Virus record (IMG/VR): IMGVR_UViG_3300029914_000006 | From: an uncultured virus (IMG/VR IMGVR_UViG_3300029914_000006) | Lineage: Duplodnaviria > Heunggongvirae > Uroviricota > Caudoviricetes | DNA: 64,000 nt | Strand: one strand, 5' to 3' | Shown: positions 1 through 64,000 of the stretch, one piece after another | How the letters are laid out: each line of letters starts with the position of its first letter | How positions within the stretch are numbered: position 1 is the stretch's first letter | The notes under the pieces: generated by a model | What the model was told of the DNA's origin: nothing | What the model saw: the letters and a program-made list of their open reading frames with translations, nothing else | The model's database searches: none | Made by a program: the position numbers and the translations under genes

Positions 1-127
1 CTTTGCTATCCAGTAGTTTCCAGCACATTGAGGACGTGCGATTCGCTCTTGAGTTCTTTATCGAGAAAATGCAGAGATCGCGGGATGCGCACGACCACGA
101 CAAGATCAGCGATATCGATGGATTCCA
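1..127 (+). repeat. Exact 127-bp direct repeat, copy 1 (copy 2 at 37927-38053)
   Basis: CTTTGCTATCC...GATGGATTCCA is identical in both places. The first mismatch is at 128 (T) versus 38054 (C). Confidence 0.95.
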
Positions 128-389
128 TCGCGACTTCTTGACCGGCTTCAAGGAGCATTCATGGTGGGACAATCACCGCAAGGTCAACCGTCACCATCTG
201 CTCGAGGCAGACGGCGTTCCCGCCGATGTGAACCTGATCGACGTTTTGGACATGATTTCAGATTGCGTCATGGCCGGCATGGCTCGTTCTGGTTCTGTTT
301 ATCCGCTCAATATCGACCCTGAAGTTCTCGTGCGCGCATTCCAGAACACCGTAGAATTGCTCAAGAAAAACGTGGAGGTCGTCGGATAA
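3..389 (+). CDS. HD-like phosphohydrolase (DUF5662-like), 3' part of the phage A copy; 5' part lies at 37851-37926
   Basis: HDHDK...NHRKVNRHH...NLIDVLDMISD pattern. Near-identical to 37851..38348. Confidence 0.6.
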   Translation: MLSSSFQHIEDVRFALEFFIEKMQRSRDAHDHDKISDIDGFHRDFLTGFKEHSWWDNHRKVNRHHLLEADGVPADVNLIDVLDMISDCVMAGMARSGSVYPLNIDPEVLVRAFQNTVELLKKNVEVVG

Positions 390-2060
390 ATGGCGAGATT
401 TGGCCTCATCGGCTCCTCGTACCAGAGCCAGTCGACTATCGCGGACTGCCAGCGGACGATGAACTGGTACCAGGAAAACATCGAAAGCCAGATGGCGGCG
501 TCTTCGATGGCGCTCTATCCTACGCCCGGACTGGCAGCATGGGGAACAATCGACAAGCCCGTACGCGGTGAGATCGAGATTAACGGGCGCATGTTTGCCG
601 TGGGGGGCGCGAAGTTCTACGAGATGAATGCTGCAGGTTCCCCGACGATGATCGACACCGTGGGTAATAATCTTCAGCCGGTCACGATGGCGACGAATGG
701 CACGCTCGGCAATCAAGTGCTCATCTGCTCCGATGGTAAGCTATTCATCTACACGCTGGACGCAATCGGGAACATCCCCAAAGGTACGTTCACGCAGGTA
801 AGCTCTTTGCAGGGAATTCCCGCATCCGTGGTGTTTTGCCATAGTTATTTCGTGGCTTTGCTGGCCGGAACGAACAAGTTTCAGGTGTCGAACCTGCTCG
901 ATGGTTCCACGTGGAATGCGCTCGGCGTCCAGCAGAACGAGACGTTTCCAGAGAATATCGCCTCCATTGTCTCCGCATACAACTTTCTCTTTGTTCTAGG
1001 GCAGGATGGTCACTCGCAGGTCTACTACAACTCCGTAGCCAGCCAGTACACGCCGTTCAGCCCCATTTCAGGAGCCTACATGGAGGAAGGCTGCGGAGCG
1101 CCACTATCGCCTGTCGTGATGGATAACACTGTTTTCTGGCTCGGCGGACGAGATGGCATGGGCGATATTGCTTGGCGCGCGAACGGTTACACCCCAACGC
1201 GGGTATCAAATTTCGCCGTTGAGACTGCTTGGGCATCATATCCGTTGAAGGGTTCGGACGCGGTGGGATACACGTACCGCGACCAGGGCCACACGTTTTG
1301 GGTTCTGCGCTTCCCTTCGGCCAATGGAGGCGCTGGCGCTACTTGGGTTTATGACGCATCTAGCCAGCAATGGCACGAGCGCGGATTCTGGTCGCAGACT
1401 GGGCCTACCGGATACAGCGCACACCTTTCAACCTGCCATGTATTCGCGTTCGGAAAGCATCTTGTAGGGGACTGGAATTCAGGCAATATTTATTCGATGG
1501 ATATTGCCAACCTTACGGACAATGGTACCGCGATTCGCCGATGGCGGCGCTCTCCTCACATCTCCGCTGAGCGCGAGCGCGTGTTCCTCGACCGTTTGCA
1601 GATCGATTTAGAGGTAGGCTTGGGCCCAGAACCACCGCTCATTGGCCTGACGCCGCCGATGGAGCAAACTGGCGTCTCAGAGGCGGGTAAACTGGTAATT
1701 GATGACCAAAGTGGAGGTCGATATGCGCTATCGGTGGATAATTCCGATGGATCGCTCTCTGCAGCATCACTTACGCCAGCAGGGCAACAGCCTCCCTACT
1801 ATCGCGGTCCGCAGTTGTCGGTTAGCATCTCCCGCGACGGGTCAAAGACGTTCGGACCGGAGCACTTGTTGGACTGTGGACAGGATGGTGAAACTAGGAA
1901 ACGAGTCATCCTGCGGCGGCTTGGTCAGGCGCGAGACTTCGTATTCGACATTGTAGCCACGGACCCAGTACCTTGGCGCATAATCGACGGTTATATTGAA
2001 GGAACAGGCTTCCAGCAGCCAATGCAGCGGCTACAGAAGCAGATGGCACAGGTGCAATGA
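390..2060 (+). CDS. Packaged-DNA stabilisation / tail hub protein (P22 gp10-like)
   Basis: 556 aa with N-terminal QRTMNWY..LYPTPGL, TWVYDASSQQWHER and C-terminal ISRDGSKTF..LRRLGQARDFVF motifs. Lies after the connector gene on the circle. Confidence 0.8.
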   Translation: MARFGLIGSSYQSQSTIADCQRTMNWYQENIESQMAASSMALYPTPGLAAWGTIDKPVRGEIEINGRMFAVGGAKFYEMNAAGSPTMIDTVGNNLQPVTMATNGTLGNQVLICSDGKLFIYTLDAIGNIPKGTFTQVSSLQGIPASVVFCHSYFVALLAGTNKFQVSNLLDGSTWNALGVQQNETFPENIASIVSAYNFLFVLGQDGHSQVYYNSVASQYTPFSPISGAYMEEGCGAPLSPVVMDNTVFWLGGRDGMGDIAWRANGYTPTRVSNFAVETAWASYPLKGSDAVGYTYRDQGHTFWVLRFPSANGGAGATWVYDASSQQWHERGFWSQTGPTGYSAHLSTCHVFAFGKHLVGDWNSGNIYSMDIANLTDNGTAIRRWRRSPHISAERERVFLDRLQIDLEVGLGPEPPLIGLTPPMEQTGVSEAGKLVIDDQSGGRYALSVDNSDGSLSAASLTPAGQQPPYYRGPQLSVSISRDGSKTFGPEHLLDCGQDGETRKRVILRRLGQARDFVFDIVATDPVPWRIIDGYIEGTGFQQPMQRLQKQMAQVQ

Positions 2061-2251
2061 TGGCTCAGACGATCAATGTTCCCTCCCCGGTATCCGCAGC
2101 GGTTCCGTTCGTTCACTCGCAGGCGAGTCAGATTCCTTCCCCTCCTAGCGGGCTCACTGAGTTCGGATACAAACACCTTTCAGACACTCAGACGGCGATT
2201 GCGGCCCTTGTCGCACAGGTTGCCGCACTAAACGCAAAGGCAGGACTATGA
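2057..2251 (+). CDS. Small virion protein, hypothetical
   Basis: Translationally coupled to both neighbours; C-terminal coiled coil. Confidence 0.6.
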   Translation: MMAQTINVPSPVSAAVPFVHSQASQIPSPPSGLTEFGYKHLSDTQTAIAALVAQVAALNAKAGL

Positions 2252-4386
2252 AAAACCGTATTATCACATTTCTCGGAACGCTGGCACTATTCCTGAGCTC
2301 TGTCCCTGCTGTATCTCAGAATCCTGTGGTGCCTTTCCGGTCGCCGCGCGCCACGTTCACCACTCAGACAGGCCAGCCACTCTCGGGCGGATGCATCTAC
2401 ACCTACCAAGGCGGCACAACCACTCAGCAGGCGACCTACACCGATTACACAGGCGGCACAGCCAACACGAACCCCGTCATTCTCGATACTACCGGCAGCG
2501 CTGTGATGTGGCTTGGCGCGAACTCCTACAAGTTTGTCGCCTACAGCGCTGGTGGGTATCACTGCTCATCGGGAAGCCTCCAGTGGACGGTTGATCAGAT
2601 TCCCGGCGATGCGTTCCTGAACGGGACCATAAGCGGCGCGACAATCACCAACCCTACAATCACCGGCGGCACGGATTCAGGCACAACAATTTCCAGTGCG
2701 GTAATTACAGGATCGAGCATCAATAGTTCTGCAATCGGCTCCTCTGTGCCAGCATCAGGGTCGTTTACCAGCGTAGCCTCAGCGCTCCAGGCCGTGACCT
2801 TTAGTTCGACTCCCGTCTTTGCTGCTAGCAGTTACGGTTATTTCACTATGACGCTGAGCGGAAATGTCGCATCCAGCACAATCACCGGAGCAACTACGGG
2901 CCAGACGATAGCTTTTCAGATTTGCCAGAACGGGACCGGTCAGGTGGTTAACAGCCAAACTACCGGATTTACGTTTGCGTGGCCTTCTACGTACCCGAAT
3001 GCACCCACGATAAACTCTGCGCTGAATGCTTGCACTGTGGTGACTGCTTTCTATAATGGCTCCAACTGGGTCACGATCTCGCAGAGCCAGCAGGTGATTC
3101 TTGGCAATCTCGATACTCTAACGTTCACGTCTACGCCGATATTTCCAGCAACAAACTACTCGAATTTCCTGCTCACGCTCACAGGGAACGCGACAAGTAG
3201 CACAATTGCAGGCGGAACCATTGGACAGGTTTCCACCTTCGACATATGCGAAGACTCGACCGGGGGGCGAACCTTCGTGTGGCCTTCGAATGTCCTAAAT
3301 TCTCCCCAGTTTGTGACTAACGCGGGAGTGTGCAACTCGCTGATTACGGTTTACAACGGAACAAACTGGAACACGGTTGCAAGCTCCTCGACAAGCTCTA
3401 CTCCGCTGACCGGGAACCTGGATATCATCGGTTTCACTTCTGCCCCGTCATTTAACGCGGCGAGCTACAGCGCTTTCCAGATGACACTAGGGGGTAATGT
3501 CACTTCCAGCTCGATCATCGGCGGATCAACTGGACAGTTGATTTCCATCGCACTGATACAGGGGTCGTCTACAACTACGGCTCCAGCGAGCGCTCCGACA
3601 GTCACAACCTCTACCACTGGAGGCAGTCTCCCGGCTACGACAACCTATTACGCAAAATGCAGTTATCTGTTCGGGGTGACAGAGAGCCTGCCGAGCGCGG
3701 AGGCGTATCAGGCGACAGGCTCAGGGTCTACGAACTCAATCACTTGGACCTGCCCAGCGTATGCGGGCGTGACGCAGTACAAGTTCTATCTGGGGGCGGG
3801 GACGGGTGCAGAAGCCTATTATTATCTGACAACCAGCACTTCATTTGTGCAGCAAAATATACCCAGCAGTTACACTCCGGGCTCGCCGTACGGATCAAGC
3901 ATATACACCGTAGCGTGGCCTTCCAACCTGATAAACCCGCCACTGATGGCTACTGGTGTAGGCGCTACGACCGCTCTTACTGCCGTGTACAACGGTTCAT
4001 ATTGGGTAACGGTAGGATCAAGTGGTGCAGGTAGCAGCAATAGCGGCCCGGTGTGCGTGGGCGGTAATTGCTATCGGCAGAACCCTGATGGAAGCTATGA
4101 CGAGTGGGGATCAACTCCCACGTTTGGAGGGCAGAATGGCGGTAGCTTCAGCATGGCTTTCCCTCATGCATTCACCACGCTTTCGAGTATTCAGGTAGTT
4201 TTTAGTCCGAACGGATGCGATGGCGGCAATGCGGCTACCTGCGCCGCGAATCCAAGCGGCAGCCCGAACAACGTGTACACGTGTGGAATTCTTACTCCAA
4301 GCGTAAGCGCGCCTACCGGCTTCTATTCGTCCTCGAATACGGTAACCGCCGGAGCGTCATGTTCCTGGATGGCGAAGGGGTATTGA
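2248..4386 (+). CDS. Tail fibre-like protein with N-terminal signal peptide
   Basis: Virion-attachment-type segment GQPLSGGCIYTYQGGTTT..NTNPVILD, three internal beta repeats (TF.STP.F.A..Y..F..TL.GN..SSTI.G), and a C-terminal fibre-tip-like YRQNPDG..DEWG..FPHAF. Confidence 0.75.
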   Translation: MKNRIITFLGTLALFLSSVPAVSQNPVVPFRSPRATFTTQTGQPLSGGCIYTYQGGTTTQQATYTDYTGGTANTNPVILDTTGSAVMWLGANSYKFVAYSAGGYHCSSGSLQWTVDQIPGDAFLNGTISGATITNPTITGGTDSGTTISSAVITGSSINSSAIGSSVPASGSFTSVASALQAVTFSSTPVFAASSYGYFTMTLSGNVASSTITGATTGQTIAFQICQNGTGQVVNSQTTGFTFAWPSTYPNAPTINSALNACTVVTAFYNGSNWVTISQSQQVILGNLDTLTFTSTPIFPATNYSNFLLTLTGNATSSTIAGGTIGQVSTFDICEDSTGGRTFVWPSNVLNSPQFVTNAGVCNSLITVYNGTNWNTVASSSTSSTPLTGNLDIIGFTSAPSFNAASYSAFQMTLGGNVTSSSIIGGSTGQLISIALIQGSSTTTAPASAPTVTTSTTGGSLPATTTYYAKCSYLFGVTESLPSAEAYQATGSGSTNSITWTCPAYAGVTQYKFYLGAGTGAEAYYYLTTSTSFVQQNIPSSYTPGSPYGSSIYTVAWPSNLINPPLMATGVGATTALTAVYNGSYWVTVGSSGAGSSNSGPVCVGGNCYRQNPDGSYDEWGSTPTFGGQNGGSFSMAFPHAFTTLSSIQVVFSPNGCDGGNAATCAANPSGSPNNVYTCGILTPSVSAPTGFYSSSNTVTAGASCSWMAKGY

Positions 4387-4841
4387 TGGCCGATATCCGC
4401 AAGGTAAGCTACGCGGACATTCTCGGAGCTCCGAACGCAAAGGAGCTATTTGCCGAGTACGAGTCCGAGTGCGCGAACCCTGAGCTAGCTCCAATCAATC
4501 CACAGGCCGATCTTTACGCTTTAATGGAGGCATCGGGAGGCTTGCAAGCGTTTGGGGTTTACGAGGGAGACGCGCTAATCGGATTCCTTACTGTGCTGGT
4601 TTGGACGATTCCGCACTACGGTAAAAATATCGGTTCCAATGCTGATATTTTCCTCGCACCGGGGCATAGGATGAGCGGAACAGGCGCAAGAATGATAGAT
4701 CTCGCAGAGGAATACGCGAAAAGCAAGGGAGGCGCCTGCTTTCAATGGACCGTCCCCGCGGGAAGCCGGTTTGCGAGGTTGCTGGCTCTCAACGCGGGAC
4801 GGTACCGCCGCTCCAATTCTGTCTACCTGAGGACGTTATGA
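4386..4841 (+). CDS. GNAT-family acetyltransferase
   Basis: DIFLAPGHRMSGTGARMIDLAEEYAKSKG acetyl-CoA binding motif. ATG overlaps the upstream TGA. Confidence 0.8.
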   Translation: MADIRKVSYADILGAPNAKELFAEYESECANPELAPINPQADLYALMEASGGLQAFGVYEGDALIGFLTVLVWTIPHYGKNIGSNADIFLAPGHRMSGTGARMIDLAEEYAKSKGGACFQWTVPAGSRFARLLALNAGRYRRSNSVYLRTL

Positions 4842-5266
4842 GTCTCGCTCTGATCGACAAAACGCTGCCGCCTACAACTCCAGAAATTATGGAGAAAATT
4901 GCGCTGGTGGAGGCGAGAATAAGGCCACACGAGAATACGCTCCAGGTGAAGATGGAGCATTCTCTCCATGCGGGAATGTATGCCCGTACCTGCCGTCTGG
5001 CCGCGTATCAGGTCATCACCAGCGTTCTCATCAAGATCCCCACGTTGCTTATCGTCAACGGGGATTGCATCGTTCTGGCGGGCGAAGAATGGAAAGAGCT
5101 GAAGGGATACAATGTTCTCAACGCTCCCTCCGGACGCAAACAGATTTATGTGACACGTGCGGAAACGGAAATTACGATGATTTTCCCGAGCAACGCGAAA
5201 ATGGTTGAAGAAGCAGAGGACGAATTCAGCGACGAATCCGCCAATTTGCTCAGTAGGAGGTCGTAA
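4838..5266 (+). CDS. Conserved phage protein (cupin-like) preceding the ejection genes
   Basis: HSLHAGMYARTC..SGRKQ motif typical of the gene next to the GNAT in P22-like phages. Confidence 0.6.
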   Translation: MSLALIDKTLPPTTPEIMEKIALVEARIRPHENTLQVKMEHSLHAGMYARTCRLAAYQVITSVLIKIPTLLIVNGDCIVLAGEEWKELKGYNVLNAPSGRKQIYVTRAETEITMIFPSNAKMVEEAEDEFSDESANLLSRRS

Positions 5267-6291
5267 TGTCGGGTGTGGCTACTGGTACGGCGCTAATGAT
5301 CGGCGGGGGACTTGCGGCGGGCGGCAGTGTCGCCAGCGGCCTCATTGGAGCAAATGCTGCGGAGAATGCGGCGTCCACCCAAGCAACAGCAGCCGAGAAG
5401 AATGCGCAGATGCAGGGGTCTCTCGGCCAGGAAGGTCTTACCCTCGAAAACCAGCAGAACCAGCAGAACCAGGCCAATCTCCAGCCTTATTTGCAGACCG
5501 GCGACAATGCGAACGCGACCCTGCAATATCTGATGGGCATGGGTGGCGAGAATCCAGGCGGCGGGGGTGCAACGACAGGTGCAGGACAAACGCTCTCGAT
5601 CCCCGGAATCTCTGGATCTGTAGCCGTTCCCGGCGTCACTACCACAACCGGAACAGCAGCGACGAATCTGGGATCGTATGGCGAGCTGATGAAGGGATAC
5701 GGGGGAGGCGCTTTTCAAGCTCCCACTGCGGATCAGGCCCGGCAGACTCCCGGATATCAATTCGGCTTACAGCAGGGAGAGGGCGCGCAGCAAGCCAGCG
5801 CGGCGGCGAATGGAACACTTCTCACTGGGGGGACGCAGGCGGCGCTCAACCAATACGGCCAGAACTATGCGGACACGAATTACAACAACGTCTACAACCA
5901 GGCTCTCCAGACCTACGGCACGAATTACAACAATTGGGCGAATCAACAAACCAGCGAATACAACAAGCTGGCGGGTATGGCTGGCATGGGTCAGACAGCG
6001 GCGAACACCATGAACAGCAACGGCTTGCAGTCTACCGGGCAGATGGAAAACACGCTCACCAATACCGGGCAGCAGGTCGGCCAGCAGAACACCAATGCCG
6101 CGGCTGCGACCGCTTCCGGTTACGTTGGGGCCGGAAATGCATACGGCGGCATGGCCAGCGGGGTGGGCAATAGCTTAAGTCAGATGATGATGCTCAAATC
6201 GCTATACGGTGCATCGGGAACAAGCGGCAGCGGAAGCAGCGGTACGCAGTCAGATATTAACAACATGTTCAACTTGGATTACATGGGGTAG
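5266..6291 (+). CDS. DNA ejection / pilot protein (gp7-like)
   Basis: Gly/Ala/Gln-rich, hydrophobic N-terminus, QPYLQTG and TPGYQFGLQQG..SAAANG.L.GGT motifs. Confidence 0.75.
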   Translation: MSGVATGTALMIGGGLAAGGSVASGLIGANAAENAASTQATAAEKNAQMQGSLGQEGLTLENQQNQQNQANLQPYLQTGDNANATLQYLMGMGGENPGGGGATTGAGQTLSIPGISGSVAVPGVTTTTGTAATNLGSYGELMKGYGGGAFQAPTADQARQTPGYQFGLQQGEGAQQASAAANGTLLTGGTQAALNQYGQNYADTNYNNVYNQALQTYGTNYNNWANQQTSEYNKLAGMAGMGQTAANTMNSNGLQSTGQMENTLTNTGQQVGQQNTNAAAATASGYVGAGNAYGGMASGVGNSLSQMMMLKSLYGASGTSGSGSSGTQSDINNMFNLDYMG

Positions 6292-6294
6292 ACG

Positions 6295-7911
6295 ATGGGC
6301 AGCATTCCGCTTTTAGCTCTTGACGTTCGACAACCCGAGCAGCCTCCAAACCTGATTAGCCAGTACGGGCAGCTTATGGCAATCAAGGGGCAGCAGGCGC
6401 AACAGGCACAACAGCAGGCCATGGCCCCGCTCCAGCAGCAGCAAGCCCAGCAGCAAGTGCAGAGCGGCGCAATGGAGCTACAGCAGCGCCAGCAGGACCT
6501 AAAGGACCAGCAGGGAATTTCCAACTGGTTCATGCATATCGACCCGAAAGACCCGGACGCCTTCAACCCCACTACGGTTGGGAAAACCCTCGCCTCACAG
6601 GGGGTTTCCGGCAAGGGGATCATGGCGGCGCAGGGTCAGCTTTTGCAGCACCAGCAGACAGCCGCAACGCTGACCAAGGACCAACTCGCAAACCAGCAGC
6701 AGATGAACGATAGCCTCTACAGCGGAATCAATGGGATTATCGGCGTCACAGACCCTCAGCAGCGGGCGCAGGCTATCACCGCGCTTCTTCCGCAAGCGGT
6801 CCAGTCGAAAGCCTTACAGCCACAGCAAGCCCAGCAACTCGCGCAGAATCCCGCAGCGGTCACGGATGACCAGCTCAAGGCGCTCCAGCACGGGCTCGGC
6901 ATCAGTTCAGCATTTCTTGGGTCGGTTGCGCGGATGCAGACGGCGCAGACCGGCGCGCAGACGGCCGCAATCAAGGCCCCCGGCGAACAGGCCGCATCGG
7001 ATTCGCTGGTGCTCAGGAATGCGGCGCAACAGCTTGCGGCGTCTCCAGACCAGGCGACCTACCAGGCCGCGCTCGGCGAACTGCCGATGAAGATTGCGAA
7101 GAACTTCCCCGCGCAGTTCGACAAAAACGCGGTACTTCAGGCTGGGATGCCTCCAGATGAACAGATGAAGTATGATCCCGCAACTCAAGCTAACCTGGCC
7201 GCTGTAAAGGCGGGAGCGGAAGCGAAGGCGAGACAGCCGTTTGAAATGGCTCTTGCACGGCAAAGACAGGCGCTCTCCCAGGGCGATCCAAACGCGGCGG
7301 CGCAGCTTTTGCTCGACGGCGATGCGACCTTATCAGAATTGAAGGCGCGCGGATCGACACCTCAGTTTATCGCGCAGACATTGCAGGCTGCGCACCAAAT
7401 GAGCGGTGGAAAATACAACGCTCAGAGCGCAGAATCTCAATTCAGTGTCGCTAAGTCGCCTCAACAGGTGCAATTCTTTGGATCAGCAAAGTCCCTTACT
7501 GACCCAGGCGGAACGCTCGACCAGTTGGCAGAATCTGCGAAAAAGATTCCGCAAAACCAAATTCCCAAATTCAATTCAATTGAGGATTGGGCGAGGGAAG
7601 CAGCCGGAAGCGGTCCTCTCGCCGAATACGCTTCGCGCGTTCTTGGGGTTGCCGATGATTATTCAAAGGTGATGGGCGGGGGTGTCGGTAGCGATCAATC
7701 TAGGCTGCAGGCTGCAAATCTCGTATCGGCAAAGCTCAGCAAAGAGGGAAGAGAAGGGGCGCTCAACGGAATCCGTGGATCTGTAAATTCGCAAATCAAG
7801 TCCCGCATTGGCAATAACGCTATCCTCCAGAGAATGTACGGGGATGCTGGATCGGGTTCGCCCACATCTGGAAATGACCCGTTTGCGCAGTTCGGCGGAA
7901 AGGCTCACTAA
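6295..7911 (+). CDS. Ejection protein (gp20 position)
   Basis: 538 aa Gln/Ala-rich helical protein, second gene of the ejection cluster. Confidence 0.55.
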   Translation: MGSIPLLALDVRQPEQPPNLISQYGQLMAIKGQQAQQAQQQAMAPLQQQQAQQQVQSGAMELQQRQQDLKDQQGISNWFMHIDPKDPDAFNPTTVGKTLASQGVSGKGIMAAQGQLLQHQQTAATLTKDQLANQQQMNDSLYSGINGIIGVTDPQQRAQAITALLPQAVQSKALQPQQAQQLAQNPAAVTDDQLKALQHGLGISSAFLGSVARMQTAQTGAQTAAIKAPGEQAASDSLVLRNAAQQLAASPDQATYQAALGELPMKIAKNFPAQFDKNAVLQAGMPPDEQMKYDPATQANLAAVKAGAEAKARQPFEMALARQRQALSQGDPNAAAQLLLDGDATLSELKARGSTPQFIAQTLQAAHQMSGGKYNAQSAESQFSVAKSPQQVQFFGSAKSLTDPGGTLDQLAESAKKIPQNQIPKFNSIEDWAREAAGSGPLAEYASRVLGVADDYSKVMGGGVGSDQSRLQAANLVSAKLSKEGREGALNGIRGSVNSQIKSRIGNNAILQRMYGDAGSGSPTSGNDPFAQFGGKAH

Positions 7912-9566
7912 TGGCAACCGCTCCCCAGGTTTACACCGGAATCACAGCGAGTCCGAGGGTCACTATTGACCCCTCACGCGAAGGCGTTTCTTCGCCTCCT
8001 GATGGAGGCAACGTATCCAACGTCAACAACCCGCCATCGGAAGCAGGCGCGGCCACCATCACGATGCTATCGCCGGATGGACGAACCGGGGATATCCCGA
8101 TTTCAAACATGCAGGCGGCTAAACAGGCAGGATTCAAAGTCGCTGTGCAAATGAAATCTCCCGAGGGCGTGAATGGATATGTTCCCGCCGAAAATGTCCA
8201 TGATGCAGCCGCGAAGGGCTTCAAGATGGTTCCGATCGAAGTCCCAGATGCGGCAAAGGTGAGCTACTGGGATGCGCTCACAAACCCAGTAGGGTCAGGC
8301 GGCGCGCAGCAGGGTATTATAGGCGGCGTACAGCAAATTGGCGGTCAGGCTATCAAAGCACTAGCGCAGCCCGTCCTACACCCCATCGACACCGCTGAGG
8401 GGATCTATAACACCGTGCGCCATCCCATTCAGACTGCTCAGGGAATTGGCCAGCAAGTGCAAGCTGATTACCAACAGGGCGGTGTTCCTCTCGCGGCTGA
8501 GAATCTTGCCGGCCAGGCGATTGGCGCTTATGAGGGCGGTAGACTAGCCGCACCGGTAGCCAATGCTGCCCTGAATGCGGTCCCCTCTGGATTGGGGCGC
8601 GCTGTTCTACTCGGCAAGAATCCAGAAGCGGCCTATGAGAGTGCAATGAAGCCGGGAACCACTATCAGCCAAGCGGATCGCGCGGCAATGGTGCGGACTG
8701 GGCTCCAGAATGCCATTCCGGTATCTAAGGCGGGAGTGGAAAAACTTGGCAACTTGATCGACGACCTAAATAGCGAAATCAAGGGAACCATCGCGCAAGA
8801 TCCAACACGGCCAATTGATCCGAATGCGGTAGCGACACGCATCCAGCCCACGCTCGACAGATTCGGTAATCAAGTTGTCGCACAGCCGGACTTGAACGCT
8901 ATCGAAGCGACACGACAGCAGTTCCTTGCGGAGCGCGGTGCCCGGCCTGGAACGCCTGGAACAGGTCCACGGCCTACGGGGCTGCTCGATGCCCAGGGGC
9001 GCCCTATCATGTCACAGGGAATTCCAGCAAAGCCTCCCCAGCCAGCGCCTCCGATGAACGCTGCAGATGCGCAGGCGATGAAGCAGGGAACCTATGGGGT
9101 TCTCAAGGGTAAGTATGGAGAGCAGGGAAGCGCAACGGTCGAGGCTCAAAAGGCTTTGGCGCGTGGTCTGAAAGAGGAGATTGCAACGCAATTTCCAGAA
9201 ATCAGCAACCTTAACGCAGCCGAGGGCAAACTGTTGGACTTGCAGCCAGTTCTTGAGCGCGCAGTGAATCGTATCTCGAATCATCAGGTTATCGGGATCG
9301 GAACGCCGGTAGCTGGGGCTGCAGCGACAGCGGTTACCGGAAGCACTACGCTCGGAAAAGTGGCAATGGTCGCAAAGGCTGTGCTAGACAACCCCAACAT
9401 CAAATCTCGGTTAGCTATTGCGGTGAGCAAGGGCGGCAAGATTCCTTACGCTCAAGCTCTCGCTCGCGTTCAATCCTATGCAACATCTCTTGGATCAATA
9501 TCTTCCGTTGGGCAGGAGAATTACCCCGGCGACAATCCCAATCAACCAATACCTGCCCAACAATAA
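7911..9566 (+). CDS. Ejection protein (gp16 position)
   Basis: 551 aa Ala/Gly-rich protein, third gene of the cluster, translationally coupled. Confidence 0.5.
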   Translation: MATAPQVYTGITASPRVTIDPSREGVSSPPDGGNVSNVNNPPSEAGAATITMLSPDGRTGDIPISNMQAAKQAGFKVAVQMKSPEGVNGYVPAENVHDAAAKGFKMVPIEVPDAAKVSYWDALTNPVGSGGAQQGIIGGVQQIGGQAIKALAQPVLHPIDTAEGIYNTVRHPIQTAQGIGQQVQADYQQGGVPLAAENLAGQAIGAYEGGRLAAPVANAALNAVPSGLGRAVLLGKNPEAAYESAMKPGTTISQADRAAMVRTGLQNAIPVSKAGVEKLGNLIDDLNSEIKGTIAQDPTRPIDPNAVATRIQPTLDRFGNQVVAQPDLNAIEATRQQFLAERGARPGTPGTGPRPTGLLDAQGRPIMSQGIPAKPPQPAPPMNAADAQAMKQGTYGVLKGKYGEQGSATVEAQKALARGLKEEIATQFPEISNLNAAEGKLLDLQPVLERAVNRISNHQVIGIGTPVAGAAATAVTGSTTLGKVAMVAKAVLDNPNIKSRLAIAVSKGGKIPYAQALARVQSYATSLGSISSVGQENYPGDNPNQPIPAQQ

Positions 9567-9610
9567 CGGCGAGGTAAGCAAAGGCTAATCCAATGACAAG
9601 ACTCTCAAGC

Positions 9611-11644
9611 ATGACGAAATTATACGCCACTATCGCTTTCGCATTCATGGCGGTTCTTGCTTCCGCGCAGACGAACCGTTTCCCGCCGATCAACCTCTAC
9701 ACCGGTGATCCGACAGGTGTAGCCTGCACTATCCCGAATAGTTTAGTGCAAAGCACTACAACTGAGGGGATTTACGGCTGTACCATCGGGGGAGTTTATG
9801 CTCCTCTCCCTCCAGATGCCACCAAACTCCCGCTCACCGGAGGAACGATCAACGGGAACCTCAACGTCACAGGCAATGCTACCCTTCCAAACATCGTAGG
9901 CCCAACAACGCTCACCGGCCTGCTGAACGGAACAGATGCAACTTTCTCAGACACCGTCGCGGCTACAACTGAGACTTCATGCGTCAACAATAGGACCCTG
10001 AACCCTACTTGCCCTACTTATGGAGCTGACCCGACAGGAGTAGCTGACTCCACTTCTGCCATAAATACCGCATGCTCCGTGGCATATTATGGGAATTTAC
10101 AAGTCAAACTTCCAGCGGGAATCTACAAAGTCTCTGGACAACTCACGAACTGCGGATCTCTGCCTATAGGTTTTTTTGGGAGTGGCGTAGCGAACACAAT
10201 TATCAAAAACTACAGCACCACGGCCTATATTTTCCCAGTCACCTATAGTATTTTAGGCGGCGGGACCACAACCACAACTGCCGCGCAATTTAAGGATTTT
10301 CAGATTGTTCAAGCGCCCGGTGTGACGCCCACTGCGGGTGGTGCGTTCCTAATCGGATCTGGTGTTACTGGCTATTACACAGTTGGGTTACGAATCGAAG
10401 ATGTAACAATCAACAACATGTGGGGTGGCCTTTATTTTCAGCAGGGACAGATTTCCAACTGGGTCAATAATGTATATGTAGTTTGGTCAACCAGCGGGGG
10501 GAATGGCTGCATTTATTACAATAGTGCCGTTCCAAGTGGGGATGATCATATCAACGATGTAGAGTGCAACGGGGCAAATACAGGAGTAACCATCGCCCAG
10601 TCTGACACGACAGAATACTCTAACCTGAAAACCAATGGATCGGGGGTCGTGTTCACAGGTAGCGCAATGACAGCCAATGTTCGATTTATTGATCCTTCGA
10701 TTGAGAATGCTCCCGCCTGCGGGTTCGATTTTGGTGTTGGTACACCACCTACTGAAACACAGATATTTGGCGGAGGCGTTGGAAATACAATTCACGCCCT
10801 TTGCAACGAATCAAATGCGACTAACCTTATGTATTACTTCAACAATTACAACAATAGCGGAGATGGATCTACTAGCGGCGGAAGTCAGGTGGCGGGAAAG
10901 ATTTTCACTTCTGAAACTTTCAATACCCACTCTACTGTGGATTGCTCAACAGCAGTTCCCTTTGTGTGTGGAGCAAACAACGCTGAGAGTTATACGCAGC
11001 TTTATGGCTACTCTAATGAAAGCCCCTCCGCTTTGACTTTCGGTCCAGTATCTGGCGCTATTGCTAACCAAAGTCAGGGATGGATAGGAATCGAACCTGA
11101 CGGAGCGTATTCGGGACGATTGGCATGGTTTGTACCGAAGGTAGGTAATGGAACACATACCGCGAGTGATGCAATTAGGGCATGCACTGTTTTAGGGGAA
11201 CCCTCAAACAGTCAGGTATACATGCGATGCAATGGAGGAATGTTCATTGGTCCTGATGCGTCGAGCGCCGATCCGGGTGTAAATAATCTTTCCGTATATG
11301 GGAACATCACAACTCAAGGAAGTTACGGAAACATGAACGGGCTGATTATTCCCTCTACGGTCAAAGGTAGCACAGGTACAGCTACGGGATACATCGAGAT
11401 CGCGCAATTGTGCACGACTGGGAGTATCACACCATCTGGAAGCGCAGGAGGTACGGCATCTGGAACGTGCACTCTGGCAACTTCGGCCACGGGCCAAACG
11501 GGTATCGCAGCGGCAAACGATGGAACCGTACAGGCTGGGTTGATATCGCAAGTGTCCGTCAATGGGACAACGGCGACTGTGACGATCACTACAGTGATAG
11601 CGGGATCGCCTTTAGCTAAAGCCTACAACGTCAAAGTATTTTAA
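9611..11644 (+). CDS. Tailspike / beta-helix depolymerase-like protein with signal peptide (alternative start 9593)
   Basis: KLPLTGGTINGNL fibre motif and YGADPTGVADSTSAINTA..VKLPAGIYKV pectate-lyase-3-type start, followed by Asn/Gly/Thr-rich beta repeats. Confidence 0.8.
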   Translation: MTKLYATIAFAFMAVLASAQTNRFPPINLYTGDPTGVACTIPNSLVQSTTTEGIYGCTIGGVYAPLPPDATKLPLTGGTINGNLNVTGNATLPNIVGPTTLTGLLNGTDATFSDTVAATTETSCVNNRTLNPTCPTYGADPTGVADSTSAINTACSVAYYGNLQVKLPAGIYKVSGQLTNCGSLPIGFFGSGVANTIIKNYSTTAYIFPVTYSILGGGTTTTTAAQFKDFQIVQAPGVTPTAGGAFLIGSGVTGYYTVGLRIEDVTINNMWGGLYFQQGQISNWVNNVYVVWSTSGGNGCIYYNSAVPSGDDHINDVECNGANTGVTIAQSDTTEYSNLKTNGSGVVFTGSAMTANVRFIDPSIENAPACGFDFGVGTPPTETQIFGGGVGNTIHALCNESNATNLMYYFNNYNNSGDGSTSGGSQVAGKIFTSETFNTHSTVDCSTAVPFVCGANNAESYTQLYGYSNESPSALTFGPVSGAIANQSQGWIGIEPDGAYSGRLAWFVPKVGNGTHTASDAIRACTVLGEPSNSQVYMRCNGGMFIGPDASSADPGVNNLSVYGNITTQGSYGNMNGLIIPSTVKGSTGTATGYIEIAQLCTTGSITPSGSAGGTASGTCTLATSATGQTGIAAANDGTVQAGLISQVSVNGTTATVTITTVIAGSPLAKAYNVKVF

Positions 11645-11698
11645 GCTGCATAACCACTTCGTTTCTTGAACGCGAAGGACGCAAATAAAGGGAATCGC

Positions 11699-12163
11699 AT
11701 GACGCCCGGACAGATGGCAGAGCAGATTTCGGCGCACAATGAACGCCTAAAGAGCGTCGAGCAGGGCGTCTCCAATTTTCGATCATTCCAAATTGAATCC
11801 CGTGCATTCCAAATTGAATCCCGCGAATTCTTTACGGAGTATCGCGCAGTGCGCCAGGAGCGCGAAGAGGCTGAAAGGAGGCACGATGCGGAGCGCAAAG
11901 AGCGCGAGGCGCACGCCGATGCACGAAGGAAAGAAAACCGATCAAGCAGAATCGCCATTGCCAGCATACTCACGCTGATCTGTCTGCCGCCTGCAAGCTG
12001 GGTGAGCACTCGATTTGTCCGTTACGCGTCGGATATTTACCAGATCGTGCAGGAGTGGGAGACTGTGCACAAGTCGGAGATTCAGCAAAAAAACTCGACC
12101 GGGCAATCAGATCCAGCGTATTCTATGAACAAGAATACTCAAACCGCAGCAGGAGAAAACTAG
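11699..12163 (+). CDS. Coiled-coil membrane protein
   Basis: Charged coiled coil, then a TM-like segment IAIASILTLICLPP. Contains a near-perfect 21-bp tandem duplication at 11786-11827 (FQIESR twice). Confidence 0.6.
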   Translation: MTPGQMAEQISAHNERLKSVEQGVSNFRSFQIESRAFQIESREFFTEYRAVRQEREEAERRHDAERKEREAHADARRKENRSSRIAIASILTLICLPPASWVSTRFVRYASDIYQIVQEWETVHKSEIQQKNSTGQSDPAYSMNKNTQTAAGEN

Positions 12164-12259
12164 ATGCCCAAGAAAATCGTAAAGAAGGCCAGCGCAAAAC
12201 CGAAGCCAGCAGACAAGCCGTACCCTTTCGGCAAGCCCAGCGGACCCGTCAACGCATGA
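12164..12259 (+). CDS. Small basic peptide MPKKIVKKASAKPKPADKPYPFGKPSGPVNA
   Basis: AGGAG RBS upstream and coupled to the next ORF. Below the ORF-track length cutoff. Confidence 0.5.
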   Translation: MPKKIVKKASAKPKPADKPYPFGKPSGPVNA

Positions 12260-12585
12260 TTTTCCGCACCACAACCCGCAAGCAACTCCCCGCTCCACTT
12301 CCGCAGCCCGCTAGGTGGCCCCGGCTCATCGGCGACCACCTACCGTGCGTTCTGTGCGCTGGCGTGCCATGCCACTGCGAAGCTACGCGCGAGTCGGGCA
12401 AGGAATAGGCGTGTCTTCTTTCTGGCACTCTGCGCACTTCTCCGCGTGCACCGCCTGCATACGTTGAGCTTCGAGCGCCCACTGCGCATAAAGCGTCTGC
12501 AAGTCTTTGGCCCCCATTAGCGGATTAGCCATCCAGTCCCGCGCATGAGCCTCGGCCATGCGTAGCATGTTCATTTCACTACACA

Positions 12586-12798
12586 TCACAGTTCACCTCG
12601 CTCGCGCCGGTTAGCGCGATCCTGCCAAAAAGCATCGTCGAAGTTCAGTCGGCACTGCTCACTACACACACGCTTCTGCACCTTACCGATGCGCACAGAC
12701 TCAAGCACGTGATCGCCCTTTGCGATATGCTTTCCGCACTCCGAGCAAGCGCATGGTTTCAGCGCAACGCCCACAATAAAGTCGCTCCCGATCAGCAT
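12586..12798 (-). CDS. Small zinc-finger protein
   Basis: CSECGKHI...VCSEQC; directly follows dnaB. Confidence 0.55.
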   Translation of the reverse strand: MLIGSDFIVGVALKPCACSECGKHIAKGDHVLESVRIGKVQKRVCSEQCRLNFDDAFWQDRANRRERGEL

Positions 12799-12799
12799 A

Positions 12800-14158
12800 T
12801 CAATCCTCCCCTTTGTCTTGATAATTGCTCGAACTCCCGCCCTCGTATCGGTCCACAAAGCCGCCCCATGGATTCGCCTTGATTCCAATCGGCTCTATCC
12901 CCTGCAATTCGCGCATTTTGCCGATAAAGCAGAAGTCCTCCCCGGTGTATCGCTTCTCTTTGCGTTCACGATGGAGCAAAAGGATCATCTGCGCAGCCTG
13001 CTCGAACTGGCTGGCTCCGAAGATCATTTCAATGTCTGGGTACAGGTTCAGGTCGTTCGGAGGGCTGCGCCTGAGTTGTGCTAGCGCGATTGTGCGGCAG
13101 TAGTCGCGGGCGATGTGCCGCAAGGTCTCCGCTTGCTTTGGAGCGGCCTTGATCGCGTCACCCTTCGCCGTGGGTACGATTAGAAGCTGCGCATAGTCCA
13201 CGAGGATCAGATCCGCCTTCCAGCGCTTGGAGGCTAGCACGGCGCGGGATCGATAATCGCTGCACGTCAGTTCGTGCGTGTCGTCGATGAAAATTGGCAG
13301 GTCTAGCAGTTCCTCACGGGCGTTGCGGATTGCCTGGCGCTCTTCCGGCCGCAAGCACCGAGGATCGCGCATGTGCGAAACCGGGATTCGCGCCATATAG
13401 CGCAGCATCCGGCGCACAAGCTGCCAGCTTTTCATCTCCATGGACTGAAAATGCACGCGCAGACCATTCCGCGCATTCTCGACCGCGATCTGGATAGCCG
13501 CCTCAGTCTTGCCTTGCCCTGGGCGTGCGCAGAGCAGACAAAGCTCATTGTCTTGCAAGCCAGCAGTGATGCGCGAAAGCTCTGGCGTAAACAGACTTGC
13601 TCCCAGCACCCCGGTAAACGGCGCGTCAGCCTGATCCTCAAACCGCATCGCGTCCTCGACCACGATAGCGTCGATCTCTCGCCCGTGGCTAGAAACGCGC
13701 GAGGATGCCTCCAGAACCGCGTCTGACATTTCCCCCGCTAAATCCTGCGCTGGCGTTCCACCGTCCGCAGCGCGGCCCTGCACAGCGCCGGCAATCTGCA
13801 TTAGGCGACGTGCTAGTGATTTGTCGCGAACGATGCGGAGGTATTCGGCGATTACCGGCCTGCGTGGTAGCCCCTCTGTGAGCGCCGCGATGAAGGACAC
13901 GCCGCCCACCGCCTCAAGCTCCTTGGTTCCGCGCAGTTCGTGCGCAACGGTCACGAGGTCAACCGGCTTTTGAGCGTCCATCAGACGGCACATTGCGGAC
14001 CACGTACGCTGATGGCTGTCGAGATAAAAGTCCTGCGCCTCGATGCCAGATTCCTGCGCCTCGTAGAAGGCCTGGTTTTCGAGCATGGTCGCGCCAAGGA
14101 TAGTTTGCTCGGCTTGCGTGTTGCAGGGCATACCTGCGTCTAGCGTTAGATCGGTCAT
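12800..14158 (-). CDS. dnaB: Replicative DNA helicase
   Basis: N-terminal AEQTILG..DFY..HQ, Walker A ARPGQGKT, SMEM, VDYAQL, AQLRR, EQAA motifs. Confidence 0.95.
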   Translation of the reverse strand: MTDLTLDAGMPCNTQAEQTILGATMLENQAFYEAQESGIEAQDFYLDSHQRTWSAMCRLMDAQKPVDLVTVAHELRGTKELEAVGGVSFIAALTEGLPRRPVIAEYLRIVRDKSLARRLMQIAGAVQGRAADGGTPAQDLAGEMSDAVLEASSRVSSHGREIDAIVVEDAMRFEDQADAPFTGVLGASLFTPELSRITAGLQDNELCLLCARPGQGKTEAAIQIAVENARNGLRVHFQSMEMKSWQLVRRMLRYMARIPVSHMRDPRCLRPEERQAIRNAREELLDLPIFIDDTHELTCSDYRSRAVLASKRWKADLILVDYAQLLIVPTAKGDAIKAAPKQAETLRHIARDYCRTIALAQLRRSPPNDLNLYPDIEMIFGASQFEQAAQMILLLHRERKEKRYTGEDFCFIGKMRELQGIEPIGIKANPWGGFVDRYEGGSSSNYQDKGED

Positions 14159-14463
14159 TGCGCACCGCCAGGCGCACTCAGTATCCGCGGCTTCGAGTTC
14201 ATCTCCCCGAGGATAGTCCCAAGGTCCAGCAGCGCAGACTCTCCATCTTTACGCGGTCGCTCTCCCAGATCCTTCAGCGCTCGGAACACACGCGCTGGGT
14301 CTTCCTGCGCAAGTCTAGCGCTCATCAGGTTGAGATACATCTCGTTCATCTGCGCACCGCGATAGCAGTGTACTTCCGTCAGTGCGAACATTACCCGCGA
14401 CACCCGCGAGGCAATTTGCGAGGATGTCTCGGTTTGATTCGATCTTTCCAGCTTGTTTTCCAT
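14155..14463 (-). CDS. Putative helicase loader (P position)
   Basis: Lies between the initiator and dnaB and overlaps both. Call is by position only. Confidence 0.45.
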   Translation of the reverse strand: MENKLERSNQTETSSQIASRVSRVMFALTEVHCYRGAQMNEMYLNLMSARLAQEDPARVFRALKDLGERPRKDGESALLDLGTILGEMNSKPRILSAPGGAQ

Positions 14464-15136
14464 TGGTGCCTCCCATGGTGATTGTTCTGCCGCTATCTTG
14501 CGATCTTGTAAGCCAGGAAACGATAGCTCGATTGATCCCCTTCGGAGTTTTCTTCCGCGTAGGGTTCGCGTCCATCCAAACTTTCATCCGCTTGAGCTCT
14601 GATTTCACATCTACGCCCGGAAACGCCTGCTGCCATTCGGACACTTGCTGCTTGGAAATCTCGTGCATATCCCCTCCGAGTAGCGGAAGGGTTCCCGCCA
14701 GTTCTTCCGGCGGAACGCTCCGCGCAATAGTCTTTTTCTGTTCTGTTCTGTTCTGTTCTGTTCTGTTCTGGTGCGTTTCATTTTGCGTTTCATCGCGTTT
14801 CTGAAACGTTTCAGACTGTTTCAATGCTTGTCTTGCGCGGAATTTGTTGACCCTTTCCGTGCTTGAGTCCGACACAAATTGGCGCTTATTCCAGTTCAAA
14901 ACAGCCCAATTTTCATCGATAAAACCCTTCGCTTGAAACGATGATTTTGTTTCATGAAACGTTTCGTTATCGTTGCACCCGAGCCCATACTTCAACTCAT
15001 CCTCTGAGAGTTTTTCGGTGAGCCCGGAGCTACGCAGGCAAAACAGGCGAATAAGCCGGATCTGTAGAGAATCGCTCATAGTGCGAATTTTTGGGTCGGT
15101 GGCGAATTCCGCGTACATCCTGAACCATTGGTTCAT
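14315..15136 (-). CDS. Phage replication initiator (O-like)
   Basis: N-terminal WFRMYAEFATDPK, WNKRQFVSDSSTERVNKFR, internal iterons, and C-terminal FPGVDV..ELKRMKVWMDANPTRKKT. Confidence 0.85.
   Translation of the reverse strand: MNQWFRMYAEFATDPKIRTMSDSLQIRLIRLFCLRSSGLTEKLSEDELKYGLGCNDNETFHETKSSFQAKGFIDENWAVLNWNKRQFVSDSSTERVNKFRARQALKQSETFQKRDETQNETHQNRTEQNRTEQKKTIARSVPPEELAGTLPLLGGDMHEISKQQVSEWQQAFPGVDVKSELKRMKVWMDANPTRKKTPKGINRAIVSWLTRSQDSGRTITMGGTNGKQAGKIESNRDILANCLAGVAGNVRTDGSTLLSRCADERDVSQPDER
14736..14970. repeat. Probable replication origin: (TTCTG)7 plus GTTTCA/TGAAAC iterons inside the initiator gene
   Basis: TTCTG x7 at 14736-14770. Repeated CGTTTC/GAAACG at about 14773-14812 and 14934-14965. 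Confidence 0.65.
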
Positions 15137-15241
15137 ATCCCTCCTTCAAGGGCGCTCCGGGGGAGTGAAGGCTCCCCCGAAACTGGACGCGGTGATCAGG
15201 CCGCATCGTGTGATCCTCTGCGTGGCGCGTCGGATCATTCA

Positions 15242-15270
15242 AGTATACATCAAGCCTAGATGCGCTTCAA
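15242..15270 (-). promoter_or_regulatory. Sigma70-type promoter for the replication genes
   Basis: Minus strand TTGAAG-17 nt-TATACT. Confidence 0.7.
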
Positions 15271-15274
15271 ATAG

Positions 15275-15532
15275 CTAACAAGTGCCGTCGCCGGAGCCAT
15301 AGCCGTAGCCGGAGCCATAGCCGGAGCCGTCGCCGTCGCCGGAGCCGTAGCCATAGCCGTCGCCGTAGCCATAGCCGGAGCCGTCGCCGGAGCCATAGCC
15401 GTAGCCGGAGCCATAGCCGGAGCCGTCGCCGTCGCCGGAGCCGTAGCCATAGCCGTCGCCGTCGCCGGAGCCGGAGCCGGAGCTATAGCCGGAGCCGTGA
15501 TACTTACTTTTTGTCTTCGATGAATCTGACAT
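15275..15532 (-). CDS. Gly-X (GS/GD/GY) repeat protein
   Basis: Nearly pure GGC-NNN hexamer repeat. Overlaps the end of the DUF6948-like gene. Confidence 0.6.
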   Translation of the reverse strand: MSDSSKTKSKYHGSGYSSGSGSGDGDGYGYGSGDGDGSGYGSGYGYGSGDGSGYGYGDGYGYGSGDGDGSGYGSGYGYGSGDGTC

Positions 15533-15866
15533 AAGTGGCCTCCGCCTCTGCTGTTGTGGGGATGAACTCGATGGCGTTCGTGAGGTAGATTTCTCCCGTG
15601 ATATTCAAGCGTCCTCCCTTGATTCCCTGCGAGGCAACCACAGAGAGAGATAGACCGCCTCCCTCCCATTTCCATAGTCGCAGAGCGTTTTCGAGCTTCA
15701 CTTCCATCTCGTTGACGAAAACCACATCGCCGATATGCACGCCTGCGCTGTACGTGCGAATCAGGCATCTACGCCCGATCATTGGGTGGACTGGTTTTGT
15801 GGCACTATTGCCAAAGAACGCTGCGAGTTGCTTTGCCTGCCCGATTGTCAAATCTTCGATGTTCAT
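15504..15866 (-). CDS. DUF6948-like phage protein
   Basis: MIGRRCLIRTYSAGVHIG..LENALRLWKW..LSLS.VA motif; AGGAG RBS. Confidence 0.75.
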   Translation of the reverse strand: MNIEDLTIGQAKQLAAFFGNSATKPVHPMIGRRCLIRTYSAGVHIGDVVFVNEMEVKLENALRLWKWEGGGLSLSVVASQGIKGGRLNITGEIYLTNAIEFIPTTAEAEATYVRFIEDKK

Positions 15867-15940
15867 TTTTCTCCTTCGACGCTGCTGGTTGAAGTGCGTT
15901 ATCGGTTAGCTATCCCACTGCAACTGCGCACAGCGTCAAG

Positions 15941-16348
15941 CTATTTCGCCAGCGCTTCGATGAAGTCCTGCAGGTCTTTGGCGTCCTGCTTGAAATCAAC
16001 TTCGCAGTTCACCGCGACACGCTTGGCGTCTTCCCAGTTCTTCAGCGTCTCATTTCGCGCAGCTACTAGTCGAATAAGCTCCTGCGCCTGCTCGGCGCTC
16101 ATCGCGCTCACTGCCTCGATGCTCAACGTTTGCGCCTTCGGTGTGCGCTTGGTGTCCTTGTCGCTACGCGGAGAGCGCGCGGGTGGTTCTGGCGACGGAA
16201 CGGGGAGCGTAAGATGTGCGATTCTCTCTGCACTCGTCATTCCATCGCGGCCGCGCTCTGATTCGGGTTCTGGTGCGCTCAGGTTCATGGCGGCCAATCG
16301 TGCGGTTGCGGCCTCAAATGTCTCTGCGTCAAGTTCTAGTTTATTCAC
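15941..16348 (-). CDS. Hypothetical protein
   Basis: 135 aa ORF coupled within the early operon. Confidence 0.55.
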   Translation of the reverse strand: MNKLELDAETFEAATARLAAMNLSAPEPESERGRDGMTSAERIAHLTLPVPSPEPPARSPRSDKDTKRTPKAQTLSIEAVSAMSAEQAQELIRLVAARNETLKNWEDAKRVAVNCEVDFKQDAKDLQDFIEALAK

Positions 16349-16505
16349 TTTTTTCCTCAGCTTTCTTTGATGCGCGATATTCCCTTAATTCGCTCATCGC
16401 GTCCGAATACCCTTCCCAGTTGTCTACGCCCATATTTTCAAGAGCGCTCAGTTTTTCTTCCGCCTCAATTAGTTCCTTGAGGCGTGATTCGGTAATCTCT
16501 GGCAT
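16341..16505 (-). CDS. Small phage protein (GVDNWEGY family)
   Basis: LSALENMGVDNWEGYSDA motif; GAGG RBS. Confidence 0.7.
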   Translation of the reverse strand: MPEITESRLKELIEAEEKLSALENMGVDNWEGYSDAMSELREYRASKKAEEKSE

Positions 16506-16563
16506 TTCATCCTCGTTTCTGGTTGGTGCTGCGCTGTGGTTGTAGTGCGTATCGCGAGAGTGC

Positions 16564-16806
16564 CTAGCCTCGTGCAAGTCTCAACTTAATCTCCTCAGGC
16601 AAAAGTGCAAGGAACTCATCGGTCACTGCATCCGAAAGTCCTGCCCCCGCGTTGCGTCCGCACTTAATCAAAATTCCTCGCAGACGTGCGATGCGCTCGA
16701 TTAGTTCTCGAACGAATACATCATTGAATGTAGTGTCGAGTTCTGTTCCTGCAAGGGCCTCGCTATGCGCCTCTTTCAAGTCTTGCGGTATATTCAAATC
16801 GTCCAT
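16564..16806 (-). CDS. Hypothetical protein
   Basis: Same RBS-start string (GAGGATGAAATG) as the adjacent gene. Confidence 0.6.
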   Translation of the reverse strand: MDDLNIPQDLKEAHSEALAGTELDTTFNDVFVRELIERIARLRGILIKCGRNAGAGLSDAVTDEFLALLPEEIKLRLARG

Positions 16807-16950
16807 TTCATCCTCAATTCTTGGTACCGAAGCGCCAACGGCGCAGGCACTGTAGTGCCTATTCAGCGCGGTACTGGTTCGCGTCGTCCAGTAGCTCGGG
16901 CGGCTCGATGGTTCCGCGCCGAAGTGTGAAGACTACGATAAAGCGCGTCA

Positions 16951-17364
16951 TCAATCTACCTTCTCGACTGAAATCACTGTGCGCTCTGGTAGGCCGTAGT
17001 GCTTGACTGCCTTGATGCCGACGACCTGCCCATCATCGTAGTACAGGATTCCTGTCAGCGCGTCCAAGGTGGCGCGGCAGAGCTTGTCTATGTCCGGCTT
17101 CGTTGGAGGGTGCGTCCACGCCTTACGGTGGCCCTTTGGGCGCTTGAGGTAGAAGTCGCACTGCACAGAAACCGCAACGTGTGGGCCTGCGAAAATCGCA
17201 TCGCTGTCCCGCGCGGTGAGTGCAGCGTATCCAACTGCTTGCCGATAGGGAATCGTGTGCGCGTTGTCGCAGGTTAGCTTGGCTTTTCCGTTGACAACAT
17301 AGCCGCGCATACTTCCCTGTGGCGCTGCGCGTCCTAGGACCTCGAACTTGATGTAATAGCTCAT
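16951..17364 (-). CDS. rusA: Holliday junction resolvase RusA
   Basis: PQGS and KPDIDKLCRATLDALTGILYYDDGQV catalytic motif. Confidence 0.93.
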   Translation of the reverse strand: MSYYIKFEVLGRAAPQGSMRGYVVNGKAKLTCDNAHTIPYRQAVGYAALTARDSDAIFAGPHVAVSVQCDFYLKRPKGHRKAWTHPPTKPDIDKLCRATLDALTGILYYDDGQVVGIKAVKHYGLPERTVISVEKVD

Positions 17365-17366
17365 CT

Positions 17367-17876
17367 TTAACGCCTCCAAGCAAAATCACCATGAATTTGT
17401 TTCGCTACCAAGCAATACTTTTCGTAGGCTAATTCCGGAGTATCAAATAAACCAAGATAGCTACGCTTTCCTTTTACTTCTATGCAAGCGCGCCACTTCT
17501 TGTCGCGCTTATACCACGAGACTCCCTTGAATCCACTTTTATTATTTCTCTGTGGGCCCCGGTTACATTGATTCTGCGATGAAGTTGCAATTCTTAGGTT
17601 TTCATCCCGGTTATCTAAAGTGGCTTGATTTTTATGCTCTCCTTGGCGCTTGTCTCCGAACTTAAGTCCTAGAATTTCACGATGCATTCCAATCACCACG
17701 CGTCTACCGTTTTCGAGTTTAATCTTTCGGAAGGCATAAAATGTTCGCGTGTGGGAAATCCAGCATGCCCACCACTTATATGCATTCAACTCATCAAATC
17801 GATGCGCAGAAACAAGCGCAACTTGTCCCTGAGTGAGCGGAATTTCGCGGTACAATGGCGTAGATGGGGTTGTCAT
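17367..17876 (-). CDS. HNH-AP2 homing endonuclease
   Basis: IPLTQG, MHREI..EHKNQATLDNRDENLR, SGFKGVSW..KWRA..YLGLF..HGDFA. Confidence 0.9.
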   Translation of the reverse strand: MTTPSTPLYREIPLTQGQVALVSAHRFDELNAYKWWACWISHTRTFYAFRKIKLENGRRVVIGMHREILGLKFGDKRQGEHKNQATLDNRDENLRIATSSQNQCNRGPQRNNKSGFKGVSWYKRDKKWRACIEVKGKRSYLGLFDTPELAYEKYCLVAKQIHGDFAWRR

Positions 17877-17932
17877 GATTCGCCCTCCCAGGCGATAAGG
17901 CTTGCCGGTGCTGATAACACCTGACAGCCCCA

Positions 17933-18166
17933 TTATACAACGATTTCTACATTAAATGCACGCGATTGTTTGTCCTCTTGGGGCACGCGCCCAATCAGCC
18001 CCTTGACGCGTGCGCCGATCTCTGGCACAGTGCGCTCCTTGGCGTAGTTTTTGTGGCAGAAAAGCGTTTCCCCCGCGTCTGTGCGCACCCAGAAAATATC
18101 CTTGTGCGTGACTGTGTTCTCTACCACTCCGGTAAATCTCTCTGCGTTGGTCACTTTCAAGCTCAT
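17933..18166 (-). CDS. Cold-shock/OB-fold-like small protein
   Basis: FTGVV..FWVRTDAGETLFCH..GARV..RAFNV resembles a CSD fold. Confidence 0.5.
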   Translation of the reverse strand: MSLKVTNAERFTGVVENTVTHKDIFWVRTDAGETLFCHKNYAKERTVPEIGARVKGLIGRVPQEDKQSRAFNVEIVV

Positions 18167-18182
18167 GATTTCCTTTCTGCTG

Positions 18183-18935
18183 TTAGTCCAAAAATGCAAG
18201 ATCAGAGTCCGTAAGGCCAAGCTCGCCGAAGTCCTGCACGGGACGCTCAGGCTCTGCAACTTCCGGAGCACGCAACTTCAGCCGCTCGATTGTCGCGTCA
18301 ACGTCCGCAAGGAACCTATCCGTCGCTTCGCGCATCTTGGCAATTTGCTCCTCACATTCAGCGCGATGCAAGCGTATAGTGAACTGTTGATAGCGCCTCG
18401 GAAGGATAGGGCCAAACATCTCCGGGTTGTTGCTCATACCTCCATCGCGGCTGATCCAATCAATCCACTCTAATTCTGTATCAACCATGAATCCGAACCA
18501 TAACTGCGGCAAGTTACCTTCAGGTATCGCGCCCAGGTCCAGCGTTTGAAGGTGTGTTGTCGTCGTAGGCCCTTTGATCTCGACTGCGCCATTCACGCCC
18601 ACCAATCCATCTGGGCTATAAGCTGTGCGCTCGTTGTCTCCGATGATGATGCCAACAGTCTCCACCATGACGCCCTCTTCAAGCTCATAGAAGGCGCGGG
18701 CTGGACCTTCGGCGAATGTTCCGGCGCGCATCGGAGCAGAAACGAACTTGTCTTGAACCGCGATGCCGCTGAGGATCTGCGCGACGATCTCCAGTCGGTA
18801 GAGTTTGCGCTTGCTGCCCTCGACTCCAGCCTTTGTAAAATCGAGTATTGCAGCGGAGTTGGACGCGGTGGCACGTCCGCAGCGCTCTTGGTGCCAATCA
18901 TCTGTGCCCTGTGCGAAGTTGCGTAAAATCTTCAT
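18183..18935 (-). CDS. Lambda-exonuclease / YqaJ family recombination nuclease
   Basis: QGTDDWHQERCGRATAS, GTFAEGPAR, YSPDGLVG..VEIKGP. Confidence 0.92.
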   Translation of the reverse strand: MKILRNFAQGTDDWHQERCGRATASNSAAILDFTKAGVEGSKRKLYRLEIVAQILSGIAVQDKFVSAPMRAGTFAEGPARAFYELEEGVMVETVGIIIGDNERTAYSPDGLVGVNGAVEIKGPTTTTHLQTLDLGAIPEGNLPQLWFGFMVDTELEWIDWISRDGGMSNNPEMFGPILPRRYQQFTIRLHRAECEEQIAKMREATDRFLADVDATIERLKLRAPEVAEPERPVQDFGELGLTDSDLAFLD

Positions 18936-18942
18936 AGTCTCC

Positions 18943-20352
18943 TCAGTACTGGATGCTGATGTGCGGGATTTCGTTCTTTGCGATGGACTCGATAAGCTCC
19001 TTGCCTTGCTCCTGCGTCATGCCGAAGGTGCAGAGCGCTTGCAGCGCTTCCCGGTGAATCGCGCCCCGGTGCGCACGGTTCTTTGCGCGCTTCTCAGCCT
19101 CTTCGAGTTCCGCCTTCTTCTGCGCTGCTACCCGCTGGCGCTCGGCTTCAACCGCCGCGATCTGGTCACGTTCCGCCTTCTGCTGCGCTTCGTATTCGCG
19201 GCGCTCTGCTGCCTCTGCTTTAGCGATGCGCTCCTGCTCTATTCGTGTCCGCTCGGCGGCGGCGCGTGATTCCATCTCGGCAAGTAGCTGTTCCGTGCGC
19301 TCAGCCTCCGCAATGCGCCGTGCCTCGGTATCCCGCATAGCCTGCTGCGCGCGCTCTTCCGCTTCCGCTGCTTCGCGGCGTTCCTTTGCCAATTGCGCCT
19401 GATAGGATTCGGCCTCTGTTAGGCGCAATGCTTCTGCGCGTAATTCCGCTGCGATCTTCTCCGCTTCGGCTTGCTTCGCCCGCGCCTCAGCCTCTGCGCG
19501 CTCATTCTCGACCCGCTGGCGCTCACGCTCGGCGGCTTCGCGTGCGATACGTGCTTGTTCGGCTGCGCGGCGCTCTGCGGCATCCTGGGCGGCTTTGGCG
19601 GCTGCTTCCTCGCGTTCCTTGATGGCGCGTTCAGCTTCAGCGGCGCGTAAGCGTTCCAACTCCTCGCGCAGGCGAATGGATTCCAGTGCGCGGTCTTGCG
19701 CTTCAGATAGCGCTTCCATCGCCATCACCTTGGCTCCGGTAGCCCGCTGCTTGAACTCCTGCCAATCGCGATCAGCAAGGATGCTCACCTGCGCGGCGCG
19801 CGCCTCGATCTCGTCAAGGTTCAACGGGCGGTCCATCTTGCCAAGTTCTTCTATCTGGTGAATCACAGCCTCGTGCGCCGCAACGCGCACTTTCTCCGCG
19901 TTTTCCAGATCGGTAACCGGCTTGCGCACTTCGACCTTGAATGCGTCCAAGTCATCGCGCATTGTCTTGCGGTCGGCATTGACGGCCGTCACCACGGCGC
20001 GGTGCTCCTCGGTAAGGTCAGCGCCCATCTCGTCGAGCTTGACTTTCGCTTTGGCGACCCGCGCAGAGAGCGAGATAATGCGCGCTTTGTCTTTCGGAAT
20101 GGATACGTCCAGCGTTGCAAGTTGGCTGCGGACTTCCTGCTTGAGCTTATCGACCAGCGCGGCGAGGGCGCCGGGGGCGTAAACCAGCGATGCTGGTGTG
20201 GTTTCGATCAGCGCCAGCGATGTGATAGTGGATTCCTCAGTCTCGGGCGCGATGATTTCAGGTTGGCAGCGGCCAACATGAGGAGGAAAACCGCATCCAC
20301 AAAGTTTCTCCGATGATTTAGGTTGTGCGTGTGCTTCTGCGTTCAGTCTCAT
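18943..20352 (-). CDS. Long coiled-coil phage protein of the recombination module
   Basis: DVS..KDKARIISLSARVAKAKVKLD..VRKPVTD, E/A/R-rich, C-terminal IPHISIQY. Confidence 0.7.
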   Translation of the reverse strand: MRLNAEAHAQPKSSEKLCGCGFPPHVGRCQPEIIAPETEESTITSLALIETTPASLVYAPGALAALVDKLKQEVRSQLATLDVSIPKDKARIISLSARVAKAKVKLDEMGADLTEEHRAVVTAVNADRKTMRDDLDAFKVEVRKPVTDLENAEKVRVAAHEAVIHQIEELGKMDRPLNLDEIEARAAQVSILADRDWQEFKQRATGAKVMAMEALSEAQDRALESIRLREELERLRAAEAERAIKEREEAAAKAAQDAAERRAAEQARIAREAAERERQRVENERAEAEARAKQAEAEKIAAELRAEALRLTEAESYQAQLAKERREAAEAEERAQQAMRDTEARRIAEAERTEQLLAEMESRAAAERTRIEQERIAKAEAAERREYEAQQKAERDQIAAVEAERQRVAAQKKAELEEAEKRAKNRAHRGAIHREALQALCTFGMTQEQGKELIESIAKNEIPHISIQY

Positions 20353-20547
20353 GCCTCTACTCCTGTCGGAAACGGTGAAGGATGCTCATCTTCGGGGTCT
20401 TTCTCTTCCGCAAGCATCATTTGAACTGCCAAGCATAGCCCAATCAGGAAATACTTTTGAGCTGAAGGGTTGCGCGATCCGCGAAGCAATTCAAGCGTAT
20501 CGCTAGCCATAAATTCGTACATCTGATCGCGCTTCTCTTGATCCACG

Positions 20548-21327
20548 CTAAATCCTTCCTCCCGCTTGCAGTTCCCTGTACCGCTTGTTCTTCGCGTCCG
20601 CGAAGGTGATCGTGCTCTTGGTATCGCCGGTCGCGTCTGCGGCATTCTGCGCGGCCATGTACATCTTGCGGAGCTCATCGGCGTCATTGGCGTTGCGGAT
20701 GTTATCAAGGTGGGTCAGGTGTTCGCGCTCATCGAGTGTACCCGGCTGCTTTCCTCCTGCGCGGTTGCCGTCATCGTCTTTCTGCTTGAATTGCAGATCG
20801 AAGATGAAGTTCTTTAGGTAGCGCTTCGCGTAGGTCATCGCGCTACCAGTGGCATGCGTTCGGGTCATAACCTGCCCACCCTTGGGCCCTGCGCCATCTG
20901 CAGGCATCTCCAGCGGATAGCGCCGCTCGTATGCTCCTTGGGCGAGAATGGCGGTCACAACGATAGTGCTCTGCTTGTCGCTGATTGCCGGTTCAAAGGT
21001 TAGGTTCATGCGCTCTTCCGCGAGTAGGGGATTCAGCGCCGCGTCAATGTCTTCAATGAGCGCGTATTTTGCTCCTGGCTTTTCGCCGGTGCCGCGCTTG
21101 ACTATTGGTTTCAAGGTTTGCTGAATGCGGAGCAATGAAGAGTTGAACTTGTCGCGCGCTTCAAAGTCGCGCTGCTTTTCCATCTGCTCAAGGATCTCTT
21201 TTGCTACTGCTAGGGCAGCCGCGCCGCCATCATCCATCGCCTTTTGAAAGGCCACCTGGATCATCTGCATAGGCTGCATGGGAGCGAGTGGTGCTGGCTG
21301 CTGTTTGGTTAATGATGTATCTGTCAT
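20548..21327 (-). CDS. erf: ERF-family ssDNA annealing protein
   Basis: KYALIEDID, ATGSAMTYAKRY, DDDGN motifs. Confidence 0.9.
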   Translation of the reverse strand: MTDTSLTKQQPAPLAPMQPMQMIQVAFQKAMDDGGAAALAVAKEILEQMEKQRDFEARDKFNSSLLRIQQTLKPIVKRGTGEKPGAKYALIEDIDAALNPLLAEERMNLTFEPAISDKQSTIVVTAILAQGAYERRYPLEMPADGAGPKGGQVMTRTHATGSAMTYAKRYLKNFIFDLQFKQKDDDGNRAGGKQPGTLDEREHLTHLDNIRNANDADELRKMYMAAQNAADATGDTKSTITFADAKNKRYRELQAGGRI

Positions 21328-21952
21328 CGGTTATCCCCTAAGGCGCATGTAATCAGTAATAACGCAAAGAAACCCACAAGACAAATAATGCCCACAATGT
21401 CGCCTGTTGTCCACATAGCTATTTTTCCTCCTCGTCAATCTCGCGCTGCCGTGCGCTTTCGTGTGCCGCGTCTTCGTCGTCATGGCTATGATTGATTGCG
21501 CGATAGTAGGCGCGATCTACAGCCGCAAGTCTACGCCTTTCGATCCCGTCTCCATCATGCTCACCGCGATAGTCTTGTGGGCTATACCAGCTCATGATGC
21601 GGCCTCTTCCTGGCGCTTGAATTCGGCCATAAGGTAGCGCAGTTGGTCAAGGTGATTGCGGTCGGAGCGCAGAGTCTTCAGCGCTTCCAGCAGGTTGCGT
21701 CCGCATTCGTCCACGCGAGATTCAGACGCCTTTACGTCTTCCTCCCAGCCTGCGAGGATCTCTGTGTAATCTTGTAATTTTTTGGGGGTTGATGCGGGCG
21801 AAGAAGAAAAGGAGTTATTCATGATGCTCTCCGGTACTGCGGTTGATTGTTTTGGTTGTGCTCTATCGTGATAACTAGCGCAGATCAAATGTAGCATGAT
21901 TTACGCACTGCGCACATGTTTATTTTGCGTGTAGTGCGTATCGCGACGTTAC

Positions 21953-22255
21953 TTACTTGTCTTCGGGAAACTCGATTCCCGTCGATCCGTCTTCCAATGC
22001 CGCGACGTTCATCTTGTCGAGGAATCGAGAGAGCGGGGTGCTGCCGTCTTCGCCCTCGTTCAACATCGCCCTCTTTACATCTCTGGAGAACTCCAGCGGG
22101 CCCGTAACCTTGAATTTCTGCACCCAATCTCCAGTATCAAGGTCGTAAGTTTTGAAGTGGTCGCTCTCGTTTGCAGCGAACGCAACAACATCGATACCGA
22201 TGCGAATTACTAGCTCTTCGCCATCAACAGAAACTTCCAGAGGTTGATTTTTCAT
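21953..22255 (-). CDS. Hypothetical protein
   Basis: GGAGG RBS; follows a linker repeat. Confidence 0.6.
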   Translation of the reverse strand: MKNQPLEVSVDGEELVIRIGIDVVAFAANESDHFKTYDLDTGDWVQKFKVTGPLEFSRDVKRAMLNEGEDGSTPLSRFLDKMNVAALEDGSTGIEFPEDK

Positions 22256-22294
22256 TACAATTCCTCCAGGCACCGTAGTGCCTATTCAGAGTTG

Positions 22295-22612
22295 TTACTT
22301 GCGTGGATTCCTTGCACCGCACATGGGGCAAGCGGTGCGCCTCTCTCGTGCGCCCAGAAGCGCTCCACATCCAACGCACGGGCGTTCGTTCTTAGGCTTC
22401 TTTCGGCCATGCACAACGCGGCGTTTGACCTCTGCTCGAATGATCGCGGTAGGCATAAGCTCAAGCGGCGGACTCTGCCTGTCAAACTCCTCGATCATTG
22501 CGCGCCAGTCGTCGTCGTTCCAGGCGATGCGGTCATGGTCACGTGCCGAGCGGTATCCTGCGCTGATTGCGGCTGTCCATATTGCTTCTCGGTCCAAGTT
22601 ACCACCCCACAA
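22295..22612 (-). CDS. Zinc-ribbon protein
   Basis: CVGCG...CPMCG. Confidence 0.55.
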   Translation of the reverse strand: MWGGNLDREAIWTAAISAGYRSARDHDRIAWNDDDWRAMIEEFDRQSPPLELMPTAIIRAEVKRRVVHGRKKPKNERPCVGCGALLGARERRTACPMCGARNPRK

Positions 22613-22895
22613 TCGCGTGATAGATAGCCCAGACCGCTGCGCCTTCGATCACCAAACAAAACAGCAGCGCACCAATCATCGGCCAGTTCATGCCGCACAC
22701 AAAGCGCCATGCGCGCCGAATCCATGACTCGCGCAGGATGTTTGCGAAAGGGTAGATGTTAAGCGAGTGCGCAGTGTCCATATGCTCTGGGCAGTCCATC
22801 CACTCGCCGACGATCTGCTTGGCAATCTCTGCGCGGACTTGCGCGTCTTCGGCCGCCTCGCACAGAACCGATAGTGGTACGCCTACTCTTTCCAT
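22599..22895 (-). CDS. Hypothetical membrane protein
   Basis: GGAGG RBS; C-terminal hydrophobic helix. Confidence 0.55.
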   Translation of the reverse strand: MERVGVPLSVLCEAAEDAQVRAEIAKQIVGEWMDCPEHMDTAHSLNIYPFANILRESWIRRAWRFVCGMNWPMIGALLFCLVIEGAAVWAIYHAIVGW

Positions 22896-23429
22896 GCGCG
22901 GCCTCCAATCCAGGTGTCGCGGGTGATGATTGCGGCCATGAACAGCAGGCCGATGGCCGGGAAAATTGCGAGTACTGCTAATGCTTGCATGGTGCCTCCT
23001 GCGTTACTCGTGCGTTGAGCTGCGGTCCGCCTGGCTGCGTCAAGGATGCGAGACCTTCGTTGAGTTGTGCGAGTTGCGCGGCGATCTCGCGTAGCATCTC
23101 AACTGCATCACGTATAAGAGGCTCTGCGCTTTGGCGATTCGTGAAATCGTAAATTTCGAATTTCCTTATTTCTTCGCTGGTCATATAATCCTTCCCCTTT
23201 CGCGCATGAGCGCCTTCCTCTGCGCCCATTTTTGCTGCTCCTTATGCGGTTGAGTACCGCTGTGTGCTGTGCCGGAGGTTCCACTCTGCGCTCCGGCCCG
23301 CATAGCCACTAAAGGCGCGTTGCTTATTTATTCATTTTGGCTAGGAGCCAACACTGTGTGCTACATGCGCTCACCGGCCTTTCTGATTTTCGTTTGCGTC
23401 GAAGATGGACGCTCATCACCAACACAATC

Positions 23430-23459
23430 ATCATGCGCCACAATGCCGGAATGTGTCAA
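23430..23459 (-). promoter_or_regulatory. Probable leftward early promoter
   Basis: Minus strand TTGACA-18 nt-CATGAT with AT-rich upstream sequence. Confidence 0.55.
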
Positions 23460-23481
23460 GAGGAATATTGATTATTTTCGC

Positions 23482-23516
23482 AAAATAAAAGCCCCCAGTT
23501 TTTAGGCTGAGGGCTT
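23482..23516 (-). terminator. Rho-independent terminator
   Basis: Minus strand AAGCCCTCAG/CTGGGGGCTT hairpin followed by TTATTTT. Confidence 0.75.
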
Positions 23517-23586
23517 GAGATTTGCGGGATGTCACGGCTAGGTGTCAACGCTGGCTGTGAAGGGATGATCGACAGGCACCCCGCAG

Positions 23587-23620
23587 TTGAAGTGTACCGC
23601 ATCCATGTGCGACAATTCAA
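23587..23620. promoter_or_regulatory. Overlapping bidirectional promoter pair
   Basis: Plus strand TTGAAG-18-GACAAT with extended TGn. Minus strand TTGAAT then TACACT. Confidence 0.5.
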
Positions 23621-24160
23621 GTGTCAACGCATGGCAGAGTCGAGAAATCGATTCGGGGAGTTCGCGGAACACTCAGCCCAATAACAACGGTCCGCTTGAG
23701 TACGACAGGTAGCGAAAGAGACACGCATGAAAGCAATCACAGCGAAAATCCGGGCAACGGGCGGCTGTTTGATGCCGCGACACGGCAACGCCCCGGTCAA
23801 ATGGGCTTTCCAATACTAAGCTGATCAGATTGCAATCAAGACCTGACACGCCATGCCAAGAGATGCTGCGCAGAACGGGTATAGCCCGTAGGGATGCCGT
23901 ATGTCTTAGATTAGAAATAGTTTACGTGAAGTGTTCGAATTTTGATTCCTGCCCTTCTCTCCACCTGACAATGTCGCCAGCACGCGCACAAATAACTGTG
24001 CCTCCTGTGGATACAGGAGAAGCGGGGTCCGGGGCGCAGTCCTGGAATTGTGCTGATATGTAGTAGGGAATTTAGGTACCGCTGGAATCACCTGAGTGAT
24101 GGGCGGCGATGTCGTCTGTCACAACTGCTTGCTTTGTCGCTTTGCTCTTGCAAACAGCAT
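23621..24160 (+). ncRNA. Candidate large structured noncoding RNA
   Basis: Nested long-range stems, GNRA loops and G-U pairs favouring the plus strand. No credible ORF. Confidence 0.6.
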
Positions 24161-24225
24161 AATTGGTGTGTCAAGAATAAGTTCGATCATATTATCTGAG
24201 TGTATATCGCTCACATTTAAGTTAT

Positions 24226-24639
24226 TTATTTTGAATAGTTTCGTAGTGCGCGCTCTAGGTTCCCATACTTATCGATCCTTTGGTAAAGCCTTTGCCTGGA
24301 TATTCCAACCAGCGCAGCAATCTCCGAAGCGTTCAAATAATGCACGCTAGGTATCCTCTGATTTTCCCTTTGTTGCTTAGCTGTCGCCCATCGGCAGTTC
24401 GCCGGTTTGTAATCCCCATCGTTGTCGATGCGGTCTATGTTGTGCTTCTTGCTTGGCGCAGGCCCCATGTCGGAGAAGAAGTTTTCAAAGGAAAGCCATC
24501 TCTCGCACACTTTAATGCCTCTTCCCCCGTAGTACTTATAAGCAGTCACTTTAGGGTTACGACATCTGTTTTTCATAGAGGTCCAAACACCATAGATCAG
24601 AGTCTTTCTCATTCCGTGCGTTATGTTTCGCGGTTTCAT
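24226..24639 (-). CDS. HNH homing endonuclease-like protein
   Basis: [42 protein letters not shown]. Confidence 0.88.
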
Positions 24640-24739
24640 GTGAGCATCCCCTTGACATATATATTACTCAATAAATTGCCAATGCTGTCAAGATGTTGTT
24701 GTCATCACTCCAATCCGGCGCTTGTGGTAGAATCTTCCC

Positions 24740-25189
24740 ATGTTGCATCCCAGCCAAAATTGCCTCGACCTGATCAAGCGCAGCGAAGGCCTGCGCCTGA
24801 CGCCGTACCTCGATCTTGCAGGGTACTGGACGGTTGGGTATGGGCACAAGCTCACAAGCGCAGAGCTGGCCGGAGATGCCAAGACGCGCAATATCACCGC
24901 GTCGGATGCTCTTTTACTGCTGATCGACGATGCGGACTGGGCCGCCGAGCAGGTAGCGCGGATAGTGCATGTGCCGCTCGCTCAAGGCCATCTCGACGCG
25001 CTCACGGACTTTGTTTTCAACCTCGGCGCTGGCCGCCTGGCAGGATCGACGCTGCTCAAACTGCTCAACGCTGGAGACTACGCCGCAGCCGGCCAGGGGC
25101 TGCTCAAGTGGGACATGGCCGCAGGCGTGCACCAGCCGGGACTAACTGCTCGGCGCAAAGCTGAGCTTGCGATGTGGGAGACAGCATGA
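24740..25189 (+). CDS. Endolysin, GH24 lysozyme
   Basis: SEGLRLTPYLDLAGYWTVGYGH (E-x8-D-x5-T), FVFNLG, GLTARRKAE. Confidence 0.93.
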   Translation: MLHPSQNCLDLIKRSEGLRLTPYLDLAGYWTVGYGHKLTSAELAGDAKTRNITASDALLLLIDDADWAAEQVARIVHVPLAQGHLDALTDFVFNLGAGRLAGSTLLKLLNAGDYAAAGQGLLKWDMAAGVHQPGLTARRKAELAMWETA

Positions 25190-25815
25190 CAATCTCGCGA
25201 ACTTTTGCGATTGTGGCCGGCGCGATCCTGGCGCTTGCGCTGGTGCTCGGCGGCTATGAGCTGCTTCAGGAGCATGACGCGCACCTCAAGGCTGAGAGTA
25301 TGCAGTCTGCGCAGCAGCAGGTAATCACCGCGGCGCAGAAGTCCATCGACCAGGCCAAGGCCGACCAAGCGCAGACTGCCAACGATCTCAAGGCGCAGCT
25401 TGCCGCTATTGCTAATCAGCGCACCATTGTGGTAACGCCTCAGCAGGCGGCCGTAGTCGCCAACACTACGCCCAACCTTCCGGCGCAGGTCCAAGTCCAG
25501 CAGGTTCCGGCTACGGCCACCGCGCCAGCCTCGCAAGAGCTCGTGATTCCGCAGGCCGACATTCCCGCGTTCCAGGCCTACAAGCTAAATTGCGATGAGA
25601 GCAGCGCCAAACTCAACGCCTGCACACTCAACGCGGCCAGTGCGGCGGTGATTCAGCAGGGCACGGCCAGCCAGCTCGCCGCGGTGACCAAAGAGCGCGA
25701 TACCTGGGAGGCTACCGCCAAGGGTGGAACGTTCTGGAAGCGGTTCAAGCATGATGCAATTCAGATCGGCGTGACGGCCGGCGTCGCCTACGCGGCAGGA
25801 AGGCTGAGCAAATGA
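25186..25815 (+). CDS. Spanin-like membrane-anchored coiled-coil protein
   Basis: N-terminal TM, coiled coil, C-terminal hydrophobic segment; follows the endolysin. Confidence 0.55.
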   Translation: MTISRTFAIVAGAILALALVLGGYELLQEHDAHLKAESMQSAQQQVITAAQKSIDQAKADQAQTANDLKAQLAAIANQRTIVVTPQQAAVVANTTPNLPAQVQVQQVPATATAPASQELVIPQADIPAFQAYKLNCDESSAKLNACTLNAASAAVIQQGTASQLAAVTKERDTWEATAKGGTFWKRFKHDAIQIGVTAGVAYAAGRLSK

Positions 25816-25981
25816 GCGGACGTTGGGCAACTGAACAGGCCGCGTGGGACGCAAGACAAGTAGAGCGCTATTGCGGCCCTCATGTTCTTACAGCCAAAGA
25901 CGGGACTAAAGCCCGCTGTACTGGTGATCCTCGATCTTGCGAGTTTTGCGCTAAGGGAAGGCCAGCTTCTCAGGAGGAAGC

Positions 25982-26305
25982 ATGAGCGGCAACTGGGCAG
26001 CGGGATTTCTCCGGTCGCAACTGAGCGACAAGGACGGCACGGTGAGCAATACCAAGGTCTGCGTGCTGATCGTCGTAATCGCTGTAGTATCATGGGTTTC
26101 CTGTCTGCTTTACAAGCTCCACGCGGTCGTCACAGTGACAGACATTGTGACTTTTCTTGGCTCGGCGGGCACATTTGCAACAATGCTTTGCGGTACGCTT
26201 GCAGCGCTCAAGTATGGCGCTGACTCGATCAATAACCGGGCACCCAACGCGCAGGCGCAGGTACAGCCGCCAGACGCGCCCTGCCCCCCAACCAATCCGG
26301 AATGA
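25982..26305 (+). CDS. Putative holin
   Basis: Two TM segments, AGGAGG RBS, located in the lysis cassette. Confidence 0.6.
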   Translation: MSGNWAAGFLRSQLSDKDGTVSNTKVCVLIVVIAVVSWVSCLLYKLHAVVTVTDIVTFLGSAGTFATMLCGTLAALKYGADSINNRAPNAQAQVQPPDAPCPPTNPE

Positions 26306-26477
26306 GGATGATATGGCATATGTTATCGGTGTAATCGTTGCGTTCGTGGCGGGCGTTGTCCTGACCGCAGTCTACAAAAACAAGGCTATTGCCGAAGCGA
26401 AGGCCCTTGCCGCATCCGCACAGTTGGAAGCGCGAAGCGTAGCAGCGAAGCTATAAAGAACGGGAAGCGCTGAAACC

Positions 26478-26954
26478 ATGGAGCAAAGATCCACGTACGA
26501 CCCAATCATCGCCGAAGAGATCCTGATGCGCATGAGCGAGGGAGAGAGCCTGCGGACAATATGCTCAGACCCCAAGCATCCTGAGTATCCATGCCGCAGG
26601 TCGGTGATCCGCTGGAGCGTGCGCGACACTGATGGGTTTGCCTCAAGGTACGCCGCAGCGCGCCGCGCCGGGGTCGAGTCGAGGATTGAGGACGCTAACG
26701 AGATCGCTGCCGAGGTACCTACCTATATCGATGAAAAAGGGGCTGTGCGCGTTGATGCCGCCGGCATTGCACGCAACCGACTGCGCGTTGATACGGCCAA
26801 GTGGGAAGCATCGCATCTGCTGCGCGGATTCAGCAAGCCGGGTGCTCCCCTGGACTACGGCGACAAGATTCAACAGGAATTGAGCGGGCCAGATGGTGGC
26901 GCGATTCAATCCGAGCACCGAATTATATTCGTCGATCCGCCGAAAGCGCCATGA
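26478..26954 (+). CDS. terS: Terminase small subunit (Sf6-like)
   Basis: YDPIIAEEIL.RMSEGESLRTIC..P..RSVIRW, RNRLRVDTAKW, YGDK..ELSGPDGGAI. Confidence 0.9.
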   Translation: MEQRSTYDPIIAEEILMRMSEGESLRTICSDPKHPEYPCRRSVIRWSVRDTDGFASRYAAARRAGVESRIEDANEIAAEVPTYIDEKGAVRVDAAGIARNRLRVDTAKWEASHLLRGFSKPGAPLDYGDKIQQELSGPDGGAIQSEHRIIFVDPPKAP

Positions 26955-28237
26955 ACATCGAATTCCCCTCAAAGCTTCGCCCGTTATGGGAGTCGCACCG
27001 ATTCAAAAATATCTGGGGCGGTAGAGACGGCGCGAAATCTTGGAACGTGGCGCGATATCTGCTTGAAATCGGGGCAGTTGGCACGGAATTTATAGTGTGC
27101 GCCCGTGAAAACATGAACTCGATTGCCGATTCCTGCCACCGAACGCTTGTTTCCCAGATCAGCATGATGGGCATGGGCGATCAGTATGTGGTGGAAAAGG
27201 CTAAAATCTGGCATAAAACCACAAAAACTGAGTTTGTTTTCAAGGGTTTGCGTCATAATCCCGACGCAATTAAATCACTCGAAGGTGCCACAAAACTATG
27301 GGTCGAGGAAGCGCAGAGTGTATCCAAGGACTCGTGGGACAAGAGCATCCCGACCATCCGTCGCCCCGGTTCTGAGATCATCCTAACGTGGAACCCTGAG
27401 CTAGAGACCGACGACACATGGCGGCGGTTCATGGTCAATCCGCCGCCTAATACTGTTGCGATCAACATGAATTTCTCGGACAACCCTTGGGCGTCTGAGG
27501 TTCTGCGCGCTGAGCGTGAAAAACTAGAAGTAGAAGACCCTGATGAATATGCGCACATTTGGCTAGGACAGCCCCGGCGCACGGTTGTCGGAGGAATCTA
27601 CGCCGCGGAGTTCCGCAAGGTGGACGCAGAGAGCCGAATTACGCGCGTTCCCTACGATCCGTCGCGCCCGGTGCATACCTGCTGGGATCTTGGTTGGGGC
27701 GATCTGGTGGCGATCTGGATGTTTCAGAGCGCGCCGTTCGAGTGGCGCTTTATCGACTACATTGAGGGAAACAACCGCGATGTGGGGTCTTTTGTGCGTG
27801 AATTGCAGGATCGTCCCTACGTGTGGGGAACCGATTACCTCCCGTGGGACGCGGCTAGCACAGGCAGACTGGCGACGGGAAAGAGCGTAGAGGCCGTCAT
27901 GCGCGGCCTGGGGCGCAAGGTGCAGGTGGTACCGCAGAACCTCATTCATGTTGGGATCGAGGCCGTGCGTAGAATGCTCCCACTATGCTGGTTCGACATT
28001 GACAAGTGCGCGGACGGGCTCCAGGCCCTCAGGCATTACCGCTATGGCGAGATTAAGGTGCTGAGCACGCCTGACCACCGCACGCCCACCCGTGATCCGG
28101 TTCACGACTGGGCCTCACATACTGCCGACTCGCTCAGGACTGGAGCAATGGGAGTGGAGAGCGCAAACAGTGGTAGAGAAGTTGAAAGGCATGTCTCGCA
28201 GCCTATTTATCAAGGTCAAGATGGGTGGATGTCGTGA
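26951..28237 (+). CDS. terL: Terminase large subunit (PBSX-like)
   Basis: WGGRDGAKS, IKSLEG..WVEEAQ, PTIR, WNP, WDLG..D, HDWASHTADSLR. Confidence 0.95.
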   Translation: MNIEFPSKLRPLWESHRFKNIWGGRDGAKSWNVARYLLEIGAVGTEFIVCARENMNSIADSCHRTLVSQISMMGMGDQYVVEKAKIWHKTTKTEFVFKGLRHNPDAIKSLEGATKLWVEEAQSVSKDSWDKSIPTIRRPGSEIILTWNPELETDDTWRRFMVNPPPNTVAINMNFSDNPWASEVLRAEREKLEVEDPDEYAHIWLGQPRRTVVGGIYAAEFRKVDAESRITRVPYDPSRPVHTCWDLGWGDLVAIWMFQSAPFEWRFIDYIEGNNRDVGSFVRELQDRPYVWGTDYLPWDAASTGRLATGKSVEAVMRGLGRKVQVVPQNLIHVGIEAVRRMLPLCWFDIDKCADGLQALRHYRYGEIKVLSTPDHRTPTRDPVHDWASHTADSLRTGAMGVESANSGREVERHVSQPIYQGQDGWMS

Positions 28238-28293
28238 TATTTTCGTGTTGCGTATTTCTTGGTGGTATGATTTCACCAGCATGAGGTGTTGAG

Positions 28294-28620
28294 ATGGACG
28301 AAGTAGTAGAAACAGCCGCTCCCGTTGAAAGCTCCGATCCGGAGGCAGCACCCGCTCCCAGCGTTCCCGCGGTTGAACCTGCGCCCGTTTCGACAATCCA
28401 GGATACTCCTGCCGAACAGGACGCTCTCGCTGTGCCGGTCCCGGACGAAACCGTTCTGACAGGAAAGACAGTGGAGTCCGTTCAGACATACCAGCGGGCC
28501 TCCGTGACGGTGATCGACATTCTGGGCACCAACGGCGTGCATTATTTTGTCAAGGTCGCCCACAACCAGGCAGAGGTTGGCGGCACTGAAGTGTGGGGCA
28601 CGGGAGTTCTGCAGGCCTGA
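28294..28620 (+). CDS. Hypothetical protein
   Basis: GAGGT RBS; acidic Pro/Ala-rich N-terminus. Confidence 0.55.
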   Translation: MDEVVETAAPVESSDPEAAPAPSVPAVEPAPVSTIQDTPAEQDALAVPVPDETVLTGKTVESVQTYQRASVTVIDILGTNGVHYFVKVAHNQAEVGGTEVWGTGVLQA

Positions 28621-28779
28621 TATGTGGACAGCGCCCAAGATTCACGCGATGATGATGAAGGTTGCGCCAGCGCGGCCAGCCGCCAGCCTACGACCGGGCA
28701 AGGCAACCGCCGTGCATTCACCATCGCCGCGCGCATTTGCGGCTGAATCGCAGAGCGGTTACGGGAGAAAATGATGTCG

Positions 28780-29394
28780 CTAGCGGACAGCCCGAGTAAG
28801 AGATTGCTCGATGCTCCATCCGAGTTTTCCCAATCGCTGATAGATCACGTCAGCGTTTATCCCGGTTCGAGCAGCCCATTGCACAAGGTTGAGGGTCTCT
28901 CCTCTCCATGTTATTCGTCGATTGTTTCTTTTGTTGTTTGCTTGTTCGATGGGCGTAGACCACTTGCAATTTGTAGGTTCATAGTGGCCGTCATTGTTAA
29001 CTCGGTTAATCGAGTGATTACGAGATGGCCTTATCCCCATATCGCTAAGAAATGCCGGGAAACTGCTCCATTCCTCACACACTCGTATTCCCCTTCCGCC
29101 ATAGTCTGCATAGTCTCCCGACAAAGGATTGAAGCACCGATCTCGAATTCGACGCCATGTTCTATATTCGACCGATTTCGACATTCCGTGAATAGTTGCT
29201 CGGTCTCGGCTCAATTCTCGGCGAACGCATCCGCAGGATGTCGATGTTCCTCTTCGCAGGGCCTTGGTGTATACTTCAGCCAGTTTTCCGCATCGGCACA
29301 TGCAGAGCCACTTCGTTTCATGCTTGACTGGATCGGCCTGAGAAACCACCGTCCAGAATCCAAATTTTTGGCCGGTAATATCGGTTATTTTCAT
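28780..29394 (-). CDS. HNH homing endonuclease-like protein
   Basis: DITGQKFG..WLCMCRCG..SCGC, YGGRGIRVCEEW, NRVNNDGHYEPTNCKW. Confidence 0.88.
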   Translation of the reverse strand: MKITDITGQKFGFWTVVSQADPVKHETKWLCMCRCGKLAEVYTKALRRGTSTSCGCVRRELSRDRATIHGMSKSVEYRTWRRIRDRCFNPLSGDYADYGGRGIRVCEEWSSFPAFLSDMGIRPSRNHSINRVNNDGHYEPTNCKWSTPIEQANNKRNNRRITWRGETLNLVQWAARTGINADVIYQRLGKLGWSIEQSLTRAVR

Positions 29395-29429
29395 ATGTCA
29401 ATCGTACCTGAACTGGGGGGGTAATTTCA

Positions 29430-29633
29430 ATGGCTAAGTTGACTTCTGAAGAGCGAAACAGGCTACCGTCGAGCGATTTTGCTTTAAGCGGAAGACGCTT
29501 TCCAATGCCAGATAAAAGCCACGCAGCCAACGCGAAGGCCCGTGCCACGCAGATGGTGAAGCGTGGTAAACTCAGCCCAGCCAGCGCCGCAAAGATTCGC
29601 GCAAAAGCAGACCGCCTTTTAGGTGAGAAATAG
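29430..29633 (+). CDS. DUF6582-like small basic protein
   Basis: LTSEERNRLPSSDFA..RRFPMPDKSHAANAKAR. Confidence 0.65.
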   Translation: MAKLTSEERNRLPSSDFALSGRRFPMPDKSHAANAKARATQMVKRGKLSPASAAKIRAKADRLLGEK

Positions 29634-29642
29634 GAGATAAAC

Positions 29643-30056
29643 GTGGCAAATTCGCCAGTCGCAGGTCAAAATTCACTTCCACGCGCAGGATGCCATGATG
29701 CATCCATGTCCAAGGACCTTCAAGATACATTCTGCCAGGGAGCGTTTACGTCGCTCACCGGATCGGCAGACCCGCTACCGTTTCCCGGAAATGTCTCTCT
29801 CGATGGAACCGGCGTGGATAATCTCACTCTCGCCACACCGCTTCCTGGAAACCAGCCTGCCGGTGACGATGGAAAGTCTGTTTTCATCGTTGATACTGGT
29901 GGCCATGCGCACACGATCACAACCGCAGCGAACAAGATCGCCCCCTCGAAGCACATTGCCACGTTTGGCGGAACTGTCGGCAGCAATATCGAGTTGCAAG
30001 CCAGAAACGGTATTTGGTATCCCGTTGGCAGCCCACTCGGCGTGACATTCAGTTAG
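29643..30056 (+). CDS. Hypothetical virion protein
   Basis: AGGAG RBS; beta-rich. Confidence 0.6.
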   Translation: MANSPVAGQNSLPRAGCHDASMSKDLQDTFCQGAFTSLTGSADPLPFPGNVSLDGTGVDNLTLATPLPGNQPAGDDGKSVFIVDTGGHAHTITTAANKIAPSKHIATFGGTVGSNIELQARNGIWYPVGSPLGVTFS

Positions 30057-30064
30057 GAGGCGTC

Positions 30065-30349
30065 ATGGCGACCAAGACTTTGCAGGTCACGCAAACCGGC
30101 AGCGCTATACAGGTTTCGTCTGCGGTTATCTTTGCGCGCTGGATTCTACTACAGAACACAGCGGCGGCTACGATGACAATTGGCGATGCAACCGTAACGG
30201 CAACCAAGGGATACGTAATACCAGCTACCACGGGTTCCCTTCTACTTCCAGCGCTCGCCGATGTTTCGCAGCACTACGATTTGAGCGATTTCTTTACCAT
30301 CGGAACCAGCACTCAGGTTCTCAATATCGTCTACGATTCAATGACATAA
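30065..30349 (+). CDS. Hypothetical virion protein
   Basis: AGGAGG RBS; beta-rich. Confidence 0.6.
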   Translation: MATKTLQVTQTGSAIQVSSAVIFARWILLQNTAAATMTIGDATVTATKGYVIPATTGSLLLPALADVSQHYDLSDFFTIGTSTQVLNIVYDSMT

Positions 30350-30370
30350 TGACATGTGGAGTTAATCGAA

Positions 30371-30667
30371 ATGGCAAAGAAAGAGATTCGCCGCATGGTG
30401 ATCGAGCCCGCAGAGAACGGCGGGCACACGGTTTCTCATGAATACAAGCCCATTCAGCGCGAAGGGCGTCACGGCATGAGCGAAAGTTATTTAGAACCCG
30501 AGAAACATGTCTTCGGCGCAGACGAGGGGCACGAAATGCTGGCGCATGTCGCCAACCATCTGGCGATTCCTGAGCACGAGGAATCCGAGGAAACGCCTGA
30601 GATGGAAGCGAAATCGCACCCGGCATCGTTCCTCAAGGCTGCGCTGAAGGAAAAAAAGGAAGCCTAG
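30371..30667 (+). CDS. Hypothetical protein
   Basis: GGAG RBS; C-terminal motif shared with 54653..54820. Confidence 0.6.
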   Translation: MAKKEIRRMVIEPAENGGHTVSHEYKPIQREGRHGMSESYLEPEKHVFGADEGHEMLAHVANHLAIPEHEESEETPEMEAKSHPASFLKAALKEKKEA

Positions 30668-30673
30668 CCCCTC

Positions 30674-32761
30674 ATGGCAGATGCGAACGACAGTGCGACA
30701 GTTGATTTCATGGCGACAGCCCGCAAGCGGTTTGCGGCGGCCGCCGAGGATGAGCGCGAACTGCGCGTCAAGTTCGTGCAGGATCTCAAACTGGCTTCCC
30801 CGGATGGCGATGACCAGTGGGACCCGCAGATCAAGTTGCAACGCGAGATGGCAGGCCGCCCGGCGATGGCCTTCCCGCGCTGCCATACGTTCGTTCAGCA
30901 GGTCAGCAATGAGGCCCGCCAGAATAAGCCTCAGGTTAAGTTTGCGCCGCGACTGGATGCCGACAAGGACACCGCCGAGGTCTACGAGGGCCTAGCACGG
31001 TTCATCCAGTACGAATCCAACGCGCAGATCGCCTACGAAACAGCCATCGAATACAGCGCGGGCGGTTCATTCGGCTACTACCGCTTCCTGACTGAGTATG
31101 CGGAAGACGAAGGCGACGAACTCGACCTCAAGATTCTCCCCGTCATGGACCCTATGACAGTCTATGGGATCGTTGTTCCCACCTGCTTCAATCGCAAGCC
31201 GCGTTTTGCGTTCGTAGTTGAGGAAATCCCCAAGGAAGAGTACAGGGCGCTTTACGGCGACAGCGAAATGGCTTCGCTCTCGTGGGATTCCGCTTCGCAG
31301 CGCGCAGAGGGGTGGGTCGGTTCCGACTCGGTGCGTATCGCAGAGTACTGGTGGTGCGAAGAGGTAAAGATCAAGGGAAAGCGCCCAAAAACCAAGGTTT
31401 TATTCTGCAAAATCAATGGGCTGGAAGAACTTCCTGATACGCGCACCGAATGGGCAGGTTCTGAAATACCGATTATCCCGGTTCTTGGCAAGCAGATGAT
31501 TATTGAGGGCAAGCCCCGTCTGTCCTCAGTAGTTCGCTCGCAGAAATCCGCTCAGCAGATGCTGAATTACGCAAAATCGCGCGTTGCTGAGACGTTGGCG
31601 CAGTCTCCGGTGTCGCCATACATGATCGCCGAGGGCCAAGACGCTGGATACGAGAAGGAATGGGCGACGATCAATACGGTTCCGCGTCCTAGTGTGCATT
31701 TCAAAGTCGTTGATATGGCCGGTCGTCCGCTCCCTGCACCCACGCGCAACACGTTCGAGCCTCCGATTCAGTCGCTTTCTGAGTTCATCGCCCAGGAAGT
31801 GGACGATATGAAGGCCACTACGGGCATCTATGACGCATCGCTGGGCGCTAAGGGGAACGAGACTACCGGCAGGGCGATTCAGGCCCGCCAGCAGTCCTCC
31901 AACCTTACCACCATGCATTTTCTCGATAACCTGGAGCGCTCATTCCGGCAGGCGGGCGACATTATCGAGGAGATGATCCCCAAGATTTACGACACCGAGC
32001 GCGAAGTGACCATTCTCGGCCAGGACGAGAAATCCAAGGTGGTAACCATCAACGCGGAGCACACTGACGAAGCCGGAAAGTCGCATCACTACAAGATCGC
32101 CGGGAAGCGCGTGCCGCTGGTGGTCACTATGGGCCGCGCGTATGACTCGAAGCGGATGGAGACGTTCGATTTTGTACAGAATTTGATTCGCTCCGTGCCG
32201 ACGATGGTCCCGATTCTCGGCGATTTGATGATGAAGAATTCGGACATGGCTGGCGCGGATGAAGCAGCCGAGCGGTTGCACAAGATGCTGCCGGCGCAGT
32301 TGCAGGACAATGAAAACGCGCTTCCGCCCCAGGCGCAGGCCGCCGTTGCGCAGGCTCACCAGCAAATGCAGGCCATGCAGGGTGAACTCGCCAAGCTGAC
32401 AATGGAGAAGCAGGCCAAGCACCTTGAGCACATGGGCAAGATGGAAGAGATTGCGGCCAAGGCTCAGGCCGATATGGCGCTCGAGGACAAGAAGTTGCTG
32501 ACGGCTATCACTGTCGCGGAGATAAACACCAAGGCGCAGAACGCGGCCGACCGCGAAGCAGATCGCAGGGCGCTTGAGGCGCAGTTCCACGATCAGGCGC
32601 ATGATGTAGCAATGCAGGCTCAACAGCAACAGGCCGCGCAGCAGATGCAGCAACAGCAGGCTGCGGCACAGAGCCAACAGAGTTCACAAGATGCGGCGCA
32701 GCAGCAAGAGCAGCAAGTAGCACCGCAGCAAACCGCTGACCCGGCGCAAGGGGCGAATTGA
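30674..32761 (+). CDS. Portal protein (P22 gp1-like)
   Basis: 695 aa. DQW..GRP..FVQQVSNEARQNKP, IPIIPVLG, NETTGRAIQARQ, FLDNL, IPKIYDTER, Gln-rich barrel tail. Confidence 0.93.
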   Translation: MADANDSATVDFMATARKRFAAAAEDERELRVKFVQDLKLASPDGDDQWDPQIKLQREMAGRPAMAFPRCHTFVQQVSNEARQNKPQVKFAPRLDADKDTAEVYEGLARFIQYESNAQIAYETAIEYSAGGSFGYYRFLTEYAEDEGDELDLKILPVMDPMTVYGIVVPTCFNRKPRFAFVVEEIPKEEYRALYGDSEMASLSWDSASQRAEGWVGSDSVRIAEYWWCEEVKIKGKRPKTKVLFCKINGLEELPDTRTEWAGSEIPIIPVLGKQMIIEGKPRLSSVVRSQKSAQQMLNYAKSRVAETLAQSPVSPYMIAEGQDAGYEKEWATINTVPRPSVHFKVVDMAGRPLPAPTRNTFEPPIQSLSEFIAQEVDDMKATTGIYDASLGAKGNETTGRAIQARQQSSNLTTMHFLDNLERSFRQAGDIIEEMIPKIYDTEREVTILGQDEKSKVVTINAEHTDEAGKSHHYKIAGKRVPLVVTMGRAYDSKRMETFDFVQNLIRSVPTMVPILGDLMMKNSDMAGADEAAERLHKMLPAQLQDNENALPPQAQAAVAQAHQQMQAMQGELAKLTMEKQAKHLEHMGKMEEIAAKAQADMALEDKKLLTAITVAEINTKAQNAADREADRRALEAQFHDQAHDVAMQAQQQQAAQQMQQQQAAAQSQQSSQDAAQQQEQQVAPQQTADPAQGAN

Positions 32762-32769
32762 GGAGAAAG

Positions 32770-32961
32770 ATGCAGCCACATCAGCAACGCGTAGTAGACG
32801 AGAAAGCGGAATTATCCGGCAAGCTGTACAAGTTGGAAACGTTCCATGATACCGCTATTTTTGCTTCTCTACCGCCTGCTGAGCAAACGCGTCTTACGCG
32901 CCAGCTCTACATCATGAAGCTTTACGAGCAGGTTTTGTCTGAGCGCATCGCAGCGTTCTAG
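32770..32961 (+). CDS. crAss001_48-like small helical protein
   Basis: MQPHQQRVVDEKAEL..KL..F..EQ.RL..Q..IM..Y..VL.ERIAAF. Confidence 0.7.
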   Translation: MQPHQQRVVDEKAELSGKLYKLETFHDTAIFASLPPAEQTRLTRQLYIMKLYEQVLSERIAAF

Positions 32962-33003
32962 TAATCACCGGCGCAACCACAGAATTTTCAAGGGGAATCA
33001 ACC

Positions 33004-33969
33004 ATGGCAACAGAGACGCAAGCGGCATCGTCACCCGTCGAAGCAACAGACCCATTCAACGGGCAGTCCCCCACGCTCCACGAGTTCAATTCGTACCGTG
33101 CGACAGGGGAAGTCCCGGCCAGATTCGCACCAGCCGAAGACGCGGACCCGGAACCCGCAGATGAGACACCAGCCGAGGGCGAAGAGCCCGAAACCGCACC
33201 GGAAACGGCACCGGAAGACGATCAGGAGCCGCCCGAGGGCATTGGCAACAAGGCCCGCAGGCGATTCGAGAAGTTGCTCGCTGAAAACAAGGCACTCAAG
33301 GCAGCACAGCAGGCCAAACCAGACGTTACCCCGGTCCCGTCTCCCGCGCCGCAAGCCGCCCAGGTTGCCCCGACAAGTCCAGAGCCGACCGTGAACGACA
33401 CGAAAGATGATGGAACGCTGAAATATGCGGACTATGCTGATTTCGTGAAGGCATTGGGCCGGTGGTCAGCCGAGCAAACTCTCCACGAAGCGCATCAGCG
33501 CGAAGTTCAGCAGAGGCAAGTCAGCCAGGTACAGGAAAACGTCGAAGATGCCCGCAAACGGTACGGCACCGAGTTTGACTCGGTGATCGAGCCCACTGCA
33601 GCAACCATTATGGGAGACAAAACCATTCCCATGCAGGTCAAGCAGATGCTGTCAGAATCAGACGTGCTTCCAGAGTTGATTTACACGATTGGGACGGACC
33701 AGAAAACCATGAAGGAACTGGAACGACTTTCGCGTGTGAATCCATCGCAGGCGATTCGTTACATCGCAACTCTCGAAGCTGGTATCCGACTTGAACTTGC
33801 TGCCGAACCGAACGCTGCCGCTACTCCTGAGCCGAAGAAAACCGCCGCCCCGAAACCGCCGTCCCCTGTAAATGGGGCGAGTTCCAGGGCCTTTGACGTG
33901 AGCGACGAAAGCCTTTCCCCGGACGACTGGGCGCGTAAGCGCAACCAGCAACTCGCCAGTAGAAGGTAA
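33004..33969 (+). CDS. Scaffolding protein
   Basis: Acidic/Pro-rich, lies between portal and coat. Confidence 0.8.
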   Translation: MATETQAASSPVEATDPFNGQSPTLHEFNSYRATGEVPARFAPAEDADPEPADETPAEGEEPETAPETAPEDDQEPPEGIGNKARRRFEKLLAENKALKAAQQAKPDVTPVPSPAPQAAQVAPTSPEPTVNDTKDDGTLKYADYADFVKALGRWSAEQTLHEAHQREVQQRQVSQVQENVEDARKRYGTEFDSVIEPTAATIMGDKTIPMQVKQMLSESDVLPELIYTIGTDQKTMKELERLSRVNPSQAIRYIATLEAGIRLELAAEPNAAATPEPKKTAAPKPPSPVNGASSRAFDVSDESLSPDDWARKRNQQLASRR

Positions 33970-33992
33970 TCGAGCACTCAGGAGAATTAATC

Positions 33993-35192
33993 ATGGCTAA
34001 TAGCCTCCTTTCACCGACCATCATTACTCGTGAAGCACTTCGAATTTTGCACGCCAACCTGAATTTCATTGAGAACTGCGACAAGCAGTATGACAAGCAG
34101 TTCGCCAACAGCGGAGCCTCGCCTTCAGGCAAGATCGGCCCCTCGCTGACCATCCGTATGCCGAACCAGTACACGGTTCGCACCGGCTCGGTCATCAGCG
34201 TTCAGGACACCACCGAAACCAGCCAAGTGCTCACCGTTTCTACGCAGAAGGGCGTGGACACCAACTTTACCTCCGCAGATCTCTCCCTCACCATCGATGA
34301 GTTCAGCGAGCGCTACCTGAAGCCCGCCATGTCGGTTCTGGCATCGAATATCGAAGCTGATGCATTGAGCATGATGCTGAACGTCTACAACGCCATCGAC
34401 GACAACGCCAACACGCTCACCTACAAGGACATTGCCCTGGGTCGCCGGATGCTCAACCAGAACCTTGCGCCGGATGAGGGCGAGCGGGTAGGCATTCTGA
34501 CTTCGCAGCATGTGCCCAGCTTCCTCGACGGGATCAAGGGACTGTTCAACCCGCAGGAAAGCATTTCGCGTCCGTACCTTACCGGAAAAATCGGCAAGGT
34601 GAGCGGGATGAACACCTACGAGAACACGATCATCCCCAACTTCCAGAGCGGCACGGCGGCGGCCGCCACCGGCTACACCGCAACATTGGCAAGCGGCAGC
34701 GCCACGGCGACACTCGCCGCGGGTTCAGCTACATTCACGGCTGGCGATATCGTCACATTCGCCGGCATTTACGCCGTCCACCCTGAAACCAAGGCCAATC
34801 TCGGATACCTGCAGCAGTTCGTGTTCACCGCTGCCGTAGCCGGGGCCGGCGCGGCCACCATCTCCCCTACTCCGGTAAGCTCTGGAGCCACGCAGAACGT
34901 GACCGGCACGCTGACCTCCGGCCTTGCGGTCGTCAAGGTTGGCGGCGGCGCTTCTGCCCTCTACAACCAGTCGATCCTCTTCCACCCGGAAGCGTTCGCC
35001 TTCGTCACCGCCGATCTGATCGACGTATCGAAGTTCGGCGCATGGGGCGCGCGCGAGGTCATGGACGGCATTTCCATGCGCATCGCTCGGCAGTACGACA
35101 TCACGAACGACAAAATCCCGTGCAGGATTGATGTTTTGTACGGATATCGAACCATCCGTCCCCAGCTTGCTGTGAGAGTTATTGCACAGTAA
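33993..35192 (+). CDS. Major capsid protein (P22 coat gp5 family)
   Basis: MANSLLSPTIITREALRILH, KIG..LTIRMP, FSERYLKPAM, RIDVLYGY..IRPQLA. Confidence 0.95.
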   Translation: MANSLLSPTIITREALRILHANLNFIENCDKQYDKQFANSGASPSGKIGPSLTIRMPNQYTVRTGSVISVQDTTETSQVLTVSTQKGVDTNFTSADLSLTIDEFSERYLKPAMSVLASNIEADALSMMLNVYNAIDDNANTLTYKDIALGRRMLNQNLAPDEGERVGILTSQHVPSFLDGIKGLFNPQESISRPYLTGKIGKVSGMNTYENTIIPNFQSGTAAAATGYTATLASGSATATLAAGSATFTAGDIVTFAGIYAVHPETKANLGYLQQFVFTAAVAGAGAATISPTPVSSGATQNVTGTLTSGLAVVKVGGGASALYNQSILFHPEAFAFVTADLIDVSKFGAWGAREVMDGISMRIARQYDITNDKIPCRIDVLYGYRTIRPQLAVRVIAQ

Positions 35193-35230
35193 CGGTTTAC
35201 CTCCATTCCTTGCTGGTGTATCATGTCAAT

Positions 35231-35857
35231 ATGAACATGACACCAGCGGGGAATCGAGTGGAATTCTTTGGCGGACTTTGTTCCATCAAGGGTTGTGACC
35301 TTCCGGAATTGGCGGCGGGTTTCTGCAACAAGCACTGGCGGCGTTTACGGAAGTATGGTTCTCCGCTATGGCTGGCAAATCCATCAGGGTCGTATCGTGG
35401 ACTTCCGGCCGAGGTCAGATTCTTCAAGCGAGTCATTAAGACAGACGCTTGCTGGGACTGGCAGGGTGGAGTGGACGCAGACGGGTATGGAGTCTTTATG
35501 GGAGAGGTTTTAGGAACGGTATTACGAAGGGCGCACCGCTTCTCGTGGTCCTTTCACAATAACCGCACTATTGCTCCCGGCATGGAGATTCTGCATTCTT
35601 GCGATAACCCAAAATGTGTTAACCCAGACCATCTGTCTCTTGGAAACGCTGCTGAAAATCAGCGAGATAAGTGGACAAAGGGTAGAGGTTGGGTACATAA
35701 GGGAACATCTCACTGGTCCACGAAACTAAGCGAAGAACAAGTCCGTGAAATCCGCTCCAGCACGGAGACGCAGAAGCAACTAGGGATGAAATATGGTCTC
35801 AAGCAGTCCACCATCTCATGTATCGTTAGTCGTAAATCGTGGAAGCACGTAGACTGA
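35231..35857 (+). CDS. HNH endonuclease with C-terminal HTH
   Basis: CWDWQG..GYG..RAHRFSW..ILHSCDNPKCVNPDHL; TKLSEEQVREIR. Confidence 0.9.
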   Translation: MNMTPAGNRVEFFGGLCSIKGCDLPELAAGFCNKHWRRLRKYGSPLWLANPSGSYRGLPAEVRFFKRVIKTDACWDWQGGVDADGYGVFMGEVLGTVLRRAHRFSWSFHNNRTIAPGMEILHSCDNPKCVNPDHLSLGNAAENQRDKWTKGRGWVHKGTSHWSTKLSEEQVREIRSSTETQKQLGMKYGLKQSTISCIVSRKSWKHVD

Positions 35858-35871
35858 TAAGGAGAATCATC

Positions 35872-36111
35872 ATGGCAGCAGGAAAGCAGCTCAGCGACAA
35901 TAACGGCAGCGGAACCGCCCTCGGACAGTCCTCTACCGATACCATCAGCTTCTACGGGGCAACGCCCGTAGCGCAACGCGCCAGCATCGCGGGGAATGCA
36001 AGCACGCTCATCTCCGTATCGTCCAATGCCACCATTGCCTCCAATTTGGGCGCATGGATGGCCGAGGTGAACGCAACCCTTCAGGCACTTGGAATCTGGG
36101 CCGCCCACTAA
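35872..36111 (+). CDS. Small capsid-associated protein
   Basis: LGQSSTDTISFYGATPVAQ; AGGAG RBS. Confidence 0.6.
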   Translation: MAAGKQLSDNNGSGTALGQSSTDTISFYGATPVAQRASIAGNASTLISVSSNATIASNLGAWMAEVNATLQALGIWAAH

Positions 36112-36816
36112 ATGACGGGCAAGAAAAAAGTCGTATTCGCAACGCCGAGTATAGCGGGGCCGACAGCGCCTTACATTGAGTCGCTGAAAGCCTCGCTCCC
36201 TCTTATCGTCGCGGCTGGATGGGATGAGGGATACGCGCAGAAAGTAGGGTGCCCGTATATCTCCTGCGCTCGTGCAGATATGCTGCGCATGGCACTAGAT
36301 GCCAAGGCCGATGTGATTGTGTTTCTTGATTACGATCTTTCATGGGATGCGCCTGACCTCTTGAATCTGATTGAAACTAAGGGCGATGTGGTATCAGGAA
36401 CTTATCGTTTCAAAGAGGAAAACGAAGCGGAGCCTGAGCGCTATATGGGCAATTGGGATATGAATCCAGATTGGACCCCAAAGATTCGTGAATCTGACGG
36501 CGCAATCAGCGCGACTCTCATTCCCGCAGGTTTCCTCAAGATCACCAAAGAGGCCGTCGACAAGTTCATGGGCGAATATCCTGAACTGAGCTATGGGCCG
36601 AGATACAGTCCTACGGTGGATTTATTCAATCATGGGGCAAGGGATCGTATATGGTGGGGAGAGGATTACTCATTTGCGCAGCGGTGGAAGGAAAAATGCG
36701 GCGATATCTGGCTGGTTCCTGACCTGAACATCGACCACCACGCCGCCGACAAGGTTTATCCAGGCAATTTGCATGAATTTCTTATGCGCCAACCTGGGGG
36801 GAGCAAGGCAAAATGA
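36112..36816 (+). CDS. GT-A fold glycosyltransferase-like protein
   Basis: VVFATP, ISCAR, VFLDYD (DxD), GFLKI, GEDYSF motifs. Confidence 0.75.
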   Translation: MTGKKKVVFATPSIAGPTAPYIESLKASLPLIVAAGWDEGYAQKVGCPYISCARADMLRMALDAKADVIVFLDYDLSWDAPDLLNLIETKGDVVSGTYRFKEENEAEPERYMGNWDMNPDWTPKIRESDGAISATLIPAGFLKITKEAVDKFMGEYPELSYGPRYSPTVDLFNHGARDRIWWGEDYSFAQRWKEKCGDIWLVPDLNIDHHAADKVYPGNLHEFLMRQPGGSKAK

Positions 36817-36986
36817 CAAGCAAGGAAATCCAACTCATCGCACCGACCGATCTCAGCACAAACGCTTGGCTCAAGATAATCGCGCTTCAGTTGTCGATTC
36901 TGATTGAGGCGCTGGCATCGGAAGCTCCACAGGTTCAGCCGATCCCCGAGAAGCGCGGTCCCGGCCGTCCCCGAAAGGTCGCATAA
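36813..36986 (+). CDS. Small AT-hook protein
   Basis: C-terminal KRGPGRPRK; coupled on both sides. Confidence 0.55.
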   Translation: MTSKEIQLIAPTDLSTNAWLKIIALQLSILIEALASEAPQVQPIPEKRGPGRPRKVA

Positions 36987-37837
36987 TGGCGCTGATTCTC
37001 ACGGACCAATCCGGCAACCAGTATTCGCTATCGGTGGACGCGGCGAGCGGATCGCTGCTGACCAATCCGGTATCCAACCTGACGCCGACAACCGCCGACA
37101 ACTCCATCTTCTTCACGACGCTTTCGCTCATCACTGCGGCGATGCGCCTGATCAATGTGGTAGCCTCTGGCGAGCTGCCCACCAGCGACGAGGCAAACGA
37201 TGCGCTGATGGCGTTTCAGTGGATGGTGGACTCGTGGAACGCAGACAGCCTATCCATCTTCACCATGAGCGCCTCAGACTATCCGCTGTCGCTCGGCAAG
37301 CAAGCGTACACTTTGGGGCCGGGTGGAGATTTCAACGCAACGCGCCCCTCGCAGATCGTGGGAATGAGCGCGATCCTGCTCAATAATCCGACGAACCCAG
37401 TTGAGGTTCCGATTGACCTGTACACCATGACCCAGTGGCAGACGCAGGTTCCGGTAAAGAACGTCCCGGGCACATTCCCGCTGGTCTGCTATGACGATGG
37501 CGGCGCACCGCTACGCACGCTGTCTTTCTGGCCCATCCCCAACTCACAGCCAAACAATGTGCGCATTTACGCCTGGCAGTCGCTCGTCTGGCCGGCCACG
37601 CTGCAAACCATCCTCAATTTCCCGCCGGGGTATGCGCGGGCCTTCGTCTACAATCTCGCCCTGGAGTTGGCTCCGCAATTCGGAGCGCAGATCCACCCCG
37701 CAGTTGCGAAAATAGCTGTGGAGTCGCTTGCAATGGTCAAGACGCAGAATGCGCCTGATTTGAACCTGATTTCTGACCTTCAAACCAACCCTGCCGGTTA
37801 CCAATGGAAAGCGGATATGTTCGGGATACCGTACTAA
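36986..37837 (+). CDS. Head-tail connector (P22 gp4-like)
   Basis: LITAAMRLINVVASGELPT..EANDAL..MVDSW; FPPGYARA..YNLALELAPQFG. Confidence 0.8.
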   Translation: MALILTDQSGNQYSLSVDAASGSLLTNPVSNLTPTTADNSIFFTTLSLITAAMRLINVVASGELPTSDEANDALMAFQWMVDSWNADSLSIFTMSASDYPLSLGKQAYTLGPGGDFNATRPSQIVGMSAILLNNPTNPVEVPIDLYTMTQWQTQVPVKNVPGTFPLVCYDDGGAPLRTLSFWPIPNSQPNNVRIYAWQSLVWPATLQTILNFPPGYARAFVYNLALELAPQFGAQIHPAVAKIAVESLAMVKTQNAPDLNLISDLQTNPAGYQWKADMFGIPY

Positions 37838-37850
37838 CGATTGGAGCTAT

Positions 37851-38348
37851 ATGAAAATGATCCAGATCAAGAAAAGCCCCACGGCTGATACACGCACCTG
37901 CGACTTTGCAAACACAAGCAAAGACACTTTGCTATCCAGTAGTTTCCAGCACATTGAGGACGTGCGATTCGCTCTTGAGTTCTTTATCGAGAAAATGCAG
38001 AGATCGCGGGATGCGCACGACCACGACAAGATCAGCGATATCGATGGATTCCACCGCGACTTCCTGACTGGATTCGAGGAGCACTCATGGTGGGACAATC
38101 ACCGCAAAGTGAATCGCCATCACCTACTCGAAGCAGACGGCGTGCCAGAGGACGTAAACCTGATCGACGTCTTGGATATGATTTCCGATTGCGTTATGGC
38201 GGGGATGGCTCGGTCTGGATCGGTTTATCCTCTCAACATCGACCCTGACGTTCTCATGAGGGCATTCCAGAACACGGTCGAACTTCTCAAGAAGAACGTC
38301 GAAGTTGTAGATTGGTCAGAACAGGAGAAATACATTGGCCTCATTTGA
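37851..38348 (+). CDS. HD-like (DUF5662-like) protein; probably a hybrid of the phage A 5' end and the phage B 3' end
   Basis: Contains the 127-bp repeat. Downstream of it the sequence diverges from 128-389, mostly at synonymous sites. Confidence 0.65.
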   Translation: MKMIQIKKSPTADTRTCDFANTSKDTLLSSSFQHIEDVRFALEFFIEKMQRSRDAHDHDKISDIDGFHRDFLTGFEEHSWWDNHRKVNRHHLLEADGVPEDVNLIDVLDMISDCVMAGMARSGSVYPLNIDPDVLMRAFQNTVELLKKNVEVVDWSEQEKYIGLI

Positions 38349-38826
38349 CATCGCTTTGAACTGGGTTCTCGACAGCGAGGATCCGCAGCGCCAGTACAAG
38401 CAAGTCCCCGACGCTCCTCCGGGGGCATTCGCTATCAGTGGGATAAACTCGGTAGCCTACCCGAAGCAGTTCGATTACGTCGCGTCCATCCCCCAGGCGC
38501 AGCGCGGCCTGGATGTGGCGAACTTCTACCGGGCGGAGTTCTGGAACGAGTGGTACTCGCAACTTACGGACGACGAACTCGCCAAGCGCGTTCTGGACAT
38601 GGCGGTGAACGGTGGTCCGGCGACCGCAGTCAAGTTGCTCCAGCGCGCACTGGCGATCAAGGACGATGGTCTTTGGGGACCCAACACGGTGCACGAGGCG
38701 AACTCCGAGCCGAACATCGTCGCCATGTTCACCGCGGCGCGCGTGGAGAGGTACCAGAGGATCGCGGCGGCCAACCCGGCGAACGCGCATTACCTTCCGC
38801 AGTGGCTGGCTCGGGCAAGCAGGTAG
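38335..38826 (+). CDS. GH108-family endolysin
   Basis: SE..ISGIN..FYRAEFW..LDMAVNGG..AVKLLQRAL..DDGLWGPNT..WLARA. Confidence 0.88.
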   Translation: MASFDIALNWVLDSEDPQRQYKQVPDAPPGAFAISGINSVAYPKQFDYVASIPQAQRGLDVANFYRAEFWNEWYSQLTDDELAKRVLDMAVNGGPATAVKLLQRALAIKDDGLWGPNTVHEANSEPNIVAMFTAARVERYQRIAAANPANAHYLPQWLARASR

Positions 38827-38840
38827 AATCCACCAGAATT

Positions 38841-38871
38841 AAAGAGGCCGCCTTTCGGGGCGGCCTTTGTT
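38841..38871. terminator. Terminator hairpin between the convergent lysin and tRNA
   Basis: AGGCCGCCT-TTCG-GGGCGGCCT followed by TTGTT. Confidence 0.8.
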
Positions 38872-38874
38872 GCA

Positions 38875-38951
38875 TGGTGGGCCTTGTTGGGTTTGAACCA
38901 ACGACCTTCCCGTTATGAGCGGGCTGCTCTGACCAACTGAGCTAAAGGCCC
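38875..38951 (-). tRNA. tRNA with CAT anticodon, probably Ile2 (lysidine type)
   Basis: GGGCCTTTAGCTCAGTTGGTCAGAGCAGCCCGCTCATAACGGGAAGGTCGTTGGTTCAAACCCAACAAGGCCCACCA forms a cloverleaf with encoded CCA, C4-G69 and C5-G68. Confidence 0.93.
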
Positions 38952-38958
38952 ACGTAAA

Positions 38959-39654
38959 TCACTGCCCCCTCTGCATCAAATACATCTGAGCCCTCTGGAG
39001 CACTCCCTGCGCGGCGAAGATATCCATGTTGAGCGCCATGTCGATATTGTTGTTCGGATACACGCGGATCACCATCACGCCAGATAGTTCGTCTACATTG
39101 TCCATGGCCTTCATCAAGATCGACGAAGCCGAAGGCCGCACATTGCCGGCACTCGCCGCCAGGTCGCTGAGCGTCGGCGCTCGATCCTCGGTCTCCGCTG
39201 TCCCGACTGCTTGCTTGTCCCAGAATTCCTGACCGCGTTTCAGCATATCCTTCTCCGCAGCGTCCCTATCTTCCTGCCCCGCATTGCCGCCTTCCTGCCA
39301 CTGAATGGCTTCGGGGGATACCACGGCCTCACCTTGCGCCTCCGAAGCCGCCACGGTCGCCGCAGAGATCGCCTGGATGCTGATTCCTCCAAGCGGAAGA
39401 TAGGGACTCGTGATCACCGGCACGCCCAGCAGGTGCGTCAGTTCAAACTTCCGGTTGAGTAGCGCGTCGAGGAAGCGCGTCCACGACGACCGGCGCTTGA
39501 TTGACTTGACCGTCTCGGCCAAGATCATCCTGGTTGATTCGTTCATCAGGAGGGCGACCGGCGTGTTGCCTTCCATGAGGACTTGGTTGATCAGCATGTT
39601 GCACTTTTTGAGCATCGAAGGGCTTTGCATGGGAGTTCCTTTCTGGTTACTCAT
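38959..39654 (-). CDS. Hypothetical protein
   Basis: ORF coupled to the upstream gene; start uncertain. Confidence 0.55.
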   Translation of the reverse strand: MSNQKGTPMQSPSMLKKCNMLINQVLMEGNTPVALLMNESTRMILAETVKSIKRRSSWTRFLDALLNRKFELTHLLGVPVITSPYLPLGGISIQAISAATVAASEAQGEAVVSPEAIQWQEGGNAGQEDRDAAEKDMLKRGQEFWDKQAVGTAETEDRAPTLSDLAASAGNVRPSASSILMKAMDNVDELSGVMVIRVYPNNNIDMALNMDIFAAQGVLQRAQMYLMQRGQ

Positions 39655-40600
39655 CGTCTGATCCGAGTTTCTGAAAATCAGCAAGCAGTTCTGCCGGGAC
39701 AAATTCAGCGTAGATGCGGCTATAGTTCCATGTGCAGTCACGGAATACGCGGCCATCCCCATCCCAATTGACGATGTGGCTATTAATTTCGTCGTAGATG
39801 AGTTGATCGTCAGGTGTCTCAATAGTGAATCCATTCAGTCCACGTTCAGCATAATCTGGCCCATCACTCCAGTCGCCACGATTCTTTTCAAGGAAATACG
39901 CCAGGCGTAGGTACTTGTTCTTCTCAAGGAGAACATCGCGCATGTCGCTCATCTCGGTCTTCACCGGGTCGGATCCATACTTTAAGCAAAGCGCGATGCG
40001 GCGGCTCTCTGTCTCGACTCGCGTTCTCTTGGCGGACTCTTCTTGTTCTTCCTTCCGCTTCTCCGCGTCGATACTCTGTTGCCACTTCACGCACTGCTCT
40101 TGAAATGACTTGTAGCTACGCTCGCACTCAGGCCACATATCCACGGTGTGAACTCTGGATCCAAGATACTTCCAACCAGCGGGTTCCATCTCGGTCTTCG
40201 TGCGGCCCCGAACGGTGTATGACTTTTGAACTTGTGATGGAATGCCGGCGTTGGTGATCGACTCAAGAAGGAAGTTCACGATCCTCGCGTTCTCGGCGCA
40301 GATAGCCTGATTGTCCGGGATGAGCGCCTTCGACTCTTCGTAGACCTTGGCGGCGTGCGCCAGAGCCCTCTCGGGGGTGTTCTTCTGTGAACTCCATGAG
40401 TGATACTCGGGAGCCCCGACGTTCTGGTAGTGGGTTTGGTGTGTGAGCGCGTAGATCGGGTACGGCTTCGGATCTCGGATCTTTCCGGTTTGCGCGTCGA
40501 GTAAACCTTGAAGGCGAAGCAATTCGCTTTTGAATGCGGCGACGGCTTCGTCCATCCGGTCTGCCGAGTATTTCAATTTCCCGAGGTCTTTGTTTTCCAT
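39647..40600 (-). CDS. Hypothetical phage protein
   Basis: 317 aa from MENKD; AAGGA RBS. Confidence 0.7.
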   Translation of the reverse strand: MENKDLGKLKYSADRMDEAVAAFKSELLRLQGLLDAQTGKIRDPKPYPIYALTHQTHYQNVGAPEYHSWSSQKNTPERALAHAAKVYEESKALIPDNQAICAENARIVNFLLESITNAGIPSQVQKSYTVRGRTKTEMEPAGWKYLGSRVHTVDMWPECERSYKSFQEQCVKWQQSIDAEKRKEEQEESAKRTRVETESRRIALCLKYGSDPVKTEMSDMRDVLLEKNKYLRLAYFLEKNRGDWSDGPDYAERGLNGFTIETPDDQLIYDEINSHIVNWDGDGRVFRDCTWNYSRIYAEFVPAELLADFQKLGSDDE

Positions 40601-40757
40601 GATGCGAGTTCCTTTCAAGCAATCGGTTTGCCAAACTCTCGTTTGTGTGAAAATTATTCTGTTGAAAACTGCCATCAAAAATGATGTAAATCGATGCTTT
40701 TCCTACAATGATGGCACTAGGTAAGGTGCAAATGAAAAGCACGGAACAGGCTTTTCC

Positions 40758-40840
40758 CAACACCAACACCAACACCAATACCAATACCTTTCCTACGCCG
40801 ATGAATCGATATGGTTTGATATGGTTTGAAGTGGTTTGAA
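40758..40840. repeat. Iteron-like repeats: TGGTTTGA x3 (10-bp period) and CAAYAC x5
   Basis: Read directly at 40811-40840 and about 40758-40788. Confidence 0.7.
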
Positions 40841-41251
40841 AACAGTGTTGATTTTAAACGACTTACGTTTTTTGGTAGAAACGTACTCTTGTCGGTACGA
40901 CTCAAGTTCGCATTCGTCTGGGGGCGGCGTTCTCCTGTCGGCGGCAGTTTGATACTTGCTCAAATATGCTTTATCGGTGAGCCACTGTCCCCAAACAGAT
41001 CCGTCTGCCGCCTCGTAGACAAACAGGAGAAAGTTTTGGTTGTACTCTGACACCCAAGATGAAATCTGGTCCTCAGTGGGCTTCAAGCGAAACCCATGGT
41101 ACATGACGTTGATGATCTTGTTGTAGTCGAGTTCTATGCGCGCAAGTGAGTTGCTAGCAGTGAAGAAGCGGGGCCAATGAAGTTGGGCCTCGTCCGAGCA
41201 GTTTGCTAAACGTTCTCCGCTGAATAGTCCATCTGGACTGATGATTGCCAT
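40793..41251 (-). CDS. Short replication-initiator-like protein
   Basis: N-terminus resembles phage rep N-domains (LANCSDEAQL..LL..YE) and ends in iteron-like repeats. Confidence 0.5.
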   Translation of the reverse strand: MAIISPDGLFSGERLANCSDEAQLHWPRFFTASNSLARIELDYNKIINVMYHGFRLKPTEDQISSWVSEYNQNFLLFVYEAADGSVWGQWLTDKAYLSKYQTAADRRTPPPDECELESYRQEYVSTKKRKSFKINTVFKPLQTISNHIDSSA

Positions 41252-41356
41252 TGAGTCCTCTCAGTCACATCGGAACCCAGCGGACTGAGAGGAACGCTGG
41301 GTTCACGATGCAAAACCGCTTGGGGGCGGCGTCCGGTGGCCAGACCAGACGAAACC

Positions 41357-41408
41357 AGCCTACCACCAAAATTTCCCAATTGCAAGCGTTGCCTGTATGG
41401 CGTAATCT
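41357..41408. promoter_or_regulatory. Divergent promoters sharing one palindromic -35 element
   Basis: TTGCAA at 41380-41385; plus strand 17 nt then TAATCT, minus strand 17 nt then TAGGCT. Confidence 0.65.
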
Positions 41409-41414
41409 AGCGAC

Positions 41415-42020
41415 ATGAGCACTATCGGGGTTGTGGCAATCTCCCTATTTTGTGGCCTATTCCTGGCCGTTCTTTTGTCCGGTCTCGGCGTCCTGATCTG
41501 GTTGGCGATGAATCTCCGCAAGGCCCTGGCCGCGCTCCGGCTGGAAGCGGTTTCAGTCTCAAGTGAGACTCGCGCCGTGCTGGCGCAGTACCAGACGGAA
41601 CTAGCCCGGCAGATCGAATCGTCGAAGTCCTCGTTCGGGGTGATCCGCAATGACATGAAGGCTTTGCTGGACGAGCACCGCAAGAAGACCACCTCGACTC
41701 TTGAGGAGCACCGCCAGAAGATGCAGGCCGGAATCGACCGCATCAATGCCGACGCCTTGCAGGGGGCCGCGGCGCGCGCCATCCAGGCTTGCCTCCGGTT
41801 GGAGAAGGCAGTCGGCGTGATCCAGCAACTCTTCCTGAACACCGAGGAAAAGGTGACGCACGAGTACGGACCGGACGAGTTTGCGCCGGAGGAGACCGCC
41901 TTCAGTGGGCCGCCATCCGGGTACATGCAGAGCCAGACGGCGCGGTACGATGAGCAGGTGGAGCAGGTTCGGGATCCAGAAGAGTCCAACCAGTCCGAGT
42001 TGTTTGCACCGCAGGAGTAG
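41415..42020 (+). CDS. Membrane-anchored coiled-coil protein
   Basis: N-terminal TM followed by a coiled coil. Confidence 0.7.
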   Translation: MSTIGVVAISLFCGLFLAVLLSGLGVLIWLAMNLRKALAALRLEAVSVSSETRAVLAQYQTELARQIESSKSSFGVIRNDMKALLDEHRKKTTSTLEEHRQKMQAGIDRINADALQGAAARAIQACLRLEKAVGVIQQLFLNTEEKVTHEYGPDEFAPEETAFSGPPSGYMQSQTARYDEQVEQVRDPEESNQSELFAPQE

Positions 42021-42026
42021 TTCCCG

Positions 42027-42710
42027 ATGCCGAAGGCCGATTCCCGTAAGAAGCCGAAAATGGTAAAGTCGATGGCCCTTGTTCCGATCCCGCGCGAGAC
42101 GGGTAAGCGCGGCCGCCCGGCGCCCGGCGTTGCCGACCGGAAGCGGTGGGTGATGTTCAAAGTCCACGGCAAGCCTGTCGAGGAGATAGCCAACATCTGC
42201 CATTGCTCCCCCATCGCCGTACAGGAATCGATCGACTACATGGAGCAGTACCGGCTCTACTACTCGAACGACCTTCTGGAGACGAAGATCCGCGAGACGG
42301 CCATGGAGCGCATGGACGCGGTAGGAACGGTCTTCGATGGCGGGCTCAAGGCGAACAAGTCGGTCCAGCAGCGCGACGGCAGATCGAAGTCGATGCCCGA
42401 CTGGGGTACCAGGCTCAAGACGGTCGAGACGATGAAGAGCCTGATCGAGAGCGTCCAGCCGAAGGCGGCCGGAATCCAACTCAATCAGCAATTCAACAAC
42501 GGGCAGGGTGGCCCCGGATTCGGCCCTGGCCTGAGTTTTGAGGCGATGCTGCGCAAGAAGCGCGAAGCCGCCGGCATGGCGAACGATCAGGAAGCGGACA
42601 TCATCGACGCCGAGGTGAGCCAAGAGGACGAGATCGAGGACGAGTTCGCGGACTTTGGCGGCAGTGGAGATGACGACGAAGACGAAGAGGGAGACGAGCG
42701 TGCAGAGTGA
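42027..42710 (+). CDS. Probable terminase small subunit
   Basis: HTH (KPVEEIANICHCS), acidic tail, located upstream of terL. Confidence 0.6.
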   Translation: MPKADSRKKPKMVKSMALVPIPRETGKRGRPAPGVADRKRWVMFKVHGKPVEEIANICHCSPIAVQESIDYMEQYRLYYSNDLLETKIRETAMERMDAVGTVFDGGLKANKSVQQRDGRSKSMPDWGTRLKTVETMKSLIESVQPKAAGIQLNQQFNNGQGGPGFGPGLSFEAMLRKKREAAGMANDQEADIIDAEVSQEDEIEDEFADFGGSGDDDEDEEGDERAE

Positions 42711-42915
42711 GCAGATCGACAGCATCGTTGACCTTGCGGCCACCATCGCCAGCAAGGCCGACGATATCGAGGAAGTCATGGTTCTCTACACCTTGAAGTC
42801 CACAGGCAAGGGGTACTCTCTCGACAACGGAATGACCGTGGCCCAAGCCAACTTTCTGGTGGACAAGTTCAAGCACTGGATTTTTTCGTGCATGGTGAAG
42901 GAAGAGGAATAGGCG

Positions 42916-45054
42916 ATGCGCGTCCCGCGTAAGGACCAGACCTTGAACGACGCGATCGAAATCCTACAGGATCACTACATCCGGTGCGAGCAGAACAACG
43001 CCCGCGCCTGGGCGGAACTTCCTGCGGATGGTCTGGCCTTCATCGAGGCCGAAGTTGATAAGGCTCTCGACCTCCGCTACTACCTAGAAAACTATCACTT
43101 CATCACGACAGAGCGCGGCATCCTGAAGTCGCTCTACCCGTTCTGGGACCACCAGGAGATTGTGTACGAGGCGATGCAGGAGGAGTGGAACGAGAAGGGA
43201 TACTGCAAGGTCATCATCCTGAAACCCCGCCAGACGGGTATTTCAGTTTGGACGGCAGCTTCCATGTTCCACAGGACGATCTTCACTCCGCATTGCTTCA
43301 CGATGATCGTCGCGCAGAACGACAAGACTTCAGAGCATATTTACAAGATGAGCCTCAACGCATACGCAAACCTTCCATGGTGGATGCGACCCGAGTATGC
43401 GTACAAAACGAAGAACGGTGCTATTGAGTTCCAAAGGTCGGACGAGAAAGCTAGAGCAGTTGATCCAGGTCTAGGGTCTACACTACAAGTGTCTCCTGCA
43501 ACACAAACGAGTGGTGTGGCTATTGGTCGTTCAATCCGGGCATTGCACGCGAGTGAAGTTTCAAGGTGGCCTAATGACGAAATCTTCGAAGCTGACATTA
43601 AGCCGTCTATGAATGCTCATGATACATATCAAGTGTTTGAGTCAACTGGTTATGGTCGTCAAGGTTTGTTCTATGAGCAGTGGTGCGCAGCAGTAGATGG
43701 AGACAACGATATGCGCGCAGTGTTCATTCCTGTGTATAAGGTTCGCAAGTACTACATGCCGATCAAGGGTCCGTTCGACCTCGCGGAAGATGAGATTACC
43801 TTCAACGCGAAGATCAAGAAGGAAGAGCATTTTAGCATCCCCGATGAATTCTGGAACTTCCGCCGAAGCCGTATGCGCGCGGCGAAGCGTTCCGGCACCA
43901 AGGCGGGATTCCTTGAGTCGTACCCTCTGACCCCAACCGAGGCGTTCCAGTCTTCCGGCCTGTGCGCGTTTGATCGTGACTCGCTGGAATGGCAGGAGAC
44001 GACCAAGGTTTGCAAGCCAGTGTACGCCGGCGAGATCAACCTGATTTCGATTGCATCGAGCCGGGTGGATACCAGCGATCTGCGGGAAGTGAAGGATGAC
44101 GAGATTCTTCCGAGGCGCAAGTCTGGGCGCGGCGGGCGCCGGTTCCATGTCTGGGAGATGCCGGAAAAGGGGTCGACCTACTACGTTTCCGCTGACGTGG
44201 CGCTGGGCAACGGCGGCGATTACTCCGTCTGCATGGTGTGGCGCGCCGGGCACGGCATCGAGCCAGACACCCAAGTTGCGTCTTGGTGGGGTTGGATTCC
44301 CCCAAAGAAGTATGCGCACGTTGTCGCGGCTATCGGCCTGTTCTATGGCGAAGCCGAAGTGGCCGTTGAGTACATGAAGGATGGCATCACAACGGGCAAC
44401 GAGCTGCGCGACATGGATTACCCGAGCCTGTACCGTCCGCAGTACAAGGACCGCCTGACCCACCAGGCATCGAACTACCTCCACTGGCTGACCAACTCGA
44501 AGACGCGCGACGAGATTATTGGCTGCATGAATGAGGCGTTGCTCGACCAGACGGTGGTTATTCGCGATGCCGATCTTCTGGACGAGATGATTGACTTCGC
44601 CTCTATGGAAACTGGCGGCAGGTCCGAAGGCCAGGGCAACAATGATGACGGGCCAATGGCGGCCATGATCGGTCTGTACTGCCTTCGTGAGACAACGAAG
44701 CACCTGAAGACCACATCTGTCGCGCAGGACCGCAGCGCCGCCGGGCAGGTTGGCGAACTCTACATCTACGGCGTCTACGACAACATCATGCGGCAGCGCG
44801 GCCAGTACAACACCGAGGCCGAGGCGCAGAAGGCTATGGGTGGTAATCTCGGGTGGAGGGTCCAGCCGATCCTCGTGTGCAACGCTAACACAGTTTCTTC
44901 TCCCATCTTCGATGCCATGGGCCCTGAGTTTGAACTACACTCAAAGCACGGAATGCACTCAACGGAAATAACGCCTGATATCGTTTGGGCGTATAAGTCT
45001 GCGCTCGGAAACTATCGGGCGTCAGGTGGCGATGTGATGGATAATGATTGGTGA
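42916..45054 (+). CDS. terL: Terminase large subunit
   Basis: ILKPRQTGIS, LHASEVSRW, ESTGYG, YPLTP.EAF, ADVALG..DYS, NDD..MA. Confidence 0.95.
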   Translation: MRVPRKDQTLNDAIEILQDHYIRCEQNNARAWAELPADGLAFIEAEVDKALDLRYYLENYHFITTERGILKSLYPFWDHQEIVYEAMQEEWNEKGYCKVIILKPRQTGISVWTAASMFHRTIFTPHCFTMIVAQNDKTSEHIYKMSLNAYANLPWWMRPEYAYKTKNGAIEFQRSDEKARAVDPGLGSTLQVSPATQTSGVAIGRSIRALHASEVSRWPNDEIFEADIKPSMNAHDTYQVFESTGYGRQGLFYEQWCAAVDGDNDMRAVFIPVYKVRKYYMPIKGPFDLAEDEITFNAKIKKEEHFSIPDEFWNFRRSRMRAAKRSGTKAGFLESYPLTPTEAFQSSGLCAFDRDSLEWQETTKVCKPVYAGEINLISIASSRVDTSDLREVKDDEILPRRKSGRGGRRFHVWEMPEKGSTYYVSADVALGNGGDYSVCMVWRAGHGIEPDTQVASWWGWIPPKKYAHVVAAIGLFYGEAEVAVEYMKDGITTGNELRDMDYPSLYRPQYKDRLTHQASNYLHWLTNSKTRDEIIGCMNEALLDQTVVIRDADLLDEMIDFASMETGGRSEGQGNNDDGPMAAMIGLYCLRETTKHLKTTSVAQDRSAAGQVGELYIYGVYDNIMRQRGQYNTEAEAQKAMGGNLGWRVQPILVCNANTVSSPIFDAMGPEFELHSKHGMHSTEITPDIVWAYKSALGNYRASGGDVMDNDW

Positions 45055-45064
45055 GGAGACGAGA

Positions 45065-45901
45065 ATGGATACATGCATGAAGGGCCATCGTATTCGGTGG
45101 AGCGATAACGATCAACACTTTGGTCCGTTTATCTACTCGAAAAGCAAGTACAAAAACATAGCTCTTGTACTTGGGTCGGGAGATGATGAAGAGAGTGCTG
45201 GATGTAGGTTGCGTATCAGCGTTTATCGACACACCTTTATCCTGGAGCTTCCGGCTATTATTAAGCCATGGAAGCGTAAGGTCGTGGCTGAATCGTGGGA
45301 TGAATCTACCATTGCTCGACTCGGGCGAAATTGGTACTACGACTGCCACGAGCGCGAGTACGGGTTCTCTTACTCTGAGGGGTTCTTGAATGTTCTCCTC
45401 GGTCGCCAAACAGGTGATAGCAGCACGGAACAGCGTAAGGGATACTTTCTCCCATGGACTCAGTGGAAACATGTGCGTCACAGTTATTACGGACTGGACG
45501 GACGTCTTTACTGGACAGAGCCGCAAGTACTGTGGAGGGGGATGACTGTACAGCAGAATATCGACACGCACCGCTCCATATCGGAATCGCGGGACGCCTG
45601 CCCTATTCGTACTTTCTCTTTCGCTGATTTCGACGGCGAGCAGTTGACGGCAAAGACTAGAATCGAAGAGAGGGAGTGGCATCTCGGGACAGGATGGTTT
45701 TCATGGCTGCGTTTTTTCCGCAAGCCAAAGATTTGCCGTTCGCTCGATATTGCGTTTTCCGGAGAGACAGGAGAACGTAAGGGATCATGGAAGGGTGGAA
45801 CAGTTGGCCACTCCATTGAAATGACTACAGGCGAACTGCACGAATCGGCGTTTCGACGCTATTGCGACGAGCACAAGATGAAGTTCATCGAAACAACCTA
45901 A
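45065..45901 (+). CDS. Hypothetical phage protein
   Basis: Trp-rich ORF of about 278 aa with AGGAG RBS. Confidence 0.7.
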   Translation: MDTCMKGHRIRWSDNDQHFGPFIYSKSKYKNIALVLGSGDDEESAGCRLRISVYRHTFILELPAIIKPWKRKVVAESWDESTIARLGRNWYYDCHEREYGFSYSEGFLNVLLGRQTGDSSTEQRKGYFLPWTQWKHVRHSYYGLDGRLYWTEPQVLWRGMTVQQNIDTHRSISESRDACPIRTFSFADFDGEQLTAKTRIEEREWHLGTGWFSWLRFFRKPKICRSLDIAFSGETGERKGSWKGGTVGHSIEMTTGELHESAFRRYCDEHKMKFIETT

Positions 45902-45919
45902 CTGACGGAGACGAGAACA

Positions 45920-46291
45920 ATGGCTGACATTTTCACGCGGGCAGCAGAAGCCGCACATGAAGCGAACCGGGTGCTTTGCCTGGCTCTTGGAGATTCATCG
46001 CAACCAAAATGGGAAGATGCTCCGCAGTGGCAGAAAGATAGTGCCATTGTCGGCGTGCGTTTGATTAACAACAACCCCGCCACAACCCCCGAGCAGTCGC
46101 ATGAGTCGTGGTTGGCGCAGAAATCCGCCGATGGATGGAAGTTTGGAGCGGTCAAAAATCCCGAGACAAAAGAGCATCCCTGCTTCCGCCCCTATTCGGA
46201 ACTCCCCGAAGGACAGCGGTTGAAGGACGAGATGTTTGGCATTGTCGTCCGGTCTGTTCTTGGTATTCCTCTGGAGGCATCCAATGGCTGA
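45920..46291 (+). CDS. RyR-domain phage protein
   Basis: HESWLAQKSADGWKFG.VKN..KEHPC.RPYSELP..QRLKD. Confidence 0.85.
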   Translation: MADIFTRAAEAAHEANRVLCLALGDSSQPKWEDAPQWQKDSAIVGVRLINNNPATTPEQSHESWLAQKSADGWKFGAVKNPETKEHPCFRPYSELPEGQRLKDEMFGIVVRSVLGIPLEASNG

Positions 46292-46766
46292 TCGAGCGTT
46301 TATGTTTTGCCCTTTGTGTCGTGACAACGGGAGCCCGCGCATGGAGATGATGCGGGATTCCAGCAACCAATTCACCTGCCCGATGGGGCACAACATCCCC
46401 GGCGAACGCCTTCAGATGCTCAAACCGGAGATGATCAAGACGGAAGTCCTCTGGAAGCCGGGCAACGGCGACGTGAAGACCGAGGTCTGGATCAACCAGG
46501 AAGTTCTGATCAAGGCGAAAGAGGTTCTGGGGAATCGGTTCAACCCGACCATCGACTCCATTCTTCGGGCTTGCCTGACCGGCGACTACATCCTGATCGA
46601 TGGGCAGCAGGCGGCGAAGCTCAAGAAGTTGGGTATCCGGAACGGCGCCGAGATGGTGGCCGCGGCGGAAATGAACCAGAACCTTGCCGGTCAGAACGAG
46701 GATTTGACCAACCAGGTGATTCGCTGGGAGAACCGGGTAGCCGGGGCTCTGGCCAACCACGACTAA
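46284..46766 (+). CDS. Hypothetical zinc-finger protein
   Basis: CPLC...CPMGH; GGAGG RBS. Confidence 0.6.
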   Translation: MADRAFMFCPLCRDNGSPRMEMMRDSSNQFTCPMGHNIPGERLQMLKPEMIKTEVLWKPGNGDVKTEVWINQEVLIKAKEVLGNRFNPTIDSILRACLTGDYILIDGQQAAKLKKLGIRNGAEMVAAAEMNQNLAGQNEDLTNQVIRWENRVAGALANHD

Positions 46767-46820
46767 ATATCACTTTCCAAATGGCGAGTGAAACCCGCCA
46801 GATAAGGTAGACTGCGCACG

Positions 46821-48614
46821 ATGGCCACCGAACTCGAACTTCCGGCGCACAGACTCGAAAAAGAAGTTCTCTCATGGGCCGATTCGGTCTACGACGAGGC
46901 TGAACGGGAGTTGGGTGATTCCCGCGAGATGCGGATGACCTCTCGCCTGATCGACTACCTGGGCGGGATGCAATGGAATGCCAAGAGCCGGTACGGCCGT
47001 TCTCGCCCAACGGTCAACCGGCTCTTTCGCCAGTTCATCGAAATGGCCGGTTTGCTCACCGACATCGAGCCAGATTTTCAGGTCAAGTTCGCCAACGAGG
47101 ATGAGGAGTTCCAGAAGCTCCAGTCGCTGATCAACGAGATGATCGTGATCTGGGCGCGGTCCACAGACTTTGAATCCGAACTTACCCAATCGGTCATGTG
47201 GGCGCTGCTCCATACCGGATACGCCAAAGTTCAGTGGAACCCGGCCATGAATGGCGGCCAGGGCGACGTGGAGTTTATGCCGCTCGGCCCACTCAACGTC
47301 ATGACCATTGGCGCAGGGAACCGGATTCAGGACGACGAGTGCGTAATCGCCCGGTGGCCTGTGACTCTGGAGGCCCTGAAGCGCACCTATGGCGACCTCG
47401 CCCTGGGCGTGATGCCGGATCTTGAGTCAGGGGAACCGACCGGCGACATTACCCGGCCCGGCAAAATCTCAGAGGCGTCATGGGTGAAGCTCAACCCCAA
47501 CCTCAAGAAGATGCTCGGCAAGAAGCAGTCGATGCAGTCCATGCGCAGCCGCTACCCCAAGGCCATGCTCAAGCAGTTTTGGTTCAAGGACACCTCACGG
47601 CTTGCGGGAAGTGAGTCTCAGCGCATCGGTGACAAGCGGTACAACTGGTCCTACATGGTCGAGCCGGGAGAACTGATCTACCCGCGTGGACGGATGCTGG
47701 TTGTGGCAGGCGGAAAAGTCCTTCAGGACGGACCCAACCCCTACTGGCACGCCATGTATCCATTCGCCAAGTTGCGGCTGATTCGGGTGCCATGGTCGTC
47801 CAATGGTCAGTCGCCTCTTGAGAGTCTTGCCTCGATGCAGGATATTGTGAACCGAATCAACGGCGGCATCATGGACATGATCAGGGCATCGATCGAGCCC
47901 AGGATGATTGCTCCCAAGGCCGCGTTCGCGCAGAGCGTGTGGGACTCCTTGGACCCCGGCGCGCCCGGCGCCAAGATCATGTACAACAACAACACCCCCA
48001 AGGCCCCTGAATATCCCAAGCCCCCCGAGTTGCCGGCATACGTTCTGGCAATGAAGCAGGACGTGGAGAAGGAACAGGACGCCAGCTCGGGTGCGGCGGC
48101 GATCAGCCAGGCGGTAGCCAAGAAGCAGGTGCCCGGCGGAGACTCGCTGGACATGATCATGAACTCCCGGTCGATTCCGATCCGCTTCATGGGGCGTGGC
48201 CTGTCTAGTTTCCTTACCGAAATCGGGACGATGGTTACCGCGAACAAGATGCAGTTCGAGGACTCCAAGAGCCGCATCCGCAAGTTTGGCGTCAAGGGCC
48301 TGACCGATGCCGACTTCGAGCCCTACTACGGTCAATGGCTCAACAAGGGTATGGAGCCGGAGGCGTTTGTCCGGCAGATGGTGTTCTCGATTCGCAAGGG
48401 CAGCCTGCTCTCGATTGAGAAGCAGGACGAGGTTACGGTGGCATTTGGTCTGCGCAAGATGGGGGATCTGTCGAGGAAGGGGCTCTACCGGAAATTGGGC
48501 ATTGCGGCGTCGGATGTGGAGAAGATCGAGGGCGAGTTGATGGAAGAGGCCAAGATCAAAATCGCATTAGCTGGGGCCGCCGGAGCGGCGCAACCGCATC
48601 ATGGCAAAAAATAA
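46821..48614 (+). CDS. Portal protein
   Basis: 597 aa after terL. YLGGMQW..RPTVNR, GYAKVQWNP, YPRGR..LQDGPNPY, Q..VNR. Confidence 0.88.
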   Translation: MATELELPAHRLEKEVLSWADSVYDEAERELGDSREMRMTSRLIDYLGGMQWNAKSRYGRSRPTVNRLFRQFIEMAGLLTDIEPDFQVKFANEDEEFQKLQSLINEMIVIWARSTDFESELTQSVMWALLHTGYAKVQWNPAMNGGQGDVEFMPLGPLNVMTIGAGNRIQDDECVIARWPVTLEALKRTYGDLALGVMPDLESGEPTGDITRPGKISEASWVKLNPNLKKMLGKKQSMQSMRSRYPKAMLKQFWFKDTSRLAGSESQRIGDKRYNWSYMVEPGELIYPRGRMLVVAGGKVLQDGPNPYWHAMYPFAKLRLIRVPWSSNGQSPLESLASMQDIVNRINGGIMDMIRASIEPRMIAPKAAFAQSVWDSLDPGAPGAKIMYNNNTPKAPEYPKPPELPAYVLAMKQDVEKEQDASSGAAAISQAVAKKQVPGGDSLDMIMNSRSIPIRFMGRGLSSFLTEIGTMVTANKMQFEDSKSRIRKFGVKGLTDADFEPYYGQWLNKGMEPEAFVRQMVFSIRKGSLLSIEKQDEVTVAFGLRKMGDLSRKGLYRKLGIAASDVEKIEGELMEEAKIKIALAGAAGAAQPHHGKK

Positions 48615-48757
48615 TTCTGAAAGTTTTGTGCGAAATCGATTGCTTTTCTGGTTTTGTGGTAAATGATGGAACGCGAGACTAGGTGAAAACCTAATCCTGA
48701 CAGTGGTGAAGGCCACTTAAAAAAACCGCTCACTTCCAAAGAAGGAGGACTACCAAT

Positions 48758-48826
48758 ATGCGTACCAAGCATCGTGGTGGCAAAAAGGGTCGCAAGCACA
48801 GCCGCGGCTCCAAGCGCGCGAAGTAG
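48758..48826 (+). CDS. 22-aa protamine-like peptide MRTKHRGGKKGRKHSRGSKRAK
   Basis: Strong AAGGAGG RBS; first ORF of the head operon. Confidence 0.6.
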   Translation: MRTKHRGGKKGRKHSRGSKRAK

Positions 48827-48900
48827 TTATTCGCGCAGTCAGGCAATTCAACAGTAACGGGGCCGGGAAACTGGCCCCCCAACCCACCAGGAGAAGTCCG

Positions 48901-49074
48901 ATGGAAAAAAATGAGCGCGTGAGCGAAGAAACATTTGGCTCTCCCATCCCGCAGATTCCCGTCAAGAAGGGTACGATTCACACCTTCGGCCACGCGATCA
49001 ATGATTCGGCACTGCCGGACCGCGGCGTCAGCGTGAACGTGAAGACCGGATTCCCGGTGAAGGGGAACGCCTAA
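48901..49074 (+). CDS. Small hypothetical protein (57 aa)
   Basis: AGGAG RBS; below the ORF-track cutoff. Confidence 0.6.
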   Translation: MEKNERVSEETFGSPIPQIPVKKGTIHTFGHAINDSALPDRGVSVNVKTGFPVKGNA

Positions 49075-49077
49075 GCC

Positions 49078-49470
49078 ATGGCCGCGACTCCCCCAACAGC
49101 AGCTCCTCCGAACTTCTACGACAACTTGCCCGGCGGCGGCGAACCGGCGGCAGGTGCTCCGCCTCCAGGTGGACCCGGCGGCAAGCCGGGCGGCGAACCG
49201 GACGCTGATGAGGAGTTGATGAAGGGCCTCACGGGCGTCTATCGCGTCCTGAGTAAGATGTCCAAGCTCAAGAAAGAACTCAAGGGCGGCATCGACAAGA
49301 TCAAGGAAGACATCAAGGTTCTTGTCGTGCAGGGCCTCAAGAAAGACCCGAAAGACCTGGACTCCGGCGAGGATAAGACCCCTCCGCCTGCGCCAGCCGC
49401 AGAACCCCCGGCCGCACCTCCGCCGGGAGCACAACCCCCCACCCAAACAGACGAGACGCATTCCGCGTAA
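49078..49470 (+). CDS. Pro-rich hypothetical protein
   Basis: Member of the head operon. Confidence 0.65.
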   Translation: MAATPPTAAPPNFYDNLPGGGEPAAGAPPPGGPGGKPGGEPDADEELMKGLTGVYRVLSKMSKLKKELKGGIDKIKEDIKVLVVQGLKKDPKDLDSGEDKTPPPAPAAEPPAAPPPGAQPPTQTDETHSA

Positions 49471-49482
49471 GAGGAGTAGGGC

Positions 49483-50190
49483 ATGGCTTTGCTTGACGAT
49501 TTGAAAGGGATCTTGAGTCCCGAAGAGTTTGCGAAGATTCAGGGCAATGCGACGGTGGCGACCCGCATTGCGCGCGGCGATGAACTGCGCAGTTATTACG
49601 ACGGTGAAGAGACTCCGGTAACGCCCCCAGTAGTATCGGCGACCGTGGTTGCTCCGCCTCCGAATTCGTCCAGCCAGTTCGATCTGAGTTCGATCGAGCG
49701 CATGATGGACACACGTCTTGGCAAGTTGAACGAGATTGTCGATACCCGCGTGAACGAGATCGTGAAGACGCGCGGCGACGAACTGGTCAACAATGCTGTG
49801 AAGATTGCCACACAGAGGGCCGACGAACTGAGCCGGATCTATACCCGCCACGCGGCGGAGACCGGCAAGCCGTTCGACTCGACAGAGTTCAATACGTTCC
49901 TCGAAAAGCCCGAAAGCAAGGCGCGGGGATATCGCACGATCACCCAGGCTTATGACGACTACGTCGCTCCTCAGACTCAGGAGCGGGTTGTCGAACAGAA
50001 GGTTCGCGAGCGCATGGCGGCAGAATCCGGAAAGCATGTTCCGGGGACCACACCGGCACCTTCGGTGAACAGCAGGATTTCAGTTTTCCAGAGGCGCGGA
50101 AGTGCCGATGGGGCAGTGAGTACAGGTGCCCAAAAGGCCGCCGAGATGCTCGACAAGCGTATGGCACGCCAGCAGGAAATGGCGAGCTAA
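49483..50190 (+). CDS. Scaffolding protein
   Basis: Helical protein immediately before the capsid gene. Confidence 0.7.
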   Translation: MALLDDLKGILSPEEFAKIQGNATVATRIARGDELRSYYDGEETPVTPPVVSATVVAPPPNSSSQFDLSSIERMMDTRLGKLNEIVDTRVNEIVKTRGDELVNNAVKIATQRADELSRIYTRHAAETGKPFDSTEFNTFLEKPESKARGYRTITQAYDDYVAPQTQERVVEQKVRERMAAESGKHVPGTTPAPSVNSRISVFQRRGSADGAVSTGAQKAAEMLDKRMARQQEMAS

Positions 50191-50216
50191 GAATTTCAAA
50201 TTAACGGAGGCCAGTG

Positions 50217-51194
50217 ATGGCAGGCTTGACAATTAACGACATCAATGCAGTAACGCTGCCGAATATCGTCCCCGAAATCGTGGACGAATATTACAAGGTT
50301 AGTCCGGTCTTCGTTCTGATCTTCAAGGGCGATACGGTCAAGCCCTTTCCGGGTGGCCTTTACATTCAGCAGCCGATTCAGTATGCGCCGCTGAAGGCTG
50401 GCCCATTTGCGCCTGGCTCGACCTTCGACATCAGCTACGTCCAGACGGACACTGCGATGACGTTTGCGGTCAAGTTCTACTACGCCAACGTGACCATTCA
50501 GGGCACTCAGTTGCCGCTCAACCGCGACAGCTATGCCGTCATGTCCTTCGTTGAAGAGAAGATGGTGAACGGCGCTCAGGCTTTGGCCCAGTCGCTCGCG
50601 ACCGACATCTACAACGACGGCCAAGGCACCGTTTCTTCGCAGATTGCCCTCGACGGGCTGCTTGCGGGATACGACGACGGCACGAACTACCCGACTTACG
50701 GCGGCCTCCCCCGCGCGGCCATCGGCTCCGGCGCTTCGACGGGCATCAACGGATACTACCAGAACGTTGCCGGCCCCTTGTCGATCACTGGGCTCCAGAA
50801 GGCATACGGGCAGGCCACCTTTGGCAATCGCCAGCCGAACCTGATCGCCACCACTCAGTCGATCTACAACCAGCTTTACAGCAAACTGGTTCCCGCGCAG
50901 CGCGTCAATGACAACATCATGATTGACCAGGCGCAGAACATCGGCTTCACTGCGATCCGGTTCAACAACCAGCGGCTCGTGGTCGATCAGTATTGCCCCA
51001 CTGGATACGTGTTCGGCATGAACACCGACTTCATGAACGTCCACATCTCCGAGCACGAACTGTTCAGCTTCGGTTTCACCGGGTTCAAGGAACTTCCGAA
51101 CTCCGTTGACTCTGCCGGCCAGCTCTGCTTCGGCGGCAACATCGTGGTCAGCGCACCTCGCCTCGGGTTCGTATTAACCGGAATTACAGGATAG
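50217..51194 (+). CDS. Major capsid protein
   Basis: 325 aa; GG.YIQQPIQY, IYNDGQG..LDGL, YGGL.R, PNLIATT, GFT..FN..VVDQYCP. Confidence 0.88.
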   Translation: MAGLTINDINAVTLPNIVPEIVDEYYKVSPVFVLIFKGDTVKPFPGGLYIQQPIQYAPLKAGPFAPGSTFDISYVQTDTAMTFAVKFYYANVTIQGTQLPLNRDSYAVMSFVEEKMVNGAQALAQSLATDIYNDGQGTVSSQIALDGLLAGYDDGTNYPTYGGLPRAAIGSGASTGINGYYQNVAGPLSITGLQKAYGQATFGNRQPNLIATTQSIYNQLYSKLVPAQRVNDNIMIDQAQNIGFTAIRFNNQRLVVDQYCPTGYVFGMNTDFMNVHISEHELFSFGFTGFKELPNSVDSAGQLCFGGNIVVSAPRLGFVLTGITG

Positions 51195-51249
51195 TCGCTG
51201 TCGGCAACGAAGAATTTGCAGTAGGCGCAACGGCGCCGGAGGATTTGAC

Positions 51250-51921
51250 ATGGCACTCGGAACAGAATTTCCGGTAATTTCGAGCGGCAACCTGTACACG
51301 GCGATTGATACCTATCAAGCCGCTACGGTGCAGCCGCCCATCCAGAGCCAGCCCAACGGGGCGTTGAACCCGATCGGCGCGGCTTTCCTGTTGTCGCCTG
51401 GCGCATCGGAGTATTCTCCTCTCCAGTACTACCCGACGCCTGGTGGATCTCTCAACTCGAACGGCTGGGGCGCTCCTCTGGTTGTGCGCTACGTGCGCTA
51501 CAACTCGACGACCGCCGCGGCCATGCTTGCCTACCCGGCTCCCGTCTACTGGACGGATGAGACGTTCACGACCGTCACCGGAACCTTCTCTGAGGGCAAC
51601 CCGGCATCGACTGGCAACTTGAACTCTCTGGCTGGCTGGCTTCTGCCGAACTTCACTTCGCTCGGCAAGACTGGCGCGGCCTCGACCACGGCGCTCAACG
51701 GAAACTTCTGCTTTATCGCGACCAAGGGATTTGTCCCCGCTGCGGCGGTTGTGGCCTCGGTTGCGGTTGGCGATGCGATTGTTGGCGCGGCAGGCAACTT
51801 CACGGTGGCTCGTGTGGCCTCCGGAACTGCCCCGACCTCGCGCCGCTTGGCAATCGCGCAGTCGGCAGTAACCGCTGCTATCACCGCCGACATCCTGATT
51901 GACTGCGACATCACGTTCTAA
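51250..51921 (+). CDS. Capsid decoration/cement-like protein
   Basis: Follows the capsid gene; VRYVRY..PAPVYW..FCFIATKG. Confidence 0.6.
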   Translation: MALGTEFPVISSGNLYTAIDTYQAATVQPPIQSQPNGALNPIGAAFLLSPGASEYSPLQYYPTPGGSLNSNGWGAPLVVRYVRYNSTTAAAMLAYPAPVYWTDETFTTVTGTFSEGNPASTGNLNSLAGWLLPNFTSLGKTGAASTTALNGNFCFIATKGFVPAAAVVASVAVGDAIVGAAGNFTVARVASGTAPTSRRLAIAQSAVTAAITADILIDCDITF

Positions 51922-51973
51922 CCCTCATCCCGCGTGTCGGATAGATGCGCGGGGATAGACTCAAGGAGCCGTC

Positions 51974-53200
51974 ATGGCATTGACACTTACGAGAATTCCA
52001 GACTGCCAGCAGAGTGCCGGCCCTTCGCAGGTTGAAGTTGGGTTTCAGTTGCAGCCTGGTGCGTCTGATTATCCATCTGGCGGCTACGTGATTCCTGGCG
52101 CTCTCGCGACAGGGACGGGTGTCTCCGGAAACTTTGGTGCAGAGTTTACCTACGGGGTTCAGTTGATTGCAAGCAATGCGGCCGGCGCCGCGTTCGTGCC
52201 AGAATTCATCCTCCCGGCAGGTTCTTTCGGATCAAACCCTGCCCCTTCGCAGACCGTGACGATGGCCGTCGCGTTGTCGGAGGGAGCATCGCCTGCGATT
52301 CCTTTGGGGCTGAGTGCTGTTTCTGCTAACTCGACTCTCAGCGCAGTTGCCGCGGGCGTTGGCACGGTCACCGTTGCCAATACGTTGAGGGCAAACCAGT
52401 TCGTTTACCTCCAGTCCTTCACGCAGTTGGGAGCATTGAATGGGACGATCGTCAGGGTTGCTTCGGCGACCTCTGCCGCGTTCACGTTTAACTTGGGAAC
52501 TGCCGCCAACGTTGGTTCCGCTGCCGATACCACGGGCACCTTCCAGGTCGTTCAGGCTGGCGTTGGGAATCAGCTTCAGCTTGGCGCGACGGCGACCATC
52601 ACCAACTCGATCGGCACTGCCGCTCTGTTGACGATGACCTCCACCCTCAACCCTCCGGTCGGCAGCTTCGTCTACATCGACAACCTGACCAATGGCGCGA
52701 AGGCGAACGGTGTTCTGGTGCAGGTTCTCACCTCGTCCTCGACGCAGTTCACCGCAAACTGGAACGGCACAGGCAACACCTTCACGACCGCCGCCGATAC
52801 CGGCAACGTGTGGCAACTTGTCACGGCTGGAAATGCTCCGGTTACCACTGGAACTTCCGTCTCCATCACCAACTCTCTGGCGACGGCATCTTCCGCTGGC
52901 ACTGCGGGCGTCATCACGCTGACCGCGAACAATCTCCTTCAGCCCGGCAACATCGTCGTTACCCAGGGCCTGACCAACGGTGCCAAGAGCGACGGTACGA
53001 TCAGTGCTGTCATCGCAACCGGCCTGACCAACGCCATCTTTAAGATGAACGGCCAGAACGGTGGATATACGACCGCAGCCGACTCTGGCGTCAGCGCCGT
53101 GCTCGTGACTGGAACGCCGACTACCGTAGTGCAAGTGTCGCCCGGAACTGATCTGAGCGCCTGCACTTGGTTCGTGTCTTTTCTCAACAGCGGACTGTAA
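51974..53200 (+). CDS. Virion structural protein with three internal repeats
   Basis: Repeated L..G..V....LT....NG..(SA/T)ADTG units inserted in a DYPSGGY..GTDLS frame. Confidence 0.65.
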   Translation: MALTLTRIPDCQQSAGPSQVEVGFQLQPGASDYPSGGYVIPGALATGTGVSGNFGAEFTYGVQLIASNAAGAAFVPEFILPAGSFGSNPAPSQTVTMAVALSEGASPAIPLGLSAVSANSTLSAVAAGVGTVTVANTLRANQFVYLQSFTQLGALNGTIVRVASATSAAFTFNLGTAANVGSAADTTGTFQVVQAGVGNQLQLGATATITNSIGTAALLTMTSTLNPPVGSFVYIDNLTNGAKANGVLVQVLTSSSTQFTANWNGTGNTFTTAADTGNVWQLVTAGNAPVTTGTSVSITNSLATASSAGTAGVITLTANNLLQPGNIVVTQGLTNGAKSDGTISAVIATGLTNAIFKMNGQNGGYTTAADSGVSAVLVTGTPTTVVQVSPGTDLSACTWFVSFLNSGL

Positions 53201-53321
53201 TAATCACCACAGAGGGGCGGGGTAACGGTTACCGCGCCCCTCCCCTCCACTCAGAACGGAGGGTACTGCTATCCCGATTCCGCCCATCGTAATCCCCTCC
53301 CAAGTCCAACCCAACGTTGGC

Positions 53322-54296
53322 GTGTTGCCGTTTGTCCAGCAGATGAATTTCGGGCAGATGCAGGGATCTGTTAGTGCTTGGAACCCCAACTCTCTATCTC
53401 AGATCCCCGGCTGGATCAATCAGATTGTGCGCCAGATCTATTCCCTCAAGACCTGGTACGGACTTTTCACGAAGGGCCAAGTCGTTTGCCCACAGGCCGT
53501 CACCGGCGGCACAGCCACGGTCACTCTTGGATCGCCGACAGTACAGGGAACCGGGACAGCGTGGGACCAGACTCTCATAGGGCGTCAGTTTCGCATTGGC
53601 TTGAATTGCCCCATCTACACGATCATTGGCGTGGACCCATTCGCTCAGGTCTTGACATTGGAATTGCCGTGGAGCGGCCCTGTTCCGCCCAGCACGAACA
53701 CCCAGACCGCCGGGTACACGATTGTCGCGATGTACTACAACATTGGACCGAACATCAAGTACATCAAGACGATGGTCAACATGCAGATGGTCTACAAGCT
53801 AAAGCTCAATCTCACACAAGACTGGCTCAACAATAAGGACCCGTGGCGCATCTGGACTAACTTCCCGGTGGGCATTGCGCCGCTTCCAGCAGATCCAAAC
53901 GGAAACTACCTGATAGAAATGTGGCCCGCCCCGTGGACCCAACAGGCGATGCCATTCATGGCGTACTGCCAGCCCGCGAATCTCGTTTTGGATAACGACA
54001 GCCTGCCGCCCTATATCCGCTGCGACGTGGTGATCAAGGAGGCGATGGCGTGGGCTCTGCGGTACAAGCCGAAGGATAATCCTGGCTACGACCCGCAGAC
54101 GGCGCTCTCGCTGGCGAACACGTTTCATCAGGAATACGTTGGTCTGTTGACCGAGATGGCCAACGAGGACGAGAACTTGTACCGGACGAGCGCGACTATC
54201 CACGGAGAAGACTACCCTGAAGGCGGCGTAGGCGGAGCTTTTTCTGACGCCGTTCATGCTGTAATGTCTGGTGATTCTTGGGGAGATGGGTGGTAA
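53322..54296 (+). CDS. Head-tail adaptor-like protein (start may be further upstream)
   Basis: GTATVTLGSPTVQGTGTAW, EMWPAP, LPPYI motifs. Confidence 0.6.
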   Translation: MLPFVQQMNFGQMQGSVSAWNPNSLSQIPGWINQIVRQIYSLKTWYGLFTKGQVVCPQAVTGGTATVTLGSPTVQGTGTAWDQTLIGRQFRIGLNCPIYTIIGVDPFAQVLTLELPWSGPVPPSTNTQTAGYTIVAMYYNIGPNIKYIKTMVNMQMVYKLKLNLTQDWLNNKDPWRIWTNFPVGIAPLPADPNGNYLIEMWPAPWTQQAMPFMAYCQPANLVLDNDSLPPYIRCDVVIKEAMAWALRYKPKDNPGYDPQTALSLANTFHQEYVGLLTEMANEDENLYRTSATIHGEDYPEGGVGGAFSDAVHAVMSGDSWGDGW

Positions 54297-54305
54297 ACTT
54301 CGATC

Positions 54306-54650
54306 ATGGCGACTGAATGTGAAGTCTGTAACACGGTTGTTTATCGGCGAAGGTTGAAGTTGGAAGAGCCGAACAAGGGGAAGTTCATCGGCTTCGACTG
54401 TGGGTGCATGGCTGCGGACAGGATACCGAAGACGACGGTAAACCCATTCTCGATCGAATTTCAGCACGTCAATGACGAATTCGGTAATCATCTGAAAGTC
54501 GATAGCATCCGGCAACTTGAGGCAGCCGAGAAGCGGCTGGGGTTCCAAAGTGTGGTCCTGAACTCGGACGCGCAGAACTTTGACGACCCTCCTCAGCAAC
54601 GGTCCATTACGGTCAATGATTTGTACAAACGGAAATTTTCACGGAGGTAG
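54306..54650 (+). CDS. Hypothetical zinc-binding protein
   Basis: CEVC...CGC. Confidence 0.6.
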   Translation: MATECEVCNTVVYRRRLKLEEPNKGKFIGFDCGCMAADRIPKTTVNPFSIEFQHVNDEFGNHLKVDSIRQLEAAEKRLGFQSVVLNSDAQNFDDPPQQRSITVNDLYKRKFSRR

Positions 54651-54652
54651 CC

Positions 54653-54820
54653 ATGGCAAAGGAAGAGTCGAGAGAGACGCCCCAGGATGAAGCGCGTAGC
54701 CATTCGCCGCGTTTCTTGAAGAAGGCGGCCCGGCTGGCCACGAAGCGGAAGGTTGTGAAGCGCAAGGCCAAGAAGCGCAAGGCGCGCCGCGGAGTCAAGC
54801 GCAGCGCGGGGAGGAAGTAG
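54653..54820 (+). CDS. 55-aa highly basic protein
   Basis: GGAGGT RBS; MAKEESRETPQDEARSHSPRFLKKAARLATKRKVVKRKAKKRKARRGVKRSAGRK. Confidence 0.7.
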   Translation: MAKEESRETPQDEARSHSPRFLKKAARLATKRKVVKRKAKKRKARRGVKRSAGRK

Positions 54821-54821
54821 C

Positions 54822-55199
54822 ATGACCGATCCAAGCGACAACGTTCTCGGCAAACTGTTCCGTCGGAAGGACGCCGGTGTCGGCACTATGTCTTCCAATA
54901 GCCACGCGGCTACGGGGGACTTCTTTGTTGACCGCTCACAGTTGGGCGTCCACGAAGAGTACGACCCTGACGTGAAGAACGATTGGGGCGGGACGGGCAA
55001 GTTCGTCGAGAAGCCCAACTCGATCATGCACAACGTCCGCAGGTCCATGGGCGACATCGGAGCATGTTCGAGCAACAAGCGCCGTGTTGATCCGAATGCC
55101 CCCACCAATGCCCCCGGCAACGGGTGCTGTGCGCCGTCTCTCCCGTATGGTCACCACCACAATCATCCGGTTACCGGACACAGGAAGAACGAGGAATAG
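54822..55199 (+). CDS. Hypothetical protein
   Basis: GGAGG RBS; His-rich C-terminus. Confidence 0.6.
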   Translation: MTDPSDNVLGKLFRRKDAGVGTMSSNSHAATGDFFVDRSQLGVHEEYDPDVKNDWGGTGKFVEKPNSIMHNVRRSMGDIGACSSNKRRVDPNAPTNAPGNGCCAPSLPYGHHHNHPVTGHRKNEE

Positions 55200-55201
55200 T
55201 C

Positions 55202-55801
55202 ATGGGATTGAGAGCTTTTTTTGGCGTGACCGCGCTGTCTGGATCTGCGCAACCCGTGTTCGGTACGACCCTTAGCGCGGCTGTCGTTCCCTTGCCTGAC
55301 CAGTTCAGCGGCAACAATGGTCCGGCGAGCAACCAGACTCAGGTGACCGTCACTGTGACCTCGACCAAGGGGTTCATCGCTGGTGATCGTGCGCAGATTG
55401 GCCCAGGTAACTCGTTCAACCCTGGCCTGTCCACCGCCGCGCAGATGGCCCTCGTGTGCAATGTGACGATCAAGTCGATCACGGACGCCACACACATGGT
55501 TGTTCAGGGGATGCACTACGGGCACGCCTCCGGCGAGTTCTTTGTACTCAATGAGGATGCTGGCTCTGTTCACATCCGGCCCGTGGTGACGACTGCCGCC
55601 GTCTACATTGGCTCTGCATCGACCGTTGCGGCTGGAGATCCTTCCGTTCTGGACGTGCTTCCCATTGTTGCCGCTGGCGCAGGGCCTACCTACGCCTTCG
55701 ATGCCACGGCAATGGGACTGAGCCAGCCTTACCAGACCGCGCAGTTCTGGATGGTGGGTACGGCCGCCGACACGGTAGTATCGAGGTTTAGCCAGATTTA
55801 A
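55202..55801 (+). CDS. Virion structural protein
   Basis: Beta-rich, located in the structural operon. Confidence 0.6.
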   Translation: MGLRAFFGVTALSGSAQPVFGTTLSAAVVPLPDQFSGNNGPASNQTQVTVTVTSTKGFIAGDRAQIGPGNSFNPGLSTAAQMALVCNVTIKSITDATHMVVQGMHYGHASGEFFVLNEDAGSVHIRPVVTTAAVYIGSASTVAAGDPSVLDVLPIVAAGAGPTYAFDATAMGLSQPYQTAQFWMVGTAADTVVSRFSQI

Positions 55802-55804
55802 GCC

Positions 55805-56497
55805 ATGCCGACGCCAATCTCCACCCTCGCGAATGTGGTCCAGCAGAGACTCGAAGAAGTACCGGGTAGCGCGGGGGCGTGGTGGAGTAGGCAATTCGAG
55901 GTGTATACGGCCTTGGTCGAGGCTCAGAACGACCTCCTCCTGCTTGTCGGACGCCCAACGCAGATCGTCAACATCCCCCTTACGCTGACGGCCAACACGG
56001 TATGGCAGGCGGTCCCGAAGGGCTACTTCGCGATCACGGATATTCAGGGCTCGGGAAGCCCTTTATACAAGGTGAACTTGTGGGATCTGGATTACCTATG
56101 CACGAGCTGGGGTCCGAACTGGACGCAGGACGTGGATGTGGTGGCGCAACGGTGGGCGCCGATAGGTATGAATCTTTTTGTCGTCCATCCGGCGCCGGCC
56201 TACCCGCAGACGGTCAACGTGACGGCGATCCAGTATCCGGCGACTGACGTGTGGCCGTATACGGGAGCAGAGACGGTTGTTTTCTCTGATGAGTTTTTTG
56301 TGGCGCTAGAACTGTACGCTGCCCATTATGCGACGATCAAGGAATTAGGTGGCGAGTTTCAGAACGGGCTGAAATTGCTCGACCAATATATGCAGATTGC
56401 AAAGCGGATGTCGTCCATCCAAGACCTTCGTGACCCTCTAATCTTCACGTCGGGATATGGATCAAGTCAGCGAGTTTCGCCAACTACTATGCGCTGA
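55805..56497 (+). CDS. Head-tail / tubular protein-like
   Basis: VQQRLEE..WW..ALVEAQND, VHPAP, ALELYAAH pattern. Confidence 0.6.
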   Translation: MPTPISTLANVVQQRLEEVPGSAGAWWSRQFEVYTALVEAQNDLLLLVGRPTQIVNIPLTLTANTVWQAVPKGYFAITDIQGSGSPLYKVNLWDLDYLCTSWGPNWTQDVDVVAQRWAPIGMNLFVVHPAPAYPQTVNVTAIQYPATDVWPYTGAETVVFSDEFFVALELYAAHYATIKELGGEFQNGLKLLDQYMQIAKRMSSIQDLRDPLIFTSGYGSSQRVSPTTMR

Positions 56498-57458
56498 ATA
56501 CCTCCGGAAAATTCAGGATTGCTTTACCGCCATAAATGCGGAGCGCCTCTCTATCTCGCGTTAAAGCCGCATCAATAGGATTCACAAAACGTCCTAGTTG
56601 CTTAGTTTTTCCGTTCTCCGTGACTGTGGCAAAATATATATTCCTGCTTTTATCTAACGACACCCCGCGATAACCAGACTTATTTGTGGACAGCATCCGC
56701 TTTTGTTTGTGGCGAGAACTGTCAATCCATGAAGTGTCGGTTTCGTCTGGAAAATTAGGTCGGGCGAATTCCCCGAAGTATTTACGCGCGGCATCGTCGT
56801 AAGCGAGAGCAGCGCCTTCAGGCGTCTTAAAGACACCAAGATACATTGGTTTCCCGTTGACGGTTATGATGGCAATGTACACCTTTCCTTCGGGGTACAA
56901 TCGCTCTGAAATCCCTTTATATCCATGCCATGCGTGGCAACGCGATTTAGCATTTTGCGTATTTTCCCGTGCCGATGCTGGCCTCAAATTTCTGCGCCTA
57001 TTATCAAGGCCATCGCCGTTCCTATGATCCCCCATTTTCTCGCCAGGGGAATCAACTATGAAGCGGTGCATGGCTATGCACATACGCTTTCCGTTGACTG
57101 TGACTTTGGTGACCGGGTAGATCCCCTTGCGAGTTGTCGTCGCATTGGCGCTAAACGACATCAACATGAGGCGGTCGTATTCGCAGGCATCTACGGTTGC
57201 GTAATAGCCCCTCGTGAGCGGAATCTTACGACAGATATCTCCATCGACCACGTAGGTTGATTCATCTACTGGAGGCTTGAGGCTAGCTTCCTTGCAGGCG
57301 CGGCAGCGGGTCGAGCGTTGCTCTTTTAGGCCTCCGCAGTCCGGGCAAGTGGAGTAAGATGCGGCGCGCCCATCGTAAGCAAAATTCTGTTTGACGGGAG
57401 GGGTATACGATGTAAAATCGATGGGTGGCTGGGCCACCTGCTCAAGCAGGTCTGACAT
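56487..57458 (-). CDS. HNH endonuclease with two AP2 domains
   Basis: IPLTRG, MHRFI..DHRNGDGLDNRRRNLR, two (GY.G..LG.F..AAL..D..F/Y.NFP) units. Confidence 0.92.
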   Translation of the reverse strand: MSDLLEQVAQPPIDFTSYTPPVKQNFAYDGRAASYSTCPDCGGLKEQRSTRCRACKEASLKPPVDESTYVVDGDICRKIPLTRGYYATVDACEYDRLMLMSFSANATTTRKGIYPVTKVTVNGKRMCIAMHRFIVDSPGEKMGDHRNGDGLDNRRRNLRPASARENTQNAKSRCHAWHGYKGISERLYPEGKVYIAIITVNGKPMYLGVFKTPEGAALAYDDAARKYFGEFARPNFPDETDTSWIDSSRHKQKRMLSTNKSGYRGVSLDKSRNIYFATVTENGKTKQLGRFVNPIDAALTRDREALRIYGGKAILNFPEVFSA

Positions 57459-57530
57459 GGAATCCTCCGTGAAAGGATTTCGTGCGGGCCTAGCCGCACT
57501 TCAGAGTATTATATCAGAAGGAGATAACCC

Positions 57531-57827
57531 ATGGCGAGTATTCAGCAGTTCCACGGCGAGACGAAGAAGTGCCATTGCGGCATCGCAGACAACCCGATCA
57601 TCGGCAGCGACAAGGGGTGCGTTCATTGCAAGAACAGGGGCTTCCTTGCATCCTGTAAGGCGTGTGATGGAACGGGATCATTTGTGGCGCAGATGGCCGG
57701 CGGCCCAGGATCTATGTCGTCAACATGTATTCCATGCGGAGGCACAGGTACCTACGGCGTGAATCGCCCGGCGGACTGGGCTGATGAGCCAGTCTCGAAT
57801 GAGACTCCCGAAGCAGTAACGGCCTAA
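57531..57827 (+). CDS. DnaJ-type zinc-finger small protein
   Basis: CKACDGTG and CIPCGGTG. Confidence 0.75.
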   Translation: MASIQQFHGETKKCHCGIADNPIIGSDKGCVHCKNRGFLASCKACDGTGSFVAQMAGGPGSMSSTCIPCGGTGTYGVNRPADWADEPVSNETPEAVTA

Positions 57828-57839
57828 TTGGAGGCACCA

Positions 57840-60674
57840 GTGAAGCGGATCGTCTTGTTCGTCGCTATTGCGCTGTCATCCCTTGGGGCGGCAGCGCAGA
57901 CATGTACGCCGGGGTACGGAGTCACTTGCACTCCTAACCTGAATATGATGCTTCCGCCTTACAACTACCTCAACTGGAACGTGCCGATGAATATGAATTT
58001 CACTATTCTCGACACGTTCTCGGCTACTTTGCCGAAGCTGAACATGATGAATACGTGGACGGCTACGCAGACGTTCCCGAACTTGGTTATCAGTTCCCTG
58101 GCCCCAGGGACGGGATCGATCTGTCCGAATGGTCCTGGTGGGTCACTGACGCAACTAGGGTGCTCTGGAGGCGGCGGTGGAGGGGGTACGACGACCTTTC
58201 CTCTGACGATCAACAACAGCGGATCTGGTGCGGCCAGCGGATCCACGTTCAACGGCGGTGTCGGCGTGACGATCAGCTACAACTCCATCGGGGCATCTCC
58301 GGTATGGACGCTTACCACGACCGGGACGAGCGGAGCCGCGACCTACTCGGGCGGGGTATTGAACATCCCACAGTACGCTTTCACGCAGGTCTATCCTCCT
58401 GCCGGTGTTGCGGTGTCCAATGGTTCGGCGTGGCAGACTGCCTATTTTAATACTCCATCGGCGAACCTCATGAATTCCGCCGTTGGAGCAACTACGGCAC
58501 TTACGTATTCTGGGGGCCAAGACTCCGCTGCGGGTTCTAGCAATCTCGGCGGGGTTGTCGTGCGCGGGGCGAACAACACAGGATCGACAGGATCAGGAGA
58601 TGCTGGTGGAGCGTATATCCGAGGCGGTGACAATAGTTCGACGACAACTACATCACAGTCTGGAAGCGTAGAGATTGAACCTGGATTCAGCACGGCGGGT
58701 GGCCAGCAAGGAGTTTTGATCTTTGGCCAAGCATTCACCGAGGGAACGGGTTCCTTCATGCAGTGGGGCTTAGTCTGTGCATCTTTGACGCTTCCCCAAG
58801 TGGCCGATCAATGCTCTGCGAGTCCGTCCAACTTTCTTGGAGTGGAGGACTTTCACTCTGGATCATTCGTACAAGTTCATACGCCTCCTTCAATGAGTCC
58901 TATTCAAGCAAGTGCGGCAGTCACCTTGGGGCATACCGTTTGCGCAGGAACAACGCAGAGCATGGTAACGGATAGTGGAGGACAGGGAGCTTGCACCACT
59001 GGAATTACGGTCGGGCAGGTGATTGCAGTATCCGGTCAATTGACCTTAGCAGATGGATCAAGTGCTGCACTAAGTACCACTCTCCCACTCGTGCAGATGT
59101 GGACTACCGGATCGACTGGAATTGGAGATTTGACGGCAGGAAACTCTATTGGAACATCGGGAATCAAAGTTCCATTGCTCTCGACACAAAACACTTGGAC
59201 AACCCACCAATTCAGCGGAGGGATGTGGCAAGCGAACGGAGTAGGCCCGGCTCTCGACGCAACGGATGGAACCAAGATCCTGTACACGACCGGAGCGGGT
59301 TGGGTTGCCGTAGGAGCATCGGACACGCTTCATTTTGGAAGTGGGAACCTGACGGCAGGAGGGTTGCCCTCGGTAGACTTTGGAGGGTTCGATGCTACGG
59401 GACACTTCTCACTGACCACAGTTGCGTCTAGCACATCGCCGATCTGCCCAAATGGAACCGGAGGGGCATTAACAACTACGGGATGCGCAACAGGTGGTAC
59501 GGCAAATGGGGTGCAAGGATCGGCCTCCACGACAAACGTACTCGTCCAAGGTGGCCAGGATGCATCCAGTTCCTCTGTCCTAGGTGGAATCACGGTGCGC
59601 GGCGCAAATAACTCTGGGACTGGCGGCGGAGGTAATGCAGGTATTGGGCCGGGGTCTGGCCCTACGCCCGGATTGTTTGAAGAGTGGCAGACATTCACTT
59701 CGGGCGGATCCACTGCATGGACTCTTCAATGCTACACGAGTACCACAACCATGACGGTTGCGGATTGCACTTCGGCCATCCCTTACAATTTCGTTGGTGT
59801 AGCTACTTCGACGGCGACTAATGGAACCCCCGTAATGGTGGCCATGGGGTTTAGCATTGTACCCATCAACGCAACCGCAGCGGTAGCAGTTGGGCAGGTT
59901 GTGTGTGCGAGCGGGACAGCGGGAAAAGTTACCGGGGTTACCGCTGGGTCTGTGTGTTCAAGCGGGCTTGGCATTGGGCGTGTAGTGCAAGCTGCCTCCA
60001 CGCCGACGTATGGTTCGTACCCTGACGGTTCTTCGTTGCCGACAATCAGCACCACGCTTCCACTTGTGCTACTTCAGCCCAACTACACTGGTCCCTATTG
60101 GCAAGGTGCCGTTGGTTCGAGTGCGATACCAAAAGCGTCCACCGGAGGGGCCCTTGTGGCTTCGTCGATCACTGACTTAGGAATTGACGTAGTTACCACC
60201 GAGCCACTCTACTCAGTGAACGGTAACCAGCTCACAGGTACAAGTGCCACTTCCATTGCAACCTTGACTTACACGACAACTGGAATCGCATTTCCTCCGA
60301 CCTATGCCACAGCATCCCGGTTGTATCGTGGTCAGTGCCATGTCTCTTGGGAACAGGCTACCGGCATCGCCACAGTTAAGTTTGGCATCGGGACAAGCGT
60401 AGCGCCGACACACCTTTCTCTGACCTCGGTCAGTTACCCCGGAACAACATCCGTTCCTTTCGGAACAGGAACGACCGATACCACCACGATTACTACGACC
60501 GATGCCACTGGGTTCTTGACCCCCGCAGGGACAGCGACTGCCTACGTGACTGACATCTATGTGACCGCTAGTTTCACCGCTGCGGCGAATACGGTTACGC
60601 TTTACGGCCAGACCAGCAATACGTCTGATGCCCTACTGATCGAGCCGGGAACGTTCTGCACTTGGATTCCGTGA
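57840..60674 (+). CDS. Tail fibre-like protein with signal peptide and a duplicated Cys-paired domain
   Basis: GGAGG RBS before GTG; (M)KRIVLFVAIALSSLGAAAQ; TPNLN..LP..W..MNMNFTILD attachment-type motif; Gly/Thr/Ser-rich. Confidence 0.75.
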   Translation: MKRIVLFVAIALSSLGAAAQTCTPGYGVTCTPNLNMMLPPYNYLNWNVPMNMNFTILDTFSATLPKLNMMNTWTATQTFPNLVISSLAPGTGSICPNGPGGSLTQLGCSGGGGGGGTTTFPLTINNSGSGAASGSTFNGGVGVTISYNSIGASPVWTLTTTGTSGAATYSGGVLNIPQYAFTQVYPPAGVAVSNGSAWQTAYFNTPSANLMNSAVGATTALTYSGGQDSAAGSSNLGGVVVRGANNTGSTGSGDAGGAYIRGGDNSSTTTTSQSGSVEIEPGFSTAGGQQGVLIFGQAFTEGTGSFMQWGLVCASLTLPQVADQCSASPSNFLGVEDFHSGSFVQVHTPPSMSPIQASAAVTLGHTVCAGTTQSMVTDSGGQGACTTGITVGQVIAVSGQLTLADGSSAALSTTLPLVQMWTTGSTGIGDLTAGNSIGTSGIKVPLLSTQNTWTTHQFSGGMWQANGVGPALDATDGTKILYTTGAGWVAVGASDTLHFGSGNLTAGGLPSVDFGGFDATGHFSLTTVASSTSPICPNGTGGALTTTGCATGGTANGVQGSASTTNVLVQGGQDASSSSVLGGITVRGANNSGTGGGGNAGIGPGSGPTPGLFEEWQTFTSGGSTAWTLQCYTSTTTMTVADCTSAIPYNFVGVATSTATNGTPVMVAMGFSIVPINATAAVAVGQVVCASGTAGKVTGVTAGSVCSSGLGIGRVVQAASTPTYGSYPDGSSLPTISTTLPLVLLQPNYTGPYWQGAVGSSAIPKASTGGALVASSITDLGIDVVTTEPLYSVNGNQLTGTSATSIATLTYTTTGIAFPPTYATASRLYRGQCHVSWEQATGIATVKFGIGTSVAPTHLSLTSVSYPGTTSVPFGTGTTDTTTITTTDATGFLTPAGTATAYVTDIYVTASFTAAANTVTLYGQTSNTSDALLIEPGTFCTWIP

Positions 60675-60681
60675 GGAGAAT

Positions 60682-61839
60682 ATGGCTACAGTCGGCGTAG
60701 GATACAGAACGGCCGGAGACGTGCTTTTCGAGATATCGATGCACCTTGCCCAGCCGTGCGTCTACACGAGCCTTTCCTCTCCTGTTACTGCTGGCGCCGG
60801 TGTAACCGCCACGGTATCGAATACCTACGCGATGTATCCTGGCGCGCTGCTCATCGTGGAGTTGCCGGGCAATACCGCGCAGGAAGTAGTCACAGTTCTG
60901 ACGGTGCCAACGCCCACGACCTTCACAGCCAATTTCTCCAACAGCCACCTTGCCGCTGCGCCGGTATGGGGAGCCACTTTCCCGACTCAACAGGCGACCG
61001 ATCCTATCTTCACGCAGTCAGAGATGCTTTCGTATCTATCGAGGGCGCAGAACGAATTTCTGACGGCTGTGCCGTGCTTTTATGAACGGTTCTTCCAGGA
61101 CGTTAACCTGGGGATGATCTATCAGGCGACCCCTCCTACGGCGATTTTGATCGATCGCATCGCGGCATCCTTCCTTAATATTCCGATTACGACCATGACG
61201 CGGATGAACAACGTGGTCACGCTGACCGCGGTGGGTCCGACGGGGCTGTCGCAGTACGGAACGTTCGCAGTAGCCAACACCAGCGGCGATTTGACGGACA
61301 CGTCATTCCTCGGCGTCTTCGCGGTTTCCACTTCCAGCGTCGGTTCTGGCTTTGGCGGCGGCGGATACGGTGGAGGAGGATACGGAGGCGGGAGTTCGAT
61401 CACCTATCCCCAAGCTGGCCCAGATGCTACGGCCACAGGTGGCACTGTCCAGTCTATGTTGAGACTGTACGAGACGACGCAGCAGGAACTGGCCATGGCC
61501 AACCGGAACTGGCAGGTGAACTACGTCGGCCCGTTGCAGAGTTGGTTCGAGGACCGCGCCGGGCTGTATCGATGGGGAGTGGGCGGGCTTCCGTCGTCGA
61601 ACTTTCCTGTAGAGCTACTTTGTGCCGTGCGAGATTCTGACACGTTGGGAATGATGGACGGGTTTCTCGTGCCGGATGTTTGCCTGCATGGGGTACGCTA
61701 CCTAGCCCTTTCGTATATTTGGAGCAAGGACGGTGTGGCCTCTCAGCCGCAGATGGCAGAATTCTGCCTCAAGCGCTATGCTCAAGTTGTCATGGCGACT
61801 CAGCGGTACATCCAAGCGATGAAGATGGGGAGCAAGTAA
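60682..61839 (+). CDS. Tail/adaptor structural protein
   Basis: FTQSEMLSYLSRAQNEF and LVPDVCLHGVRYLALS adaptor-type motifs. Confidence 0.6.
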   Translation: MATVGVGYRTAGDVLFEISMHLAQPCVYTSLSSPVTAGAGVTATVSNTYAMYPGALLIVELPGNTAQEVVTVLTVPTPTTFTANFSNSHLAAAPVWGATFPTQQATDPIFTQSEMLSYLSRAQNEFLTAVPCFYERFFQDVNLGMIYQATPPTAILIDRIAASFLNIPITTMTRMNNVVTLTAVGPTGLSQYGTFAVANTSGDLTDTSFLGVFAVSTSSVGSGFGGGGYGGGGYGGGSSITYPQAGPDATATGGTVQSMLRLYETTQQELAMANRNWQVNYVGPLQSWFEDRAGLYRWGVGGLPSSNFPVELLCAVRDSDTLGMMDGFLVPDVCLHGVRYLALSYIWSKDGVASQPQMAEFCLKRYAQVVMATQRYIQAMKMGSK

Positions 61840-62352
61840 ATGTCCACCTCCCGCCCCAATGCCGCTTCCGTCACTCCCGCAGCCACGCCGATACCAATTC
61901 AGCGCGTCCAGTTCACATCTGAGGACTTCTCGACGAACACCAACCGATTCAATGTGACAATGAACCAACTCATCGGCGCAGTGCAGGCCCTACAGGGCGC
62001 AGGTGGGGCCACGGTTCTCCCGTCAGGCGTGAACGTTGCCGGATCTACCGTGACCGGGCTGGCATCACCTACAGGACCGACTGACGCCATTTCGGCTGGT
62101 CATGCACAGTCTCAGTACGGAGCGTCCGCAATCGGACCCGACTTAGACCTGGGCGGGTCTCATGCCCTCAAAGGTCTATCTTCGCTTCAGTTAAACCAGA
62201 ACTCTCTAAGCGGGGCCTTGGCAGCAATTCAGGCAACACTGGCGACCGGGGTAAGCGGAACAGTGACTTTGATCAAACTCACCGGAGGCGGCGCGAACGG
62301 ATCGCTTACCTTCGTCGGGGGATTGATTACGGCGTACGTCGCTCCGACCTAA
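61840..62352 (+). CDS. Small tail protein
   Basis: VTGLASPT..TDA; C-terminal NGSLTFVGGLIT. Confidence 0.6.
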   Translation: MSTSRPNAASVTPAATPIPIQRVQFTSEDFSTNTNRFNVTMNQLIGAVQALQGAGGATVLPSGVNVAGSTVTGLASPTGPTDAISAGHAQSQYGASAIGPDLDLGGSHALKGLSSLQLNQNSLSGALAAIQATLATGVSGTVTLIKLTGGGANGSLTFVGGLITAYVAPT

Positions 62353-62406
62353 ACGCTTGTGTAGAATGGAAGGCAAGGTCTCATATTCTGACTCTGGCAG
62401 GGTGCA

Positions 62407-64000
62407 ATGTCACAAGACACCGACTACAAACCCGTATCGCTGGTATACAAGTCGCGCGGCCTGGTTGCAAGAAACGTGTACGATCAGTGCCCAGAATATA
62501 CCTATATTGACTATCTCAATGTCTATGAACGAGAAGAAAATAGCACCAGCAGCAGGTATGGAACGCAGGTAGTGAATCGCGATGCCATAGGTGTTGGCAC
62601 ATCTAACCACTACTTTTCGTCCCCAGTCACGTCTCTGTCCCGCATGAACTACCAGAGCAACGCATGGCGGTATGCTGGCCTCGGCGACGGATCTTTGTGG
62701 CGCCGGGCCGGGAATGCGCAGGGCGCGTACACTGAGTTGACCCTTCCGAACACATGGTACGGAACGCCTGTGACTCTTTCCGGGCAACCGTTTGGATCCT
62801 TAGTCAATAGCTGTTTTGAGACGAGCCAGCCATTTCTGTTCATGTACGATCAGAACGCCAGCATTAAGGACCAGGGAACAGGATCTCCCCAACTTACAGG
62901 CATTGACCCGTCGCCGTACACTCTCAACGTTACGCCATATGCCCCTCTACTTATCATGATCGATAGTTTCGCGTCGTCGAACACCTACACTACAGCGAAT
63001 GTTACTGGGTGGGCGTGGAGCTCGTATGAGACTTTGACTGTAGTTGCTGGAAACATGGTCACTGATTTCAGCCAGTTCTATCCCTCGGCGGCTAGCGGAT
63101 CCACTTACAATCCATCGACTACCACGAATACGGCAACATCGTCACAGGGGGTGAAGGGTACAAAGGTAGTCACATCTCCTGCGAATTCTGGATTCCCGTC
63201 AATTGTACCGCCCCCGGGAGATGTGGTAACGCTCAACGTTGCCATAAATGGATCGATATCGATTACCGGAGGATCGGCAAACGGAGAAATAGATTTTCAG
63301 TACAGCATAGACTCTGGAGTCACATGGAACTATCTATATGAATTTGACTCTTATTCGAGCGCCGTTATACCTCCGCAGAACGCCTTCGTGGTAGTTTCTG
63401 TAGCTAACATCAATACCATACAGACCAGGATAGTTTGCACATCTTACGTAGTTTCCTCGGGCAGTTCGTCTACCACAACAGGAAACATAACAAATATATT
63501 CCTAACTGTAGCTCCTCCGTTTTTTAGCGCAGTTCAGAATGGAATGATTGCAATTCTGAACTCAAACACAAGCATCAGCATCCCGATAGTAAGCTCCGTA
63601 TCGTCCAGCCTTTCAGGTGGTAGGTATACGCAACTTCTGGTGACAACTCAGTCAGCGCATGGATTGTCTTCCGGAAGTATGATTTCGATATATTCCTCAT
63701 CGAATGACCTTATAGATGGATTCTATGCGGTCATAGCAACTCCTACATCCACTACGTTCACTGTGGCGTTTTTGTCAGTGGATCAAATTGGAGCTACGGG
63801 AGGATTTGTATATGGAGGAGCGGCGGCTCCATCGGCTTGCGTTCTTAGCGATCAGTATAATCTTCCGTACCCGCAGCAAGTTTCAGCATATGGGTTCTAT
63901 CAGTATGTCCCTCCGACAACGACTTCTTTACCTGTTTCATATCGCGGGGGAACCGTCGCGGCAAGTACTACGGGGACAGTTTCCAAAACCGTGTCGATGG
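62407..64000 (+). CDS. Large tail protein, partial (runs off the window)
   Basis: Begins MSQDTDYKPVSLVYKSRGL. The frame is open in the portions I translated; Ser/Thr-rich. Confidence 0.7.
   Translation, partial: MSQDTDYKPVSLVYKSRGLVARNVYDQCPEYTYIDYLNVYEREENSTSSRYGTQVVNRDAIGVGTSNHYFSSPVTSLSRMNYQSNAWRYAGLGDGSLWRRAGNAQGAYTELTLPNTWYGTPVTLSGQPFGSLVNSCFETSQPFLFMYDQNASIKDQGTGSPQLTGIDPSPYTLNVTPYAPLLIMIDSFASSNTYTTANVTGWAWSSYETLTVVAGNMVTDFSQFYPSAASGSTYNPSTTTNTATSSQGVKGTKVVTSPANSGFPSIVPPPGDVVTLNVAINGSISITGGSANGEIDFQYSIDSGVTWNYLYEFDSYSSAVIPPQNAFVVVSVANINTIQTRIVCTSYVVSSGSSSTTTGNITNIFLTVAPPFFSAVQNGMIAILNSNTSISIPIVSSVSSSLSGGRYTQLLVTTQSAHGLSSGSMISIYSSSNDLIDGFYAVIATPTSTTFTVAFLSVDQIGATGGFVYGGAAAPSACVLSDQYNLPYPQQVSAYGFYQYVPPTTTSLPVSYRGGTVAASTTGTVSKTVSM

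Follow-up and report, generated by a model that had tools for sequence, protein, structure and literature searches.

A tail fibre of a P22-like Acidobacteria podophage carries a predicted Sec leader ahead of its head-binding domain, suggesting maturation in the periplasm

By the accepted view, every part of a tailed phage folds and is assembled in the cytoplasm. The receptor-binding protein g3p of the filamentous Ff phages has a Sec leader and forms its disulfides in the periplasm; these phages are extruded at the membrane and possess no cytoplasmic capsid, so that, unlike them, a tailed phage with an exported fibre would have to unite a cytoplasmic particle with a periplasmic protein. Superinfection-exclusion lipoproteins of the T5 Llp type carry a lipobox with Cys at position +1, a feature that distinguishes them from the three leader-bearing proteins described here (P0001, P0002 and P0003), which have Gln at +1 and no lipobox. 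In P22 gp9, Pam1, Pan3 and Sf6 gp14N, an N-terminal beta-sandwich heads a modular receptor-binding protein, and P0001, from the same kind of phage, is built alike. Those proteins, however, are leaderless, begin 10-13 residues ahead of the domain and fold in the cytoplasm, whereas in P0001 the leader adds 23 residues and the domain has a conserved Cys pair.

Two further systems come close to P0001. Cellulophaga phage phi18:3 (NC_021794, Pachyviridae), a cultured podophage, encodes three consecutive late proteins, gp085-087, with K-rich hydrophobic leaders ending in S|Q or A|Q. In its record, which is silent on leader cleavage, they are listed as proteins of the virion or tail 'based on experimental MS/MS proteomics analysis', and the 9 other proteins so annotated in the translated stretch are all leaderless. 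These proteins differ from P0001 in host phylum (Bacteroidota) and in Cys content (0, 1 and 3), and searches of cultured phages found no sequence relation between them and P0001. WceF of Pantoea stewartii (6tgf) is an exported trimer with a P22-type head domain before the receptor-active part, like P0001; unlike P0001, it has a Tat signal, is encoded in a chromosomal exopolysaccharide cluster and is no part of a virion (PMC7949094). P0001, for its part, has no twin-arginine motif (RR is absent from the leaders of all three proteins); its gene belongs to a phage tail module, and a fibre shaft takes the place of the beta-helix. No paper describing a Sec route for tailed-phage fibres was found in a search that left most subscription journals outside; the accessible parts of PMC5723332 and PMC6199706 give no account of such leaders, those of PMC11924767 contain 'signal peptide' and 'tail fiber' 0 times and those of PMC10172136 'signal peptide' 0 times, and what is accessible of a preprint (bioRxiv 10.64898/2026.10.24.761521) deals with sortase substrates, not fibres.

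The window, i.e. the whole 64-kb stretch of DNA that was analysed, holds a peat-soil P22-like podophage of Acidobacteria (phage 1) and a second, unrelated podophage to which the P0003 gene belongs. Comparison of the window ORFs with known families revealed a P22-type portal and coat for phage 1. Its tail module lies on the plus strand and includes a leaderless, P22 gp10-like tail hub protein (390..2060; phrog_578 'head closure Hc3', E 5.6e-86), the likely docking partner of the fibre. The hub gene is followed by a 64-aa ORF (2057..2251, from the ORF list) without a match in Pfam or PHROG, the fibre gene, a GNAT acetyltransferase gene (4386..4841, start approximate; PF00583 E 1.8e-6; phrog_1249), a leaderless short-fibre or needle-like protein (4745..5266; phrog_12032, E 1.2e-7) and three ejection-protein genes (5266..9566; phrog_598 for the first of the three, synteny for the others) whose products have neither leader nor Cys. 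The order adaptor, hub, fibre, GNAT, needle and ejection genes is kept in relatives, the hub gene being directly 5' of the fibre gene in 7/7 related loci compared and the GNAT gene always directly 3' of it. The position of the fibre gene is constant in these 7 loci, among them a prophage of Acidicapsa dinghuensis 4GSKX, with a coat protein only ~23% identical there; podovirus MW202483 has a leaderless homologue at the same place of its tail module. No match to cultured phages was obtained by megablast of positions 1-12200 or tblastn of P0001, and the N-domain of P0001 alone found one record (E 3e-3). Among 301 genomes sampled from the phylum of the Acidicapsa genome, a single-sequence query at E <= 1e-5, which gives no host range, found the N-domain in 1, the Acidicapsa genome itself.

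P0001 is encoded by the ORF at 2248-4386 (+), whose translation of 712 aa contains no stops. Its start codon (ATG, 2248) shares nucleotides with the stop codon of the 64-aa ORF (ATGA), and a purine-rich AAGGCAGGA lies ahead of it. The predicted Sec-type leader (2248..2316, residues 1-23) is followed by the mature N-terminal arm (Q24 to ~F37) and a beta-sandwich of head-binding type with the conserved C49/C106 (2317..2622), as judged by profile, fold and alignment. Next come a Gly/Ser/Thr-rich linker (2626..2778, residues 127-177, pLDDT < 50) and a shaft of repeated beta-sandwich modules with the conserved pairs C226/C262, C334/C362 and C471/C502 (2785..4023), for which Foldseek gives matches to R-type pyocin fibres and the Mu-type fibre 6o38. 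A C-terminal tip domain with six Cys (4045..4386, stop codon included) is the part that varies most among homologues, which exchange their C-terminal ends for Gp53-like_C, Gly_rich_2 or beta-helix. The AF2 model of P0001 has a mean pLDDT of 73.3; residues 2-22 are drawn as a helix, behind which lies a linker of low confidence, and blocks of residues 32-125 reach a pLDDT of 71-86. Neither P0001 nor P0002 nor P0003 belongs to a family in Pfam or PHROGs; PF26209 is listed for many P0001 homologues.

The first-pass annotation had described a leader with a basic n-region, a hydrophobic h-region and an A-V-S site before Gln, and this description proved correct for residues 1-23. K2 and R4 form the n-region, residues 5-20 are uncharged and hydrophobic, and A21-V22-S23 precede Q24, with a cleavage site predicted after A-V-S by our own n-h-c heuristic (used here for all leader calls in place of SignalP) and by homologue comparison. 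With its n-region, h-region and -1/-3 residues, this segment is a predicted Sec/signal peptidase I leader. The same form is kept in 101/119 homologues, with K/R before the h-region in 100/101, a small-x-small site in 101/101 and Q thereafter in 98/101; the rest comprise 4 truncated leaders, 10 leaderless proteins, 3 fragments and 1 without an N-domain match. Alignment of the homologues revealed a leader conserved in form and barely in sequence, and since the pattern recurs with diverged sequence in so many of them, it is more than a chance resemblance. Across the window the heuristic assigns leaders to P0001, P0002 (9611-11644) and P0003 (57840-60674) and none to portal, coat, scaffold, adaptor, hub or ejection proteins; the other high scores belong to membrane ORFs that are either small or anchored by the N-terminus and that lack an A-x-A|Q site.

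The N-domain family comprises 15,022 representatives at E <= 0.001, with leaders in 112 of the best 150, and a lipobox-like motif occurs within the leader in 21 of 262 members. Met1 of the 34 leaderless representatives aligns within -2 to +2 of Q24, and the head-binding domain begins at chain residue 11-13 in solved virion tailspikes as against profile position 34-36 here; the expectation that tailed-phage fibres normally lack signal peptides agrees with both the leaderless members and the solved virion structures. In P0001, unlike these, the domain is preceded by a 23-residue leader instead of starting at or near Met1. The predicted leader is also built by the same rules as signal peptides of the host itself: among the TonB-receptor leaders of Acidicapsa dinghuensis (16 loci), small-x-small|Q was seen by eye in 11 of 14 readable ones. 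VKOR and DsbA-like families are present in both host genomes, and a glutamine cyclotransferase in one of the two.

The Cys pairs noticed earlier in the repeats correspond to C226/C262 (QICQ/ACTV) and C334/C362 (DICE/VCNS), and they are conserved. Across 38 sequences C49, C106, C226, C262, C471 and C502 are invariant, and C334 and C362 nearly so. P0001, P0002 and P0003 have 14, 16 and 16 Cys, respectively, compared with 2 in the coat, 4 in the portal and 0 in each of the three ejection proteins. Among 147 family representatives, an N-domain with at least 2 Cys is found in 110/113 leader-bearing and 0/34 leaderless members, the latter having no Cys (29/34) or one (5/34). The pairs of the leader-bearing domains occur in at least 3 arrangements, at positions 49/106 in 88, 51/106 in 14 and 45/48 in 4. 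In a FastTree tree of the 147 domains, the leader and the Cys pair each change only 6 times, and a tree-aware sign test finds only 1 independent contrast on a supported branch, so that significance is unreachable; most of the association between the two traits comes from common descent.

Leader form, host grammar, mature N-terminus and Cys pairs together make the export of P0001 to the periplasm, with disulfide formation there, a well-supported prediction from comparison, in agreement with what the first-pass annotation had proposed. Leader cleavage and the disulfides themselves are probable on the same grounds.

The claim that a fibre-attachment segment lies behind the leader was borne out by sequence and fold. 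In the PDB, a profile of 38 homologues matched proteins of two cyanopodophages: the 'Tailspike head-binding domain' of Pam1 (7eeq_A) at E 3.8e-6 and the tail spike of Pan3 (9vyg, chains m/n/o) at E ~5e-5. Foldseek placed the AF2 model with the P22 tailspike head-binding domain (1lkt_A, 2vky, 8tvr_A, 8u10), Sf6 gp14N, 7sg7_A, 7eeq_A and 9vyg at a probability of 1.0 and a TM by target of 0.42-0.63. Pfam Head_binding (PF09008) matched neither P0001 nor its homologues, and in the ESM Atlas no lead reached 0.9, those obtained being 'Tailspike head-binding domain' and, for 21% of one cluster, Head_binding. By sequence, fold and tail-module position, the N-domain of P0001 matches a P22-type tailspike head-binding domain, and Q24, V27 and P29 of the arm before it are invariant among homologues.

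A complex prediction of the hub with 3 copies of residues 24-135 scored 0.44, as compared to 0.04 for the best of 3 controls; at least 31% of contacts are common to the runs, and the partner has a pLDDT of 65 or more. The mark applied to such predictions was reached by 116/157 solved complexes and 2/215 mismatches, and at scores of 0.60 or below by only 18/157 solved complexes and by both mismatches that passed. Since the P22 gp9N-gp10 complex has already been solved, the pass may also reflect memory. The prediction thus hints at a docking of the head-binding domain on the hub.

The proposal that the same design recurs at 9611 and 57840 was upheld for the leader in both cases and only in part for the attachment domain, as neither protein matches a known anchor family. 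P0002 (9611..11644, +), a second protein of receptor-binding type, has by the heuristic a 19-residue leader ending in A-S-A|Q. Four of its five homologues have full leaders and one a truncated leader, and the leader together with an N-terminal 90-aa module is common to differently tailed homologues. Its model (pLDDT 44.8) had no Foldseek match at E <= 0.001, and the top rows were beta-helix tailspikes at E 5.6e-3 or weaker; tentatively, P0002 may be a glycan-cutting beta-helix tailspike. P0003 (57840..60674, +) is a 944-aa fibre-type protein of the second podophage with a heuristic leader ending in A-A-A|Q; 25/32 homologues have a heuristic leader, two of which look false by eye, and Q stands at +1 in 23. 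With phmmer against the PDB, P0002 gave nothing and P0003 chance-level rows only.

The reading we prefer, at a probability of roughly 0.55, is that P0001 is exported by Sec, loses its leader, forms disulfides in the periplasm and docks on the tail hub at lysis. P0001 would then be the tail-docking fibre of a P22-like Acidobacteria podophage, made as a secretory precursor. Sec would carry the unfolded chain across the inner membrane, and signal peptidase I would cut after A-V-S, leaving Q24, possibly cyclised, at the head of the conserved Pro-rich arm. The chain would fold and trimerise in the periplasm, where a VKOR/DsbA-type system of the host may close ~7 disulfides, one of them within the docking domain. 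DNA-filled particles, closed by adaptor, hub and needle, would meanwhile be built in the cytoplasm without fibres, and the fibres would dock on the hub via the head-binding domain as soon as the contents of the two compartments mix through holin lesions or lysis. P0002 and P0003 may follow the same route.

Late docking, at or after lysis, is suggested by indirect points: the head-binding domain is intact and conserved, the place in the tail module is fixed in a phage without another receptor-binding gene, and the leader-bearing proteins of phi18:3 with their MS/MS annotation offer an analogy. Mixing through holin lesions is a conjecture, since no lysis genes of phage 1 were recognised among the ORFs searched against Pfam/PHROGs. 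Docking after lysis would carry a risk of dilution, and fibres with lipobox-like leaders, if lipidated, would be tethered to a membrane, a state hard to reconcile with free docking.

An exported protein need not be a virion protein, and P0001 could instead act in the envelope or outside the cell, masking or destroying receptors, cutting exopolysaccharide, which would let progeny escape and spare them from being lost on debris, or blocking superinfection; the head-binding domain would then be kept only for trimerisation or folding. The export signals are equally strong on this account, lipobox-like leaders would suit tethering to the envelope, and P0002 resembles, tentatively, a glycan-cutting beta-helix. 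WceF is likewise exported, keeps the P22-type head domain and needs it for stability (PMC7949094). Such a role would, however, leave phage 1 without a receptor-binding protein, as its other ORFs of at least 150 aa are either accounted for or not fibre-like. High conservation of the docking domain and arm together with exchange of the C-terminal ends is what virion adaptors show; the gene keeps its place between those for hub and needle and is coupled to the late operon; the leader-bearing counterparts in phi18:3 are annotated as virion-found; and the hub complex prediction leans weakly towards binding. A purely non-virion role is thus considered unlikely.

Still less probable is a division of the product, in which one part is exported, as a by-product or in a second role, and virions are fitted with protein from the cytoplasm, either precursor that escaped Sec and folded with its leader still on, or the product of an internal start just behind the leader. 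Bacterial Sec export is largely post-translational, and fast-folding trimers could escape it; an in-frame GTG GTG at residues 27-28 also lies approximately where leaderless relatives start. However, a Shine-Dalgarno-like run precedes the ATG at 2248 and not the GTGs, and in homologues such as P0079 and P0057 the arm offers no Val, Met or Leu codon at which to start; an internal start as the main reading was rejected on both grounds. Moreover, protein that stays in the cytoplasm could not acquire the conserved disulfides, of which the docking-domain pair is kept in nearly all leader-bearing members. That the hydrophobic N-terminus is no export signal at all, being an uncleaved helix buried in the tail or entering the host membrane, or the result of a miscalled start, is very improbable. 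The AF2 helix at residues 2-22 would fit such a helix, but the small-x-small site, set at a constant spacing ahead of the domain and followed so regularly by Q, is the mark of signal peptidase I, the leader sequence is hardly conserved, and solved virion structures of the same domain contain no such helix. As for a miscalled start, the frame upstream of Q24 is open and begins with M-K/R in the homologues, which makes a downstream start in them unlikely.

If receptor-binding proteins mature in the periplasm, phage assembly would include a late, compartment-crossing step, and host Sec, signal peptidase I and the VKOR/DsbA system would form a new class of host factors that these phages need. Fibres made in a reducing cytoplasm, or with the leader retained, may misfold, and annotation pipelines that count signal peptides against virion proteins would miss such fibres. 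The size of the N-domain family points to a large uncultured group and not to a single oddity, and the prophage relative in Acidicapsa dinghuensis makes the system testable. A broader scheme, to which we give slightly less than even odds, is that in tailed phages of Acidobacteria the plugged, DNA-filled particle is cytoplasmic and every outward appendage periplasmic, served by Sec, signal peptidase, disulfide and perhaps glutaminyl-cyclase systems, the halves meeting only between holin triggering and outer-membrane rupture. Phage host range would then depend on the export and oxidation machinery of the host in a way so far unrecognised.

Two metatranscriptome runs yielded short contigs at 1943-2287, 3951-4101 and 4142-4292, which may include DNA carry-over and reveal neither transcript starts nor levels; the first of them, from an RNA library, spans the 64-aa ORF into the P0001 leader and counts as weak evidence. 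Within the window, only outward-facing proteins carry leaders. Relatives of phage 1 have an additional leader-bearing ORF 3' of the coat gene and another, of 982 aa, 3' of the ejection genes.

Translation of the ORF at 2248-4386 (+) gives a tail-fibre protein of 712 residues (P0001), residues 1-23 of which run from a basic n-region (K2, R4) through a hydrophobic core free of charges to A-V-S ahead of Gln24, confirming the Sec-type leader proposed in the first-pass annotation. The leaders it had placed at 9611 and 57840 are also found: the proteins P0002 (9611-11644, +) and P0003 (57840-60674, +) each carry one of 19 residues, ending in A-S-A and A-A-A, respectively, before Gln. When leaders were called by a purpose-made heuristic (not SignalP), none was detected on the portal, coat, scaffold, adaptor, hub, needle or ejection proteins of the window. 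Homologue alignment bears out the conservation of the P0001 leader, which is present in 101 of 119 homologues (median length 22); in these, K or R precedes the hydrophobic core in 100, a small-x-small site lies at the domain boundary in all 101, and Gln follows in 98. The remaining homologues comprise 4 with leaders shortened by the gene call, 10 leaderless proteins, 3 fragments and 1 protein without the domain. Leader sequences vary freely among the homologues while the pattern is retained, as in true signal peptides. The full leader is present in 4 of 5 P0002 homologues and truncated in the other, and the heuristic calls a leader in 25 of 32 P0003 homologues, 23 with Gln at +1 and 2 apparently false on inspection by eye.

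The fibre-attachment segment noted earlier behind the leader is recovered by both profile and model. A profile of 38 homologues matches the 'Tailspike head-binding domain' of cyanophage Pam1 (E 3.8e-6) and the Pan3 tail spike, and the AF2 model of P0001 (mean pLDDT 73.3, pTM 0.30) places at residues 32-125 a beta-sandwich matching the P22 tailspike head-binding domain and Sf6 gp14N; further along the model, the matches are to R-type pyocin fibres, a Mu-type fibre and AP22 gp53. The domain starts at residue 11-13 in solved virion proteins but at position 34-36 in the P0001 family profile, an offset accounted for by the leader. The domain family has 15,022 representatives at E ≤ 0.001, and 34 of the best 150 are leaderless, with Met1 aligning within 2 residues of Gln24. 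Cleavage would thus yield the same N-terminal arm as that of leaderless fibres.

P0001, P0002 and P0003 contain 14, 16 and 16 Cys, respectively, and the coat protein 2, the portal 4 and each of three ejection proteins none. The Cys pairs pointed out previously in P0001 (C226/C262 and C334/C362) belong to a set conserved across 38 sequences, in which C49, C106, C226, C262, C471 and C502 are invariant and C334 and C362 nearly so. Among 147 aligned domains (the 150 representatives less 4 whose best match was an internal second copy, plus P0001), two or more Cys occur in 110 of 113 leader-bearing domains (49/106 in 88, 51/106 in 14, 45/48 in 4, other pairs in 4, none in 3) and two in no leaderless domain (no Cys in 29, one in 5). 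Such restriction of Cys pairs to leader-bearing proteins would be expected if these were exported into an oxidising compartment. In a FastTree phylogeny, however, each trait changes just 6 times, and only 1 independent contrast falls on a supported branch; the association therefore largely reflects one large clade keeping both traits, not many independent events.

That the N-terminus is a structural helix, or its start miscalled, is highly improbable in view of the retained leader pattern. The P0001 ATG overlaps the stop of a 64-residue ORF and follows a purine-rich run. A somewhat unlikely reading is that the leader-bearing proteins are exported for a role outside the virion. In 21 of 262 family leaders (P0070, P0072, P0075, P0076, P0175, P0241 and others), a motif resembling a lipobox (for example L-x-G-C) stands a few residues ahead of the usual A-x-A/Gln site, so that a minority of the family may be lipoproteins; any that are lipidated would fit poorly with free docking. 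On the side of a virion role, the genes run adaptor, hub, fibre, GNAT, needle, ejection in all of 7 related loci, with coat proteins only ~23% identical to that of the window, and in an unrelated P22-like podovirus a leaderless homologue stands behind the hub gene. No receptor-binding candidate other than P0001 was found in the first phage of the window except P0002, itself leader-bearing. In every relative compared, the leader-bearing fibre gene has a GNAT acetyltransferase gene behind it (window, 4386-4841; related locus L008, 8115-8570; Acidicapsa dinghuensis prophage L015, 12309-12770).

In relatives, a further ORF with a leader follows the coat gene and has a weak phrog_1101 'tail protein' match, and the Acidicapsa prophage also has a leader-bearing protein of 982 residues and 20 Cys after its ejection genes; such late proteins lie at 5816-6850 and 18262-21210 of L015, 1553-2578 of L010 and 9-734 of L014. 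Outward-facing parts thus seem to carry leaders and core parts not. Leaders ending in S or A before Gln, like that of P0001, occur on gp085-087 of Cellulophaga phage phi18:3, from another phylum, annotated in its record as structural 'based on experimental MS/MS proteomics analysis', and are absent from 9 other MS/MS-annotated phi18:3 proteins translated; this is an experimental hint, by analogy, that leader-bearing proteins may be virion parts. Complex prediction for the hub with three copies of P0001 residues 24-135 scored 0.44 (best control, 0.04), in a range (≤0.60) where no more than 18 of 157 solved complexes passed, along with both of the 2 passing mismatches (of 215), and the pass may come from memorisation, since the P22 complex is solved; it lends weak support to hub-fibre docking. 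The P0002 model was poor. Dual forms of the leader-bearing proteins, only part of the product being exported, are improbable.

In the proposed mechanism, held slightly more likely than not, P0001 would be exported by Sec and cleaved ahead of Gln24, whose cyclisation is possible given the glutamine cyclotransferase (E 6e-94) encoded by the Acidicapsa dinghuensis genome. It would fold and form disulfides in the periplasm, and dock on fibreless, plugged particles once the compartments are joined, through holin lesions or by lysis. Tailspike-less P22 heads are stable and are 'tailed' in vitro by purified tailspike, and canonical holins open very large membrane holes, which makes such docking plausible. 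VKOR and DsbA-like proteins are encoded by both host genomes examined. Acidicapsa TonB-receptor leaders (16 loci, L023-L038; scored by eye) likewise end in small-x-small before Gln in 11 of 14 readable cases; the phage leaders therefore follow the signal grammar of the host. Gln at +1 together with the cyclotransferase in this acidobacterium resembles the 'Q-rule' known from Bacteroidota. Family searches within the window identified no lysis gene of the first phage; the only endolysin-like ORF (38335-38826; phrog_315, PG_binding_3) is located past the end of its genome copy, and N-terminal membrane segments occur in ORFs 25174-25815 and 26042-26305.

In the portions of the literature available to the search, no account was found of tailed-phage fibres bearing Sec leaders; the nearest case there is WceF of Pantoea stewartii (PMC7949094), which is a Tat-exported, tailspike-like bacterial enzyme, whereas P0001 is a tailed-phage fibre with a Sec-type leader.

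The window from 1 to ~37,926 is one circularly permuted copy (100% identity) of the virus record G001, which is 38,053 bp long and has direct terminal repeats. Positions 1-382 are repeated at 37927-38308; the window holds slightly more than one copy of this phage and at the junction (38308) runs straight into an unrelated podophage from 38309 onward. The two phages may stand in tandem or may have been joined by chimeric assembly. ORF 3-389 has a variant at 37851-38348 that ends differently, and P0001 and P0003 are both recorded on one 125,718-bp contig. By family searches, the first phage is P22-like (P22_portal, E 3e-124; P22 coat protein, E 2.4e-31; large terminase and adaptor), its tail module comprising a gp10-like hub (phrog_578, E 5.6e-86), the P0001 fibre, GNAT, a short fibre or needle-like protein and ejection proteins. 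The portal and adaptor of the second are of SU10 type, and it encodes a 944-residue fibre-type protein of its own, P0003. Judged from full-length P0001 homologues in the Acidicapsa dinghuensis prophage and an Acidobacteria MAG, the host is acidobacterial; the stretch is present in full in 18 peat metagenome runs, possibly including the source sample.

A CBASS inhibitor Acb3 gene (45044-45901; PF25187, E 2.9e-80) directly follows the large terminase gene of the second phage. Family searches also revealed three HNH homing-endonuclease-type genes (17367-17933, -; 35210-35857, +; 56487-57458, -), two of them HNH-AP2; one lies between the coat and adaptor genes of the first phage and one just upstream of the fibre gene of the second.

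What the first reader, a model, noticed from the sequence alone, without database searches (positions are those of the whole stretch)
23621..24160. Candidate ~540-nt ornate noncoding RNA at the position of a lambdoid immunity region
Seen, domain 1: closed by GCATGGC (23629-35) / GCCATGC (23850-56). It contains GAGTCGA-GAAA-TCGATTC, AGCCCA (23675) / TGGGCT (23802), CCGGG (23750) / CCCGG (23792), GCGGC/GCCGC and several GAAA/GCAA loops. Seen, domain 2: closed by ATGCTG (23863) / CAGCAT (24155). It contains a four-way junction CAGCAC (23978) / GTGCTG (24050) enclosing GCACA/TGTGC, CTCCTGT/ACAGGAG and TCCGGGGC/GTCCTGGA. G-U pairs favour the plus strand, and a promoter-like element lies just upstream. 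Known: large phage RNAs such as GOLLD and ROOL exist, but I cannot match this to any family by eye.
Basis: partly seen in the sequence, partly recalled or inferred. Interest (0 to 1): 0.8.

Follow-up and report, generated by a model that had tools for sequence, protein, structure and literature searches.

The report
Composite phage control region, small conserved core
The proposed 540-base ornate RNA is really a stretch unique to this one peat phage joined to a much smaller, about 130-base, highly conserved non-coding element of unknown role that sits between the phage's early and late genes.

Summary

Across 9 distinct sequence variants from related peat phage contigs:
- All of "domain 1" lies in about 460 nt (23485-23945) found only in this phage. 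Even a relative 98.8% identical just to the right lacks it.
- The helix closing domain 2 and the four-way-junction helix are not kept.
- A core at 24044-24175 is conserved, with a 45-nt invariant run, and is more conserved than the flanking genes.
- The core predicts three adjacent plus-strand hairpins. One of them (24125-24157) shows compensatory changes.
- An optional upstream hairpin (24002-24019) also covaries.

The setting is the single divergent early/late control region of a complete 38-kb P22-like podophage. No integrase or repressor was detected, so it is not a lambdoid immunity region. A homing HNH gene lies beside the core. Other relatives carry unrelated sequence at the same slot.

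My best reading is a small plus-strand regulatory RNA, held with low confidence. The strand, transcription and function are not shown. A minus-strand 3' UTR and a DNA-level site remain live alternatives.

The parts
23227..23264 (-). 5' UTR motif of the first early gene: a 5-bp hairpin followed by an AAGGAG ribosome-binding site and the ATG at 23229
   Evidence: Sequence read. It is the only part of 23200-24800 covered by peat metatranscriptome contigs, and those contigs have many different flanks (tables 7 and 8).
23430..23459 (-). Leftward early promoter (TTGACA, 18 nt, CATGAT) driving the Erf / exonuclease / RusA / DnaB operon
   Evidence: Best sigma-70-type match in the scan, 10 of 12. 23416-23480 is conserved at 80-86% in relatives. 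Equivalent sites were called in L140 and L136. Its function is inferred.
23489..23516 (-). Intrinsic-terminator-like hairpin (10 pairs, then TTATTTT) just upstream of the early promoter, private to this phage
   Evidence: It is absent from the aligned relatives.
23485..23945 (.). About 460 nt private to this phage, replacing about 105 nt in relatives.
   Evidence: Relatives have about 152 nt between the equivalents of 23480 and 24020. A DNA contig of run X19 joins 23442 to 24020. There is no homologue in IMG/VR beyond the same phage, none in GenBank phages, and no paralogue in the window.
24002..24019 (.). Optional 7-bp hairpin CTCCTGT/ACAGGAG. In the L140 group its counterpart is followed, on the minus strand, by a U-run and is called terminator-like.
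   Evidence: 91% of cells paired, 2 of 7 pairs changed on both sides, present in 5 of 9 variants. Terminator call in L140.
24044..24175 (+). Conserved type-A core: P1 (24065-24093), hairpin B (24096-24122; 12 bp, 5 of them wobble pairs), hairpin C (24125-24157; 8-9 bp, invariant 17-nt loop), then an invariant TGTCAA (24169-24174)
   Evidence: Nine distinct variants, with a 45-nt invariant run. Hairpin C has 3 of 9 pairs changed on both sides and 91% of cells paired; hairpin B has 10 of 12 pairs that never vary. Consensus-fold energy is -26.3 on the plus strand and -21.0 on the minus strand. Indels of 1 to 5 nt argue against coding. The strand is inferred, not shown.
24197..24213 (+). Terminator-like hairpin with a T-rich tail on the plus strand, between the core and the 3' end of the HNH gene
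   Evidence: An analogous plus-orientation terminator-like site follows the core in L140.
24226..24639 (-). HNH-type homing endonuclease gene (137 aa), present only in this phage and L148. Other relatives have a 54-58-aa minus-strand gene, or nothing, at this place.
   Evidence: phrog_3377 at E 4.7e-47. The 53 homologous loci do not share the flanking non-coding DNA, except the same phage. L148; the small gene.
24725..24742 (+). Extended -10-like TGGTAGAAT, 6 nt before the ATG of the endolysin gene (24740). No Shine-Dalgarno sequence, so possibly a leaderless start of the lysis/packaging operon.
   Evidence: Sequence. The same motif lies before the ATG in L060, and TGCTAGACT in L136. Lysozyme family match. 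This is inference only.

Best explanation
The interval is a composite, not one RNA.

Its left two-thirds (23485-23945, including all of domain 1) is sequence private to this phage. Its only recognisable feature is a minus-strand terminator placed in front of the early promoter.

Its right part holds a family-conserved non-coding element (core 24044-24175). I read this as a small structured RNA on the plus strand. It has three adjacent hairpins: P1, a 12-bp wobble-rich hairpin B, and hairpin C with an invariant 17-nt loop. I infer that it is made as part of a short rightward transcript that ends at the terminator-like hairpin at 24197-24213, before the oppositely oriented HNH gene.

The element sits in the only divergent control region of a 38-kb P22-like podophage in which no integrase was found. 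That region lies between the leftward early promoter and the rightward lysis/packaging operon. My proposal is that the RNA takes part in regulating the early/late programme.

Shown: the composite nature, the conservation, the non-coding character and the covariation in hairpin C. Inferred: the strand, the transcript ends and the regulatory role.
For: Composite nature:
- L148 is 98.8% identical over 24020-24750, yet has 152 nt where the window has 540.
- L136 and the L060 group show the same pattern.
- A DNA contig in run X19 skips 23443-24019.

Conservation:
- 8 viral contigs hold the 18-mer taken from the core and 10 metagenome contigs hold the 23-mer.
- These give 9 distinct variants.
- The core is 76-91% identical, with a 45-nt invariant run, while the neighbouring 83-aa gene is 53% and the lysozyme 70% identical at protein level.

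Not coding:
- There are 1-nt and 2-5-nt indels inside the core.
- The invariant run contains no variable positions at all, so no candidate synonymous sites.

Structure:
- Hairpin C has 3 of 9 pairs changed on both sides, including a one-base loss on each arm in the window and L148.
- 0 of 500 shuffles reach the observed covariation score. The tool warns that relatedness among sequences can inflate this.

Plus strand:
- 23975-24175 folds to -76.7 kcal/mol (z -2.52) on plus and -58.0 (z -1.97) on minus.
- Consensus-fold energy is -26.3 on plus and -21.0 on minus.
- Five wobble pairs in hairpin B would be A-C mismatches on the minus strand.
- Terminator-like hairpins oriented for plus-strand transcripts follow the core in the window and in L140.
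Against: - No transcription evidence exists. No RNA run holds the stretch, and peat metatranscriptome contigs cover only 23226-23264.
- No convincing plus-strand promoter is conserved across the 9 variants. The scans found none upstream of the core on that strand in L137, L140 or L136.
- Hairpin B and P1 never vary, so they give no covariation evidence.
- About a quarter of the predicted pairs are wobble pairs, which makes the fold weak. L140's copy folds with z only -0.95.
- At the variable pair of hairpin C, 3 variants favour plus (G-U) and 2 favour minus (C-A on plus).
- Minus-strand genes (HNH or the 58-aa gene) lie upstream in 8 of 9 variants. In L140 a minus-orientation terminator follows the core. 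The core is therefore at least as likely to be transcribed on the minus strand.
- Relatives with the same flanks carry unrelated sequence at this slot. Those sequences do not fold better than shuffles.
Confidence: 0.4

Rival explanations
1. Minus-strand reading. The region is the long 3' untranslated tail of the HNH (or 58-aa) gene transcript. The conserved core and its hairpins are a processing, stability or termination-insulator region that keeps upstream leftward transcription out of the early promoter.
For: - A promoter-bearing minus-strand gene lies upstream of the core in 8 of 9 variants.
- A strong minus-strand terminator lies at 23516-23489, just before the early promoter.
- In L140 the covarying hairpin is called a minus-orientation terminator directly after the core.
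- The minus strand of 23975-24175 also folds below shuffles, z -1.97.
- An invariant perfect hairpin ATCAC-N4-GTGAT with a GC extension forms on either strand.
Against: - The core is kept in L136/G003, where no minus-strand gene lies between it and the lysis genes.
- The terminator hairpin is deleted in 4 of 9 variants.
- The minus fold is 19 kcal/mol weaker, and hairpin B is lost on that strand.
- A 45-nt invariant run is more than a terminator needs.
Confidence: 0.25
2. DNA-level element. The core is a protein-binding or replication site, such as an origin, a single-strand priming signal or an operator cluster. Its invariance reflects recognition by a conserved protein.
For: - Nucleotide-level invariance over 45 nt.
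- The palindrome ATCAC-N4-GTGAT lies inside that run.
- TGTC-type motifs recur: 4 of the 5 GTGTCAA sites in the 64-kb window fall within 23453-24174.
- All 3 type-A records long enough to check carry the same DnaD-like initiator at 87-100% identity. G004 (type B) and G006 (type D) show no match.
Against: - G008, which has a type-B cassette, also carries a related initiator: 71% identity over residues 1-192. The link to the replication module is therefore not strict.
- G005 and G006 are fragments.
- There are no regularly spaced direct repeats or AT-rich unwinding stretch in the core.
- The paired one-base deletions and the T-A to C-G exchange in hairpin C fit a folded single strand better than a duplex site.
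Confidence: 0.2
3. One reading: one ornate RNA of about 540 nt with two domains (23621-24160), comparable to GOLLD or ROOL.
For: - The listed helices exist in the window.
- The plus strand folds somewhat better than the minus strand.
- A weak promoter-like site near 23587-23616 and a terminator-like site at 24197-24213 would bracket about 600 nt.
Against: - z is -1.31, with 11 of 100 shuffles folding as well.
- There is no Rfam match.
- Domain 1 is absent from all 8 other variants.
- The domain-closing helix is paired in 46% of cells, and the junction helix in 73% with no double changes.
Confidence: 0.03
4. A small protein is encoded in the core, for example the frame that starts at the ATG at 24099.
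For: Seven of 9 variants keep one frame for about 22 codons from that ATG. This is my own reading of the sequences printed.
Against: - The window and L148 carry two separate 1-nt deletions that shift the frame.
- The frame ends at very different lengths, 23 to more than 150 codons.
- The first 7 codons have no synonymous variation.
- There is no ribosome-binding site.
- Short ORFs of the region have no convincing Pfam or PHROG match: one weak sub-threshold Pfam hit (E 0.003, 17.9 bits against a cut-off of 27) for 23830-24063.
Confidence: 0.03

Closest known systems
HK022 put RNA (putL/putR), a cis-acting antiterminator RNA of a lambdoid phage
   Same: Both are protein-free phage RNA elements of about 70 nt built from two adjacent stem-loops near an early promoter. 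Hairpins B and C here span about 62 nt. The put features are taken from passages of PMC9378689.
   Different: - put lies downstream of PL and PR on the transcribed strand and occurs twice per genome.
- This core is single-copy.
- It lies upstream of the early promoter on the opposite strand.
- There is no sequence similarity, and RNA polymerase binding cannot be tested here.
GOLLD and ROOL large ornate RNAs
   Same: Both are non-coding elements linked to phages or prophages (search listing and abstract start of PMC12286853; search listing of PMC5737381).
   Different: Those RNAs are several hundred nucleotides long with many covarying helices, and they have Rfam models. Here there is no Rfam hit. 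Only about 130 nt is conserved, and only one core hairpin covaries.
Lambda OOP RNA, P22 sar, P1 c4 and P4 CI: small phage regulatory or immunity RNAs (recalled, not read here)
   Same: These are small structured RNAs encoded in phage control regions. Some are convergent with and overlap the 3' end of a neighbouring gene, as a plus-strand transcript here would overlap the HNH or 58-aa gene's tail.
   Different: - No target complementarity was found in the window.
- The core persists where the convergent gene is absent (L136).
- The phage shows no lysogeny genes.
Lambdoid immunity region (cI - PRM/PR - cro)
   Same: The position is upstream of a leftward early promoter, with a terminator in front of it, at a mosaic hotspot where relatives carry alternative sequences.
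   Different: - No repressor or Cro family was detected.
- No integrase was found in 5 of 5 records.
- The rightward partner is the lysis/packaging operon, not an early operon.

Membership tests
Any Rfam 15 family (including GOLLD, ROOL, group I/II introns, ribozymes, tRNA-like RNAs) | Covariance-model score at or above the family's gathering threshold | tested here: not met
   Whole window: only a tRNA at 38878-38951. Region 23200-24400 at E<=10: two hits at 23.4 and 14.9 bits against thresholds of 90 and 80.5, both outside the finding. Seven relatives' loci: nothing on the element. ARAGORN: no tRNA or tmRNA in 13 loci.
Large ornate RNA (GOLLD/ROOL kind) | A multi-domain structure of more than 400 nt, conserved across homologues, with covariation in many helices | tested here: not met
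   Domain 1 is absent from 8 of 8 other variants. Of the 5 reader helices that can be aligned, 1 shows double changes and the closing helix is paired in 46% of cells.
HK022 put-type antiterminator RNA | About 70 nt with two stem-loops | tested here: inconclusive
   Hairpins B and C (24096-24157) fit the size and count. B never varies and C covaries. The resemblance is generic.
HK022 put-type antiterminator RNA | Lies downstream of an early promoter on the transcribed strand, with two copies per genome (putL and putR) | tested here: not met
   The core lies upstream of the early promoter on the other strand. There is one copy in the window and in the complete genomes. put features come from PMC9378689.
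HK022 put-type antiterminator RNA | Binds the RNA polymerase beta-prime zinc-binding domain and suppresses termination | not testable with these tools
   This needs in vitro transcription.
Lambdoid immunity region | Repressor and Cro-type genes flanking divergent early promoters in a temperate phage | tested here: not met
   No such Pfam or PHROG family among the 51 ORFs scanned. PF00589 was found in 0 of 5 records, 2 of them rated 100% complete. Small ORFs under 90 aa in the early operon were not all scanned.
HNH homing endonuclease (neighbouring gene 24226-24639) | Family match and sporadic, context-independent distribution | tested here: met
   phrog_3377 at E 4.7e-47 and phrog_374 at 1.4e-42. 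Of 53 homologous loci, only 1 (the same phage) shares the flanking DNA. It is present in 2 of 9 type-A variants. Catalytic residues were not checked.

The most novel reading that the evidence does not exclude
The slot between the shared block upstream of the early promoter and the late operon holds interchangeable non-coding cassettes. There are at least four unrelated types, A to D, and the window carries type A. Under this reading the cassettes are specificity modules of an RNA-based regulatory system: each type would be a different regulatory RNA setting the early/late or superinfection behaviour of its phage, much as heteroimmune c4 or CI RNAs do in P1/P7 and P4. Here it would operate in P22-like peat phages that lack integrase and protein repressor genes.
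Probability: 0.08. Interest if true: 0.7.

Novelty: new member of a known kind. Interest (0 to 1): 0.3.

Why it matters
If the core is a functional RNA, it would be an unclassified regulatory RNA family from uncultivated peat podophages. It sits at the one place where such a phage must decide between early and late transcription. The alternative cassettes at the same slot would hint at modular RNA-level control.

As things stand, the main value is corrective. A visually rich set of helices in 540 nt turns out to be mostly lineage-private sequence. Only about a quarter of it is under selection.

Tried and rejected
- **Sequence homology outside the family.** GenBank phage blastn of 23230-24225 gave no match. 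The 23-mer from the core was found 0 times in genome contigs, so there is no sign of a host attB or of prophage copies in isolates.
- **Anchoring on the HNH gene.** This brought 53 loci, but only the same phage shares the non-coding DNA.
- **Private insert 23485-23945.** An 18-mer scan of IMG/VR returned only chance matches of 18-29 nt besides the same phage. There is no paralogue in the window.
- **Expression.** No RNA holder was listed. Laying three peat metatranscriptome contig sets gave cover only at 23226-23264. This is no evidence either way.
- **Antisense pairing with the early 5' UTR.** The core's GGTTGAG-GTACCGC resembles the complement of the early 5' UTR hairpin. I rejected pairing between them because L140 and L136 lack the match, and type-C phages have the UTR hairpin without the core.
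- **Trans targets.** No excess of matches to the hairpin-C loop or to the invariant run in the window.
- **Distant copies.** A covariance model found only the 3 known copies in 457,707 bases from 49 sources.
- **Folding of cassette types B-D.** None folds below shuffles.
- **Link to the replication module.** Suggestive, but broken by G008.
- **Earlier findings of this scan.** Three look-ups returned nothing.
- **Calls that did not complete.** (relatives of a virus record) returned an error. (script) timed out. L147 and L150 are not held, so they were not searched.

Full report
**What the window holds**

- Positions 1 to about 38,900 correspond to a complete 38,053-bp phage record with direct terminal repeats (G002, rated 100% complete), in a different circular permutation.
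- It is a P22-like podophage: P22-type portal and coat, Sf6-type small terminase, large terminase, lysozyme.
- The genes form two big divergent blocks. A leftward block (23229 down to 12800) encodes Erf, a YqaJ-type exonuclease, RusA, a DnaD-like initiator and DnaB. A rightward block starts at 24740 with the endolysin, a spanin-like gene and the terminase.
- The finding lies in the only gap between these blocks.
- No tyrosine integrase was found in 5 of 5 related records, 2 of them rated complete.
- No repressor or Cro-type family was found among the 51 ORFs scanned. Not every small ORF was scanned.
- The phrase "position of a lambdoid immunity region" is therefore only a loose positional analogy.

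**The observation**

- All listed complementary segments are present at the stated coordinates.
- They are not clearly more than chance for the whole unit. The plus strand folds to -182.4 kcal/mol, z -1.31, with 11 of 100 shuffles folding as well. The minus strand has z 0.09.
- Domain 1 alone has z -1.79 on plus (8 of 200) and 0.26 on minus.
- Rfam gives nothing: only a tRNA elsewhere at gathering score, and two weak chance hits outside the interval at E<=10.
- The upstream promoter-like element matches 8 of 12 consensus positions, below the scan's threshold.

**Relatives**

- GenBank phages hold nothing similar.
- The neighbouring minus-strand gene, 24226-24639, is an HNH homing endonuclease (phrog_3377, E 4.7e-47). 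Its 53 homologous loci do not share the non-coding DNA, apart from the same phage.
- Loci fetched through the lysozyme and the 83-aa first early gene gave the first true relatives.
- Exact-word scans with invariant core words gave 8 viral and 10 metagenome contigs, and none among the representative genomes of 185,579 bacterial and archaeal species.
- Together these give 9 distinct sequence variants, aligned in A7 and A9.

**What is and is not conserved**

- Conserved: 23416-23484, the early promoter region, at 80-86%.
- Conserved: roughly 23975-24175, with a core at 24044-24175 at 76-91% and a 45-nt invariant run.
- Between these two segments the window has 540 nt where relatives have about 152.
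- This holds even for L148, which is 98.8% identical to the window from 24020 through the HNH gene. It also holds for L136, which is 86-91% identical on both sides.
- A DNA contig in one peat run joins 23442 to 24020.
- The extra sequence (23485-23945) has no homologue found in IMG/VR and no paralogue in the window.

| Helix | Cells paired | Double changes |
|---|---|---|
| Domain-2 closing helix | 46% | none |
| CAGCAC/GTGCTG | 73% | none (one pair unpaired in 7 of 8 sequences with letters) |
| GCACA/TGTGC | 70% | one pair |
| TCCGGGGC/GTCCTGGA | 77% | none |
| CTCCTGT/ACAGGAG | 91% | 2 of 7 pairs |

The last hairpin is deleted in 4 of 9 variants. In L140 it is called a terminator for the opposite (leftward) direction.

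**The conserved core**

- RNAalifold on A9 predicts three adjacent plus-strand hairpins.
- Hairpin B (24096-24122) has 12 pairs, 5 of them wobble pairs. Ten of the 12 never vary, so it offers no test.
- Hairpin C (24125-24157) has 91% of cells paired and 3 of 9 pairs with changes on both sides. These include a T-A to C-G exchange (5 against 4 variants) and a one-base loss on each arm in the window and L148. Its 17-nt loop is invariant. None of 500 shuffles reaches the covariation score, though the tool warns that relatedness inflates this.
- Indels of 1 and 2-5 nt, and the absence of any variable positions in the invariant run, argue against coding.
- The plus strand is favoured thermodynamically: -76.7 against -58.0 kcal/mol for 23975-24175, and consensus-fold energy -26.3 against -21.0.
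- Both strands fold somewhat below shuffles, however, and L140's copy reaches only z -0.95.

**Wider context**

- Using the small 58-aa minus-strand gene that replaces the HNH gene in most relatives, I fetched 23 more loci.
- Twelve of them share the early promoter and a block of about 155 nt upstream of it, but carry unrelated sequence in place of the core. There are at least three further types.
- These other cassettes match no Rfam family or tRNA and do not fold better than shuffles.
- A covariance model of the core finds no hidden copy in them: 3 known copies in 457,707 bases.
- The slot is therefore a mosaic hotspot.
- Type A goes with one DnaD-like initiator / DnaB module in 3 of 3 checkable records. 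A type-B record also has a related initiator, so the link is not strict.

**Transcription**

- No RNA run holds the stretch.
- Metatranscriptome contigs cover only a 38-nt hairpin plus ribosome-binding-site motif at 23227-23264, with many different flanks.
- In L140 the core is bracketed by terminator-like hairpins, one for each direction, each placed after the core. The window has a plus-strand one at 24197-24213. Either strand could therefore carry the core in an RNA.
- No conserved plus-strand promoter was found.
- The late operon seems to have its own extended -10 motif 6 nt before the endolysin ATG. The core is therefore probably not simply the late leader.

**Verdict**

- The 540-nt ornate RNA is not supported as a unit.
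- A real, strongly conserved, non-coding element of about 130 nt is present in its 3' part.
- I rate a small plus-strand regulatory RNA as the most likely reading (about 0.4). A minus-strand 3' UTR or insulator (0.25) and a DNA-level site (0.2) are serious rivals.
- Comparison with HK022 put RNA (passages of PMC9378689) shows a generic likeness: about 70 nt, two stem-loops. Membership fails on position, strand and copy number.
- GOLLD and ROOL (search listings and, for PMC12286853, the start of its abstract) are not comparable in size or in covariation support.

Noticed in passing
window 23227-23264 (-): A 38-nt motif (5-bp hairpin, AAGGAG, ATG) before the first early gene recurs in many different RNA and DNA contigs of peat runs, with unrelated flanks. 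It also appears before the first early gene of type-C relatives (L162, L163). It may be a shared translation-initiation or regulatory cassette.
   Followed up: partly
L137:299-351 (-): A sub-threshold match to the type-P1 twister ribozyme (36.6 bits against a gathering score of 67.2, E 1.4e-4) in the early region of a relative.
   Followed up: no
window 24725-24742 (+); L060 3465-3486; L136 about 2770-2790 (-): The endolysin ATG is preceded at 6 nt by an extended -10-like motif, with no Shine-Dalgarno sequence. In L145 and L140 a perfect TATAAT sits 6 nt before the ATG. This suggests leaderless late-operon mRNAs in this phage family.
   Followed up: partly
L145, L137, L140 (downstream sequences printed): Between the 58-aa gene and the late promoter, relatives carry arrays of short repeats: GAAACGTTTCA several times, CAGAA or GGCAGA runs, AGAAAG runs. 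These look like iterons or regulator-binding arrays. The window has only about 100 nt at this place.
   Followed up: no
window 15275-15532 (-) and overlapping frames: A low-complexity repeat in the early operon reads as a Gly/Tyr/Ser/Asp-rich 85-aa ORF in one frame, or an Ala/Thr/Pro/Met repeat in another. It is conserved in G003.
   Followed up: no
window 17367-17933 (-), 24226-24639 (-), 35210-35857 (+), 56487-57458 (-): Four HNH-type endonuclease genes in the window, three of them in the 38-kb phage. Such a load of homing endonucleases is (recalled knowledge) more usual in virulent phages.
   Followed up: partly
window 1-373 vs 37927-38299; 38,959-64,000: The window's first 373 bases are 89% identical to 37927-38299. 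Beyond the tRNA-Met (38875-38951) lies a second, different phage-like region with its own terminase, portal and major head protein. The window is therefore not one simple genome.
   Followed up: partly
window 23453, 23542, 23621, 24168 (+): Four of the five GTGTCAA sites in 64 kb cluster within 720 bp, all on one strand. One is the -35 of the early promoter read on the other strand. The one at 24168 is invariant in all 9 variants. No matching -10 was found for the others.
   Followed up: partly

Follow-up and report, generated by a model that had tools for sequence, protein, structure and literature searches.

The particles of tailed phages are taken to assemble wholly in the cytoplasm, and conventional trimeric tail fibres and tailspikes are leaderless proteins that fold there. 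Such proteins (P22 gp9, T7 gp17, gp53-like fibres, the protein with the 7eeq head-binding domain) combine an N-terminal trimer module with a mosaic Gly/Thr/Ser shaft and an exchangeable tip. A build of this kind behind an export leader is described for the Bdellovibrio MAT fibres, for example Bd2734, which according to the accessible text of PMC10769870 carry a signal peptide, a phage-fibre-like mosaic shaft and a disulfide-bearing TNF-like tip, and are cell-surface adhesins with their own conserved 130-residue beta-rich domain after the leader. Among tailed phages, the siphovirus phi10:1 of Cellulophaga (Bacteroidota) encodes tail-region proteins with clear leaders (gp091-gp095 among the 16 late proteins examined), and gp091-gp094 are annotated as structural by MS/MS. 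This annotation, taken from the GenBank notes, gives the best support for leader-bearing proteins reaching tailed virions. Leader-bearing, mostly even-Cys fibre-like proteins also lie beside an adaptor gene in Tunturi_1 (gp12, gp13, gp14, gp16 and gp17) and Tunturi_5 (gp337 and gp338). The Tunturiibacter phages are cultured phages of Acidobacteriota (PMC11924767), and signal peptides and virion proteomics are not mentioned in the accessible portion of that paper's main text. For two Bacteroides phages, signal peptides were counted and not assigned to fibres, as far as the accessible text of PMC5723332 goes. An export route for leader-bearing tail fibres is not described in the literature covered by our search, which left out most subscription papers, nor in the accessible parts of PMC12923769 and PMC13412088.

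The gene analysed here encodes a protein with the three-part build of conventional fibres and a clear leader like those of phi10:1. Since it starts with an ordinary bacterial export signal, this fibre-like protein probably folds outside the cytoplasm, the compartment in which the particle is built. It lies in the window, a 64,000-nucleotide stretch of IMG/VR record IMGVR_UViG_3300029914_000006, which is an assembler join of two real, separate phage genomes. Positions 1-38053 are a complete circular record of 38,053 bp (phage 1) with a P22-like portal and coat. The gene belongs to phage 2, which has an SU10-like portal and was examined to about 4 kb past the window end; going by its coordinates, a separate 88-kb record that holds the gene starts at window position 37927. 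The features that bear on the join and on the comparison with phage 1 are:

37878..38053, no strand assigned: 176-bp stretch common to both phages, where the assembly switches from phage 1 to phage 2
2248..4386, plus strand: leader-bearing protein of phage 1, with a tailspike head-binding domain right behind the leader (PDB 7eeq, E 4.3e-5)
9593..11644, plus strand: second leader-bearing, tailspike-like protein of phage 1, with 16 Cys (heuristic call)

In three peat runs the 176-bp stretch is a node with different contigs on either side. Its depth is approximately the sum of both phages in two of them (131.7 against 57.2 plus 64.5-73.3, and 77.3 against 38.5 plus 34.4-34.8) and is not additive in the third, and in a fourth run the phage 1 allele runs straight through the node; the DNA of the window may itself come from three of these runs. 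A single hybrid genome is ruled out by the separate records and by the contig connections at the node. The 176 bp are identical letter for letter while the remainder of that gene has diverged between the phages, which points to recent gene exchange and hence suggests a shared host. The earlier note had treated the two as dissimilar phages with the same leader-fibre design, and both points hold: portals and coats differ, the genomes are separate, and the proteins at 2248 and 9593 each carry a leader. Homology of the query to these two proteins was rejected (best E 0.079 and 0.48), so that at the sequence level the leader-bearing fibres of the two phages are unrelated to each other.

The gene and its neighbours in the tail module of phage 2 are as follows:

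55805..56497, plus strand: SU10-adaptor-like gene, upstream context (Pfam PF24175, E 1.5e-6)
57531..57827, plus strand: small DnaJ-type zinc-finger gene, context; in relatives it directly precedes the orthologue of the gene at 60682
57830..57834, plus strand: ribosome-binding site GGAGG, read from the sequence, with the GTG start 5 nt further on
57840..60674, plus strand: gene for the fibre-like protein, 944 residues, rich in Gly, Thr and Ser, with 16 Cys; identical sequence on 9 contigs
60682..61839, plus strand: conserved tail-module gene, downstream context, 64-72% identical in 9 relatives

Like the genes of tail fibres, 57840-60674 lies in a tail module, where it sits between adaptor-like and tail genes. 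A gap of 12 nt separates it from the gene upstream, its stop is followed after 7 nt by the next start, and a terminator-like site on its own strand was not found in 57827-60682; promoter and terminator counts are at chance level. The gene order thus places it in a late structural operon, with which it would be co-transcribed. Its translation is abundant in Thr, Gly, Ser and Ala; none of the 16 cysteines lies in the leader, 12 belong to repeated parts, and a lipobox or membrane anchor is not visible. Scans of the whole protein against Pfam and PHROG gave no family, three parts of the query found no match in cultured phages by tblastn, and a scan of viral contigs found no second locus. The listed holders of the sequence are all peat metagenomes, with no RNA dataset among them. 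The GC3 of the gene is 0.55, as compared with 0.68-0.78 for most core genes and 0.51 for the gene at 62407, a low value that fits a recent arrival.

Within the protein we distinguish the following parts:

57840..57896, plus strand: Sec/SPase I-type signal peptide, aa 1-19, from sequence and heuristic, with a predicted cut before Gln20
57897..58106, plus strand: N-terminal module, aa 20-89, with a Cys22-Cys30 hairpin, TPNLN strand, helix and fibre repeat; predicted homotrimer
58119..58163, plus strand: two-cysteine linker motif, copy 1, aa 94-108, present in other leader-bearing fibres too
58197..58376, plus strand: shaft motifs, aa ~120-179, common to many leaderless phage tail-fibre proteins
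58500..59105, plus strand: repeated module, copy 1, aa 221-422, with four invariant Cys
59442..59486, plus strand: two-cysteine linker motif, copy 2, aa 535-549, from the repeat analysis
59532..60080, plus strand: repeated module, copy 2, aa 565-747, with a weak likeness to Phage_cement_2
60213..60671, plus strand: C-terminal TNF/C1q-like beta-sandwich tip, aa 792-944, with Cys833 and Cys940 (low-confidence model)

Leaders were called with our own heuristic, not SignalP, as a strict test plus a looser criterion of a hydrophobic stretch. By this heuristic the query has the make-up of a Sec/SPase I substrate: a basic n-region, an uncharged h-region, small residues at -3 and -1 (Ala-x-Ala) followed by Gln20 at +1, and no lipobox. 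Besides 57840, the heuristic picks out 2248 and 9593, the gene at 25186, which is of a membrane-anchored lysis type, and one further ORF of the window with a low score. Two homology searches were pooled and, after removal of the spurious P0123 and P0142, contain 54 proteins that carry the N-terminal module, the query included. A hydrophobic stretch directly precedes the module in every one of them, 49 pass the strict test, and 49 carry a Cys pair adjoining the cut site; of 190 other ORFs from related phages, the same strict test flagged four. A leaderless homolog of the module was not found in these searches, which were seeded with the cysteine hairpin and are therefore biased, such that leaderless homologs could be missed. 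The family thus departs from the leaderless state usual for tail fibres. The export leader that the earlier note had read here is borne out by the call on the query and by the 54 module proteins.

It is possible that the leader is cleaved slowly or not at all and tethers the fibre to the inner membrane, where particles would collect fibres before lysis. Such a tether would solve the topology problem of how the fibre meets the particles. However, the short h-regions, the Ala-x-Ala and the Gln at +1 are nearly invariant across the module homologs and indicate SPase I cleavage, and the basic n-region would place the body of the fibre on the periplasmic side, away from the particles. We consider a tether very improbable. 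Sec export with cleavage before Gln20 is strongly predicted from the leader sequence.

The module behind the leader appears to be a trimerisation device. Modelled in three copies, aa 20-89 reach a score of 0.88, against 0.01 for the best of three controls, with contacts that agree to at least 97% between runs and a pLDDT of at least 88; of the solved pairs 20 of 30, and of the single chains 1 of 23, reach the mark for this score, counts that apply roughly to three copies and to our own alignment. In the model, the TPNLN strand (from aa 31) packs against the neighbour's helix and the hairpin stays almost wholly outside the interface, so by modelling this part would form a homotrimer as tail fibres do. 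The structure models of single chains have low confidence (pLDDT 55.6 and 39.3), and a fold search with the weak monomer model of the module found no match at Z of at least 2. Sequence searches of the PDB with the module gave nothing credible, PHROG families gave no match, and an Atlas lead to T4_gp9_10_N (0.90) is based on just 125 shared features. The leaderless fibre N-termini P0070 and P0074 look like relatives of the module by eye, but a profile comparison gave no support. The TPNLN segment that the earlier note read as an "attachment motif" is present after the leader, but in these searches its module matched none of the solved docking domains of conventional fibres and tailspikes.

The same model bears on a further scenario, in which translation from an internal start yields the fibre of the virion, without a leader. 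The leader would then be incidental or belong to a second form, and the cysteines would oxidise after lysis. Met36 and Met37 do lie inside the module of the query, and spontaneous oxidation of virion cysteines without export is considered possible in the accessible text of PMC13576161. However, neither Met is conserved, the homolog consensus there being Leu-Trp, and a start at this point would truncate the interface-forming strand of the modelled trimer. Moreover, the leader is kept in all 54 module proteins. We hold this scenario to be slightly less probable even than a membrane tether.

Beyond the module, the protein is a mosaic. Four motifs occur twice, at aa 94/535, 225/571, 357/678 and 412/737, and the local alignment of the two halves scores 266. 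Shuffled sequences reached at most 143 (500 shuffles) or 141 (500 shuffles within local windows), and BLASTP with composition correction gave E 1.5e-7. The internal duplication that had been claimed from these motifs is therefore real as a repeat, but a recent tandem duplication is ruled out since the halves show no similarity as DNA (best E 0.13). Identity between the copies is 43% and they lack colinearity, copy 1 having about 95 extra residues, and copy 1 is closer to a single-copy homolog (52% identical) than to copy 2, which argues for two copies of a mobile module. The four Cys of this module are invariant in all four copies compared. Copy 2 resembles Phage_cement_2 (PF09956; E 3.4e-4, Atlas lead 0.86) at 21.4 bits, under the Pfam cut-off of 24, and copy 1 has no match to it. 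Phage_cement_2 itself is a small stand-alone capsid cement protein, whereas here the likeness is to an internal module with four added Cys.

For the tip, the low-confidence model matches the TNF-like lectin PLTL by VIA-align (Z 9.4, rmsd 2.8, 120 residues aligned), followed by the furin P-domain region (Z 8.1), Bdellovibrio Bd2734 (Z 8.1) and the Sf6 needle knob (Z 7.2). A Foldseek search of the PDB with the C-terminal half gave nothing at E up to 0.001, with TNF-family rows at 5e-3, and a viral structure library returned fibre- and collagen-type phage proteins at poor rmsd. Judging from the fold, a surface glycan is the probable ligand of the TNF-like tip. By eye, tip and repeated module occur behind other N-termini in seven homologs (five with a clear leader, one with a likely truncated leader and one with an incomplete start), which indicates that the tip is exchanged among homologs. 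The mosaic shaft and exchangeable tip are those of tail fibres, with the tip fold taken from a low-confidence model.

A search with aa 20-184 against 1.84 billion representatives gave 388 matches, the best 150 of which were examined. Among the matches listed, 122 proteins share the shaft motifs only, 45 with a leader and 77 without, some of the latter being fragments or mis-started. The leader-bearing sharers have a median of 1.15 Cys per 100 residues, versus 0.22 for the leaderless ones, and even Cys counts, zero included, are found in 40 of 45 versus 47 of 77. The leader-bearing forms are thus the Cys-rich ones, except for one leader-bearing group that has no cysteines, and because of this group disulfides cannot be the sole reason for export. 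PHROG tail families are matched by 24 of 52 leaderless sharers scanned, a subset of the 77 picked by eye as full-length. Among 16 module homologs scanned, three have a Gp53-like_C tip and one a K1-lyase_C tip above the Pfam cut-off, and another module homolog shares its tip with cultured-phage proteins annotated as tail fibres (best E 5e-11). These matches indicate that the constituent parts are fibre parts.

The genomic setting of the module agrees with this. The six other loci that carry the module all belong to the tail modules of podo-like phages, in one case with the module gene directly behind an orthologue of the adaptor gene at 55805. The module is also found on a 361-kb contig of a host-order genome, in a myo-like element where it follows a Baseplate_J gene; the 20 kb of this contig that were read are all phage-like. 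Tunturi_1 gp13 and Tunturi_5 gp337 have the same N-terminal module as the query without its cysteine hairpin, and Tunturi_1 holds a block of leader-bearing fibre genes where the tail module of phage 2 holds one. The leader proteins of phi10:1 have 0-2 Cys, a different host phylum and tail type, and no sequence similarity to the proteins compared here.

The gene is not a fixed part of the phage 2 tail module. In nine close relatives (coats 88-91% identical over the covered part, two of the nine being near-duplicates), the interval from the adaptor gene to the orthologue of 60682 contains no gene of this kind, and three of them have unrelated leader-bearing genes one slot upstream. Locus L045 (assessed from ORF lists, like L048, L051 and L066-L068) and a MAG-borne relative likewise lack the fibre-like gene. 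Its absence from this slot marks the gene as an optional, accessory part, built as a mosaic from swappable modules, that close relatives gain and lose. In the complete relative G005, two large Cys-rich proteins are encoded about 48 kb from the tail module; the leader of one is clear, and the other shows a leader-like segment after a start that is uncertain. In two incomplete relatives (73-78% complete) a large leader-bearing Cys-rich protein was not seen. The relatives carry integrases, making a role expressed in the lysogen possible.

Given these features, the product might be exported and never join the particle. It would then be a trimeric adhesin or receptor decoy derived from a phage fibre and working like the MAT fibres, which would act in the periplasm or at the cell surface, or be set free by lysis, and would serve lysogen adhesion or block competing phages. 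That the gene is accessory, that the relatives are temperate and that the large leader-bearing proteins of G005 are encoded far from the tail module all fit this scenario, as does the likeness of the tip fold to Bd2734, a surface fibre with a signal peptide in the accessible text of PMC10769870. By heuristic and models, the query shares with MAT fibres a signal peptide, a trimeric fibre and a TNF-like tip. However, its N-terminal module is shorter than the MAT domain and partly helical, and whereas MAT genes are chromosomal cell genes outside phage operons, the query gene is embedded in a phage late operon, with narrow gaps and without a terminator-like site of its own strand. Unrelated phages, cultured ones included, have its homologs in their tail modules; the module occurs in one of 401 host-order genomes, and there amid phage genes; and neither lipobox nor membrane anchor is visible in the sequence. 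We regard an adhesin or decoy as unlikely, yet clearly less so than the two scenarios above.

Concerning the host, the coat of phage 2 is 90-92% identical in two of two genome matches. Both are contigs of Acidobacteria MAGs that consist of phage genes, which calls for caution about binning. Homologs are labelled Terracidiphilus and Ca. Sulfotelmatobacter, also from MAGs. An Acidobacteriota host, as the earlier note had guessed, is well supported, with firmer evidence from the cultured Tunturiibacter phages, which share the leader design, and from a P22-like prophage in a 4.73-Mb chromosome of the same order, which has leader-bearing tail genes and a coat 39% identical to that of phage 1. Among cultured phages, the Tunturi_1 coat has the best E-value to that of phage 2 (27.5% identical, E 1e-18). 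A spacer-like exact match of at least 30 bases was not among the matches listed in a DNA search of 401 host-order genomes. Phage 2 is probably a short-tailed, temperate phage of Terriglobales (Acidobacteriota). The earlier note's view that a common host imposes the trait is supported as to a shared host, which the 176-bp stretch suggests, but is too narrow as a cause because leader-bearing virion proteins are also annotated in the Bacteroidota phage phi10:1.

A more appealing scenario, which we favour with moderate confidence, is that the protein is exported by Sec, acquires its disulfides, folds and trimerises in the periplasm, and attaches to particles at lysis. The product of 57840-60674 would be an optional trimeric host-recognition fibre, translated from the late structural operon, exported and cut before Gln20. 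Its eight cysteine pairs may be oxidised in the periplasm, and it would trimerise through the N-terminal module, as modelled, and perhaps through the tip. Once lysis opens the inner membrane, the N-terminal module could dock the fibre on finished particles, leaving the TNF-like tip to bind a surface glycan. We count in favour of export followed by attachment the conserved leader and Cys, the kinship of the parts with fibre parts, the modelled trimer, the tail-module setting of the homologs, the leader before a solved head-binding domain in the phage 1 protein and the precedent of phi10:1 gp091-gp094. Against it we count the empty slot in close relatives, the GC3 of the gene, the lack of a solved docking match for the module, the low-confidence models, the integrases of the relatives, the leader-bearing group that has no Cys, and the formation of virion disulfides without export that PMC13576161 allows for.

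What this locus adds is accessory status, a modelled trimer for the N-terminal module and direct sequence sharing between two phages. More broadly, we lean slightly towards the view that Acidobacteriota tailed phages, and without disulfides some of Bacteroidota, build two-compartment particles, with cytoplasmic heads and tail cores and periplasmic fibres that are joined at lysis. Leader-bearing disulfide modules would be swapped between podo-like and myo-like phages of one host group, and 57840-60674 would encode an add-on fibre. If so, exported fibres would add a periplasmic step to tailed-phage assembly, one that would explain how disulfide-rich fibres fold and would draw Sec and Dsb of the host into the assembly of the phage. 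Leader-bearing phage genes, then, need not be morons.

The stretch is an assembly join of two phage genomes, phage 1 (to 38053) and phage 2 (past the join), at 176 identical base pairs (window 37878-38053) that lie within a gene of both; any finding across this point is an artefact. The features around it are:

37851-38348, gene common to both phages, weak DUF5662 match
38335-38826, GH108-type lysozyme gene, phage 2
38875-38951, minus strand, tRNA-Met(CAT), phage 2, behind the lysozyme gene

Further into phage 2, a gene with a strong Pfam match to the CBASS inhibitor Acb3 (45044-45901; E 2.9e-80) sits as an insertion between terminase and portal. Homing-endonuclease-like genes of the HNH or HNH-AP2 type occur in both phages, and in relatives their position in the structural operon varies:

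17367-17933, minus strand
24226-24639, minus strand
28780-29394, minus strand
35210-35857
56487-57458, minus strand

In relatives of phage 2, giant cysteine-poor proteins of 3,050-3,300 residues, encoded 3' of the tail genes (L016:414-9572, L028, L031), are probably ejection proteins. By eye, a small acyl-carrier-protein-like gene (L022:12109-12345) adjoins the helicase in such relatives.

The fibre-like gene (57840-60674) lies among these tail-module genes:

53322-54296, SU10-adaptor-like
55805-56497, SU10-adaptor-like
57531-57827, small DnaJ-type zinc-finger gene, kept within the tail module in most relatives
60682-61839, possibly related to the two SU10-adaptor-like genes

The two adaptor-like genes and the possible third suggest stacked tail rings in phage 2. 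The Gly-Tyr-Gly-rich motif of the 60682-61839 product recurs in gp30 of the cultured Acidobacteriota phage Tunturi_1 and in loci L037 and L038.

Among database proteins, P0025, P0026, P0034, P0036, P0038, P0044, P0085 and P0136 contain no cysteine, yet carry a signal-peptide leader and the same shaft motifs as the fibre-like protein; they look Bacteroidota-like. Other loci encode:

L018:982-6348, large cysteine-rich fibre-like frame
L025:8030-10891, minus strand, large cysteine-rich fibre-like frame
L001:7787-8050, small leader-bearing protein
L003:2142-2516, small leader-bearing protein
L025:6342-6710, minus strand, small leader-bearing protein
G005 (a complete relative) 53533-53868, small leader-bearing protein

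In both large frames a leader-like segment lies some 80-100 codons into the longest frame, with no obvious ATG, and their true start may be unusual. The small proteins (87-124 residues) adjoin fibre or lysis genes, and it is possible that they act as periplasmic helpers.
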